DNA from: Lepidodermella squamata
Lineage: Eukaryota; Animalia; Gastrotricha
DNA: 64,000 nt
Direction of reading: 5' to 3'
Assembly: GCA_047495785.1 (NCBI GenBank)
Contig: JBLDXI010000074.1
Coordinates: 744,001 to 808,000, forward strand
Each line of letters opens with the position of its first letter. Positions within the stretch are counted from its first letter, which is position 1. The position numbers and the translations under genes were made by a program. This document shows positions 1-64,000 of the stretch, in pieces. The notes under the pieces were generated by a model. That model did no database searches and was not told where the DNA came from. It worked only from the letters and a program-made list of their open reading frames with translations.

Positions 1-745
1 TTATGAAAAGGACAAGACTCGGCTTGCATGGCGTTGTCATAGTGATGAAATTCGGCCGCGTTACAGCTGGAGAACGAGAGAACTTGAAAATCATCTCAAG
101 CATGTTCAAATCTCAATTGGCCTCCAACTGCATAGTTGTTGCTACGCATTACGGTGGGGAAATGGATGAGGAGTCTCGAAAGCAAACTATAACCGATTGG
201 ACTCGAGGTAATAATATCAAGCTTTCGAATCCATCACAATATTATACAATCATGTAAGGGCAGGAGATCACCAAATGCCGCAGTTCTTTAGTGATATTGG
301 CAATCGGGTGATCCTCACCGACAATGGATTGGGCAGATCTGCTGAGAAGAATGAAGGTATCCGAAGAAATTGCCTCAACCAGCTGAACAATTTCATCAAG
401 ACGCGTCAAACCAAGTTTTTTCCCGAGCCGGATGGTCTCGCCGAAGCGTGGGTCAGCAGCCTGCGTTATTATTACGAGAGACTCAGCGCTACATCGCGAG
501 ACGAAAAAAAGAGAGAGGCCACCGAGAGCATTGGCAAAGAAGGTGACTTAACCATTGGCAATTGCGACATATGTAAGAAAGACATACGCGTTGAACAATG
601 GGGCCAGGCAACATGTCAGCATTCTTTTCATTACTCCTGCGTTTCGGGCAAGCCGAACCAAGGAGAGCGCAACTGCCCGATTTGCAAGAAGCCGATAAGG
701 AATGTCTTTCGGCCTAAATTGCAGGCCGATCTAGTTGGAACTTGA
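1..745 (+). CDS. AIG1/GIMAP-like GTPase (C-terminal part) fused to a RING-H2 finger; 5' end lies outside the window
   Basis: AIG1-like motifs GLHGVVIVMKFGRVT, CIVVATH and IGNRVILTDN. A phase-1 GT-AG intron at 208-263 joins ORF 3..257 to ORF 275..745 in frame. The C-terminus has the RING-H2 pattern CDIC-x11-CQHSFHYSC-x11-CPIC. Confidence 0.7.
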
Positions 746-826
746 AACTTGAACTTGGCTTCTATAAACCATTGCGAATGTGCTATCATACAATGAGTTT
801 GAAAGAAACATGGAACAAGTCAGCAG

Positions 827-1831
827 AGGGGTTTTTTTTATTCGCAACACTTCGAACAGTATATATTGTGTTTAGTGTATTGTCGTTCGAAAATAGCACT
901 CTCTACAAAAAATGCAATAACTTTCTCAGCGTTCGACAATTCGCTATATTTTATACGGTATAAAGTGTATTTTTCCAGCACATTATTTTTGAATCTGTAC
1001 AAAATACAGAAATTGTAAACCAATCGCAAATGTGACTTTGTTTATCGGGCAAAATCGGTGTGGAGGGTTCGTCTCCTCGTGGGGTCAAGCCATTTTTTTC
1101 TTATAATTTTCGCCCCGAGGGGTTTTTTTTATTCGCAACAGAAAATACAGCTACAGCTACAGTTTGTTGCATTCGATAATTCGCTACAGAAATACTGTAT
1201 TTCTCCTGTATTTTCTACGCATTCGAATAAAAAATACAGAAAATACAGCCCTATTTTTCCTACAAAAAATACAGCCAGAAAAAGTGTGCAAAGTGTAGAA
1301 ATGGGGCTGCTTGTGCGCATAAAAAGTGCCGGGGCAAAAATAAGAAGAAAAAAATGGCTTGACCTCTTGAGGAGTCGAACCCTCCACACCGATTCGCCCG
1401 ATAAACTAAGTCAAATTTACGAATGGCGTATAATTTCTGCATTTTGCACAGATTCAAAAATCAAGTGCTGGAAAAATACACTTTATACTGTATAAAATAT
1501 AGCAAATTTACGAACGCGTGGAAATTATTGCATTTTTTGTAGAAAATGCCATTTTCGAACGACAATACACAAAATACAGTATATGCTGTTCGAAGTGTTG
1601 CGAATAAAAAAAAACCCCTCCGGCACTTTTTATGCGCACAAGCAGCCCCATTCTACACTTTGCACACTTTTTCTGGCTGTATTTTTTAGGAAAAATAGGG
1701 CTGTATTTTCTGTATTTTTTATTCGAATTCGTAGAAATTACAGGAGAAATACAGTATTTCTGTAGCGAATTATCGAATGCAACAAACTGTAGCTGTAGCT
1801 GTATTTTCTGTTGCGAATAAAAAAAACCCCT
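827..1831. mobile_element. ~500-bp MITE, outer copy, split by an inverted copy of the same family
   Basis: Ends AGGGGTTTTTTTTATTCGCAACA...TGTTGCGAATAAAAAAAACCCCT, flanked by CAG and CTG. Segments 827-1117 plus 1623-1831 together match the reverse complement of 1118-1619. Confidence 0.85.
1118..1619. mobile_element. ~500-bp MITE, inner copy, 3-bp TSD CCG (PIF/Harbinger-like)
   Basis: Same TIRs as the outer copy. CCG is duplicated at 1115-1117 and 1620-1622; removing the element and one CCG restores GCCCCGGCAC, the sequence seen in the intact copy. Confidence 0.85.
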
Positions 1832-3258
1832 CTGCTACGAAATTTGCTTTCACCATCAATAAAATTTATCATCCCTATGAACCTACCCACGCTACAGGTT
1901 GTTTCCGCTTCACACACGCTTGCAGTGTTGAAGTGAGTAATCTTCAAGCCTATTAACGACCCAGACGAAGGCACTTCATAAGTTTTCATTAGTTCTCCGC
2001 AGCCGCGGGTCCTCTTCGAAAGCAACTAGTCTGGCTAGACCTGAACGGTAAACGAAATGTTCACCTGGCAATGCTAATGTTCAGGTGTGTCATCGCAGAA
2101 GCACCAGACGCCATTATTCACCAAAAACGACCCGGGCCGACTTCGAAAATCGATCATTTCGGAAGTTTAAGTGATCGGTATACATTTCAAGATATCAAAA
2201 TCGAATTCCTCGATGCCGACTCTGCTTTGTGGTCAACTTGGGATCCCAAAGGCTTTCAAAAATCAGGATGAAAATCAACATTAGATAGGGCACTTTTGCT
2301 ATGTAAAGTTATCACATAAAATTCGACATTATATACGACATATATTTCCGGAAAATGTGTCTTTTTTTGGTAAAATTTCGTTTTTCATTGAAATTCTGCT
2401 AATATAAAAAAGTTGAACAAATATCGCGGGGGAGCTGGCCCGAGTTACGGCTGAGATGAACAATGTGGTATATAACCAGTTCTATTGTGGAGCGCTCGCG
2501 CAGCGGACTTCGGCAGTTCTAGTGTGGACATCCTAAATCTGGCCTCGATAACCGCGCCGTTTATCATCGCTCTTGGAACTCGAGTATAGCGAGCCGATGA
2601 CCGAGCCCGGCTGGGTAAGCGCAAAACAATACACTGGCCTACCTACCCATTGTCCTATACGCCGCACCGCGGTTGCCACCTGTGATTGCCCATGCGTAAC
2701 GCAGGAAATTTTCCACAAAAAATTAGTACATCATCATCTGTTGCAAATGTGATTGTTCACGATGCGCGTTGAGTCTTTAATCACGGAGATCAAGATGTAA
2801 TATCCGTAATTCGAGCGTGATATTGATATAAAAAATCTTACTTTTCAATACAGCTCATTCTGTCATATTCGATAATGATAACTGCCGCGATGAGTTATGT
2901 TATAATATATTGAAGCCTTCTCAAGTTATATCGTTAAATTGAATTCCAAAATTGAACTATATTTTGGACATTGTTTGTGCGTGAGTTAAATCAAGGAGCG
3001 CGTGCGGTTCAACAATTTGTCCTTTTTCACGTGACAAACAACTTTCATAGCTTTTCACGATTTTTTTAAAAGAAAATTCTCACCACAACATATCACTGTG
3101 CATGAATACGATAACGTGAACACAGCATTGATAAAAAGTGACCATTATTTCACTTATACATGCAGGTCAAATTATTTTTTAAATGTAGAACTTTCCATTC
3201 TCTAACTTATAATTATTTTCACTTTATTTCCTTCGCACAATTTTTTATTTTATAGAAA

Positions 3259-4482
3259 ATGAGTTTAAACCTTGAAGTGGTATCGAAAGCCACAAAAGAT
3301 GGATTGAATGCCGTGGTAAATTACATTAACCAGCCTCGGCCGATTTTAGCGACAATAGGCGGCGTTTACCTGGGCTATCACGCCACAAAAGCTACGCTTC
3401 GCCTCCTCCGATTTACCTGGGCCAATTTTATAGCTAGCGATAAAATTCAGGTCTCTAGCCTGGGCGAATATGCTGTTATTACAGGTGCCACTGATGGAAT
3501 CGGAAAGGTGAGCAAAAATGGTTTTTTTTTAAACTGAAGATAGTCCCAAAAAATCGAAATTTCAAATTCGAAATATCGCGGATCTCGATATATTTCTAAA
3601 ATTTCAATTTTATTTTTATTCAAAACTAAAATGATTATTCAATATTTTATAATGAAAAAATTTAAAAAATTGAATTTAAAAAAATTTGGGTCCCGTTTCT
3701 TAATTTTTTCAATTTTGAAATCGAAATATTATCGATCGAATGTATTTCAGGCGTATGCTTTCGAGTTGGCAAAACGAGGCCTGAACTTGGTCCTAATCAG
3801 CCGAACCCAATCTCGCCTCGAATCAACCGCCAAGGAAATCAACGCCCTGTACCCCAAAACTAAAATCAAGCTAATTCAAGCCGATTTCGAGAAAACAGAG
3901 AACATCTACGAAAAAATCGAAGCTGAACTCGTAAAACTGGACATTGCAATCCTCGTCAACAACGTCGGTGGTAACATCAATCACATGTTCGCTAGATTTT
4001 GCCGGTTGTCACGTGATGAAGTTTTCCGAAGCTTCAACCTGAATTTATTCGCGCCGGTCCTGATGTCTCGAATCGTGCTGCCTGGCATGATTGCCAAGAA
4101 AAAAGGGGCAATTATCAGCATTTCCTCAGCCGCGGCCATTTTCCCGCCTCTGAGTGGGCTGTACAGCGTGGCCAAGTCTGCAACGCGCTGTTTCATGGAC
4201 ATGTTAGCCATTCAATATGGCCGTAATTCCGGCGTGATTTTCCAGGAGGTTGAGCCGTTTTTAGTTGATACAAAATTAGCGGCTGATGTGACGGAAAAGC
4301 TGCCGAAATTTCTGCTTTGGAGTGTTGTGACGCCTAGCGATGTTTCTCAGCAGACGCTACGCACCCTGGGCCGATACGATGAAACGTGCGGAACGGTCAC
4401 GCATGACGTGGTTGCAGCGATTCTTCAGGCTGTTTCCTCTGGTAAACCGGGCAAAAGTGCCGAAGATCTGCTGATTGATTGA
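3259..4482 (+). CDS. Short-chain dehydrogenase/reductase, HSD17B12/very-long-chain 3-oxoacyl-CoA reductase type (copy 1); exons 3259-3507 and 3751-4482
   Basis: YAVITGATDGIGK|AYAFELAKRG Rossmann motif across a GT-AG intron, ILVNNVG, catalytic YSVAK, N-terminal hydrophobic anchor. Confidence 0.9.
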
Positions 4483-5550
4483 ATATTGATTAATTGAAAT
4501 TGACCGCTAAAATGGCAATCGATATTGCGCACTCTCATTTAGCTTTTAATAAATCAACTGCCAACTTATCGATGGAGTTTTTATATAAATCGCAATATTT
4601 GCACAAATTCACGGATTTGGTTGTTTTTTTTATAAAACTCAATCGATAAAAGTGAGTTATATAACTCATGTGTCAAGGGGTTACGATAAAAAAAATTGCG
4701 GCAATTGACCACTAGATATTTGGTTTCAGCGCTAAAAAAATGAGCGCTGAAAATTTAGTCTCTAAATTTTCCGATAATTTGCGAATTCGGGTTTATTGTT
4801 TGTTGATCGATAATGATCACCTGCCCTGGGTCTAGGATTTTTATTTTTTTTATTTTTCATTTTTGGCTTATTCAGGGCGCTTTACAAATGTAGTAAAATT
4901 ATCGATGCTCCGTTCCAAGCCGGTTGCGATATTGGAAAAATACACTGATTTGTAAAATTGATTCTTGAAATTGATATTGGCTTTTCAGGCTGAGGTGTGA
5001 ACCTGGCACAATGAAAAATATAATTTGGAAAATTCCAATTCTTGTCCTATCGAGGCACGACTGGATTCGGCTGGTTATATCTAAATTCAAGTCGGCAATG
5101 TTACGAGCAATACATGCATGAACGGGCATTTGAGAAAAATGGCAAAAATGAAAAATAAAAAATTAATTCACGCGATTCGTCATGATTTGATCTCGTGATT
5201 TTGTGATGTAACAGTTTCAGCTGACCTTTGAATACTACACGCTATTTTTTGCTGCGTGACAAGCGGCCAAATTTAGCTGTCGTTATCCAAAGAAATGCGT
5301 TATAAAGAAACGAATGACGCAAATGCCCGGCGCCGACATTGAAGCACACGCCATGTTCAAGCAGTCTACGTGCAAAAAAAGTTCGTGGAAAAAGTGAAAA
5401 ACTAGGAAAACTGGACAAGTCGTGCTCTTCTACAGACACCCCAGACACTTAAAACATTTCGCAGTTAACAGCCGCATGTTTTCGGTTTTCGTTAGTTTAT
5501 TCACGATTTTTTTTATAAACATTTTATTTGACAAATTTTGAGCATAAAAA

Positions 5551-7138
5551 ATGCTCGGCAAATATTTTCCTGAAAAAGAAATTTATTCAGCAGTGAAAAA
5601 TAATTTCTACGCGCCGGTTCGGGATTACTTTTTCGAGTCACCAAGGCCACTCTTATCGGCGTTCGGAGCGACGATTTTGGGGTATTATGCTGCTAAAACA
5701 ACGGCTCGCTTCATTGGTTTCACGTGGGCACACGTCGCTGGCGATAAAATCAAGGTGGCCGATTTGGGCGAGTATGCTGTTATAACCGGTGCAACCGACG
5801 GCATTGGAAAGGTATATAAACAACTCTTTTACATATTATAGGTCTTGTTTTATGGTTCAAGTACTGAATTTCAGCGTCGTAGCTGCATTTTTAAGATGTT
5901 TTGCGCGATTTCGAAGACCATCAGCTGGGCACTCCAAGCAATGTTTTATCTTTTTCGATTTCCGATGATTTTTCGTGATTTTTCGGGTCATTCCAAGAGA
6001 TCATTAATTTTTATGATAGTATTTGTTGCCGTAAAACTAAAACTCGAGCTGAATTTTGCCATGTGATCAAAGAAAGACTTATTTTACTTATCTAGGTTAA
6101 ACGCCTAATGGTCGACGCAGAAATTAGGTCAGGCGTATACCGGACGGCTAAAATTAGGTCAAGGCTAATCTTTGAGGTCACGACCGCTTTTCAAAAGCAG
6201 CTTGACGTAATTTCTTTCTGATGAGACCTAATAGCTAGATCTACCCTAAATTTTAAAATATGAAGCTGCAAGCTGTCAACAGTCCTAATTTTTCGTGGTG
6301 TATTTAAGGAAAGACATTCGAAGTTTATAAATAGTGAGTACCTACTTCATCGAAAAATCGTTCAAAATCTAAAATAGAATAACGTTTCTCATCTTTCAAT
6401 TGCCAGGCTTATGCATTCGAGTTGGCAAAACGAGGCTTGAATTTGGTCCTAATCAGCCGAACCCAATCGCGCCTCGAATCAACCGCCAAGGAAATCAACG
6501 CCCTTTACCCCAAAACTAGCATCAGGTTAATTCAAGCCGATTTCGAGAAAACGGAGAAAATCTACGAAAAAATCGAAGCTGAACTCGGAAATCTCGACAT
6601 CGCAATCCTCGTCAACAACGTTGGCGCCATTATTAATGACGCATTTTCGAGGTTAAGTCGGTTGTGTCGAGACGAAATTACCCGATCAATCAACTGCAAC
6701 ATTTTCGCTCCGATTTTAATGACCCGACTTGTTCTACCCGGCTTGCTGGCCAAGAAAAAAGGCGCGATCATCAATGTTTCATCAGCCGCCGCTTATCTAC
6801 CGCCAACTCTTGGCATGTACAGCGTTACGAAAGCTACAACCCGCCGATTTATGGAAATGCTGGAGATGCAATATCCATTACGTAAATATGGCGTGATTTT
6901 TCAGGAGGTTGAGCCGTTTTTGGTTGATACGAAAATGGTGTTGGACATTTTCCGGGAAAATCGCTTTGTTATGAACACGATGGCGGCGAGTCCGCAGAGC
7001 GTTGTTTCAGCCACCCTGCGAACCCTGGGCAGGTTCAGCGTGACGAATGGTACGATTTGGCATGAAATACAACGGGTGATTCTGGGTTTGCTGCCAGATA
7101 GCAGCCGATCTGCGGTTGAAACGTTCGGTAAAGACTGA
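5551..7138 (+). CDS. HSD17B12/KAR-type SDR (copy 2); exons 5551-5811 and 6407-7138
   Basis: TGATDGIGK|AYAFELAKRG, ILVNNVG and YSVTK; same intron position as copy 1. Confidence 0.9.
5840..6080. repeat. Degenerate inverted-repeat (MITE-like) element in the SDR copy 2 intron
   Basis: TAGGTCTT...TGAATTTCAGC near 5840-5877 is imperfectly mirrored by GCTGAATTTT...AAGACTTA near 6048-6080. Confidence 0.3.
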
Positions 7139-8348
7139 TGTATAAATTAAATAGAAAATCTTTTGCTGAAAAAAAAGAAAAGCCAAATAGCTAGGTCATG
7201 TTTAAGCAGCCAAGCTGATTGTGGCCTGAATTTTTAGCCTTCACAGAATTAAGAAATACAGCGTTTCTTTGCAGATGTTTCTGAAAATGTGATGCTTCAA
7301 TTTGCGGTTTGAAATAAATTGACGAGCGATGCCGTTAATCTCTGGTTTTCTTCACGAATTCTCGAGTCAGCCAGCAGAGCTGATATTGATTTTTGGGATT
7401 CTTCCGAATTCAGCAGTCCATACGTTAACGTTTCAAGAGGTTCTGCAATGAAGCGGAGGTGTGAAGCACCAGCGCTGTGGTGATCATTTTTTCAAACGCC
7501 AGCATCCAAAATTAATATTTTGTTTCAAAATTAAAAATTAAAAATTAAATTGCAATTGAAATTTATTGTGAACATGTGTGAATAAAATTTAGTAACCCGC
7601 TATTTTTTTGTTACCCAAGAAACTGCGCCGTATCCCCGCGGACAGTCGCCCCGCGAACAGCAAATAGAACGCGAGCGATGTTTATCTTTTCACCTTCCCC
7701 GTTGGCTTCATCTTATAAATGAACTTGTTACCTTTGTACTTCCTCATGAATCGCCCATATAGTCATGCTGAGAACAAACTCTTCCTTTAACTCAGAGCAG
7801 GCAAAAGATTGCGCCAAAACTGGCAACAAGGCATTATGCAGAGGCCAACCTACAACTCAACCCAACTCAGACCTACAACTATCCATGCTAAGGGATTGCA
7901 TACAGCGGCCAGCAACATTTTTTGGGCCAAATGATCACATATATTTCACAACTCCGCTCGTGACTGGGGCGCAGCCACTGCAGTGTGTGAATTTCGGCAA
8001 AAATGCCATTCTTTTGCTGCGGTTACCTCCACCTGACAGTTAATTCTATCCGGCGATATACAATTTCCCAATAAATATTTTATTATGAGTCTCCGTTTTA
8101 AACGTGTACTTTGGACTTTAAATTCTTTGGCCGCATCGCTTTATTCAGAGTTAATCTTATAAAACGCTTGACGTCCATTGAGCGTGTTCGATAGCCGAAT
8201 CCTCTCCGTTCAATTGAAGTTTAAACTGAACTCCTACAAGTAAAAGTGAAACTAGCCCCTTTTATACTACACTATTCGAATGGTAAATGATTTGTGTTTG
8301 TTTATAGTTCAACGTTTTCCACCAATGTGATTTCTGTCTTCATATTTT

Positions 8349-9385
8349 ATGGCACAATCTCAATCATCCGATGAAATAGTGGTAATTGAAAGCGAGGAAC
8401 GAGAACAATCAGCGACTACTACAGCAAATAACCAGACTGCATTATGGAAAAAGCTCGTCGTTTGTAGTGAAAAACTTGTCAATGCCGCAAATATTATTTT
8501 GCCAATAGAGGGTAACGTCGTTGTGGGAATGTGGATTATTCACGTACAACTCGCATACTCAAATTCAGACCGGACGCTTTTCATAATCACTGCTTCCATA
8601 TATTTCATAACTCTACAAATATTAGATCGAGCTTTGCGGCCAATTATATGCCTCGAAATCCCCGCCCATCGAATTCCTCGAATTTTACTAAGAATTAATC
8701 AGTTGTGGCTAAAAGTCACGACTTCTGGTGTTTTATCAGTATTATACGTTTTCCTTGCCATGAGTCTACTCACGGTGTTCACTTTGCTCTCGATCGGCGA
8801 TCCGGAGGCGCAAGGTATCTGTACGTTAGCCCTTTCCGGGGCACTTTGGAACATCACCAGAGGTTCCATACCAGGAGACACATCGACATTTCTCCATATT
8901 GCTGCAGCCATTGCTGTCAACATTGATGCTCTTAATGTCTGTATTATGAATGGATTGCTACAACCTATTCACTTCACTTCGAAAGTGGACCCTTTTAGAG
9001 ATCGCCTTTCGCTGCGGAATGATCGACTTATCAACGTGTTGTTTCTTACTTAACTCGCCGATGAGGCTACTTGAGGACAATTTTTTGTTAACAGAAAGGA
9101 TGAGCAGGTATAAAACCATTCATTATCACCCAATATAAATTAGCTTTTAATGAGAGTTTTGTGACCTGTTTCAGGCCCAGCGACAACTATGCATTTACTG
9201 ATTACATGAAGGAGATCAACGAAGAAATTACCAAAATGGCAAATGAAGACAATGTTGATGATCAACAACTAAGACGGCGACGCGGCCCTCCGGCTTCAGC
9301 CTATTCAGTTGACGAAATTCGAAATTCGCCTGCTGATATACTTCCATTTGTTGGTGACGCGGGAGGTCGAGAGGTAATACCATAG
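8349..9385 (+). CDS. Hypothetical multi-pass membrane protein; 3' structure uncertain
   Basis: 234-aa ORF with several hydrophobic segments. A plausible intron at about 9108-9174 links downstream coding-like sequence in another frame. Confidence 0.35.
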
Positions 9386-10053
9386 GACATAGGAGAAAAA
9401 CCGTATTGACAATCATCGTTCTACGCAGCCCGCGAGTCAAGAGCCAATGTCGATGTTGTTCATGTTTCATTTCAAGAGTATTAATAAACATTGAAAGTGA
9501 GTGAAGATCCGACGGGATGGCGATTATACTGCTCAAATAAATTTCGCATGACCGACTTCTTGGGGCTTTTTATATGTTGCATATTTTACTAACGAAAATT
9601 TATATATTATTTCCCGGGTATTCGCATCGAGGGAGCACGCTGCAGTATTAGTCCCATTCCTACAAGCCGTCTCTCACATACTCCTACTCAAGTCTTACTG
9701 ATCAGCAACATTTGAAAATTGTTTGCGAGCTTTTATAATTGGAGAAAACAAAAAAATCAAATTTCACTAGTTTTACTTATAAAATTCCAAATTCGATTCG
9801 GTATTTGTCAGAATTTTTTTCAGAAATATGTTAGCAAGGATAAATATTGTGAATATTATCTGCGACCGCCAATCGGAGAAAAATAAAAAGGAAAGGTTTT
9901 TCAGTCGTACTATTTTATTCAGAAAACAACATTACGAAAAGAATTTCGTGCAAATTTCTCCAAACAAATTCACCTCAAGATTCAACTCATCACGGTCAAA
10001 TTCTCGCACATATGCAAATGCATGCGAAAAAAAATCGGTTTTCAATCAATCGA

Positions 10054-11126
10054 TTAATCGATCAAACATGGCGCTCCGGCAGGCGCGTAGATGTACTTCT
10101 TGCAAAGCACCTGATACGACGTCATTCTAACTTCTTTTCCACCCAATGGGATATAGGCACAGCCATGCGACGGATGAACCTGAAAAACAAGGATACATTT
10201 CCATTAATCACCTTGGAAACTGAGGTATCATCCTTAAGGAGGAATTTCATGCTAAAACAACATTTGAATACCTACACGCTATTTTGAGTTGTTTATTTGA
10301 AAGATAAATAATTTGAATAAAAAACGCTGAAATGAACTAACCTTGCCGCCGTGCAGCTGATTTATTTGAGCTCGGGCAATATAGAGGGGCTCGACATCTT
10401 TTCCTCCACGAGCGCGGCCTCCCTCAACGGCCCCTATATAAAATTGGAAAAATAAGTAATCTATGACAATTTATCAAAAAACAAGACTCAAGTTATCTTT
10501 TATGGCTAACAACTGCAGATTCCCTAAACTCAACTCCAGGTCCTGCGGAACCTCGTTTCGCTCAGTCAGTCGTTCCAGAAAAAAAGATAAGTGTTCCTGC
10601 AATTAAAAGTCCACCTTAATTATCATTCTTGTTTTGGCCTCAATCACAGGAGAAAGAAAGACGTCGCCTCAAAAATAAACAAATTAGAAAAATTAATAAT
10701 AATTTTCCAGCGATTTCAGAAAAGCGGGATGGCTTCCTAATAATGAAGCTGAATGCCGCAATAATTTAAGAATAACTAACCGAAAGGAACCGCCCCGTCA
10801 GCAGCTGCAACCCACTCGAGAATGCACAGGCCGTCGTCGGCGACAAGAACTTCGTATTCTTTCACCTGGTGTTCGATGAGGCCGTAGCCCACAAAACAGC
10901 AGCCATAGCTGGCAACAACCTTGCCTGGGCATAGATCGCCGCTGATTCTGGCTCGCCCGACGTACATCATTTCGCCGGCTGCGTCGCGGCCAATTCGGAC
11001 GGCGTCCGCAGGAACGTGCCCATTTGAAGCCGCCCTCCAGTAAGGTTCGACAGCTCTTAAAAATAATCAAAATGATAAAATCATTCATCAAAAACAATAA
11101 TTAATCTTAAAATACCTCTTTGCCAT
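10054..11126 (-). CDS. DM9-repeat (DUF3421) protein with two repeats; exons 11126-11116, ~11056-10782, 10433-10342, 10179-10054
   Basis: W.AA.NG.VP..AV, MYVGRA...CPGKV, EYEVLV, then EPLYIARA..GGK|VHPSHGCAYIP..YQVLC. Splice phases are consistent. Confidence 0.85.
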
Positions 11127-11793
11127 GATTGAACAGGTCACGAACAGGTTTTAAAAGCAGAAAATCGAAATTATTCGACGATGAATTCAAGCTCAGCTCT
11201 ATCAATTACACAGAGTGAGTGCAATTTATTTTACTTTCGTGGTTTCCCGCTCTTTAGTCTGCAGGGCTTGACCCTTTGGCATGGCGGCGCCGCATTATTA
11301 TACCCGCCGCGGCATTATTACACCCGGCCACACGCACGCAAAATAAACGAGAGCTTTCTTTCATAAAATTTGGGAAAAGATGACGTGGCGAAAATGAATT
11401 TGATTAACGGCAAGCGGCACCTCCAAGAGTTTTACCATGATCGGAACGTACCATTCCTGCTACTGTATCTGCGATTAAAATCAATCTCGAAGTGCGGATA
11501 CGATTTTTAGAATTACGATTCTTTAAGCTGAAATAATATCTCATTTTGAATTATTCCGGTTATGGAACGAACGAACAGTTTTTATTCGTCCTTTGCCTAT
11601 TGCCACAATTTTCTTTGTCAAAAATTTCGAGGTATAAGCATAAAAATTTCATATTACCCGATCAAAAGTGAACACTTGAACTTTACCGGTCAACAAAGAC
11701 AATACAAGAAAAAAGGAAAGAAACTCTAAAATGAGAGGGAAGGCATATCTCACGGCAAGAAAAATCTAAATGCCAAAGAATAGCAAACAATTA

Positions 11794-12325
11794 CCGTATT
11801 TGTTCCTATAACAGCCCGGGCTACTAAAATGTTAATCTCGTAATTTTCAAAAATCCGAAAATTAATACAATCGTTATTTGGGGAATTGTTCATTTTTGAC
11901 ATTTTCGAACCGACTTGACCCCTCAACCGTGGGCTACTATTAGTGAATGGCGTCGCGTTGCGTTTGAAAGGGGCCGCTAAGTTTTCATTGTTGTTGCAAT
12001 ATAATAGGAGAACCGAATTTGGCTCAAAATTTTACATCATTATACACCTCTGGAGATCTATTAAATACTGCAGGTGATATAAACATTATTTCTTTCGTGG
12101 CCATTCAAACCTTGAATTTATTCAAATGGTGTTTCTTATATATTGTGACATTATTTCTATTATTACTTCTCTCAAAAACCGTTGAGCCTAATGGGAATCA
12201 GCCAATAAAATGCCGTTTTTATTGATATGATGGCTCTTGCTCAACTGATCATTTTGGACAGATCATTTCGAGAGCGGCCCCTTTCAAACGCAACGCGACG
12301 ATGGGCTATTATTGGAAAAAATACG
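11794..12325. mobile_element. TA-flanked Tc1/mariner/pogo-type MITE carrying a nested insertion
   Basis: TA|CCGTATTTGTTCCTATAACAGCCC ... GGGCTATTATTGGAAAAATACGG|TA. Confidence 0.7.
11951..12300. mobile_element. 350-bp non-autonomous DNA transposon with perfect 28-bp TIRs and 4-bp TSD ATGG
   Basis: CGTCGCGTTGCGTTTGAAAGGGGCCGCT at 11951 and its exact reverse complement ending at 12300; ATGG at 11947-11950 and 12301-12304. Confidence 0.85.
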
Positions 12326-12780
12326 GTAAGTCTCTTGTGAATGTGATTAAAACAATCTGAATAAATTTGATCCAACCAGGATAAAACCGAAAATTACCAA
12401 ACTAGTTACATCAGGTACATTCAGGGTTTTCTTCGGTAAAATCTTGGATAAAGGATGGGAGATTCCCCCAGTGGACTTGATTTCGAAAATAAATAGTTCA
12501 TATTCCTAAATTTCTTTTTCAAAATGAGAAATGGTTGCGCAACTTCTAACACTTTTCAAGAAATAAAATTGATCAGGGTCTTATTTAAAATATTAAAAAA
12601 TTGAATCATTGGGTTTCTACTAATTTTAAGGTGTTTTCAATTTAATTACACGTGCATAAAGAGTAAGAAAATTGGCATCTTTATTTTGAGCTTGAAGATC
12701 GAGAATTGATGAAGCACAGGCTTCACGCTTCAGTTATTTTTATTGTCAAGTTTCATGCTTATCTTAGCTGGAATATTGAT

Positions 12781-13532
12781 TCATCTCAGGCACAGAACTT
12801 CGTAGTTATTAATTTGTATTTCAGTACCGTTGAAAGGCACGAAAAGGCCGCCGCGAGAAGAATCAACCTGAGTAACTATAAAAAAGAGCAAGATGGATCT
12901 ATCTGAGTTGAAAGTCGACTCACCTTTCCGCCGTAATAAAAGTTGCGAGGTTCGGTCGGAAGAGGTGCTCGGCCAATAAATAGAGTTAGGGGTGGAGCTG
13001 GGACTAACATCACAAAAAAACGCCGTTCCGAGCCGTTCCGAGTTCCAATAGGAGCTCTATTGCTCCTGAAAATTTACATCAATAAATTCTCTGGCAATTT
13101 TATTTATTGGTTTTTTCTGATTTTATACCTTTCGGAACTTTGCCATTCGATGCTTTAATCCATCTTAGTTTGCAGTTTCCGACGTTAACTAAGACTTCGT
13201 AGGTTTTTTCACACCTCGCCTGGAGAAGGCCTCCGACGTGGCAACAACCGTGGGACGGCACAACTCTGCCTGGGGTCACATCACCAAAACACAAAGCTCG
13301 GCCAACATACGTTATTTCGCCGTTAATTTTGCCAATTTCGACAGCTTTAACAGCCGGTACATGGCCTGAGCTGGCCTTGACCCAGATCGGTTCTGAGTTT
13401 TCGATTCTGTGGATAAAAATGGAAAGATTAAGGGAAAATAGCGTGCATTAGGCCATTACTCATGAGCTCGTTTTTGGACCACTTGTTTTTTCGTCACTCT
13501 GCTTGATGTGCTCCTCGTAACTCTCTTCGCCC
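12781..13532 (-). CDS. Second DM9-repeat gene, possibly disrupted; exons include 13406-13129, ~13065-12924 and 12867-12781
   Basis: WVKASSGHVPA..TYVGRA..TPGRVVPSHGCC..TYEVLV..WIKASNGKVPKG, then LFIGRA..YGGK|VDSSRGGLFVPFNG..NYEVLC. Intron positions match the first DM9 gene. Confidence 0.7.
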
Positions 13533-14242
13533 TAAAAAAGGAAATTGAAGAAGAAATACAGCTAATCAATTTAACCTACTCAAGTTCAAGTTCAAGTTTT
13601 CGTGCTCGGGTTATCATTTCCTGTGTTTTCCTGCTGAAAACAGCAGTTCTTTACTATTAAAAAGTTTGGCGGCTATTTTGCGATAAAAAACCGGACCAAG
13701 CCAGTTTATCTTTCGCCTTCTAATCACGATAAGGAGCATTCTATAATGTTGTTCATCTGAAGTCTGAAATAATGATTGTAAAGGCCATAGACAACACTGT
13801 AGCAGATAAGAAGTTAACGATCTTTCCACAGTGAATTTATTCGAGCTGATTTTGCAAGGATTTTGCAAAGAGTGCTGCACGCGACCACTTGTTATGCCAC
13901 CCCAAGTAGTTGAGCTAGTTTTAAGATAGAGGTCCTGCTCCTGACAAAGCCTGTAAACGCCATGGGCGCCAGAAGTAGGGATGAATCAGCACGGAATGGT
14001 TGGTAAAGTAAACAAATCAGATGATTTTCGATCGCTCATTATTCACAATCAAAAATGTCCAGCAGTTGCGGATAGCTGTTGAAACGATGAACACATTTGT
14101 TATTTTTATGAAATTTTGATGATTTTTTAAATCTCGAAAAAATGAAATTGACCGATGAATAAAACATTACAAGTGCCAGTATAAAACAGCGAAATTGAAG
14201 CCTGTTTCAATGGAAAAGATAACCCTGATCGAGCTTCGAGCT

Positions 14243-14530
14243 CTACATTTCGATGCTTTTGGAGCGAGCTTGGACATTTTTTTCTGATTTTCTGGAATTT
14301 TTTTATTCATTGGAAGATTAGTTTTTTAACTACTTTCGCCGAACTCTGATCCAGCTCTGGACTTGATTCAGCCACACCACTTGGCGCACGTGCTGTCAAC
14401 AAAGATTCTGGACTGAATCCAACGAGCAATCTTGATGTTTATAATGAAATGACCACGCATAATAATTAAAAAGTTACAGAAAATCCGGAAAAAATCGTCC
14501 AAGCCCGCACCAATTAAGCATCAAAATGTG
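14243..14530. repeat. Degenerate foldback (MITE-like) element
   Basis: ACATTTCGATGCTT..GAGCTTGGACATTTTTTTCTGATTTTCTG is imperfectly mirrored by CAGAAAATCCGGAAAAAATCGTCCAAGCCC..AAGCATCAAAATGT. Confidence 0.45.
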
Positions 14531-15150
14531 CCTACAGCCTGAAAATCGGAAAATCGAAATAAATCATTTATCGGGGAAAGTTTATATCGCCGGATAATGA
14601 AAATTCTCGACGTGGATAAACTAATTTTTTCAAATTTTTCAAAAACTTTCAAAGCTAATCGCGGCCGAAGAATGGTAGTTGTTGACGACAGTCTTTAACA
14701 GGGTATGTAGCTGGCTTTGACGCTGCATGCACAGTTTGGCAATGTGCCATCATTTTCGAGAGGAAGTCAATAGGTTTGTGCTGGCGGCAGTGAAGATTTA
14801 TCAAATAGCTGAATAAGAGGCTCGGTTCTCGATAGCCGAGGCGAGCTTACTGTAATCAATTTTAGCTGTAGGATGTAGGGATTTCAAAGGTGAGTCTGCG
14901 TATAGACATTGCCTGTAACAGGCTGTTTATCCGTGAACAAGCTGGTGATTGCGTCCGGGGCTGCTCCGGTGACTCTCTGAGAATCATCATCGCCAGGTAA
15001 ATACAGGTACTTTATTTGAATGATTTCACGTTACATAGGGTTATGTCACTCAATAAGGAAGCTCAATACTACAGCCAGACACCAGCGAAAAACACAATAT
15101 CTCGCAATAGAGGAAAAATCAGAGAATGTATTTCACAGCAGCCGAATGAC

Positions 15151-15457
15151 TCAGTTAACGAGAATACGATGGGCTCCTTTACGGGCTCCTTGCACCAAGA
15201 AGGGTTCCTCGCGGACCTTACGGGCTCCTTGCTCCATGTAGGGTTCCTCACGGACTCTTTTACGGGCTCCTTCGACCAAGAAGGGTTCCTCGCGGACCTT
15301 ACGGGCCGATCCGGATACATTTTCTTCTGCTGATACAGTCAGTAAAGCGGCGAAAGCCTGGTAAAATGATTGGATAATATCATAGCATAGCATAGCATAG
15401 AGTTACTTCAAATGAGGAACTCACCACTGCAAGAGTGAGAAGGGGGATCTGGTTCAT
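15151..15457 (-). CDS. Secreted peptide precursor, family member A (79 aa, three RxVR-EEP cassettes); exons 15457-15425 and 15357-15151
   Basis: MNQIPLLTLAV|AFAALLTVSA signal peptide across a GT-AG intron, then RKVREEPFLVEGA, RKRVREEPYMEQGA, RKVREEPFLVQGA. TATA box and Inr lie upstream. Confidence 0.8.
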
Positions 15458-15488
15458 ATTTGATCGAAAGTTTGAATCGAAAGTGCAG

Positions 15489-15710
15489 AACTGAAAACTT
15501 ACAGCTCAGCCTCTCGTTTATATAGGCGCTCCCAGGTTAACCTCTGGCAACTGTGTAAACCCGAGTTCACTGGGCGTTGTGTGGATTCGCTTTTTGAATA
15601 ACAACACGATGACAGAGGCAATGCAGCATGAGCGCAATTGTCTAAGTTTAATAGAAAATTGCTGAAATACATAATATAAGCAAAGTTAGCGGCTTGTTTG
15701 CATAAGAAGC
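15489..15710 (-). promoter_or_regulatory. Promoter of member A: TATATAAA (15524-15517), Inr TCAGTT (15494-15489) and an upstream TGCAAACAAGCC motif
   Basis: TATA lies about 30 bp from a canonical TCAGTT Inr. The block is conserved upstream of the paralogous genes. Confidence 0.7.
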
Positions 15711-16004
15711 AAATATTGAATTGCTCATTTTCCAGGTCAAGATTATTACTGAGAGAGCAGGAAACATGAAGATTCCAAATTGTTGTCATTTTTCTTGGAT
15801 TTGGAGATCTAGGGTTTGTAAATGGTTCCATGAATCGTCCAAGTCTTAGTCCTAAAGTCTTTGTCTAACTTCAAGCTCAACAAAGCGCCTAGATGAGATT
15901 TAACGAGACATTCATTTAACATAGAATGAATAAAGAAGAGAAAGCGGTGTCGCGAACGAAAATGGTAGGCTTTACGCTCACATGTGTTTCACTCGCAATA
16001 TAAT

Positions 16005-16280
16005 GCTCATGTTCGCAAAAATGCCGGCATAATTACGGCTACCGCTTTATGTTTGGCACTGGCTTCTGGCGATGATGGCCGTAGGTGCGGTTTTTTCTTT
16101 TCTTTTGCATCTTCATTTTAAGGAGGTTAATGTCTTTTTACGTGAGATCATATTGCCCTTACGTTCATTACGTATACAAATTACGAGCGTAAAACAATGA
16201 TTCATCGTTTTGATTCATCGCTTGGCTAGCAGCTGGGTCGATATAAGTTTGACGCTGGTTTGGAACAGCCCGAGCCCATA
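16005..16280. repeat. Duplicated non-coding block, paralogous to ~19472-19780
   Basis: Shared CATGTTCGCAAAAA..GGCTACCGCTTT..TTCTTTTGCATCTTCATTTT..ACAAATTACGAGCGTA..AGCAGCTGGGT. It lies upstream of members A and B, indicating a tandem duplication. Confidence 0.75.
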
Positions 16281-16744
16281 AACATAATATAGGTAAGCTC
16301 ACAGAATCTGATGCGCTAATTCCTTACCGCTACCGCGCCATCGCTGCTGAAAGTTGAAAAAGGGAAAATTGGAAAATTAAGACGGTGCCCTAAATTTGCA
16401 TAAAACTCACTTCTGAACCTAAAATGCATAATTGTCATAATATTATACTACTGTCTTTAGGGGATAATAAAAACGAGCTCAGTTTATCCGATTATCCGAA
16501 GAGTTTTGATTCAACCTTTTGAATCAGAAAGCTGTAACGTAATGCTTATGCAATACTTTATTTGAGTAATTTAACCATAATATATGGGGCTTGTATCATT
16601 CAAGAAGGGATAAAACAACGGTCACAAAACAACAAACGAGACAGTACCCTGCAACAGTATAAAGAATGGCTCCATAAATGAAATTTACCCATCCGCTTAC
16701 ACTAATTACACTTCACAGCCGATCTCCTTCTTGTCTTTACGAGC

Positions 16745-18286
16745 TCACTGCACCATGGAAGTTTCCTCGCGAACCCTACGGGCTCCCTGCACCAAGAAGG
16801 GCTCTTCTCGCACCCGACGGGCTCCCTGTTCCATGGAAGTTTCCTCGCGAACCCGACGAGCTCCCTGCACCAAGAACGGTTCCTCGCGAACCCGACGGGC
16901 TCCCTGCACCAAGAAGGGCTCTTCACGCACCCGACGGGCTCCCTGTTCCATGGAAGTTTCCTCGCGAACCCGACGAGCTCCCTGCACCAAGAACGGTTCC
17001 TCGCGAACCCGACGGGCTCCCTGCACCCAGATGGGCTCTTCTCGCACCCGACGGGCTGCCTGTTCCATGGAAGTTTCCTCGCGAACCCGACGAGCTCCCT
17101 GCACCAAGAACGGTTCCTCGCGAACCCGACGGGCTTCCTGCACCAAGAAGGGCTCTTCACGCACCCGACGGGCTCCCTGTTCCATGGAAGTTTCCTCGCG
17201 AACCCGACGGGCTCCCTGCACCAAGATGGGCTCTTCTCGCACCCGACGGGCTCCCTGCACCAAGAAGGGCTCTTCACGCACCCGACGGGCTGCCTGTTCC
17301 ATGGAAGTTTCCTCGCGAACCCGACGGGCTCCCTGCACCAAGAAGGGCTCTTCACGCACCCGACGGGCTCCCTGTTCCATGGAAGTTTCCTCGCGAACCC
17401 GACGAGCTCCCTGCACCAAGAACGGTTCCTCGCGAACCCGACGGGCTCCCTGCACCAAGAAGGGCTCTTCACGCACCCGACGGGCTGCCTGTTCCATGGA
17501 AGTTTCCTCGCGAACCCGACGAGCTCCCTGCACCAAGAACGGTTCCTCGCGAACCCGACGGGCTCCCTGCACCAAGAAGGGCTCTTCACGCACCCGACGG
17601 GCTGCCTGTTCCATGGAAGTTTCCTCGCGAACCCGACGGGCTCCCTGCACCAAGATGGGCTCTTCTCGCACCCGACGGGCTCCCTGCACCAAGAAGGGCT
17701 CTTCTCGCACCCGACGGGCTCCCTGTTCCATGGAAGTTTCCTCGCGAACCCGACGGGCTCCCTGCACCAAGAAGGGCTCTTCACGCACCCGACGGGCTGC
17801 CTGTTCCATGGAAGTTTCCTCGCGAACCCGACGGGCTCCCTGCACCCAGATGGGCTCTTCTCGCACCCGACGGGCTGCCTGTTCCATGGAAGTTTCCTCG
17901 CGAACCCGACGAGCTCCCTGCACCAAGAACGGTTCCTCGCGAACCCGACGGGCTTCCTGCACCAAGAAGGGCTCTTCACGCACCCGACGGGCTCCCTGTT
18001 CCATGGAAGTTTCCTCGCGAACCCGACGGGCTCCCTGCACCAAGATGGGCTCTTCTCGCACCCGACGGGCTCCCTGCACCAAGAAGGGCTCTTCACGCAC
18101 CCGACGGGCTGCCTGTTCCATGGAAGTTTCCTCGCGAACCCGACGAGCCGATTCGGATACAATTTCTTCTGCCGATACAGTCTGCAACGCGGCGGCAGCC
18201 TATTCAATGACAGAGAATCATAGTAGCGGAGCTAATTAAAACCGAAAACGCACCACAGCAAGAGTGAGAAGGAGGATTTGGTTCAT
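16745..18286 (-). CDS. Secreted multi-copy peptide precursor, family member B (495 aa, 36 RRVR cassettes); exons 18286-18254 and 18199-16745
   Basis: MNQILLLTLAV|AAAALQTVSA signal peptide and a 54-nt GT-AG intron. Repeats are RRVR plus EEPFLVQGA/EETSMEQGA-type cores. Variation in the RRVREEP segment is synonymous in this frame. Confidence 0.85.
16748..18145. repeat. Coding 39-bp tandem array (36 units, last one truncated) with higher-order duplication
   Basis: The unit is 13 codons. Units 1-8 are repeated as units 22-29. Confidence 0.95.
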
Positions 18287-18317
18287 ATTTGATGGAAAGT
18301 TTGAAGCGACAGTGCAG

Positions 18318-18550
18318 AATTGAAAATTTTACAGCTCAGCCGTCCGTTTTTATAGGCACTCCCAGGTTAATCTCCGCCAACTGTTTAAACCCGCGGTCTC
18401 TGGGCGCACCATGTGATTCGTGGTTAGCGATGCACTTTGTGAATAACATCACGATGGCGGAGGCGATGTCACATGATCGCAATTGTCTAAGTTCAATAGA
18501 AACTCGCTGAAATGTTATGAACAATTTAACGGCTTGTTTGCACAGGAAGC
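18318..18550 (-). promoter_or_regulatory. Promoter of member B (TATAAAA 18354-18348, TCAATT Inr-like element, TGCAAACAAGCC motif near 18531-18542)
   Basis: Colinear similarity with the member A and member C promoters. Confidence 0.65.
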
Positions 18551-20350
18551 CGATGACGGATACTTACTCAATTATCCGTTTTTGAAGTAAGGAGAGAGCA
18601 GGAAAATGACAATTCGAAATAAATGCTGGCTATTATCTCATGTGCCGAGAAAACAGGCCGAGAATACAAACTACGCCAATAAATAGATTCTGAGTACCAA
18701 CGACATTTATGCCCAGAAAAAGGAGTCAACAAGTTGAAGTGAATTCGAGTGATAAATTATATTGTGATTGGTAAAATTGGTCCTGGAGAGCAAAGAACAG
18801 TCAGTAATTGAACCACGGTTGAAGAAGTCGAGCTTTGAAAAACTGAAAATATATCATCAGAAGTGATAAAGCTGTCGGTAAATGGTCGGTACTTTCGGAA
18901 TTGAAATGATTCCCTGATTTGCACAGGCCCCCTCTTAACAAGTTATTGCGTATCGTGCATGCAGTCAGAGGAGACTTAATCAACGGGTCAATGTCACTAG
19001 TCACGAAAAATGTAATTTTCGTCATTACGGTCCGATCTCGCTATTATGATTCGGGCAAATTTGATGTCAAAAGATTCCCTGTGCTTCAATGGCATCCAAG
19101 TTACTTGAACAAAATGCACAGAAGCATGTCGAAAATTTGAAATGTTGGCTAATAATATGGCCAGAGTTGACTATTGAAGTCAGAGCATTTTGATCGATAT
19201 CGTTCGTCTTTTAATTTTCTTGGATCAATTTATTTAAGGAAATTACGTCAGCGTCGTTGACCAACTCGGATTAAGGCTTGTACGCTTCCGTTTCGGGGAG
19301 ACGGGTGCCAAGTAAGAAGCGGCGTTAGCGTAAATAAATAGGCAAAGCAAAAGACTTTAAACTTGTCACCGCTAACCATGAAGAATGAAATTCCGTCGTC
19401 ATACTTCTGCTGACTGACTTCGTCTTCCAACTGTGTGCTTCTGTAAAGGTGCTCGTCCGCTATACTGATTAATTCATGTTCGCAAAAACTCCCTGTCAAA
19501 CCCTTTTTTGGTTGTATACATTCTGTGGGAATTTCGGCTACCGCTTTGTGTCTGACACTGGCGATGGTTGCCGCGGGTGCCGTATTTTCATTTCTTTTGC
19601 ATCTTCATTTTTTTATGTGGTGGTGTCTTTCTACGTGCATCATAATATTACACTGACGCCCATTGCGTTTACAAATTACGAGCGTAGAACAATAATTCAT
19701 CGTTAGCTTTGTTTCTGTTTGTTTGAATAGCAGCTGGGTTGATATACGTTTGCCGCTAGTTTGAAAAGGCTAAAGCCTACTCAACTGGTCACGTAGCCAG
19801 CAGTGGGGGTGGCGATGGGCGCTCTACAGCTGTTAGCCTTCCACATTTGAACACAGAACTATCGATTGCTGGAAACTGATCGGAAATCTTCTAATAGTTG
19901 TAGGAATTTCTAAAGGGATATATGCGTTGAGTGGGAGTTGGGAGTTGACATATATAGGCTCGAGTTGAAATTTTTCGAGAAAATTGAAGATGGGTTCATT
20001 TTGGATAAATTGGTCTTAAATAGCCACATAGTATGCTAGTATCAAAAACCAAAAGATGCAATGGATCGCACGGCCGAATGTTTCACGCCGGAGATTAATT
20101 TCAATCAGGCTAATTTTAGGGCATTCACTCGAAAGCGAACGTCGCAAAATTTGATCACAATATAGTAAGAGCTTTGGCATCGAAATAGGCGGCGGGCGAA
20201 CCGAAAAATCAATCGCTCACCGGGGACATGAGAAGATATTGTTTTATTCAATCATTTTTGTGAAGTTTCAAGTATATATACTATTCAAATATATACTATA
20301 CTAGATATATTGGTTTATCTCATGCACAGAACTTCCCATTTATTAATTTG

Positions 20351-20480
20351 CCAAGTTCAAGTTCTTTTTCGTGCTCGGGTTGACATTTACTGGGTTTTTT
20401 CCAACTGAAAATTTTACACTTGCCGGATTAATAAAAAACCGGAACAAAACCATTATCTTTTGCCTTCTATTCGCGATAAC
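20351..20480. repeat. Diverged duplicate of 13579-13732 (upstream region of the second DM9 gene)
   Basis: CAAGTTCAAG..TTTTCGTGCTCGGGTT..TAAAAAACCGGA..TTATCTTT.GCCTTCTA..CGATAA occurs at both sites. Confidence 0.6.
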
Positions 20481-20951
20481 TAGGGATGCAAGAGTTGTCA
20501 TCGCAGGCAAGCACTACCCGATAATCCATATTGGTAATCATTGGCACACCTTTTTCAGATCAGAATTCTGCCTGGATAGCTGAAAATTCACCATGAGAAG
20601 TTGATCAAATATGCCAAGGTGAATGGATAGGGCAGTTATCGAGCAATTGAGATATTCTGAAAACGTAATCACCCAGCTTTTGTTGCATCATCTGTTCATC
20701 AGCCTTTGTTGTATCTTCTTCATTGCGTATTAGGACAAAGCAAGTCATTCACAGAAAGTCATACTGCCTATGTATCTTAAACATTTAAAAAGAGGAAAAA
20801 ATCATGGAAAATGCATAATACGGAAGAGATCCGGCTTTATACCTATTAAATCAACCAAGAAGCAGCTGGACAAACTTTATTCACTACAGAAATACACCAT
20901 ATACACATTATACACACAGTCTATGTATTTCACTCCATTCTGCCTAATGCA

Positions 20952-22740
20952 ATGCTTATTGAATGCGAAGATGACCCGAAGTTAGATGGAGGCAGTAGTA
21001 GAAAGAGAGATGTTAGCTTCTCAGTCGGCGACGAGTCTTTTCCCGATGACTCGACCGAGCCACCGAAGCGATGGCCTGCTCCCTTACTTGCAGTAGAGCG
21101 CCAAAAATCAAGCATCATGGATGGCAAATCGTTAAGATCGCGAGACGGCAATCAACCAACGACTAGGTAAGAGCTTGAGGTGGAACAGGAAAAGGATCAT
21201 TTCAAATTGAATGTTCACAGTGTTGCGAGGACGTTTGTCAATTTCATGAAAGGCAACATTGGAACAGGAATTTTGAACATGCCCTATGCGCTGCGAAATG
21301 CGGGCCTTCTGGTGAGTGAAAATTAATTCGCCTTAAAATTCCCTTAAGAAGAAAAAAAGCATGTTGTAAGCTATGTTTTTGAACACCCTAAACTTCGGTA
21401 TTAAAGAAATTGAAGTTAAGGGTTTGTATAACCCGAAAGTGTACATAACTTGTATTTCTGTTACCAGCTTGGGAGCATGGGGATAATCTTCATCGGCCTT
21501 TTATCGACATATTGCTGCCATTTACTGCTGCGAGCCTATCGACGAGTTTCCAATGACCGGGCAATGTCCTATGCCGAGGTTGCCGAGGCAACTTTTCTTC
21601 GGGCCGGAGCTTACAGCCGGATATTTCCCAAACTGGCAACTCCATTTAAATTGTTCCTCAATTTACTTACCGTTATTTCCCAACTGGGTTTCTGCAGCAA
21701 TTACGTCAAGTTCTGCGCAAGAATGATGAAAGACTTCTTAGAGGACCATTTGCAGTTTCAAAGCCATCAAGTCGTTGTTTATGAGACTATTGTTGCAGCC
21801 CTGTTAGTTCCTTACTGTTTCGTCACCACTCTGAAAACATTAGCAATTTTCACCTCAATCGCCAATTTCATGACGTTCTCAAGCCTCTTCATCATCATGC
21901 AGCAAGTGTTAACGGACGCTAACCCTGTAGATTCTGTGCCTTGGTTTCCGGATGACCTGGCGAAGATACCAATCTTCTTCGGAGCAACAATATTCACATT
22001 TGAATCAATCCCAATGATTTTGCCCATCGAAAATCGTATGACGGATCGATCGAAATTTCATGGTTGGAATGGATTACTATCGATTTCAATGTGCGTCGTA
22101 ATTGTGATGTACACGTTTGTCGGGTTTTTCGGATATTTGGCATACGGCCAAGAAGCTCGGATGTTGCTGTCCAACATGCCGCGAGATTCGAAATTGTTCA
22201 ATCTAGTCAAACTTATGTATGCCGGGTCGATTTTCATCTCTTACAATTTGCAGCTTTACGTAGCAGTCGAGATTCTTATGCCAGCCTTCTCGGGTCGAAA
22301 ATTCAAGTTACTGAATGGCATTTATGACGAGTATTTCCTACGATTTGTTTTAGTCTTCATCACCTGTGAGTCGTCGGGTCGATTATTCATCAAATGAGGT
22401 TACACTAAATTTTTCAGATTTTTGCGCAATTTATGTTCCGTGTCTCGAGTATATGATTAGTTTCGTCGGTGCTTTAGCTGCATCATGGCTGGTAAGGTTC
22501 ATCCGTGTTGAGGTTACCTAAGCCTGAAATTGTTCACTTTTACAGGCGCTGATACTACCTCCAATTATCGAATACGTCAGCCTTCTTCCAGCTCCAAACC
22601 GAAGCAGTGGATTCAACTTTGATTTTTTTCGATGTGGGACGATTTGCGTTTTCGGGCTTTGTGGAAGCTTTCTTGGAACTTGGATGGCTCTGAGAGCTAT
22701 CCTCGAAGCCATGGTAGACCCTGCAAAATGTGGTCGCTGA
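20952..22740 (+). CDS. SLC36/proton-coupled amino acid transporter-like (AAAP family); exons ~20952-21166, 21221-21311, 21469-22365, 22419-22491, 22546-22740
   Basis: NFMKGNIGTGILNMPYA..NAG, QLGFC..Y, FFGATIFTFE..PMILPIEN.M, GFFGYL.YG, SYNLQ.YV, ALILPPIIE. Confidence 0.9.
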
Positions 22741-23944
22741 CAAGTTTCAAGCTTCGGAATTCGGAATAATACGGTGGTGTGTAACAAGATCGGTGACAGA
22801 TGAAAGATATCAGTAAATTTATCAATTTAGAAATTGCGCTTCTATTAGGTCTATCGAGGTCTATAGATGAATTGAACTATCAGATTCCCAGGCATTCTTA
22901 TTTCCTATTTCCCAGGTAGTCAGATTGAACCAACAGCAAGGATAATTTGAAACTCTATAAATACCGATGCCTTCAGCAAAAATTTACCCTGCCGGAACAG
23001 CCCGACTCGGAAGTATTTGCGGTAATTATCGGCAATTGAGTTGTCATAAAACTCATATTTAAACTAGAAAATGTCTGCACGGTTGCGTCAACTATCATGT
23101 CGAGATTTTCTAGGCTTGCTGCTTCGATACGCGCGATAAAATATGGGCAATCTAAGCAGGTCGATATACGTTAATTTATACGCTTGATTAATCCTCAATT
23201 ATGCGCCTCACTAAATCCCTAAACATTGAATCCAATAGAGCACGGGTGGGTTTAGTAGATCGACGAGGGGTTGAATGTCTCCACAACATTAACCTCATTT
23301 TAATAAATTTCGTTCATGTTTCTTTACGATGCTTCGAGGCTAAGGGATCCGGTTAGTATCAATCTTAGCTCCTCCTCAGTACCCGCGACCCGGGATGTTG
23401 CAAGTGAGTCAGTGAGTGACAGCACTGCGATGTTTAGTAAAGCATGTCGCAGCTCAGTGTTCCGGCAAATCAACGACAGCTCACGTTTCCGATCAGTGCG
23501 CGCATCAAGAGATTACGCTGATCTGAACTAATTTTCCTTATGCATTATGCTATACAGCGGTCTTTGAAACTAGCACAAAAAAGATTTGCCCTGGATTCTG
23601 ACGCGCACAGTACACGCGCATAATATAAATCTGGCACAAATACGAGTGCTTTATTGAGCGATGCACATACGAGTAAATAGAACGCTGCAGTAATTGCATA
23701 CATGTCTCGTCAACACTAGGCTTAAAACCTTTGGCCTAGTCTTGGACTCCATACAAACACACGTGTGGGCAAAAAAGCTTTGACAAATTCTTTGACGTAG
23801 TATACGTTTTTTTCAACGGCCTTTTTTCAACGACTACGCATAAAACGAGGCGTTTATACGGAAGATTCCCGTGCACGAACCCTGGAGGCCCACTAGTGCT
23901 CTTATATAAGTGTGCATAAATTCCAGGATAACCCTAAAAACAAA

Positions 23945-26533
23945 ATGGCGATTTTTATAGTTGCGGCAACTGGTGCCTCCATAATCGTCGCATTCTACCT
24001 GTATCGAAAATTGATCGCGCTCAATTTCTGGAAAAGCCAGGGAGTTCCTGGCCCAACACCTCACTGGCTCGGCGGTAACTTGAAGGAATTCGGCGATCCG
24101 AAATCTCGCTATTTGATCAATAACAAATGGATGAAGCAGTACGGCAAAACGTTCGGATACTTTTTTGGCTCAACGCCAATTTTATGCTCAAGCGATTTAA
24201 ACATCGTCGACCGCGTTCTAACGAAACAATTCGAAGATTTTCATGCTCGAACCCTGCCACCAGGGGATGAAGACCCGGAGAAAACGAAAAACCCCGTTAC
24301 TATTGCTAGAGCTCGTGGTGAGCGTTGGAAGCGGTTGAGAGCAATTTGTGCCCCTTCGTTCACACCGGCGAAGCTCAAATCTATGGTTCCTATGATGAAT
24401 CAATGCATCGATGAATTCTTGGATATGCTTGAACGCAAATCGGCGAGTGGCAAGGCTTTCGACTTATTACCGCTCTTCCGGTTACTTACATTAGACGTAA
24501 TCGCGTTAACGGCGCTTGGCTTCCAAGCTGATGGCTCGAAAAACCACGGAAAAGCGCCCAATAAAATACTGGAAGTCTTGGAGAAGTTTATGGAAGGATT
24601 CTACTTGAGGTCTATCGTTTACAAACTTGCGATGATGTTACCTGAGGCGATCAGCGTATTGAGTCCATTAGAGCGGCTCCGTGCGCGGATTTTCGGCTCT
24701 GGGGTCATGTATTATGTGAAAAGGTTGGATGAAATTGTTATGCAAGTTATCGAAGCCAGGCGGAATGATGGCAGTTTGAAGCGCCAGGATTTGTTGCAGT
24801 CGATGCTCGATTGTGAGGAATCTGTTTGCGACGCCGCACAGTTGAGCAATTATCGAGGACTAACTGTACCCGAAGTCATCGGCCAAGCTGTGACCTTTAT
24901 GATTGCAGGATACGAAGTAAGTCATCCATTTCATGAAAGGCTATTAGGAACTCCAACGTGCATATTTATTTGCAAGTCAGAAAAGGACTTTAGTTCCATT
25001 TTGGCGATTTAGGATTACGATGCTTTTGCAGAGAGATTAGGATGAAAGTTTTAGTTGAGTTAGGGTATAGGGTGTTCAAATTCAACCTGAATTCGACAAT
25101 TATGTTTAGGGTCGTGTTACTTTTGACTCTTAAGGTCTTCCTCAGAGTTAGGATCGGGGTTATGGATAGGGTAAGGCTAGCATTATGGGTATAGCTGGGG
25201 TTGTAGTTAGGGTCAGGGTTAGGATTGGGGATTAAGGTTAAGGCTAGGGTTATGAATGACCTTGGTGTTAAATTCTGGACCCCTTAGTTTCGTGGAACCT
25301 TAGCACTCCCATAAGGATTTTCAACCGTTATTCCTGGAAGGTTCTAATATGAGTTTCGTGTTCCGTTGTGAAAGATCTTTTTGAGGCACTAATGCCTAGG
25401 GTTCAGGTGTCAGAATTAAGAGATCGGAGGGTTAGTAAAGGATGTTGAGAACTAAACTTATCGGGAACCTTTCAATTTCCCTCGTTGCATATGTTAGCTA
25501 GCTGCTATTCATTATAATTGTTAATGAATTCAATGAATTACAGTCTCTAATTCCTTGTTGTTTATGTTCATGATAGACCTCGAGCAACACCCTGGCCTTT
25601 CTCAGCCATGTACTTGCCAGCAATCCTGAGGTTCAAGACAAACTGATCGCCGAAATCGACCAGCATTTCGCCGACCCTAAAAAGCAGCCTGACGCCGAAA
25701 ACGTCATGCCGATGAAGTACCTTGATGCCGTTGTTAATGAAACCTTGCGAATGTATCCTGTTGCATATGTCACGGCTCGGGCCTGTACTCATGAAACTAA
25801 CCTCGCCGGTATTCACGTGGCGGAGGGCGCTGTTGTTATGGTTGATATCTACTCGATTCATCGCGATAAAGACTACTGGGGCCCGGTGGATGTTGACAAA
25901 TTCTACCCGGAACGCTTCCTTGATGACTACCCAACTACGGCAACTAGACCGGAACTGGTAAGTAATGCTATTTTTACGCTTTTGATTAACAAATTGCAGA
26001 AAACTGGATAGATGTAGAATAGATGTTGAAGTACATTGATGTTGGGAAGTTGGGAACGCAGAGGAATATGCTGGATAGGGAGGGGAGTGGAGGGGAGGGA
26101 GTGAGTGAGACAGAGAGAGTAGGGAAAGGAAAGGAAAGGAAAGCGAGTTAGGGGAAAGAGCTTGGGAAACGCAGCATAGGGTTTCATAAGGAAGGAATTG
26201 GTCAACCAGGGAGGGAAGCAAAGGGAAGTTTTACTGAAAGACTGAATGAGACAGAATTGTGTAGGATAAGAAGACCTAAGGATCGTTAAACTTATTCATT
26301 TTAATGCGCACTTAACCTATTTTATCTTTCAGGCCTTCCTGCCATTTGGAGGCGGCAATAGGATCTGCATCGGCTGGCGTTTCGCACTACTTGAAATGAA
26401 GCTCGCCGTCGTGTCATTTCTCAGACGTTTCCGCATCGTGAAACCCGCTGAAACTGGCGACGAACTAGAATTATCGGCATCTATCCTCCTAAACCCATCT
26501 AACGGCGTTTGGGTAAAGCTGGAACGAAGATAA
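23945..26533 (+). CDS. Cytochrome P450, clan-3-like; exons 23945-24916, 25577-25957, 26333-26533
   Basis: N-terminal anchor and PGP hinge, WKRLR (WxxxR), AGYE|TS I-helix, ETLR, PERF, and the heme motif FGGGNRICIG. Confidence 0.93.
25055..25255 (+). repeat. Degenerate TTAGGG-like tract in P450 intron 1
   Basis: GTTAGGGTCAGGGTTAGGATTGGGGATTAAGGTTAAGGCTAGGGTTA and similar variants. Confidence 0.6.
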
Positions 26534-26786
26534 ACATCTATCTTTAAGTAATTCTATCCTGATTATTTGTTCTTTGTTTTCATGTATATGTTGTCGAACC
26601 TGCGCTTTTTTTATTACAACATGTATTAACGCAAAGCAAGCCATTCCAGTTGAATTTTGTTATTGCTTCGATGATAAAAATAATCGCAACAATCAAGCAA
26701 TCAATTGTTGTATTGGATTTAAAGCGTGTTTTTGGCACAACCTCATTCGGAATTTTGTTAATGGTGATGATGAGACGCTGTTGTTT

Positions 26787-27716
26787 TTAATGGCGTTCCA
26801 TGTGGAAATCTCGCGAATCCATCTCGTTGGCAAGACGCTTTAATAAAAAATATATAAATTCAACTGCATTTCGTTTAATTTATTGACTTACCACAGCAGA
26901 GCAGCTATTTATTTGGTGCGTGGAGAGACATTAATTCAACTTAAAAATTTAAATAAAAATCGAAACTTACAATCCGCACCTGAAATTAGGAAATTTATAT
27001 TTAATTTGATATGGCTATATTTAGCGGAATGAAATTGCTTACCAGCAGTATAAGCAGGCTTCTTCGCACATGGTTTGCCTAATACCGACCAATGTTCGGA
27101 ATCTGTGTTTATAGAGGCATCAGAAATATTTTCAAAAATGCTGGTTCCGATTTCATCTAATTGTTTACCGAACGTTGAGCGGGACGATGCCAAAGAGGCA
27201 GCAATAGCACGCGTTCTCACCCAACCGAGTCGAAGCCTTGTACGCCAAGTAGCATGGGCAGAAGTAGCCGATGACGCAGTTCATAGGGTGCCTAGCAGTT
27301 CATAAGGAATTATTAATAGGAATAGGAATAGGAATAAGAATAGGAATAGAAATAGGAATAGGAATAGGAATAGGAATAGGAATAGGAATAGGAATAGGAA
27401 TAGGAATAGGAATAGGAATAGGAATAGGGATTAGGAATTGAAATTAGGAAAAAGCAATAGGAAATCGTATTTAGACTTACGCGCAAAGCTCACAGATGCC
27501 ATGTCGCCAGACTTCGTTCTCGGCGCGTGCCGGCTGTTGCATGACGACGACAGTTGGCTGGGGCTGTTGAACGTGAACGACAGTCGGCTGGCCGCTGTAG
27601 CTGACGGCAGGCTGAGGAGCTGGGTATCCGGGCTGACCGGCCGGTTGGTAGCCCGGCTGGGCTGGTGGGTAGGCAGGCGGGTACTGCTGCTGTCCGGCAT
27701 ACTTTTCGTCAGACAT
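26787..27716 (-). CDS. PLAC8/cornifelin-family Cys-rich protein (copy 1); six exons including microexons 26979-26971 and 26904-26892
   Basis: P/Q/Y-rich N-terminus, WRHGICELCA|HPMNCVIGYFCPCYL..RLGEN..CC, then EEACLYCW|CGF|CSAV|RLANEM. Confidence 0.85.
27317..27430 (+). repeat. (GGAATA)n hexanucleotide microsatellite in PLAC8 copy 1 intron 1
   Basis: Long near-perfect run of GGAATA units. Confidence 0.95.
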
Positions 27717-28367
27717 TTTAATCCGCTTTTTCCTTCACTCGCTAAATATATACGTGAAAATAAAATATTAAAATAATAAAATATTGTTGAAAAAAATAAA
27801 GGATGACATAGGAATATTTGCTAAATGCTAAATTGAACACTTGAATCCTTCTTTCTAATAATCCTTGGATTAGTATTAGAATATTTTGATCATTCGGAAA
27901 CAAAGGTAATTGACTGCTTATGATAATATTATGGGTTCAAGGTTCTACAATTGGACTTATAAAGGGCGGGGAAAAGGCACGGCAGACTGCCCACAAAGCA
28001 CACATATAAATAAGTCGTCCGCTCCAATGTTTTTATTGAGTAGGTGTGGAGGTAATCTCGCGATATTGGGCGAGGCCAGCGAAAAAAACGAACATATGCG
28101 AGGTTGATAAGGCGGTTTAAGGCCTTATCACAGCGCCTTATTTTGCCATTAATAATGATCTGATAGTTGAATCCACAGAGTATAGTTGCATGAGATACTA
28201 TCAATTTAGCGACAAACCCTGCCGTGGAGTCGGCTTTTATCTCCTTGATATTTATTATTTTTATCTCATTCCCGACGTCTCGGACAGTGTTAATCAGTGG
28301 TTAAAGTTCGAGGGCAGTTGATGAATGGGTTTGTGTAAACAATATTGTCGTCTATTATATCTGATTG

Positions 28368-30190
28368 TCAGGTTCCAGTTACCAGCTTTATCCATGATCG
28401 TACCGCGCACACTCGGCTGTAAAAAGTCAAAACATCCTCTGAAAAAAAATAGAAAAATAAACATGAAGGATTTTATAACGCAAAAAATTACTCAAATATT
28501 TAAGAAATTTTGAATTTATAAACTATTTGAAAAATTGAAATTTTTTTGAAATTCATTTAGTTATTTCGATCGAAGTTGAGGAAGGGTTTTTCATTTTAGC
28601 AGCTATACCTTTTGCACAACCACCTGAAGAATGGGACGCCAAGCCACACAGCTAGAAATTGGAAATCTAGCTGAAGATATTAGCTAAAATTTATTGAATA
28701 AATCTATACCTGGAAATAGCCATTTTTAGCCACTACCAAAGCTCCACCACTATCGCCCTATCAGACGGAAAAAAAATAAAAAAATTGAAAGATTATTATT
28801 TGAGTCGCGAACGAAGCAGCTATCTGCGCCAGGTGAACTGTAACCAGCGCAAATCATGCGTGACGAAGCTGCAGCGTAGCCAATTTTAAGCAGCGCACAG
28901 TTCAGCGGCGAAGAAATCGGAAGTTTTGCTTTTCGAAGCACTTGAGATATCGATCCATCGCTTGAGATTCGACCCCATCCTTCACAAATTAATTTGAATT
29001 GAATTCGTTGAATAAATTTCTATCGAACCTGAAACATATCCCGTATCACCTTCAAGGCTATAAAAAAATAAAAATAAAAAATATAATTCACGAATAATTT
29101 AATTTAATTACCAGCTTTCAAAACATGAGTCTGGTAAGCAAATCGGTTGCGCCGCCCATGTAGTAAGGTCGGCACTTGGGGACACTTTGATCAACGCGAA
29201 GTCAAAGTCGAATGTTGACGGTTGATAGCTAGGGTGAGGAATTATGGCAATACCTCGCCGTGAGAATTCGCCCGATTCAATAATTGACGAGTTGTGGTCA
29301 CCGTAGGTAATTGAAGCTAAGTAAAACCCGTTCTCGCTGCCTTTCACGCAATGCGCTGCTGTTAGGATCCAATTTTCTGAAAAAAATTGAAATTGGAAAA
29401 ATTGAAATTGAAAATGTTAAAAATTAAATGAAAAAAATAAGAAAAAATTGGAATAGAATCTAAATTTCAATCTGGAATATTTTTTAACGAAATTGTGAAC
29501 ATTTCAATTTCAATTTTTCAATTTTTTTGAAAAATGAGAAAAAGTTTAATTTCGAAAAGTTTTTCAAACAAATTTCAAAGATATTTTCCTATTCTATTTG
29601 ACGAAATGGTTAAATGAATTTTACCATTAATGATGACGCCCCCGCAGAGTGCGATGTCTAAAACAGTAGTCATTTCAAGCCTGACCTGCCACGGGAATTC
29701 ATTCGGCAGCGCTTCAACGCCGTTAACAATGCCGGCCGAGCTGCGTCGCACACTTTCGCCGTCATTCCAGTAGACAGAGTGACCACAACTCGCTAATTTG
29801 CCGCCCTTGCCATCGCGAGGCTGCGGGCTAGGGCCTGATTTTGGTAATATGTTATACTGACTCGGCGGTGTGATTGTTGACGGCGATCGAAGAGGCAATC
29901 GGCCGTAAAAACAGCCATCGATAAAATCGATCAAATACATTATCGGAAAAATTGGAATTATCGATTTCATCGGAATTTAAAAAACAAATGTTAAAATTAT
30001 CCAGTTTTTCGGGTTTCGGTAGTTTGCAGCCAGGTGCGAGCCATTTACTGCTGAGATTAATTAACTTGATAGCGCGATAAAGCATGCTTTTGTTGTTGCA
30101 GTTAATTACATCGGTTACACCGGTGCGCAATTGACAGCCTGCTGGAACCGTACCAAAACTCGGTGTATCATTTGTTGGCCACCGTTCATT
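28368..30190 (-). CDS. Trypsin-family (S1) serine protease, multi-exon; 5' end uncertain
   Basis: IVNGVEA.PNEFPWQV, CGG, WILTAAHC, DFDFALIK, PICLP, GWG, DSCF|GDSGG, FYSRV..WI. The catalytic triad is intact. Confidence 0.88.
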
Positions 30191-31137
30191 GTGTTTTTTG
30201 ACAAATTTAAAAATTCAACTTTATTCAAGCAAAACATTTATGAATTCCATTGGTAAACTCTAAATTCACCGTTCCTGCCTATTACAATTCCTCAACATTT
30301 ACGAATTATGAAGTTTATTCACTTATTTTAATTTTAATTTAGTAAATTTTCAAAAATCCTGGAAAGATTAAAAAGTTAAGGAGTTCGAGTGGTTGCTCGT
30401 TAATTTTATGCCTAAATTATGGACCACGAGTATGCGCACCGATCGCTAATCGCTACGTTCTCTATTATTTTTTCTAAAAAATCAAGTATCGCTCCAATTA
30501 CCATGGACCTTGGATACAGCGTATCCCATAAGTAGCGCACGTAAAGTCGCATCTCATGGCAAGGAAAAAAAATGGAAAAATTAAAAAAATCACTAAAATA
30601 GTAATGAAGTATCTCACTTGTTATTTGGATTAAAGAAATTCGGAGAAATTTGCCCCAACCGGGTAAAATACCGAAAATTACCGAACCAGTTACCATCGGG
30701 GTTTTCCGGGTTTCTCCGGTACATTTTCGGATATGGAATGGAAGATGGAATGTTCTCTCGGTAGGTTTAATTGTCTAACAAAATCAGTTGTATTTCCTAC
30801 AAGACACGCTGGGACACGCTGTAAGCAATTCGAAAGCTGAAAAGGAGAATTTCCAACAATAACTTTCATCTCTCGGCGTTGCAAAGCTATTTCCAAAATG
30901 TTACCCTGGTTTTTCGAATAAATATTAAATATAAATATATGTAGAAAACGAGTTTTTATTTGCATACCCTAGGCATATCCTAAGTTTCAATAATAAAATC
31001 AATTATTACAAAAAAATCCCAAAACGGCCGAGTTTTTAGCATTGGTGAGTAAAGAGAAAACAATAGTGATATCAGCAGTCAAATTTCAAGAGTTAGTCAA
31101 TTCCAACCCGATTCCAACTATAAGAAGCCGAATTCGT

Positions 31138-31646
31138 TCAATCGTGAGCTCCGTGAGCCTCCGCCTTGCTTTCAAACAGCTGCGCCTTCAGCTCCGTTAT
31201 GGCGGTTCGCATCTCGGCGCCTTGGGTAAGTGAGCGTTCGAGGGCAGAGTTCATGTTCTCGAAAGAAGATTTCAGGTCGGCTGCAGCGTTTGCCAATTCC
31301 GAAATTTGCCGCTGCGTCGTTTCTTGAGCGGCCAGCCCGGCGTGAATCGCCTCGACCAAGTTCGTGAGAGCTCCCGTTACGCGCTGCGACATATACGTAG
31401 TAAGCGATGAGTCGGGGGCAGCTTAAAAAGTTATATCAAATTGTGATGATTCTGACAAACTGAATGTTCGTTGTTTTATACCTGTTTGCAGCGGAGCCAT
31501 TTGAAAGGCGATGCAAATTAGCGTCGCCACTTCGCTCGCATCACCGGGATTAGCCGTAAAATCAGGCAGATTTAGTTCCATGACGTTCGCAGCAGCTACG
31601 CGGAACGCCTCGTAATTCGGCTCGTACGTCAACGTCCATAGTGTCC
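31138..31646 (-). CDS. Hypothetical coiled-coil protein (two or more exons)
   Basis: A GT-AG intron at about 31422-31481 joins two ORFs in frame. The C-terminus is heptad-rich. Confidence 0.45.
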
Positions 31647-32820
31647 TGATAATTAAAAAGGATTTAAGCGAATTAGGAATCATTAACATCAACATGGCTT
31701 CGGCCAACCCTAACCAGATTTTAAACAACCAGCCACGCCTTTCAACTCCTTAGATTCCAGAATCTCTTTCAGGCATTTTCAGAATAATTTAGAATTTTAG
31801 AATAAAAGTAAATCGAGTTAGCTTATGAGCAAATTTTACTATAACTGAAATATTGAACGTACCAATTCAAGGATAAAATGCGAAAGAACAGCAGAAGAGC
31901 GCGCGAAGTACGAAAACAAACACGACGTTGAAATAGTTAAATGGTTAAAATAAATCAAATCGGTAAAATTATCGATATAAAATCACGATGTTATGCTCGC
32001 GATCGTAGTTTTCGTGAAACTGAAAACTCAATTGGGGGTTATTTTGGAAGCCGTCATCGTGGTAAAGTCGGCTCTATCGATAAAGGCAGCTTTATCTGGC
32101 AAAAAAACGCCTGGCCATTTTTAAATTGCTCATCATTAGTCGTGACCTACTTTTTGGCAGCCTATTTTATTGCTATGATTTGTTATACAATTAGGTCAAC
32201 AAGTGCGTTATTCAGGTCAAAACGCTCGATTTCGGACAAAAATCGGCCGTTAAAGTCAACTTGATCGGCCGTTTTCCACTTTGAGCATCGATGGCTAGGT
32301 AATGGTTGGAAATTAGCACATGGGATTTCGTGAGCTTATTCATATATGGGTTCGGACAGCTTTTGGTCAGAAAATGAAAATTCAAATGCTTATTCAGGTA
32401 ACCTTTTGCCCTAAAGAACACCGCATGTTCGAACGCATAGAAAGGGGGGCTATTTACAAAAGTCATAATAAATCTTTCGTGAAATTAAATAAAGCTGCCG
32501 AAATTCCTGAATTGAGTTTACGTTATTTTGTTAATATTTTTCAATTTTTTGTATTCCATTTTTCATCCACCTTTTTCCATATGCATCGAGCTGAGACGTC
32601 ATGACTTTTCCTTATTTTTCAGAGTAATTTTCAATTTTCGAGCCATATGTTTGAATTTAACCAAGTCGCGAGTGCCATTTGTTAGGCACGCGATTGAAAA
32701 ATTGAGCTCTTTAAAATTCAGTTTGTTAAATTTTCAATTCATTAATTTTAACAACACACTCGAACACACATTGCTCTACATCACATTTTTCTACCTATAC
32801 ACACATTTTACTACACTACA

Positions 32821-35800
32821 ATGAAAATTTTCGACAGTCGCAGTATATTGTGGCTATTGTTTTTTGTTGTTCTGTCAACCTCGGCCGCTTTCTCCGACTG
32901 GTGGTCATCCTGGAGCGGTCCAAACGACGATGAACTTTCGACTACAACGCGAAAACCTGTGAAACTCACGAAATCGAAACCTACAAAATCTACCTCGACG
33001 TCCACTACTACGACGACGGCTATGCCATCTGCGACCGCGCCTTTGTTTCCCGATTCTGCTGATTTTCCGAATGATGACGAGCCGAAAAAGATTTTCGAGC
33101 CAGCGAATTCGGCCGATTTGCAAAAGCTGGATAAGCCTAAGGTCATAATCGATATTCCAGTCGATGGCGGTGAATTGAAGCGTGACTTGGCTAATTTCGT
33201 TTCGGATTCGATCAGCGACCAAAATCAGCCAACCTCGACCTTGGTTCACTCAACCGTGACCTTGGATCTGACTACTGAGTCTTCAACTGGAACCACTTTG
33301 GTACCAAATTCCGGCGACGAATTGCCTTTGACTTCTGAAACTTCGCCAACTTCGAAAAAACTATCTGATACTCGAAATTCTGAACCAGATGAAGGTGAAA
33401 CTGACGCGGCTAAAGTAGTTGAAGTTCAAGAATTTTCCGGTAAATTAGGCGTGGCGATGGCCGATTCAGACAACGAGACATCGACTTCTCTCGCATTTTC
33501 GACAACTTCGGAAAAGGTTCCAGTTGAACTTGGATCTTCAACTTCGGGTCCGAGTTCAGTCTCCAACACAACAATTGTTGCCAGTAGTTCGTTTGTCTCA
33601 ACTTCGAAACAGGTTCCAGTTGAGCTTGGAAGTTCGACATTGAGTTTAATTTTGGTCATCAACACCTCTTCAACTACTGATAAGCCAAGTTATTCAACTT
33701 TCTCAACTTCGAAAAAGGTTCCAGACCAGCTATCAACCGATCCAGCTCATCGCTTCCGTGTTCAATCTTACGATGAAGATGACGATGAAACTACGACTAC
33801 AGGTTCTAGCTTCGCCACTAATGGAACTACTTCGGTTCCAACTACAGTCCGGTTGGTTACTAATTCGACTTTTTCGAGCAAGAAAGAATTCTCGACCACG
33901 TCAAATCCAATTTCTATCACTACTATTGGGTTGAAAAATGTTACTGATACTGGGTTTACTGCGACCACTGTGGGTTCAACGGCCTTCAAGAGTTCCACTA
34001 CTACACAGGCTTCGACGACTAAGTCTCTTGGCGATCTTTTGAAGGAAGCACTGGCTTCAGATTATCTCTCTGATAAGGATTACCTCGATTCTTCGAATTC
34101 ATCTATGCCAAGTTCAACCTTGCTTCCTACAACAACCAAGGCGGTGGAAACAACAATTTTGCCCCGAAATGCAACGACAACCATCTCCGGTATTTCAGCC
34201 TCGGATTTGACCACTAGGAAGGTTGAATTAGAAACAACCGTGGATCCATCTAGAACTAGTACAAAGCTGGTTTCGATTGCTGTTGCTTCGGCGAATGCTT
34301 TCAACGAATCTAGTGCTACATTGGAAACAACAACGGGAGTCTCCAAATTCGATCTTGGCAATACAACGATGAGGCTGAATTCCACTACGGCCCGCATCTT
34401 GTTCGAAGCAACTACCAAATCGGCTATTTTGACTAGCTCTACTTCGAAAATAAATGTTTCGAGCTCAACTGTAGCTAGTACCAAGTCGGAATCGAATGCT
34501 ACAACCAAGCTGGTTCCAATTGAAGATTTGGAAAACCCGGGTGTTATGAGCCTTGAAAGATTGTTTGCGACAAAAGCTGAAGCTGGGAATGCAACAAGTA
34601 CGAACGCCACTACGACACAGAAGATTGACACGACTTCTACTGCTACTTCTTCGAATGCTTCGAACCTTACTATTGCTACGACTGTTTATTACGGGACAAA
34701 GACTTCGACTGGAGGTTCGACCACAGTATTGCCCAATAATACTACCAGCCAAGTTCGAACTTCAACCTCGATGGTTGATGGTCGTGTTGAGCTTGGAAAT
34801 GAGTCTACTACACCTAGGTTCCAAACAACAACCAGCAAAGTTATTGTTTCAGCTTCAAATCAGGCTGATGGTGTCATGGTTCGATCGGGTGATGTGTCCA
34901 CTGCCGCTTCTTCAACCACGACAAGTAAAGCTGGTACTTCTATTGGTAGATTCGACGATCGTGTAACTAAAACCGAATCTGTTTCCTCGACAACAAGCAA
35001 AGTCCAAGGATCGAATCAGGAACGTCCATCGAGCTTAATTGATAGTTCCCAAGCTGGTACCAAGTTAGCGCCCGAGCCCACAACGCCGGCCACAGCTTCA
35101 ACTAGAGTGCTCTCGACCTCGACCACTGGTTTGACAGTGAAATCCGAAAATCTCGAGTTCAAGTCGGTTGGTACCACGCCGGAACCGGTAGCTAAAACTG
35201 ATGTTCCAATCAGCAGCTCAACTAGTCAACGGATTAATACTCCCGAGGCCGAGTTTCCCAGTTCCACTGTGGTTTCGAGTGGTACCAAACTGGCTTCTAT
35301 CTCTCAAGCCGGGACCACAGCAGATTCTGCCTCGACCGCAACCTCGAAGCAAAGCTCAACAGAAGGTCCCAAGGTCCGATTTGAGGTTCCTGATGTTCTA
35401 TCAACATCTGTTCCTACCCGTCAAGCTGGTGGCAACTCGAATTCCGAATCTACCACAACTTCGAATTTTATTACAGCTTCTACTTCGAAATTAGTTCCTA
35501 GTTCTACAGAAGGTTCCAAGGTTCGATTTGAAGCTCCTGAGGTTCAATCAACCTCATCTATTGGTACCAAGTTGGAGCCGGCAGTCACTACTACTTCTCA
35601 ATTTGTCGAGTCGAAGATCGAGATGACTAGTTCCACTACGTTGTCAAGCAGTACCAAGCTGGTACCAACTCCGGTTATCGTGGTTTCAGGCCGAAAATCT
35701 GCCGGAGCGTTGTTTGGAGGCAGTGATTTCGATGATAAGCCAGGAGTTCAAAAAGGCGATCGTCACCTTGATAGGCTGATTCTATCCGGAACCACAAAGG

Positions 35801-38258
35801 AAGACCCGAATCAGCGAAAAATGCTCCTTATCGATAGCATGCAAGCTGACCAGCCATTACCTGCCAATCCCGAACCGAAGCCTGCGAAGATTGAGCCTGA
35901 ATCCAATTCGAAAGCAGCTACTTGGAATGTTGATAGTGATTCGGCTAAGCCTGATTCGAAGGTGAATGACAAGCTGCTGGAGCAAGAATTCGCGGCGACT
36001 CAGTGCCCAACATTGGACCTGATTCTAGCAGTCGATTTGATCTATTTCAAGACAAAGGAGCAATTTAACGCGGCTGCTCGGCCGATTTTGCAGAATTTCA
36101 TGCTGGATCTCAATCCGTGCCACGACGTCCGAATTTCTTCAGTAAGTTCAGTAATTCGTAAAACATAAAAAAATTGAAATTAATTAAAATTCTGAAATTT
36201 CAAAATTGGATTCCAAGAATCTTGATAATTTTTGAATATTAATAAATCAATTTTTTGGATTTAAAGTTCAAAATTCGAAACTTTTCAGTTTCGACCAGAT
36301 CTCTTAGATTTTTTAATTTTAGTTTTTCAATTTTTAGGTTGAGTATGGTAGTGCAGCGAATATTCGATTTCTACTCGATCATCACACTCCGGCGACCAAA
36401 GCTCGAGCTTATTTGGCCAATAATTACACGATTCGCGATGACAGCACGCTGGGCAGCATTTTCAGTGGAACTCAGCGAGCTTTGAGCGTTGTCCGTAATC
36501 AGGTCAGAAAATTCATAATATTTTGTTTAATTTTTATACCTATTGTTCTATTTTTTTAAATCTCATTCAATTTTCGTCTTTTAAATTATAATTAAATTTA
36601 AATTTAAATTTTAAATTAGAAATAAATGTTTCATTGAAATTCTCGAATTTTCTTTGAAGGTTTTGGAGCCCGGAGATGGCCATCGCCCAACCGGCCTGAC
36701 CTATTTATTCGTATTCACTGGCACGGAACCAACCCAGTGGGGCGAGACGATCAACCAAGCGGAACATCTTCGCCTCGATAAGGTCGTAATCACGGTCTTC
36801 GGCTTCGGATCCGGTGCTCCGAATATCCGAGTCCTAGCCAGCTCACCCACTCTGTACTTCCCAATCACCATCGACCCGCCTACAGCCGAAACTTTCGACT
36901 CAATCAGGATCGCATTAATGCAGGGTTTATTCGACTATGCCGAGCCTACAACCCCGGCTCCATTCAAGACGAAATATGTGAAAATTTCATCGTTACGAAT
37001 TCGATCTGTTGATTCAGTAGTCGAATCTTCGCTGCTGAAAATCGCGGACAATCACGACGATCTACCGGTTAAAAGATCGGTGAATCGCTGCCTCGCTCCG
37101 GATATCATTTTCGTAATCGATCGTTGCTACTTCAATCGATCGCTTTTCGACGCTAATATGCTACCGGTTTTGCAAGGTTTCGCGACTCTGACGAATCCTT
37201 GTGTCGATTTGCGGGTCAGTATTGTCGAGTTCAAGCGAGGCGTCAAGGCGCGGTCATGGTTGGCGGACCACACGCCGGCGGCTACTGCGATCAGTTATTT
37301 GAAGAATTTCCAGTCGTTCGATGATACCGATCTGGATAACGGTATGCCTGGCTGCCAAACCGGAGGTGCATTGGAGTTTGTTCGCAAAAAGGTGAGAATC
37401 GTTTTTTATTTCTCACCTGTAGCGAAAATTTCAATTATTTTTTTAATTTGAAATAATCAAAATTTTAATTTTCAACATGTTCGAATATTCAAGGAAACTG
37501 AAATATTGCGAAATTAAATAAATAAATGAATTTTAATGACATTTTTCTATCAAAGACTTCCTGGGCTCGTGGCCACCCTGATTTCGAATTTTCAATTTTT
37601 TTTAATTTTCGGATTGGAATTTCCTGAAATTTTGATTCAGGTTTACATCAAGGGTTTGATTGATTCGAGAAATAAAAAATGTATGAAATTGCCAATTAGT
37701 ACTTTAGCCTGAAATGCTGAAATCGAATTCCGAAATCGATTTCACAAATCAGTGATTTTTCATGAAATCAAAGTTTTTCATTGTCCTGTATTCGTTCCAC
37801 TTGAATGATTTGACTTTTTGCGCGCATTTCAGGTGTTATCGAAAGGTCGCGGCCATCGTCACCTAAGCCCTGTGCATGTTCTGCTGTTCCTGGGTACGAC
37901 GCCCAGCGACCCGGCGCACACAATCAACCATGCGGAACATTTACGCGTCAACACCCACGCTGTTCTACGCGTGTTCTCGTTCGGCCAGCACATCGACCCG
38001 GACTACGTCCGCATTCTAGCCAACGCTCCGGCCTACTACTACGACCTCAACGAGGCCGCAATGCCGATATTGTCGGTGACGGCATCGAATGAGCCAGCTT
38101 CGAACACAACCACCCATGCGGTCACATCGATTGAAACGACATCGGCGAGTTTCAACGGGAGTGGAGAAGCAGGCCCGACGGTTGAAATTTCGACGACGAC
38201 AACGACCCAAAGCAGCAAGGCCACTCTATTCGATGCGATTGACGACATTTTGAGCTGA
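32821..38258 (+). CDS. Secreted Ser/Thr-rich mucin-like protein with two divergent vWA domains (~1547 aa); exons 32821-36141, 36338-36502, 36660-37391, 37833-38258
   Basis: Signal peptide, about 950 aa of S/T-rich sequence, then two vWA-like units: DLILAVD..VRISS|VEYG..LFVFTG..VFGFG..LAS and DIIFVID..RVSIVEF..TGGALEF..LLFLG..LAN. Confidence 0.8.
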
Positions 38259-39193
38259 TCATTTCAAAGCGGCGAAAATAATGACAAAATTGTTGATGCG
38301 CGAAGTCGAAAATTTTCTATGAGAAAAAATTGTTTTGTATATGATTCGTTGTTTTTGGCATTTTTTATATAAATTATCGCAGATATTAATATTATTGCAG
38401 CAATTGTTCATAAAACTCTAAAGCGATTTTTGTAATCAAAACGAAATAAATTCAGCATATGGTTATGTCCGCGTCAATGTCCCATTTGGGCCTGAAATTC
38501 CAAACCTATTTTCTCATGAACGATGATAGATTTTCTAATAATTTTTTCTCAGTTATTCATGATCAGACGGGTGTCATCAGACCGACCGGTTTCCCATAGC
38601 CTAGGAGGTGATTGATTTTTGGCACCAATAATCGTTAATCGATAATCGATAATTAATAACCTTGATTTTTCACGGCAGAGTACCAGAGTTGAAATCAATA
38701 CGAAATCACTTCTTCATCAACCGATCGGCTCAAAATCGATAATCGATAACTGATCGGCCGGTCAGGTCGCTTCGGAATTTGCTAGCCCAAGGGGTAATCA
38801 AGTTCTCAGATTTCGAATATGCATAGTTTTATCAGCTATCTTTACGGTTCTCTCGGAAATCAGGCCCCACAGTCTGTCCGTTACCTTGCAATTTGTCTGT
38901 CCGTTATACTACGGAACGGTTTTCGCGCGGACTCGTGATTTGTGGCCGCCTCAAGATCGCGATTCATGCCTTTGTAATAGTTTATTGGATAATTTTGCCA
39001 GACAAACAGCTTGTGTATAACTCAAGAGATCACTAGACTAAGGTCACACAGCAGCAAGCAACACAACATCCCGCAATCACAGCAGCATTATTCGGTTATA
39101 AACTACTTGAAAACACATTAAGTAGTGATTAGTTTTCCATCAGTAAGCTTTGGGTACCCGTCTCGTCGTTCATCAACCGTGATCATCGTCAGC

Positions 39194-39587
39194 TTAGATC
39201 CTAGAGCCCGCGATAACATTATTTTGGAGATGGTACTTATTGGATGGTAATTTGACACCCCGGCTGGCTTCCTCGTGGATTTGTTCCTCGCGGAGTGCCA
39301 ACTTTACGTTTGTCGCAGCCTTGGTGTTCAACTTGGCGTGCTTGCCCTTGTTGGCGCCATGGGCTTTCTTGCCCGGTGCATGGGTGTGCTTTTTGCCCTT
39401 TAGCTTCTTGTCTGCATGAGCCGCCACCTTCGCGTAGGGGGCCTCGCGCGCCGAATCGTCAGCATCGTCGGCTGATACAGCGAGCACAGCGACGAAAGCC
39501 TGTGAAATGAAAGGGTGTAGTAGCAAAAGAGATAATTTCAGCTCGGAAACTAACCACTGCAAGGGTGAGAAGGAGGATCTTGTTCAT
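39194..39587 (-). CDS. Secreted His/Lys-rich peptide precursor, family member C (112 aa); exons 39587-39555 and 39499-39194
   Basis: MNKILLLTLAV|AFVAVLAVSA signal peptide, acidic DDADDSAR spacer, cationic KKLKGKKHTHAPGKKAHGANKGKH region, TATAAAA upstream near 39653-39647. Confidence 0.8.
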
Positions 39588-40200
39588 GTCGAAACGAAAA
39601 TTAAAAGCGAAAAAATAGTTGTGAAAATTTGCTGCTCAGCGTTGCGTTTTATAGGCACTCCCAGGTTAACCTCCGCCAACTGATCAAACTCGAGTTCACT
39701 AGGCGCATTCACGTGTTTCGCGGATACCGATGCACTTGTGGATGATAAAACACAACGACGGAGGCGAATTGGCATTGTCTTATTGTTTAAATTTCATAAG
39801 ATCATAGCTGACAAATTATGTAAAATTAGTCGGCTTGTATGCACAAGAAGAAGACAAGAAGCCGTTGAAATACACTAGGCATAAATTCATATATGCAGCA
39901 GTATGGAATTATTTAATTTCTCTATGGCTAGTTATGAAATAATGCTATATTCCTATCTGCCCACGACACATCTCGGCTCCCTAAAAAGGTGCAATAGGTG
40001 CATGGTTTTCAGACCTGTTATGCGTCAGATCTCGTGGGATTTTAATACCAAAAAATGTTATTTCGTTATAATCTCAATCGATGCTGGAATTAAGAAAATG
40101 TCACAAATTGGCGAATTTTGCGACGGCTGGTTACTGCGACTGTTGCACCCTCATTTTTCCTGATTTGGGTTATAGAATTGGTGCCATGACAAGATATTCG

Positions 40201-40243
40201 TTCAACTTCGTCGGCTGATACAGCGAGGCACAGTGACGAAAAC
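40201..40243 (-). pseudogene. Relic exon-2 fragment of the peptide family
   Basis: GTTTTCGTCACTGTGCCTCGCTGTATCAGCCGACGA aligns to the start of member C exon 2 with a 1-nt insertion. Confidence 0.55.
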
Positions 40244-41002
40244 CTCTTCAAACATACAGCGAAGCTATTTTTTAATTTGAAATTGTCCATTTTCCGAGGT
40301 CAAGAATGTAAGAGAAATGGGAAAGCAAAAATTGCACTCGATCGGTGGGCTATCATACCTAATATTATGTCGCCATAGCATCGAGTAAAAGTGCTATCGA
40401 TTTCGAGTTTCTAAAAGTGGCATTGGGGTAATGCTTCGCCTGCAAGGAATGCGCAGGGAACCTTAGTTTTTAGTGCGGAGATGATGCGCTGCGATACTAC
40501 CCGGCTGAAACCGAGAGGTGAACCCAAGCTTTAACACCTCGATTTCGCCCTCCTTCACGCATCAACACAGCTCTGGGTTTTCCTCTGGTTCAACGAGGAT
40601 CGTCGTCTTACACCTTAACCCGATAACATCTCTCGCCCCTGCCGTTTAACCAGCTTCATTTTTTCAACCAGCTTCAAATAGTTTGAACTTATGCATGATG
40701 CATTTTTAACGGCTTCCTTTGCAAACAAGCCGTCAATGCTGTGATAATATTTCAGCAATGTTCTTATGGAATATACATAAGGCGATGCCTCGTCACCTCC
40801 GCCATTGTGTATGTAATAATATTTTAACGAAAAGAGAAGAGCTTGCTCAGACCATCATTGCTCATTGCTCATTAGCATCATTGCTCGGACGTCAGACGTC
40901 TCCACATCGTGAAAAGCGCTGTTATCGAACATGCGCGTTTATTACAACATGTATTACGCAACGCAAGCCGGTAGAATTTTGTTATTGTTTCGATTGAAAT
41001 TA

Positions 41003-42950
41003 GAGAGCTGTTGGTTTTATTGTTTCAAAACGAAAATAAAAGCACCGGCCACGATTGGGCTTTGGGCGCATCAGAAATATCGTTATAATAATATCGTATA
41101 ATATATAATAAATGTAATATAGCACAGTATGGTACCACACACACAAAAATATCATAGGCAGAGGTAGTTTTTTCCAGAGTGATGCTCAGAGTAATATTTA
41201 TTCACATTTTTTATTAATATTGCCGATATAGTTGGTCAAGATTAGGTAGATGGGATAGGCGGATATGTATGCAATTTTAGAGTCATCCGGTAATTGTAGG
41301 CGAGGGATAGTAATTTCGATAAATGTGCAGAGCCGCTAGATTCACAGCAAATTATAGAATTAATTATGTCAGTTTTATCAGGTTTCATTTCAGCGTTATT
41401 TATATTATGTAGATACGGCAAGTAGTTGCATTCTAGGTATAGGTGAGTTAAAAGTTCTACTGAGTCAGCGAAGCTATTTAGAGATAGGACGGGATTGTTA
41501 CTATTTTTATAGCAGAAAATACATCTAAGGCCGAAGTTATTTATATAGCAAAACGGTTTATGAATGGAATTAGTTCTAATCATAGCTAGCGTTTGGATAT
41601 TTTTAAGTGACCAGAAAGCTTGCCGCGTACTCGAGTACATTAGTAGTTTGTCAAATTTTTCTTCAGAGTAAACAGGATTTTGATAGAGCGATTTTAGAGA
41701 AGAGGCCGTCGACAATTTGTCATTTTCGACCCATTTCTCATACCATCTCTCAAGCAGGGCTAGGCCCTCAAATTTAGATGTAGCATTGAAAATTTCTTTT
41801 CCGCCCAGTTTTTCAACATCTTCTGGTAAATTTTTGAAGATATGTTTATATAGATTTTTGTTTGAGTCAATTATTTCGAAAGCTGTCTTCAGCAGTATAT
41901 GGTTGTCCTCGAATTTGAGTTTAAGAAAGTGACGTATAGCTGCTTTAGTGAGGATTAGGCTTGGAGGGTCTAGGTAGAATTCACGTTTCACGAGCTCGTC
42001 TCTCGCCGCGGCGGGAATTCGGCAGAGCTGTTTTACGAAATGAGTATTGAAAGGAAAAATTTTGGCCTTTTTTGATTGACCCCAAAATCCTCCAGCATAG
42101 GAATAGTTGCTAACCAGATAGGAATTATAGAGAAGGTGAAACGTTTTGGGTGGTAGATATGTGGTGAACCGATCGATCATGTTGGGTATAAAAGCGGCAA
42201 TTCGTTTCGCATTCGCATTGACAACCTCCACCATTTTATCAAAATTCAAATTATTAGTAAAATAAACTCCTAGGTATTTAAATTCTTTAACTCTTTCGAG
42301 TTGTTCGCCGTTTAGATAAAATTTTGGTTGATTATTCTCAACAAATTTCTTTTCAAAAATCAAGATTTTTGTTTTATCGACGTTAATTATTAATGAATTT
42401 TCTTCAGCATAAGCTACTAGCTCATCCAGGAGGCTCTGCAGCTGCTCAGCGCTTTCTGCCAGTAGGACCAAGTCATCGGCGTATAGGATTGCCAAGACTA
42501 CATATTCACCGAAGGTCAAGCCAGGGAAAACTTTCATTAGGAAAGGAATGAGATCGTTTATAAAAATTGAAAACAAAAGTGGTGATAATGGGTCACCCTG
42601 TCGGACTCCCACGTTTGACTTTATTGGCTTATCGAATAGAATAGTCGATTTAATTCTAAGCAGCAATGTATTGTCGGCGTACATGTTCCTAATGACCTCA
42701 ATAAAGGACAAAGGCAGTCCTATTTTTCTAAGCTTCTTCATTAAGAGAGCACGGCTAATATTGTCGAACGCATTTGAAAAATCTACGAAGGCTGTGTATA
42801 TTTTCTTTTTCCTAGTAAGGTAATAAGCCACGATGGCGTAGAATAGAGTACACGCATCTACTGTGCCTATTTTTGGCGTGAATCCGAACTGTTCGGGTCG
42901 CAAAATCTTTTTAGCCGTGCACCATTCTCGCAAGCGTTTTTCTAGGATAC
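41003..42950 (-). mobile_element. 5'-truncated non-LTR retrotransposon (RT plus C-terminal region; CR1/L2/RTE-like) with 9-bp TSD TTGAAATTA
   Basis: EQFGF, FVDFSNAFD, GVRQGDPLSPLLF, LYADD, FKYLGV and a C-terminal CxxC..H....C. The TSD is at 40994-41002 and 42951-42959. The rejoined flanks match the empty site downstream of PLAC8 copy 1. Confidence 0.92.
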
Positions 42951-43073
42951 TTGAAATTATCGCAAAAAATAAAGCAATCAATTGCTGTAGTGAATTTAAA
43001 GCGAGTTTTTGGCACAACCTCATTTGCGATTTCGTTGATGGTGAGAGGCTTGTTCTTTGTTAATGAGCAGTTT

Positions 43074-43881
43074 TCAATGGCGCTCGATGTAGAATTTTCG
43101 TGAATCCATCTCGTTGATAAGACGCTTTAATAAATAAATATACAAATTCAAACGATTTTTTTTCTATTTCATGACTTACAAGAGCAGCGCAGCTATTTAG
43201 TTAGTCAGTGGGAAACGTAAATTAAACTTATAATCGAAGAAAAAAAATCGTCACTTACAACCCGCAACTGAAATGCAGAAAAGGCAAATGTAATTTTTGT
43301 AATAGCTATTCAGTGGGATAAAATTGCTAACCAGCAGTATAAGCAGGCTTCGTCACACATGTCTTGCTCGATACCGATCAAAGTGCGGAATCTGTGTTAG
43401 AGGAATCCGAAATATTTCCAAAAAAGCGGCTTGTTTAATCGTTTACCGAACGTTGAGCGGGACGATGCCGAAGCAGCAGCCATAGCACCCGTTCTCACCC
43501 AAGTGATTCGAAGCCTTGCACGAAATGTAGAATGGGCAGCAGAAGCCGAAGATACAGTTTGAAGGGTGCCTTGCAGTTCATAATAGGAATAGGAATAGGG
43601 TTAGGAATAGGAATATCGTGTCACATTTAGACCTACACGCAAAGATCGCAGACGCCATGTCGCCAGACCTCGTTCCCGGCGCGTATCGCGTGTTGCAGCA
43701 GACTCAGCGCACCGTCGTCGGGCTGAGGCTGTCGAATGTGAACAAAAGTCGGCTGGCGGCCACTGCGTTTGACGGCAGGCTGAGGAGCTGGGTTTCCGGG
43801 CTGACCGGCCGGTTGGTAGTCCGGTTGGGCTTCTGGGTGAGCAGACGGGTACAGCGGTGCGGCATTCTTTTCGTCAGACAT
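43074..43881 (-). CDS. PLAC8/cornifelin-family protein (copy 2); microexons 43267-43259 and 43192-43180
   Basis: Colinear paralog of copy 1 with the same microexon sizes and an open spliced frame. Confidence 0.82.
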
Positions 43882-44721
43882 TTTATTACGCCTTTCAATC
43901 GCTCACTAAAAGATATTCTAACATAAAGAAAGGATGACATATATTTCGCTCGAGCCGGCAAGGCTATCGGTATCTCAGCCGAGCGACTCGACATGAGCTA
44001 GTCGGATACATCCGCGCGAGGGTGAAGATAGCGCACTCACGACTGAACTGGCGAATAGGCATGGAAATGCACGGCAAATTGCCCCCAAATATAAGCCATT
44101 CGCTCCAATGTTTTATTATGATTAGGTGTGGATGTAATATCGCGATATTGGGCGTTAGCCAGGGTAAGAGCCGCCATATGCGAGGCTGATAAGGCAGACC
44201 GTAGGCGCCCTATTTAGCCATCAATACTGATCTAATAGTTTTTAATCGACAGATTACGGACTAATTCCTTGTGATCGTAACAATTTAGAGACAGAACCTG
44301 AGGTGGAATCGACTTTTATCTCCCTTGATTTTTGCATTATTTTCAGGTTGTATCAAATGTTGTGAACTATGAATAAGTAACTTGTGTCAAATGTGTTGTT
44401 TACCTTTTGTTTTGAAAATAGGGTTTCAACGCTCAGGAAACCTAAAAGGTCCCGAACCTAACATCATGAAAATAAGAAAAGACTCCTGAAAAGACTCCTG
44501 AAGTTATCTCAGCCTTTTACTCAGCTTTAAAAGTTTTAAATATTATAATAACAGAATTTCGAATAGGTAATTAATAATTATTTATTTGGGAATATAATGA
44601 CTTCTCCTGATAAGTAATAAAAGTGTGCACACGAAATAGCGCACGATGAGTGCGCCGAAATGGGGTCATCCTTCTCTCAAAACCTCACACTAGTCATTAG
44701 AACGTTCATCTCTAGTGTGTG

Positions 44722-47371
44722 ATGACCTACCAGCAAGCGTCGAATAGCGAATCAGTTCTTCTCTCCTCCGCCGTCGTAATGCCTACGCCCGAGAACTGCA
44801 TCGATTTCTGCGTTGAATTTTGCCGACGTGACGATTTGGCGCAACTTGAAGCCGGCAAAATCATGGCTATTGTCAGCCATTCTTCGCCTATTGTCTACAA
44901 CCGCGAGAGCATGTCCCGAAGCGTTCTCATTGTCTTCAACCACTCGTTAGAAGGCCCGAGTGAAATCAACGAATCGCGGCCTAGATCGATGTTTGTCGAC
45001 TGTTATTTAACCATGCGTGTTAATTGCAAGAAATTGGTTGTAAAAACGCAAAATTTGGCATTCGGCCAGATTTTTCGCGTCACCGCCGGCTACAAATTGA
45101 TGCCGATTAATAGCAGTAAGAGCCGCGAATTCACCGCCATTGATGAGATGTGGGTACCCGAGTGGAGCCAGGCGGTTGATCCTAGCAATGAAAATTTCAC
45201 GATTATTCCAACTGGTGTCAATCAATCGTGTGACGTCATTCGATTTGAAATCAAGCCGTTTCCGAACCTTGAAAGTGCGTTCAATTTGTGTCGCGCTAGG
45301 CTGGTTTTGCGGCCGAGCACCATGGCTCCGGTGATTCAATGCCGCTTTGACAACGAAGAGGTTGGACCAGTTTCTAAGCTGCCGAATCGTAGGTTTAAGC
45401 GAGCTGTGAGAAGGCTGGCGGTTAATCAGAAGTCAGTTCAACGTTCGGCGAATTTCGAAAATTGCCCGGGTGATATTTTGCTGTACATTGTTAACAAGGT
45501 GCCTGAAGATGACCGATATAAGGTGAGAAAAAACCTCGTTTTTTCCTGTTTCTGATATCTGGAAATTTTCCCGCTAAATTATATTCGATATTCAAGTCGC
45601 AATTGAACAGCCTTGCTGTTTCATTTTCGAAGACTGGATTAATTTACAAGTTTTCTCAGAATTCCAAAAATAGTTGAAAATTTTGGGACACTCTGTAAGT
45701 TAGGAAGCATTTCTGTTAACGTTTTTAAAATCGCTCATTATGTTTTTCAAATTTTGACATATTTTCAATTTCTGATTTCTGAGTTATATTCTCGGTTTGA
45801 ACCTTTTTCATTTTCGATATTCCAATTTTAGATGATGGCAACACTTTCGAAAACATGCCGCCGCTTCTTCGACATTCTGAACCACCCACTGATCTACGCA
45901 TCGCTCGATCTCAACATGTCCAGCTTAAAACTCGTTCCGTACTCCCCCTCAATCATGGCATTTCTAGCGGCACGAGCCAAGCAGGTTCGCCATTTACGAG
46001 TCGGGGCGATCCCAAACCTTCCTCCATTATGCAGTTTGAGAGGCTTGGTCAGCAGTATCGAAAATGGAAATTTGATCTCTTTTTCGGCTGATAACTCCCC
46101 AGTTGTTACTGACCACATTTTTAGCCTCATTTTGGACCGCCAACCTAACTTGGAACAAATCAGCATTTCAGGCATTAATTTTAAATTTTATATCGAGCTT
46201 TTTCTAATTTATTCATTTTCAGGATGTCACGCTTTGACGTCGAATATATTCAGCGGAATTTCGAAGCTATCGAAGCTTCGAATTTTGAGATTGAACGACA
46301 TAGCTATCGAACCTGCAGCGCTTTTCAACATTGCAAATTCATGCTTGAATCTCGAGCAAATCGTAATAAGACGTCTTCCAACGTTTCTGAAACGCCGTTT
46401 CTCAACTATGGCCAACGTTAGTCTACGGCAGCGCTTCGATTATCAGGATTCTCGGCAGAGTTACTCATTTGATGAAGCCATGTCAAAGCTAGCTGAGAAA
46501 ACCTCTCTGAAACGTGTCGCAATCGATTCAACCTGTTTCTCAAGTTTTGGGAACCTTTTGAGCTTTGTGTCGGATTGTCCGAAACTAGAGCAGTTGTCTA
46601 TCGAATCTTTTCCAACTTCTGGGCATGGCCGAATCATCGCGAGAAGTGACCGAGCTTCGGTTTTCATTGAAAAGTTGGCTGAAGCCTGTGGAAACCTGAG
46701 GGACCTACACATCGGAGCTACACAACGGCCTTTTGTGATTGGAAATGCCGACTTCAGGTTGATGGCCAAGTTCCAAAGGCTGGAGAGATGTAGATTGGAA
46801 AAGGTCGATGTTGATTTTCATGTAAGTTCCAGAGGTTGGTAAAGTTCTTATTCTAACTCTTCATTTTCAGGAGGCCCGAGCTTTGCTGGAATCTTCGCCA
46901 TCCCTTGTTTCGATAAGCATGTCTGGGATTCGAATCTCAAGCTGGCAGGCTAACAAGTTACGCGAGCTTTTCCCGAAACGAAAAATCAACTATTACTGCT
47001 TAGACGAAGACGATTTTTACGACGGTCAAGCTGCGCCCCAGATACAAGAACTTGTTTTGATTGGAAATCGAGCGCAAAATGACCGAGATCAAGGGTTTGA
47101 GGAAGGCTATGACAGCGGAGATTCCGATGATAAGGAAAATGAAGACGAGGATGAGATTAGTGATGCGAATTCTGGTGCCTTGTCTAATGCGTTGCAGAGC
47201 ATTGAAAACCGTGAGATTGCCGATTTTTGGATCTACCACATCAACGAGTACTGCCGACGGGTGACTGATCTCCTTGGGGCTTTGGATCGCCGGCATCACC
47301 TAGACTTCGCTCAGCGTGGCATGCCGAACGATGGCTTCTCATTGTTCGAAAACGTGGCTATGGAAGAATGA
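44722..47371 (+). CDS. F-box/LRR protein with an N-terminal extension; exons ~44722-45522, 45832-46171, 46223-46821, 46871-47371
   Basis: F-box FENCPGDILLYIVNKV..|..LSKTCRRF, LRRs (LEQISISG|CHALT, LRILRL, CPKLEQLSI, CGNLRDLHI) and an acidic tail. Confidence 0.75.
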
Positions 47372-47925
47372 TGATAACTTTTAGTTTGTTGCGTTGTAAT
47401 AATGAGAGTCTTTCATTAAATTATGTTGTAAATTATGGTTTTGTTTTTATTTCGATGTGGTCCGTGAACCCATAGGCGGTGATAGCTGCCGGGAAAGATG
47501 GAAATAATGTTCGGTAGAAATTTACCAGTAAGCCATTACCGTATGCTAACAAATGGATCAGATAAACCTGAGGACTAACAGGACTAAGACTAACACGTCG
47601 CTGCAGAACTATCTCGGGGTTCGGGTTTTTCTATGAAATTGTGCGGTTTTCGTGATTCTCAAACTGATCTTATTAAGCGTATTTTGTGGCCAGTTTACGA
47701 GCGACATACTTTGCCCTGCAGAGTCGATATCGATTCCAAGTATGGATTCTACATTCTACTAATCAGGGAATTTTTCCCCTTACCTCTGAAAGATGAGGCC
47801 AATGCCCCAATCAGAATACGCCATTAATTTATTCCACGGTCCAACAATTATAGGAGCAGTAAGATCTGAGTACTCAACACGATGAGTGATGAAATCTTAG
47901 CGTTAAATGCGGCATTTCGGTTTCA

Positions 47926-49531
47926 TTATTCCGCTTGCTTCAGATTCAGCAAGGTCTGCTCGCTGCCACGGCCATTCAGCTTCTCGCATCGATCCAAGTA
48001 TCGAACTCGCATCGAAGGTCGCCGTTTCTTCAAAAACCTCGATTGATATTCGCTGCGCTTGTTCATCTTGACAACCAGATAGCCTCGATTCCAGCCAAAC
48101 GTTGTTACCAAAGTTTTTCGAAGGGCTTTATCAACGACAAAAAACACAACGAAGCTTCCTGGATATTCAATCAAAACGCGAGATAAAGCTGTGATAGCGA
48201 TAGAGGCGGTTGTAACGTCGGCAATGCGATTTTCCCATGATATTGTGCTGAATATGTTGAACATAAGGACAGGTATAGCGCTGAATAGACTGGTTAGATT
48301 CGAGGCTATGACCAGCATGCAGAGAGACCGCTGGGAGAACTGAATGCTTTCGACCTCCAACTGAGATTTCGAGCCAAGTTGACGAACAATGACCTGTAAA
48401 AAGAGTTAAAGGCTGTATCTCTCAAAGAAAAGCTCTGAAATCTGAAATTGAGACTGGAGTTGTCACATTTATAACCTTTCAGGATTCCTAACGTCCATTA
48501 ACTGAGAGTTGCAAAAATAAAATTCTCGACTACGATTTGACAAAAGTTGGAAAACTCTTAGTTCTTAGTGAATAAGTTCTGAACTTCGGCAATTAGGGAC
48601 TCTCGCGAACAATTTCGCGTGAATCCGTGAATCCTGGCCCTATTGGACCGTGATGAAATGGGATATTGAATAGATGATCCTTGGTTGTGTTTACTGCTTT
48701 GGCAACTTTGTTATAACAGCTTACCGGTCTTGAAGTTTGAAAGATCAGGAAAACCGTGAAAAGCGCTGTCAGTAGCAGAGCACACCCTGACTCATTGATC
48801 GCCGCCAAGGTTTGGCAGTAGCTTACGAAAAGCGTATCTGGTTTCATGACCCAACGGATCCGCGGACACTTCAACGCGTCATCGAACACAAACAGCGACA
48901 TATGCGGCAGGTAAAGCAGATATCCGAGACAAAACGAGAAAATTATCAAGACACAGCTACATTTATGGCATTTCTGCGTCGGTTTCTTCAAACCCCCTGC
49001 CTGTTGACTTTTCACGAATCGATGGTAGCGCTCGATGGTTGTTATGAGGGATAGGAGGAAGCAAACGTATGTCGTGTAGATTAAAACCGGCCAGAAGACG
49101 TAGATTTCAAAGAAAATCGTGCTACTCGTATGGGAGTAGAAGGATGATTCAAAGAGAAACACACTGTAGATTGCTAGTGCTACAGCTTGCAGAAAGGATC
49201 GCACGCTGAAAAATGTGTATGTCGGCGAGCGGATCGACTGGTTTTGCTTGAGTAACAAGATGCCGGTTAGAAAATTGCCGAAAAATCCGAAAATGCAAAT
49301 GAAGGGGAGGATGAAGCCGTGGAAGGCGTATTCCGACAGCCGATTCGAGGCCATTGGCAGGCCGAGAATGGATTCGAAAAAATGGCGACATTCGTGGTGT
49401 TCGCTGTCGTTATGGGATTCCGATTCCATTATATCGGGCGCCATATTTCCGGAGCTGTGCGAGCAGCATGATTCGATGAAAATTACAAACAAGGCTATGA
49501 AAGAATGTCTGGCCTTAGTAAATTCTCCCAT
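47926..49531 (-). CDS. Divergent rhodopsin-class, peptide-receptor-like GPCR; exons 49531-48725 and 48393-47926
   Basis: TM1 ILPFICIFGFFGNFLT and TM3 ITTIERY. A phase-0 intron joins TM1-5 to TM6-7. Confidence 0.75.
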
Positions 49532-50415
49532 CTGTAATCCTTTCTAAAATAACAAAATTCGGAGTGATTCTTTTAATATTAAATGTGTTTTTAAGGAAAA
49601 ATAATAAAAGGAAGGCCCCTCAAGTAGTAAAGCCTGAAATCGCGATTAGAAATTCGATGCCTAAATGGCAAAAATCGCTGTTTACCTGAAGTAAGTGACT
49701 AAAGAATGAAGCCCGAAATACTAGTAGTTATTTGCCCCATCTCAAGTTTATATGCTATAAATTATCACATTTCGGCTCTATATTGTTGATGCCATTAGCA
49801 AGTACTATTTATACAGATGCGCTGTTTGTCTCCGGCTCAAGTACTATTCCTCTCGAATAACAGCGATTGTTGACGTGTCAATATTTGAAATCGAATGCCG
49901 CAACATATTCTATGCTACAGATCTTATACATCTTGTATAAGCGTGGAAAATCTTTAAGCTCATAGTGTTGTAACTGCTATTGGAATGATCGTGCGGATTC
50001 CTGCATCCTGTATCCTTTTAAATTCATGGCTGGGAAAAAGGAGGGGATGAAGGAGGGGTCATAAGATCGAAAAGAACATTCTTCTTCTCAGAGCTGCAGA
50101 AGAGATTGCGAATTGAATACCGTTTTAATCAATGTCGGCAGCTACTATGTACTAAATTTGGCCAAAATCGACAGAAGTTAGTTTGGAAAGCACTAAATTT
50201 CTCATTGGAAACCAGCACGGAAACAGATGCCGGTTAGAAATCAATACAACGCAGCGATGAATTACCGTTTTTAAACTCAACAAGACCAATATTTGATGTT
50301 CGTTTATTTGTTGAATGTTTTACGTCTCAACAAGGTTTAGAATTACAACACCACTCGCTATTCGGAGATTATTGTCACTTCGAATTTTGGAATTTTGCTA
50401 TCACTCACATCAGAA

Positions 50416-53400
50416 TTATGTTTTTGAAATGAAAAAGTACGCGTGTATAGCAATTAGCGAACATAGTGCAAGAAGAAAAACGGACAAGTCCCGAATACGA
50501 TATTTCGGGTACTTCCCAAACATCAGTTCCTCTGCCTGTTTGGTATAGGCGTGCAGATACCAAAATAGAAAAATAGCCCAACTCGTCATAGCGGCCGAAA
50601 TAACCACTAGCGAACTGATGTAAATGTACAACAACGTATTTTGCGGGCTTTCCGGTACCAAATTGCTGAACTGGGCTAGCCCCATTATCAACGTAAGAAA
50701 AATGTAGATTCCAAAGCAAAGTCTCGCAGCTTCTCCTGGCGGCATTAGGAAAGTTGTTAATTGAATGCCGATCAGCAAAATCCAAGGAGCTACAACGTTT
50801 GCCAAGATATATCTCGGCTCGCGTTTGAAAGTGAACGAGAAAACAGCTGAGCTTAGCTCATCGCCGAATTCATCTCTGTTAACAAAAGACGTCACGCTGC
50901 TTCCTTTGTATACCCAATCGCCATCTTCCAAGCTGAGATTCGCCTGAGAGTCATTCGTTGAAGCTCCATGGATCTTGAGGTCAACTTCGGAAAATGCTAT
51001 CATATGCGCGCCTTCTCGCAATCTGAGCTCGACGTCGCAAGATTGTTGATCGAACGGGAACTTCGCAATATCGAACGGGCAATAAGTCGTGAAAACGCCT
51101 TTCCGCTTCCAATAAAATACGATGTCCCGTTTCTTATCATCAGGATTGTCAATAAGCAATATTTCAGCTCTGTCATGGATCGACTCAGAGGATAAGGCGA
51201 TATCATCTACGGCAGAATTAAGCTCGATCTGAGGCTTCCAAATCTTCTTCAAATCATTGACAACAATTCGTTGAATGCCGTATCTATCACTACTGCTGCA
51301 AGATGAAACGACCCAAGCGATATGGATAGTCCCAGCGAATTTCAGGGACTGTTCGACAGTTTCAAGTTCGATTATTCTGTCGACGTTCAATAGAATGTCA
51401 ATCCCAAAAATATCACCGGGCTTTATGGACGGGGGTGTTCTTCGGAAAGGGTTCAAAACTTCACATTTCCATACCAATTCCTCCACTGTTAGATTCGAAG
51501 TAGCTGATGGTATGTAATTCTCAATCTGAGGCTTGAAAACAGGTTCGACCTTCGCCTTTTCATACAAACTAGCTTCTTTAGGGTTCTTGGTTGAAACTTG
51601 AAACGGTGAGCTAGTTTGGGGATATGACGTAGTTTTAGTAGTTGAACTCGAACTCGAAGTAGTTGTTGTAGTCGTTGTAGTTTCATCCGGTGGATACTTT
51701 GTCGAATGAGCTTTTAGACAAGCGATGGAAAATTGCTCTATCTCCTGGTCATTCAACACGCGATCGTAGAGCGAAACGCATTTAAACGCAAATTGGACTA
51801 CACTGATGGATTTGCTGTAAAGAGCCGCAGCTTTGTTCGTCCCTATCGCGAATCTGTTGTTACTTGTCTCGCTCAACTCCGGGAAGATAATTCCACTGGG
51901 TAGGGTGATAACACAACTTGCCATGTCTGGGAATCGCCTGATACTCATTTCCCATCTGGTGTAGTCGAAATTTATCGTAATTAGTGACCAAGCTCGCGTG
52001 GTCCCAATCGACGGAACGGTGCATGCAGTGATTACGTAGTTCGATATCGATGATGAACTCCACGACCAAATAAAAAATTTGCTCGCTTTCGCGTTGAATA
52101 CAACGGAGATAAAATTGTCATATTTATCCACCCACGTTACAAACGATTGGTTTTCGTATTTTCCTTCTGAGCTCAGAATCGTGAAATAACCGATGATCGT
52201 CACGCTTTTAGTTTTCAGAAAGTAATGCGCTAGATTGCCGTCCCTTGACATGACCGTGAAAGGGTTTCCTGTGGTTGGCATGAAAACTTCTTCCCAGCAG
52301 GTCGAACAGTTGAAAGGGTGGATATTATCTATTTTACTCGTACTGATTGATGAAGGATCAATAACGCCTATAATCGCCGAATTCCCAGCCCCGGATTGAT
52401 CGAGGGCAAAGGTTCTGGTAAGAGCTGTGTCGTCTACGAAATCAGTTAAGAACCCGCTCCTGTGCAATGGGTAAAAAACCAAAGCTCCCGTCGGGAGGGA
52501 ATTTGACTCAAATCGGCAGTCTGGAGGCTCGAAACCAGTTGGGCATACGCACATTGAAGCTGGCGTAGTGCCGTGGTCCCACCAATAATTAGGGGACGAT
52601 TTGCAACTTCCACCATTGAGGCATATTATCCCGCCGCAATCAGGCGATGGTTTACATTGCAAGCCATAGCGAAACATGAGCGTGCTGTCTACTTCGCCAC
52701 ATTTGGCCTTGAAAAAGCGGCGTGGGACATCTTCCGAGATGACTTCGGGCGGAGGCGGGTCTGGTTCGGTGGCGATCACTGCGTTTGCAGGGCACTGAAG
52801 TACGAGTTCTGAACCGTAATTGTTCCGGAATCTGGTCCTCATTGCTATATCAGTTGTGGCAAATTCTCGTTGGCTAAGAGGACAAGCAGGTGCATCTTCT
52901 GCAATAGGAAATAGGCTCTACCATGGCCAATCTTAAGAGTTGAGCTACATGATTACTTACCTAATTTAACGATCTGGAAAACGTTCAAAGCTGTAATGTT
53001 CATGATAGTGTATTGATTTTTAGTTGTGTGTAATCCCATTCCAAAGATGATGCCATTTTTGACGGCATCGAAAAACCCAGATATTTCGCCCAGGAATACC
53101 AAATCGCATTGCCCAGCTTCCGGTATAATGAAACAAAAGGAGACGCTTTGATCCTGCTGGATTTGAATCGATATAGTCGCTGCCACTGGGATCGAAGGAA
53201 TGCTAACGTTGCCGAATTGGTATTCCTCATTCCAAGTGGTTGCATTGTGTTGATAAATGTCCGCGCCGGAAGCAGGGGGAAAGAAAAAGCCTACTACTGT
53301 TGGCGGAGTCCGATAAAATCGTAGCGCTAAGCCGTGTCTAAACTTCATATTACTAATGTAGCCATAAGAAGCAGCATTAGCTTGTTGATCTGTCAGAGAA

Positions 53401-54934
53401 TAATTAATTCGATAAATTTGTCGGCTAACATCTCGCAAAACTAACAGTTATAACTCAATCCAGCTTTATCCATTAGATAGATGCTTAGCATTGACCCATC
53501 CCGTATTCCTGTCCAATTGTTGTAAGTAATTTCGACTTGATAACCGTCGTCACCAAACTCAACTTTGTCCTGATTTCAATGGAATATCATTCGGATCGAT
53601 GATTTTTCCTTATTCTCATACCGTGCTCCAAATAAATGCCACATCTCTGGTACGTTCGGTGCTCCGTGCTATTTCTAGCGTGAGGCTCGAGTTCGATACT
53701 ACACAGCTACCAATTGGGTACCATTTTAAAACTGAGAATCGATTAAATTGAGCGACAATTAAGGAAACAGCAAGAAATCTTACGAAAAGTATCAAATCGG
53801 TCAATTGATATTTCGTCGAGAAAAGCAGTTGAATAGCCTTCAGGAGGAGGCAGCATAGGCGCCAACGGGCTCCCAATATAGTTAGGGCGGAACTTCATGT
53901 CTGAAAAGACAATGTCGAGTATGTTTACCTAAAATGGCCTAAATTTCTTACCGTATTGAAGCTCGTAGATAGCCAATCCACGTATTACGATGAGCTCCTC
54001 GGCTTGTGAACCAAGTGGTAAGACTGAAGCCAGACCGACAAGAGCATTTCCGCGACGGATCGTTGATCGCAAGAACAGAGCTTCGTGAATTGAGGCGCTG
54101 CATGCGAAAAATGGCGATTCTGCATTTCTCGGAGCAAAGTAAATAGCCAATAGATTGCTAACCATCTGCACAATCATGACGGCATCCGAAAAATCTGTGG
54201 GGCCATTTGCATCGATCAGCAGACTGTCGCACATAGCAAACTGGTGAGCAAAACCATTTTTTGAAATGTAAGGCCAAGGCTCTTGTCTGATATTTGCTCC
54301 TTCCCGGCGTGAAGTTGCATGAATGATGTCTGGCTTGATGTGGATTCCAAGACCATTCAGCGCATTGTTAGCTGGGTCTTTCAGGCCATAATAAGGAAAC
54401 GTAAGGTTAATCATGTCGATGGATGATTCTTCAAAGAGGTAGAAGACGAAACCGCCTAAGGCCTTCCATGCAGAGATGTCTTTCGCAGTGATGGAGAATC
54501 TTATTTCCACACGCCAGTTGACCATCGTTCGTGGCAGCTTGGTCTATCAAAAATTAGCTACAGCTCTATTTCAGGATCCTAGCAGCCTAAACTATTACCG
54601 TGCTCCAAATTGTTACATTTTCCTTAGGTATAATGGGGCTTCTTAATGCCATATTTTGTGGGCTATTTTTAGCCGGTAACACTGGAAAGTTGCCATTCGG
54701 GGATATTATGTGCCAATTCCCTGAAGTTTCTGAAACGGTTTGGAAACAACGAATCTATAGTTCCATGCGAAGTGCTCATATCTTACTCAACGAGCTGAAA
54801 TCAACCATGGATAATTCAGGAACAAAAACGGCATTATAACCAGGAAACTTGGCATACTCCCGTGGTAGGGGCTGGGCTGCAATTCTTGCGAATGATAGCA
54901 AGAAAAACCAACCGCTTAGACTTAGTCGCGCCAT
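50416..54934 (-). CDS. Cys-loop ligand-gated ion channel subunit with two L-type-lectin-like domains, EGF, LamG-like domain and Thr-rich stalk (~1377 aa, eight exons)
   Basis: Exons 54934-54787, 54729-54599, 54543-53952, 53900-53784, 53731-53622, 53569-53446, 53389-52961 and 52898-50416 are all GT-AG and phase-compatible. The channel part has the Cys-loop CPFDIAKFPFDQQSC, loop A IWKPQI and four TM helices. Confidence 0.8.
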
Positions 54935-55583
54935 TAGCCAGAATTATTCTAGTGTAATAACTGATATCTTGAATTCTTATTATTTCAGATATAGCGTTAC
55001 TTCGATAGATTAAGGCTCAATGGAATGGACACGAAACGAGGCGACACAATCGGATGTGTGGTTTGCGGAGCCACAGAAACACTTCAGAGCTTGTTTGTTT
55101 TTTTTTAAATTTTGCGATACCAGATTCATTGCAAGTAAATATAGAACCAATTAACAGTGAATTTAATTCAAGATAAACACTGAAATGATGATATTCGAAT
55201 ATACCAGGGCTGTGGATTCAGCGCAAGCAAATGCTCCTCAAATTTGTTCTTTTCAGAATAAATGGATTCTTTTCATTAGGGTTTACGTTTAGGGCTATTC
55301 CAAAGTTATGTAACGCCACAATTAAATCTACCGTATAAGTCGCTATTAATAGTCGCTAATGAGATTCAAAGACCTTTGAAGGCAAAGGCACGAAGTTTTC
55401 AAAGCTCCTTTCAAAGCTCCACACCTTGCTTCTCACTCATCGTCACTTATAATTGTTCACCCGTAATGGCAGCCTATTCGATTTCAAACAAACGGGGTCC
55501 AACTTCAATGAAATTTCAACTTTATTGAAATGAAAAACGCATGGCGACAAAGTGAAAATTGAAACCGAGAACAGAACGTCTCA

Positions 55584-56357
55584 TTATTTCCCGTTATGAC
55601 ATCCGTTGTATTTATTAGCAGAACTGATGTATAACGCAATGCATGCCTTGTCATCTTCCTTACAGGACGTGAACGCCCTATCGCGGACCGTTATCGAAAT
55701 TCGGCCGTTTGCCGAGACGCCCGCTCGGTTCGGCCCGCAGTACACAACATTGCGCAGACCGGCTTTGCGATACAGTGAAGCTAATTCGCGAGCGCCAACA
55801 ACAAAGTTGACAGCTCGGCTGCCGGCCGTTCCAATGACTTGCTCGCCACAGCTAACAGACAGGTAATTCACGCAATGGGTGGCTGGCAGTTCGAATGTAA
55901 AAGATTGCAGCGTGCCTTCAGGCGTTTGCAATGTATCCTGTGCGAAGTAGAAATCCTTGGTCGCGCCAACTTCAGCAGTCGCTTTCATCGTGTTTCGGTT
56001 TGTTTTTCCGTTGTGGTTTCGCGTGCACATTTGAATGTTGTAGGCCCAGTATTTCCGATTGGCGTGTTTGCATCCTACCATTGCCAATGAGCCCTGACAT
56101 TTTGGTGTCTTGAGCAAATCGTTCGGGCTCGCTAAAACTGAACTCGAACATCGCCTGGCTTCATTGACAACCTTGCCGCCGATGCTAGATATCAAGTTGT
56201 AAGCTGCTATGCCGACGCTGAGAGCGGTAAGAATAGTTTCGATAAATCGCTCGTCGGCTATTTCTTCGCTTGTACCATTTGCAACCGAGAGAGAAGATGT
56301 TCGAATAGCGAAAAGAAGCACAGAGGCGCTTAAGGCCAGAAATCTCGTGAAGAGCAT
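55584..56357 (-). CDS. Secreted Cys-rich protein (257 aa from ATG 56357) with an acidic propiece and a hydrophobic/amphipathic N-terminal helix
   Basis: Signal peptide MLFTRFLALSASVLLFAI, then EEIADER|FIETILTALSVGIAAYNLISSIGGKVV, then a Cys-containing domain. The gene is intronless. Confidence 0.65.
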   Translation of the reverse strand: MLFTRFLALSASVLLFAIRTSSLSVANGTSEEIADERFIETILTALSVGIAAYNLISSIGGKVVNEARRCSSSVLASPNDLLKTPKCQGSLAMVGCKHANRKYWAYNIQMCTRNHNGKTNRNTMKATAEVGATKDFYFAQDTLQTPEGTLQSFTFELPATHCVNYLSVSCGEQVIGTAGSRAVNFVVGARELASLYRKAGLRNVVYCGPNRAGVSANGRISITVRDRAFTSCKEDDKACIALYISSANKYNGCHNGK

Positions 56358-57069
56358 TACTTTATTAACAAAATAAGCTTTTTCTGAATGGAACAGCGCG
56401 TGTGCTCGGGCGTCAGTTGATTTGGGTAAAAGTTTGGCGGCTCGCTCAGCTGTTTCAGTCAATACTGGATCGTCATGACTTAAATAAAGGTAAGGCTTTC
56501 TGATAAAAGTGACGAGCAAACCTCATAGACCTAGTTTTAAGACAGAGATCTTACTGAGCCTTTCGTGGCGTGTGATGTTGATCTGCTCCAGCATCGAGTG
56601 GGAAGGATAGTGAGTCGAGAACCCTTATAAACGAAATGAAAAATTATGTTCCGATTAATTCATCATTATAGAAAGTAAATGGATACACTTAGCCAGTTGG
56701 AGTTGGGCCATCGAGAGTTCATTTGAGGAGAAACATGGGGAACGAATGGTTCTCAGTTTCCTATATGTGGTACCGTGTTGAAGACTATTTATTGCTCTGC
56801 ACTCTGCATTTAATGCTGCTGCTTGAACCGTCGCTCATCAGATCACACAAGTTCTGATGGCGCATTGCAGCCACTCGACCATTCAACCCTCGCAATCGCA
56901 ACATATCAAAAACCTAATATGAGGGTAAGCTTGCCAATTTGCCAATTTGCCCCAAACCTGGGGTAAATTCAGCTTCCTGCATAATCGGAGTCAGGACCCA
57001 CTGAAACGTATATAAATGCGAAAAATCCAGGGGGTCATTTTTTTCCCGTGGCCATTTTGCCCCAATTTA

Positions 57070-57416
57070 TTTGAATTTTGAATTTATGCCAAGTGTGTAT
57101 TATCACCGGCTTCTTATGCAAACAAGCCACCTCGCTAGCGTTTCGGTATAACTCTCCATTTGACGGTAAGTATTTTACCGCAGCATGCAAACAGGGTTAC
57201 ATTAATGCTTGTGCGTAGAAACTAAAAGTCTTTGAATGCTTGAGTGTCTCAGTGTATTGCTGCTTGCGGTAAATTATTTACCGCAACTAGAGAACAATGG
57301 CGAGATGGAGTTACCGTCAAATGGAGAGTTATATCGAAACGCTAGCGAGGCGACTTGTTTGCACTTTGCACAAGAAGCCGGTGAAAGTACACCAGGCATA
57401 ATTCAAAATTCAAATA
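57070..57416. repeat. Inverted repeat (~100-bp arms) upstream of member D
   Basis: 57070-57170 mirrors 57310-57416, for example CTCGCTAGCGTTTCG.TATAACTCTCCATTTGACGGTAA versus TTACCGTCAAATGGAGAGTTATA.CGAAACGCTAGCGAG. Confidence 0.85.
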
Positions 57417-57665
57417 TGCAAATGTGTGACCTAATTTTTCATAATATTTCAGCAATGTTCTTATGGATGCCTCTTCGCCGCTGCCGTTTTTTTCATCACC
57501 CAATAATTGCATCGGTATCCACGAAACACGTGAATGCGCCTCGTCATACGCACGTGAACTCGAGTTTGAACAGTTGGCGGCATTTGTCCCACGAAGGCCT
57601 ATAAAATAAGAAGGCTGGCGGCAAATTTTCACAATTATTTTTTCATTCAAAAATTTCTTTTCAAC

Positions 57666-58038
57666 ATGAACAAGATCCTCCTTCTCACCCTTGCAGTGGT
57701 CCGTTTCCGAGCTGAAGTTATCTCTTTTGCTACCACATTCTTTCATTTCACAGGCTTTCGTCGCCGTGGTTGCTGTAGCAGCCGACGATGCTGATCGCGA
57801 ATCGGCGCGTGAGGCCCCCTACGCGAAGGTAGCTCATGCAGACAAGAAGCATAAAGGCAAAAAGCACTCTCATGCACCGGGCAAGAAAGCCCATGGCGCC
57901 AACAAGGGCAAGGCCGTCAAGTTGAACAGCAGGGCACCGCCAGATGTCAAGATGCTTCTCCGCGAGGAACAAATCCAAGAGGAAGCTAGCCGGAGAACCT
58001 TTATTGCTGGTGGTGACGCCCCGATCAATAGGACATAA
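57666..58038 (+). CDS. Secreted His/Lys-rich peptide precursor, family member D (105 aa); exons 57666-57698 and 57754-58038
   Basis: MNKILLLTLAV|AFVAVVAVAA signal peptide and TATAAAA at 57600. It is an inverted paralog of member C, including the 3' flank. Confidence 0.8.
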
Positions 58039-59491
58039 GCTGAACATGATCAGTTCATTGTTGCTGAGACGAGTACCCGAAGCTTACCTTTCGAGTGAAA
58101 ACCTTATTAATATGGCTGTATATTCACTTTATCTATAACTGAAGAATGTGGTTGCTGGGTGTTGTGTTGTTTGTTGCTGTGTCACCGTAGTCTAGTCCTC
58201 TCTGGAGTTATACACAAGCTGTTTATCTGGTGAATTATCCATTAAACTATTACAAAGGCATGCATATCATTTGGCTCCGATGAAGGGAAAAATGAAGATT
58301 GAAATCGCGAGCATTAAAAATGTGATGGCCACGTATAATCGATCTCCAGGCGCCCACAAACCACGCGAAAACCGAAAAAATTTACCTCCATGTTTCGTTG
58401 CGCAATTGGTAAGAACCTTAACAGATATGAACATAAATGCGTTTTACTCATATCGTCACCTGTTTGACGATAACTAGTTTTATATTAAACATCAAATCTG
58501 AGCGAAATCGGCGGTATATTTAGAATGAGCGCCTCGTGTCGGTTTAATTTCATTTTGAGACTTTCACGCTCTTTCCAACGTGTTGGCTTCCGTCAAGCCA
58601 GCGAGTGGCAACGCCAGATCGACGTTTTCGGCGCCCGCAATTTCGAAATAGGCGCCCGTAGTAGCGTAGTAGTTGTCCGACGTTTAAATTTCCTTTCACA
58701 AACACATGCACTTCGGCCCGCGCGCCCGAACCTTAAGCGCTCTTGACACAGCGTGTCATGAAATATTTTCAATAATTTCAATCTTATTAGGTAATTTGCC
58801 TTCAACTTTCTGTAAATTTCATGGAATCCATTTTGTTAAGCGAATAACATATTTGAAATTTCATTCCAGTTCGCATTTCACTAACCAGCATTGAATTGAA
58901 AATAAATCTCATTATTTCGTCGACGGAGGCGAAAATTTACGGATTCGACTATTAAGTAAAATTAGGGCTGGTTGAAAAATCGCGGGGTGAATAGCCCGCC
59001 GCCCCTTCTCGAGATTGAAGAACCGTGAACAATATCAGTAAAAACCAATGAAAAATAACCGAAAATCCCCAAACAATGCTTTGAACTTCCAGCTCGAAAG
59101 CCTGACATTTTCAGAGCTTTCAGGTTATTTTTCGGGGTGTTTTACCGACATTGTTCAGAGTTTTGTTAGGATATTTAAATTAATAGCGAATACAACCGGA
59201 GAATTTTCGTACGGGTTGCCCTCGAAATCAAATAATTATAATTAGTTTTCGATCTCACCTACTCAGCTGATAAGCCGTGATGCGGCAACAAACCCAACTC
59301 CATCCTTATCTGAAAGTAACAAACCCAGCATTGCCCGCTATCATTGTCACGAATTTATTGATAAGGGCTAACCACTGGGCACGTGTTGGCTTTGATTGCG
59401 CTCTAGCTTTGGTAGAGAAGATATAAAATAGGAATAAACAGAGCTTTTTACTCTGCTCACTCATCCTCCTTGGGCAAGCTCACAATCTAAA

Positions 59492-60445
59492 ATGGTTGAC
59501 ATCAGCGTATTCAGTTACATCGGCTATTTTGTGGTCGGAGTATGGATTGTCAAGTCACTCCTCCGCCTGAAGCGCTTCTATTTGGGTCATTTTACTAAAC
59601 CAGCCGTTGAGTTCAAGAGCCTCGGCAAATATGCAGTGATAACTGGAGCTACTTTCGGCATAGGAAAGGTATGATTTTGAAAGCAGAATAATCCCAGTGC
59701 TACAAACGTCTTTCAGTCTTTTGCGTTCGAGTTGGCTAAATACGGCATGGATTTAGTGCTGATCAGTCGAACCATGTCAAAGCTGGAACAAGTTTCAGAT
59801 GAGCTGAAAAAACAATTCCCTAAAATAGATGTGAAACTGATTTCGGCCGACTTCTACTCTACGGATATCTACGACAGAATCGAACGAGAGCTGGACGGCC
59901 TAGACATAGGTATCCTCGTCAACAACGTCGGAGCTATGCCCAAATTCGGCCCAATCACAAATCTACCCCGTCAAGAAGTTTTGGACATGATCAACGTGAA
60001 CATGACCTCAGTCGTCCTAATGAGCCATATTGTCATCGGTAAAATGGAGGCTAAGCGGAAAGGGTTGGTCATCAACCTGTCCTCAGCCTCGGGCCATATA
60101 CCCCCGTTGCATGGTCTCTACGGACCGGCTAAGACCTTCGTCAGCCGATTCAGCGAGGGTCTTCGACTTCAATACGGCAGGAAGGGCATCATAATCCACG
60201 ACGTTCAGCCTTTCTACGTCGCTACGAATTTAACAGCTCTTCGAGGTCCTTCTGTTGTAACAGCCGAGGAGTGTGTCACCCACGCTTTGAAAACTGTTGG
60301 CCACATGCCGGAAACAAACGGAGCAATTCGCCACGAAATCATGTACAACGTGCTAACCAGTCTTCCCAAGAAACTTTTTATTCGTCTTATCATCAGAACG
60401 GAGAAGAAGGCTGAAATGTTGGCGGAAAAGGCGAAGAAGAACTAA
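59492..60445 (+). CDS. HSD17B12/KAR-type SDR (copy 3); exons 59492-59668 and 59717-60445
   Basis: YAVITGATFGIGK|SFAFELAKYG, ILVNNVG and YGPAK; same intron position as copies 1 and 2. Confidence 0.9.
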
Positions 60446-63400
60446 GCATGATTATTGAACAAATAAAAGAGAAGAGCTGCTAACGAGATGAGAGTTACGA
60501 AAAAGGATGTTATGTCTACAAGCCGGCAAAATTGAATTCGCCCACCCAATTTAAGACTAGAAAACGTTTCGCCGAAATAACGAGATAGCCAGTAGAGAAA
60601 AATCGACAGACTTGTCATTGCGGCTGAAATCAGAACTAATCCTCCGATGAAAGTGAGTAGAAGAATTTGCTGAGGAGTTTGAGGGGTCAAACAAAATAGT
60701 TGAGACAATGCTGTTGACAGAGATAGGAAAATATACACCCCAAATAATAGTCTCATCACTTCATCTGGTGGTATTAAATAAGTCGCAATTTGAAGAAAGA
60801 TTTGTAGGAGCCAAGGCGCTACAACATTGTTTAGGATGTATTCTGGCCTTCGGTGGAAGGTGAAGGAAAACGTGGCTGAGCTGATTTCATCACCGAATTC
60901 GTCTCGAATCACGTCACGGCTCACATTACTGCCTCGAAATGACCAATTTTCATCCTCAATTGTAGGGAGAATGATCCGTTTCTTCGTTGAAAGATCCACG
61001 TTTGAAAAAGCAATCATATGAGCTGATTCTTGTAAACTGAACTGTACCCTGCAAATCTGTTGATCATACGGAAATTCGCCGAGGTCGAATAAGCAAATCG
61101 ATTTGAATAGCCCTTTCCGTTTCCAGTAGAAATGCATTACCCTGCTTTGGTTTGCTGTGCTGTCTAGGACTAGTATCTCAGCCCTATTATCTATGTAAGT
61201 ATCCCCAAGTGCCACGTCCTCTAAAGCTGAGCTGAGCTCGATCTGGGGCTTCCAGATTTCAGTGAGGTCTTTCACAACTAATCTTTCAGCCAAGTTTCGA
61301 GCATTATTGCTACAGGTCGTGACACTCCATCTGACCGTGATTGTTCCAGAAAATGACATAGTTTGCTCGATAGTGTCGATTGCTGTGATTCTATCGACGG
61401 CCAAATAAAACTCTACGCCGAAAATTTCTCCACGCTTCATAGGGGGTGGGGAGCGGCGGAAGGGGGATATGTCACTGCAGTTCATAACCAAATCATGGAC
61501 TGTGACATTGGAAGTTGCTGATGCTTCATAGTCTTCCAGCGGTGGGATTGTGATAGATGGAATTAGGGATGTATTATAGCCCAGAGCAGCTCTTTGTACA
61601 ACTCCAAGTTTTCCAGCCGTTGTAGAACTATCGATCAACCCAATCGTGCTAGATGAGAAAACTGCTGACGGGGAAGTAACAGGATTCCATGTTGTCGCAT
61701 CTGATGTGGCTTGAAAGGTTGTATCACTGCCGATCGTTGTTTTAATACTAGAACTTACACCACGACTGGTTGTAGATGTAGAACTGTCAGCTACTACACT
61801 AGTTGATGCAGAAGTAGATGTTTCAGCGTTGCTAGTCGTGGTAGTAGTAGTAGAAGCTGTGGTAGTTGATGAAGTAGTTGTAGGATTCGGGAGAGAATGT
61901 GCCGCTACGCATGCTTCAGAAAATGAGTTCAGTAATGTCTCATCAACTGATTTTCGGCTTAAAACCGATATGCATTTATAGGCGAAGGGGCTAGTCGCCA
62001 TGTTCAGTTTATAAGTCCCCGCCACAGGATTGCTCCCGATGACTAACGTTTGAGTATCTCCCGTCGGCAAATAATAATCCTCCGTCGAAAATTCACATCG
62101 GGCATGTTCAGGGTAGCTAACAATCGATATCGCCTTGGAGGCTGAGTCGAAGGTAAAAGCTAACAGAGGCCAGCTTTCAGTTCCTAGGCTAACAGGTTGA
62201 AAGGCGCAAGGGATATTGGTAGCATTGTTGTTTTCGGTGACTGCTGCATTCCATGAAATCAACGCGAGCTTTCCAGCCGAAAAATCGATTGAAATAGTAA
62301 CGAAAGTGTCGAATTCATCAATCCAAGTTAATACTGCTTGCGGCTTAGATGAGAAGCCAACTGCTTGCATCTTGGTTACAGATGATCTTGGCATGAAGTA
62401 GCCCATAACTGTGAAAGCATCACCAACTTTGTTTAAAGAAATTGTTAGGCTTGGCCCTTGTACAACAGCAAATGCTTGATCCCAACAAGTTTCGCAATCG
62501 AAAGGCGTTTGTTTTGGATTGAATTCGACAAAATTGGTAGAAGCAAGATCAATAATTCCACTCAATTGATTCGCTGTTCCAGACTGATCTAGAGCTAACG
62601 ATCGCTTTGAAGTAGATGAGTCTCCAAAATTTGTAACAAATCCTGTAGAGTGGAGAGGAAAGAATACTAAAACGCCATCCGGGAGTAAGCTAGATTGGAA
62701 ATTGCAATCTGGAGGTTGGAAGCCTGCAGGGCAAATACAAACTGTAGCGGTTCCACATGTGCCCCCATTCAAACAAGCATAACCACCGCAGTAAGCCGAC
62801 GAAGCTTCACAAGTAGCGCCACCTTTCAGCATCAAGGTTTTGCCTATCTCTGCACAGATTTCAGTGAATTTCCGATGAGGATTCGTGGGGCTGACAGTTT
62901 TGGATTTCACAACAGAATTAGCTGGGCAGAAAGCTTCGGAGTTACCACTTTCAGAGACTGAATCCGACGAGCGCATGATCGTGTCGCTTCTTGCCAGTTC
63001 GGACTGCTGGCTGGCCAAGCAGTTTGCTGAAGAATCTAGAATCATTTATTGAGTAGAAGTACAAGTTCAACGAAAATTTTCTTGCCACTTTGCGGGATTA
63101 GTTTGAAGAAACTGGCACGATTCACGATAAGTTGGTTGAAATTATTGGTGTTGGTAAACTCGCCGAAACCGAAGTTGATCAGCCCAGTTGAAGAGATGAG
63201 CCTCATAATACCGGAGGCTCGTCCGACGAGTGACGGCTTGCAAGGACTAGCCGAAGATATGCTTTTGAAGCACATATATACATCTTCATTGGCCTGAACT
63301 TGAATGATCCATGTGCCGTTGTATATTGCGCCGAAGCTATTGCTTCCAATTGAAGGTTGATTATTCCACAGCGATCCATCGGCTAAATAAGCGGTGGACG

Positions 63401-64000
63401 ATGGCGGGAAGTTATACACATAAGCCTTAGGGTCACTTGGCTCCAAATCGATAGTTATGCCACCCTTCAGTGACGCACCACCCACGAAGCCCCAGTTCTT
63501 CGACGCGTCTTTGCGATCTGTAATATTATTTAATGAAATTATCAAAATTTCTACTCGAAAATAGCATTACATTGCAAGGCAATTCCTGTGTAATCCATGA
63601 AGTAAACCATAAAACCGGCACCGCGGGACTGTGTATTGCACGGGCAAATCCAGTCGTAGGTTATTTCAACTTGGAATGCACTAGTAGATTTGTCGATTCT
63701 CGCCTGTTCAATGAAAGGCTCAGTTGTAAGAAGGGAGGCAATAATATATAATATCTGTCAAAGCAACTAAAGGACATAATTCGAAAGTAAATCTTATATT
63801 CTGACATCTGAGCTTTGTGTCATATGGTATGGAGTGCAGAAAGTTTATGGCTATAATTATACGAGAAGGTTCCAGTAAATACCGAAAATTTCTTTACTTT
63901 AGTGTATAACACAAGTATGAAAACTTCCTTAAATTTCTCACCTTAGACCAGGCCATTGAAATTTCATTTTTCCTGGGTTGTGTTAGTGTGAAAGTGAAAG
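60442..64000 (-). CDS. Second lectin-EGF-LamG Cys-loop channel subunit; 5' end lies outside the window
   Basis: Last exon 63035-60442 carries EGF CLNGGTC..CICPAGFQPPDC, a LamG-like domain, a Thr stalk, CLFDLGEFPYDQQIC and four TMs. Upstream exons (..LTQPRKNEISMAWSK|ARIDK..FQVEITY..|..KNWGF) share intron positions with copy 1. Confidence 0.8.

Follow-up and report, generated by a model that had tools for sequence, protein, structure and literature searches.

A two-exon gene encoding a signal peptide and 36 tandem cassettes, a candidate multicopy peptide precursor, and its three paralogues in the gastrotrich Lepidodermella squamata

The window analyzed here is a 64,000-nucleotide (64-kb) stretch of a Lepidodermella squamata contig (JBLDXI010000074.1), and within it we found a family of four genes, designated g1 to g4 (Table 1). 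The subject of this study is g1, a two-exon gene on the minus strand (18286-16745) with an ATG at 18286, a stop codon at 16745, and a 54-nt GT-AG intron. Splicing of exon 1 (18286-18254) to exon 2 (18199-16745) yields a 1488-nt open reading frame of 495 codons with no internal stops. This is the gene model proposed in the initial annotation, in which a spliced signal peptide and an acidic spacer precede 36 cassettes. The predicted product comprises a signal peptide (residues 1-21), the propiece EEIVSESA (residues 22-29), and the cassettes, which begin at residue 30. Residues 4-17 of the signal peptide form its hydrophobic core (mean Kyte-Doolittle value, 2.3), and V-S-A occupies positions -3 to -1; the cut site was predicted by applying the -3/-1 rule by eye.

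Table 1. Positions of g1 and of the other family members in the window
Feature	Position	Strand	Details
g1 promoter and 5' UTR	18287..18544	-	Blocks conserved with three paralogues (four-way alignment, motif searches)
g1 promoter block GTTTAAACAGTTGGCGG	18390-18374	-	Four-way alignment
g1 TATA box TATAAAAA	18354-18347	-	Four-way alignment
g1 exon 1, coding part	18254..18286	-	MNQILLLTLAV, first 11 residues of the signal peptide
g1 intron	18200..18253	-	54 nt, GTGCGT...AATAG, phase 0; position as in three paralogues
g1 exon 2, remainder of signal peptide	18170..18199	-	AAAALQTVSA; predicted cut after residue 21
g1 acidic propiece	18146..18169	-	EEIVSESA; ends at the family-wide Ser-Ala-Arg boundary
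g1 cassettes (36)	16745..18145	-	Last cassette is 11 residues plus TGA (16747-16745)
g1 3' UTR	16557..16744	-	AATAAA at 16562-16557
g2, tandem paralogue	15011..15540	-	TATA at 15524-15517; AATAAA at 15016-15011
g2 exons and intron	15457-15425 (exon 1), 15424-15358 (intron), 15357-15151 (exon 2)	-	67-nt intron
g3, family member	39194..39689	-	Exon 1 39587-39555; 55-nt intron; exon 2 39499-39194
g4, family member	57564..58038	+	Exon 1 57666-57698; 55-nt intron; exon 2 57754-58038

The g1 array consists of 36 spacer-less 13-residue cassettes, each made up of RRVR and a core that starts with EE. The commonest core is EEPFLVQGA (15 copies), followed by EETSMEQAA (7), EETSMEQGA (6), and EEPILVQGA (3); EEPFLVQEA and EEPIWVQGA occur twice each, and a terminal EETSMVQ stands directly before the stop codon. 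These figures, obtained from the translated gene, agree with those first reported. Two classes of core are interleaved along the protein: 22 cores are hydrophobic, EEP[FI][LW]VQ[GE]A, and 13 are polar, EETSMEQ[GA]A, with the terminal EETSMVQ also belonging to the polar class. The T-S-M-E of the polar cores matches the S-x-E motif, a potential phospho-Ser site. R-R and R-x-x-R motifs both number 36, one per cassette. The cores carry a net charge of -2 to -3 and the whole protein one of +18. The protein contains no Cys, no Tyr, and no N-glycosylation site. The initial annotation had remarked that an amidation signal was missing, and a search of g1 and g2 for G-[KR]-[KR] likewise returned none; in g1, Arg-Arg is always preceded by Ala.

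At the DNA level, Tandem Repeats Finder placed the array at 16739-18145 with periods that are multiples of 39 bases and 0% indels. The cassettes are of nine distinct DNA types, in the order ABCDEFAGABDHCABFABFDBABCDEFAGFDBFDHI, and the block ABCDEFAG formed by cassettes 1 to 8 reappears as cassettes 22 to 29. The array is far beyond chance, because 35 39-nt units are perfectly in register, the frame is continuous with the signal-peptide exon, and silent sites vary with no change of amino acid.

Transcription of the locus was assessed from a SMART cDNA run (X1), the loose ends of which carry what we take to be the SMART oligonucleotide, marking the run as cDNA. Coverage in this run was restricted to the exons of g1 and its neighbor g2, and the g1 span was covered at 16570-18183. 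Depth was approximately 0 in the intergenic bins (15504-16441) and 0 in the promoter bins (18184-18700). A cDNA contig over the g1 3' end (16570-16807) had a depth of 243; the run is kept as contigs, and its depth gives neither transcript level nor strand. Two contigs contain the junction between exons 1 and 2 of g2 in the minus-strand GT-AG orientation, with loose ends at 15358 and 15424. The objection that would have refuted the gene model, the lack of a spliced minus-strand transcript, is largely removed: the cDNA is exon-only over both genes, and among the cDNA matches listed the splice junction seen is that of g2, the equivalent junction of g1 being assigned by the gene model and by its position in the paralogues. 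The g3 locus also is present in run X1 (0.63 of its words) and in three small 2014 runs. We conclude that g1 is a genuine, transcribed two-exon animal gene.

Membership of g1 in a four-gene family goes beyond the initial annotation. Alignment revealed that g1 to g4 have in common a promoter of ~260 bp and the exon for the signal peptide; the intron lies at the same position in all four, and each acidic propiece ends in Ser-Ala-Arg. Mean column identity over this pre-pro module (exon 1, intron, and propiece to S-A-R) is 77% for the four genes. The promoter blocks, which include a forkhead-like GCAAACA as well as the block and TATA box listed in Table 1, were found by motif searches only at g1 to g4, with 0 to 0.6 matches expected by chance; the exon 1 peptide motif occurs four times in the window, versus 0 expected. 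The mature parts differ. g2 encodes 79 residues with three cassettes (RKVR-EEPFLVEGA, RKRVR-EEPYMEQGA, and RKVR-EEPFLVQGA) followed by the tail RK-GAHRILVN. The products of g3 (112 residues, net charge +10) and g4 (105 residues) are nonrepetitive and Lys/His-rich; g3 has the same promoter blocks as g1, and the g3 and g4 mature regions are identical at 57 of 72 aligned residues (79%). BLASTP gave no alignment between the mature parts of g2 and g3 at E ≤ 100. Judged from their sequences, the four genes have kept a common pre-pro module while their mature parts have diverged. The idea that the cassettes descended from the g3/g4-type motifs REAPYAKVA and REEQIHEEASR was dropped, as the likeness is apparent only to the eye and the mature regions do not align in BLASTP. 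The GT-AG introns of the four genes are 54 to 67 nt long.

Codon comparison shows that the cassettes are strongly constrained at the protein level. Types B and F, identical in all 13 residues, differ by six synonymous and no replacement changes (P of about 3.5e-4 under neutrality), and RRVREE is unchanged in 35 cassettes though four of its six codons vary silently. Between g1 and g2, the EEPFLVQGA cassettes gave a pS of 0.46 to 0.56 and a pN of 0.05, and the allelic differences in g2 are three silent changes and one in the tail. Five of the six reading frames are open across the g1 array, and the low ratio of amino acid to nucleotide changes does not separate the wobble-aligned antisense frame (0.42) from the sense frame (0.41); the choice of frame therefore rests on gene structure. 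Both observations would also suit a transcribed 39-bp minisatellite that is not coding, or a product read from another frame or strand. We regard this as very improbable: a GT-AG intron links the minus-strand frame, and no other, to a signal-peptide exon, g1 lies between an upstream TATA box and a downstream AATAAA, the architecture is repeated in three paralogues (one of them with a splice junction seen in cDNA), and divergence is silent only, both between cassettes and between genes.

Database searches were carried out for relatives of g1. No Pfam family matched g1 above its cut-off when the window was scanned, and a CBS match (20.8 bits, under the 24-bit cut-off, 0 stretches) was dismissed as spurious; elsewhere in the window, Pfam identified cys-loop receptor ligand-binding domains and a retroelement reverse transcriptase (RVT_1). 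Rfam returned nothing over the window. A word-index protein search with exon 2 of g1 and of g3 (5.8 billion clusters for g1) yielded no homologue, and neither did a library of 1.84 billion protein representatives for g1. The representative-library match of highest identity (P0006, 54%, with unit RRVAAADPLVQGA; the matches with the best E-values were lower in identity) was rejected because a match of eight identical residues should arise by chance among 2.4e11 residues, and repetition amplifies it. P0006 itself is a multiexon gene model with no signal peptide, located in a GC-rich, minisatellite-filled stretch of an unrelated assembly. The remaining 92 matches in that library are periodic or low-complexity look-alikes, and two metagenome scans gave a single match, an antisense chance match within a bacterial Fe-S protein gene. 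ESM Atlas offered just generic repeat proteins with low recognition. The absence of a recognizable neuropeptide family, noted at the outset, thus extends to Pfam and the protein collections. AlphaFold gave no confident fold for the first 316 residues of exon 2 (pLDDT, 42.9; pTM, 0.20), although this single-sequence prediction is weak evidence; the model is consistent with an intrinsically disordered product.

We favor, with moderate confidence, the interpretation that g1 is a convertase-processed multicopy peptide precursor. For this gene we infer signal peptide cleavage, convertase processing, coexpression with the paralogues, and a biological role. The product would enter the secretory pathway via its 21-residue signal peptide, and subtilisin-like proprotein convertases would then cut at the invariant basic junctions, with a carboxypeptidase trimming the basic ends, to release about 36 to 37 short peptides of two interleaved classes. 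The protein has a precursor's layout: each unit is bounded by Ala-Arg-(Arg/Lys), and Cys and N-glycosylation sites are absent; low AlphaFold confidence would be expected of a precursor. The initial annotation had taken RRVR to be a furin-type site. It matches just the minimal R-X-X-R form of the R-X-(K/R)-R furin site, with Val at P2, as do R-K-V-R and K-R-V-R in g2, and the sole motif at every g1 and g2 boundary, including that of the propiece and that of the V-R-less g2 tail, is Ala-Arg-(Arg/Lys). The paralogues favor this motif as the putative shared cleavage junction. The released peptides could therefore be of three lengths: cutting after both R-R and V-R would give 9-mers, cutting after R-R only would give 11-mers starting with V-R-E-E, and cutting after R-R-V-R only would give 12-mers ending in R-R-V.

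Several features argue against processing. Val at P1' of an Arg-Arg site is generally considered unfavorable for convertases, a carboxypeptidase would stall at Val, and clean 9-mers would need two cuts per junction. The strictly conserved Val may just as well have a structural or interaction role, amidation and known bioactive signatures are missing from the cores, and perfect length regularity with alternating charge blocks is also typical of structural and adhesive repeat proteins. The product, of about 52 kDa, may instead be secreted intact as a repetitive, disordered polyampholyte, serving as a component of a glue, granule matrix, coacervate, or coat, with the RRVR(+) and EE(-) blocks and hydrophobic PFLV patches mediating self-association or binding to charged partners. 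This is the less likely outcome, but one to be taken seriously. It would account for the 13-residue period with its 0% indels, the strict alternation of charge with a net +18 and no Cys, the invariant Val that a convertase site does not need, and the disorder predicted by AlphaFold. The products of the presumably coregulated paralogues g3 and g4 resemble many adhesive proteins in being rich in Lys and His, and gastrotrichs possess duo-gland adhesive organs. Against it, Ala-Arg-(Arg/Lys) also bounds the propiece and the nonrepeat tail of g2 and aligns with the S-A-R propiece end of g3 and g4, so that it looks like a maturation site, and a disordered protein could hardly keep its exposed Arg clusters from being cut in a pathway that contains convertases. 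The Tyr/DOPA, Gly-rich, or Cys cross-linking chemistry typical of known glues is absent, and structural or adhesive membership gained no support from a confident repetitive fold (the single-sequence AlphaFold scores given above) or from Cys or Tyr (0 of each).

If g1 is processed, a subcase that we consider doubtful is that it encodes a neuropeptide or hormone preprohormone of the classical kind, produced by neuronal or endocrine cells, whose peptides act on receptors. Very high copy number is typical of invertebrate and cnidarian preprohormones, purifying selection on the cassette sequence is strong, and basic cleavage motifs lie on both sides of every copy. The C-terminal Gly amidation signal is absent, however; Pfam, the protein collections, and ESM Atlas gave no similarity to a known family; the peptides are of two classes, with no spacers between them; and sharing a pre-pro module and promoter with cationic proteins of 80 to 90 residues is unusual for neuropeptide genes. 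This pattern fits exocrine or bulk secretion, for defense, pheromone, or adhesion chemistry, better. Because the promoter, signal exon, intron, and propiece to S-A-R are shared, the g1 to g4 products probably come from a single cell type and contribute to one secretion. It is conceivable, though improbable, that they form a charge-matched two-component secretion of one gland cell type, in which the polyprotein would yield dozens of anionic peptides that either neutralize and package the cationic g3 and g4 products in the granule or act as a duo-gland releasing factor. In the related duo-gland system of flatworms, the existence of such a factor, small and negatively charged, has been postulated, but the molecule has never been identified (PMC6410801).

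The layout of g1 also matches that of fungal Kex2-processed repeat (KEP) and RiPP precursors (PMC6339444, PMC7329392), and the same window contains a P450 gene (23912-25012) and short-chain dehydrogenase genes, as might be expected if g1 were a ustiloxin-type precursor tailored by nearby enzymes. Nothing connects these genes with g1, however: they have other promoters and orientations and lie at least 5 kb away, and the residues that usually are cross-linked (Tyr, Cys, or Trp) are missing from the cores. We know of no animal precedent for a RiPP-like repeat precursor and give this explanation very little weight.

To our knowledge, no secreted peptides have been characterized from gastrotrichs, and full-text literature searches found none. 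g1 supplies concrete peptide masses to look for, in three alternative forms, and illustrates how a polyprotein of 36 copies can evolve on a pre-pro scaffold that unrelated cationic proteins also use. If its peptides do serve adhesion release or granule charge balancing, the gene would speak to an unanswered question in temporary bioadhesion.

Several known systems resemble g1 in layout. Multicopy neuropeptide preprohormones likewise have a signal peptide, many near-identical copies, basic sites, and acidic residues beside the cuts; Antho-RFamide precursors contain 19 to 21 copies (PMC9545775). They differ in having Gly-(Lys/Arg) amidation signals, usually spacers, and recognizable families, whereas g1 has two interleaved classes of acidic core, no spacer, and no sequence relative. 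The KEPs, including the yeast alpha-factor precursor, also carry secreted repeated peptides between KR or RR dipeptides (PMC6339444, PMC7329392), and in both cases the P1' residue just after the basic site is acidic (KR-EA for Kex2, RR(VR)-EE in g1) (PMC6339444), a resemblance that also favors processing of g1. Judged from its sequence, g1 conforms to the definition of a KEP, a secreted protein with repeats each preceded by KR, RR, or KK (PMC6339444). KEP peptides are unmodified and released by exocytosis, and a single KEP may carry two or three types of motif (PMC6339444, PMC7329392). KEPs are, however, fungal and defined by Kex2/Kex1/Ste13 processing, whereas g1, an animal gene, has an intron and signals of animal type, lacks the X-Ala/X-Pro Ste13 signature after the basic site, and is not homologous to them. 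The window as a whole is animal-like, to judge from its cys-loop receptor domains, RVT_1 retroelement, and short GT-AG introns and from sequencing runs labeled as an animal.

Among insects, the furin-cleaved antimicrobial polyproteins Baramicin A, apidaecin, and the Drosocin of D. neotestacea are comparable "protein operons," in which tandem peptides between basic sites are produced in fixed proportions (PMC8423362). Baramicin has R-X-R-R sites, cationic peptides, and few repeats (three IM10-like peptides) (PMC8423362), in contrast to the R-R-V-R sites, acidic cores, and 36 units of g1, which shows no homology to it; cationic or Pro-rich antimicrobial cores were absent from g1 (core net charge, -2 to -3). 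The family as a whole parallels the frog-skin and venom gene superfamilies. [quoted passage not shown] The likeness is one of architecture only, with no homology, and no member of those families is known to be, like g1, a 36-fold tandem array of acidic units; the cationic g3 and g4 products fit the dermaseptin pattern of an acidic propiece followed by a cationic peptide.

The polyprotein gene, g1, is a real gene, and the initial annotation described it accurately as a spliced minus-strand frame encoding 36 cassettes; the cassette classes and counts that it listed match the translated gene exactly. The joined exons comprise 1488 nt and 495 codons with 0 internal stops. The product begins with a 21-residue signal peptide ending V-S-A and an acidic propiece, EEIVSESA, followed from residue 30 by the 36 cassettes, each a 13-residue unit of RRVR and a core of either a hydrophobic (EEPFLVQGA type) or a polar (EETSMEQGA type) class. 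Tandem Repeats Finder placed the array at 16739-18145; the periods reported are all multiples of 39, and indels are absent.

Coordinates of g1, its three paralogues (g2 to g4), and other features of the window
Feature	Position	Strand	Remarks
g1, span	18286-16745	-	starts ATG-AAC-CAA...; exon 1 reads MNQILLLTLAV
g1, TATA box	18354-18347	-	68 nt upstream of ATG
g1, intron	18253-18200	-	GT...AG, 54 nt
g1, stop TGA	16747-16745	-	frame open from intron to this point
g1, AATAAA	16562-16557	-	~185 nt past stop
g2	15457-15151	-	79 residues; three cassettes and short tail
g3	39587-39194 (locus, 39194-39689)	-	112 residues
g4	57666-58038 (locus, 57564-58038)	+	105 residues
adh_short, three paralogous short-chain dehydrogenase genes	3631-4482, 6422-7138, 59732-60445	+	
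Two lectin-like/EGF/cys-loop fusion genes	50416-54934, 60442-63545	-	
Single ORF, 1115 codons	32821-36168	+	signal-like N terminus; very Ser/Thr-rich, mucin-like body
ORF, 593 codons, reverse-transcriptase domain	41242-43023	-	RVT_1, E 1e-32; between g3 and g4; probably a retroelement
AATAGG hexamer microsatellites	27315-27463, 43582-43615		24 and 6 copies, respectively

Two public sequencing runs, X1 and X2, contain the g1 locus, and both were compared over 14700-18700. X2 behaves as genomic DNA (27 of 30 bins covered, intergenic DNA included). X1 behaves as cDNA, and its loose ends carry AAGCAGTGGTATCAACGCAGAGT, which we take to be the SMART cDNA oligo. X1 coverage was confined to 15048-15358 and beyond and to 16570-18183, which correspond to the predicted exons of g1 and g2; depth, which in this run of contigs is not a measure of expression level, was approximately zero over the intergenic bins 15504-16441 and zero over the promoter bins 18184-18700. 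At 15358 and 15424, two X1 contigs terminate in loose letters that spell the opposite side of the g2 intron; the minus-strand GT-AG splice of g2 was thus directly seen. For g1, the exons are covered, and its exon 1-exon 2 junction is predicted from the gene structure that all four paralogues have in common. Representation of the g3 locus was good in X1 (0.63 of words) and also in three 2014 runs of very small size, which suggests that its transcript is abundant. At 14755-15140, the DNA run revealed two haplotypes, with one 252-nt X2 contig carrying 13 substitutions and 7 gapped letters relative to the window, in noncoding flank. Variants of both forms also were present in X1, indicating high allelic divergence and expression of both alleles.

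Four copies of the signal-exon end are present in the window, versus none expected. Common to all four genes are a promoter of ~260 bp with conserved blocks (two of them found nowhere else in the window), a 33-nt signal exon, and a phase-0 intron (54 to 67 nt) at an unchanged codon position; the likeness continues into exon 2 as far as the Ser-Ala-Arg that closes an acidic propiece. Alignment columns of this module are on average 77% identical, and similarity stops exactly at Ser-Ala-Arg; the family therefore combines a conserved pre-pro module with divergent mature domains. The g3 and g4 genes are small, and their predicted secreted proteins are nonrepetitive, rich in Lys, His, Gly, and Ala, and carry a net charge of +8 to +10. 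Their mature regions are identical at 57 of 72 aligned residues (79%) and have no BLASTP similarity to that of g2. Both contain a conserved K-K-H-(T/S)-H-A-P-G-K-K stretch, formally an amidation-type dibasic-peptide-Gly-dibasic arrangement that may be due to chance in such Lys-rich sequence. The promoter blocks (18544-18287, 15720-15458, 39850-39588, and 57400-57665) contain a forkhead-like GCAAACA, a CAGTTG that immediately precedes the TATA box, and, in g3 and g4 alone, a CACGTG E-box; all may serve the secretory family as cell-type enhancer elements.

The GC content of the window is ~42%, versus 43% in the published assembly of Lepidodermella squamata (PMC11660948), and the study of the 2024 DNA run includes a second organism, as does that paper (C. 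elegans); both are circumstantial support for this gastrotrich as the probable source. Elsewhere in the window, the dehydrogenase and fusion genes suggest that segments were duplicated locally. An ORF at 36654-37451, downstream of the mucin-like ORF, is possibly related to it.

The 36 cassettes of g1 represent nine DNA types. Types B and F are identical in all 13 residues and differ at 6 synonymous and 0 replacement sites (P of ~3.5e-4 if changes were random). RRVREE is constant over 35 cassettes, with silent variation in the codons of Val, the fourth Arg, and both Glu residues; the arginine cluster at every unit boundary is invariant and under purifying selection. Comparison of EEPFLVQGA cassettes between g1 and g2 showed changes at roughly half of synonymous sites (pS of 0.46 to 0.56) but at only 5% of replacement sites. 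Allelic differences in the g2 coding region comprise three silent changes and one replacement, the latter in the C-terminal tail. In a frame test, the lowest ratios of amino acid to nucleotide change were those of the proposed frame (0.41) and its wobble-aligned antisense (0.42); the minus strand is singled out by the signal exon, the direction of the intron, the TATA box, and the poly(A) signal. That the array is merely a noncoding minisatellite is very improbable. Its order, ABCDEFAGABDHCABFABFDBABCDEFAGFDBFDHI, in which the block of cassettes 1 to 8 recurs as cassettes 22 to 29, shows growth through multicassette duplications. New in the present analysis are the recognition of a common pre-pro family and the evidence for selection at the codon level.

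Judged from sequence, the polyprotein is likely processed: it would enter the endoplasmic reticulum by its signal peptide, proprotein convertases would cut at the arginine clusters, and a carboxypeptidase would trim the ends. AlphaFold gave no confident fold (pLDDT of 42.9), weak evidence because a single sequence was used. RRVR, initially annotated as a furin-type site, fits the minimal R-X-X-R, but comparison within the family favors Ala-Arg-(Arg/Lys) as the common junction. This motif bounds the propiece and all cassettes of g1 and g2, is expanded to RKR at one g2 junction, bounds the g2 tail (GA-RK-GAHRILVN) with no Val-Arg following, and lines up with the S-A-R that closes the propiece in g3 and g4. 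A basic-specific carboxypeptidase would halt at Val once the chain was cut behind R-R-V-R, so three product sets are possible: two cuts per junction would yield 9-mers, and the alternatives are 11-mers starting VREE or 12-mers ending RRV. The conservation of Val suggests that it belongs to a product. Convertase-type enzymes can accommodate an acidic P1' residue, as Kex2 substrates with KR-EA sites show (PMC6339444). Every polar-class copy (14 in g1) contains an S-x-E motif. The secretory-pathway kinase Fam20C has S-x-E as its consensus, making the motif a possible modification site. The common promoter implies that g1 would be coexpressed with the cationic g3 and g4, and this leans towards a product of exocrine or bulk secretion and away from a neuropeptide.

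The main rival, that the product is an uncleaved polyampholyte, is an appreciable but minority prospect; the strict period, alternating charge blocks, and conserved Val would suit it, but the same basic motif is used at nonrepeat boundaries and no known adhesive chemistry is present. If the product is processed, a neuronal preprohormone is a somewhat less probable variant, weakened by the lack of an amidation signal and by membership in the pre-pro family. RiPP-like tailoring of the peptides is highly unlikely.

Two word-index protein searches returned no relatives. HMMER, run exhaustively against 1.84 billion representatives, gave 93 matches, all periodic or low-complexity look-alikes. The match of highest identity was rejected as a minisatellite inside a dubious gene model of an unrelated assembly. 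At one locus of the unrelated assembly GCA_051989625.1 (L001, 6699-7074), a 39-bp GC-rich minisatellite translates as RRVAAADPLVQGA; the string LVQGARRV that it has in common with the cassette was judged coincidental, and the locus shows how repeats inflate HMMER scores. Metagenome scans, ESM Atlas, Pfam, and Rfam yielded nothing real. This genome's own proteins are evidently absent from the searched collections, and other gastrotrich data lay outside the search; the blank therefore means that no relatives are visible outside the lineage and does not show uniqueness within gastrotrichs.

In its multicopy layout, g1 resembles cnidarian and bilaterian preprohormones, fungal KEPs, and insect AMP polyproteins, and no homology to any of them was found. 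It is not a member of these families because it lacks the defining features of each that could be tested: unlike the preprohormones, it has no amidation signal; unlike the KEPs, no fungal Kex2/Ste13 signature; and unlike the AMP polyproteins, no cationic cores. Conotoxin superfamilies also combine a conserved pre-pro region with divergent mature domains. The same architecture characterizes dermaseptin-type frog-skin precursors, which the g1-g4 family resembles in this respect (PMC5358776).
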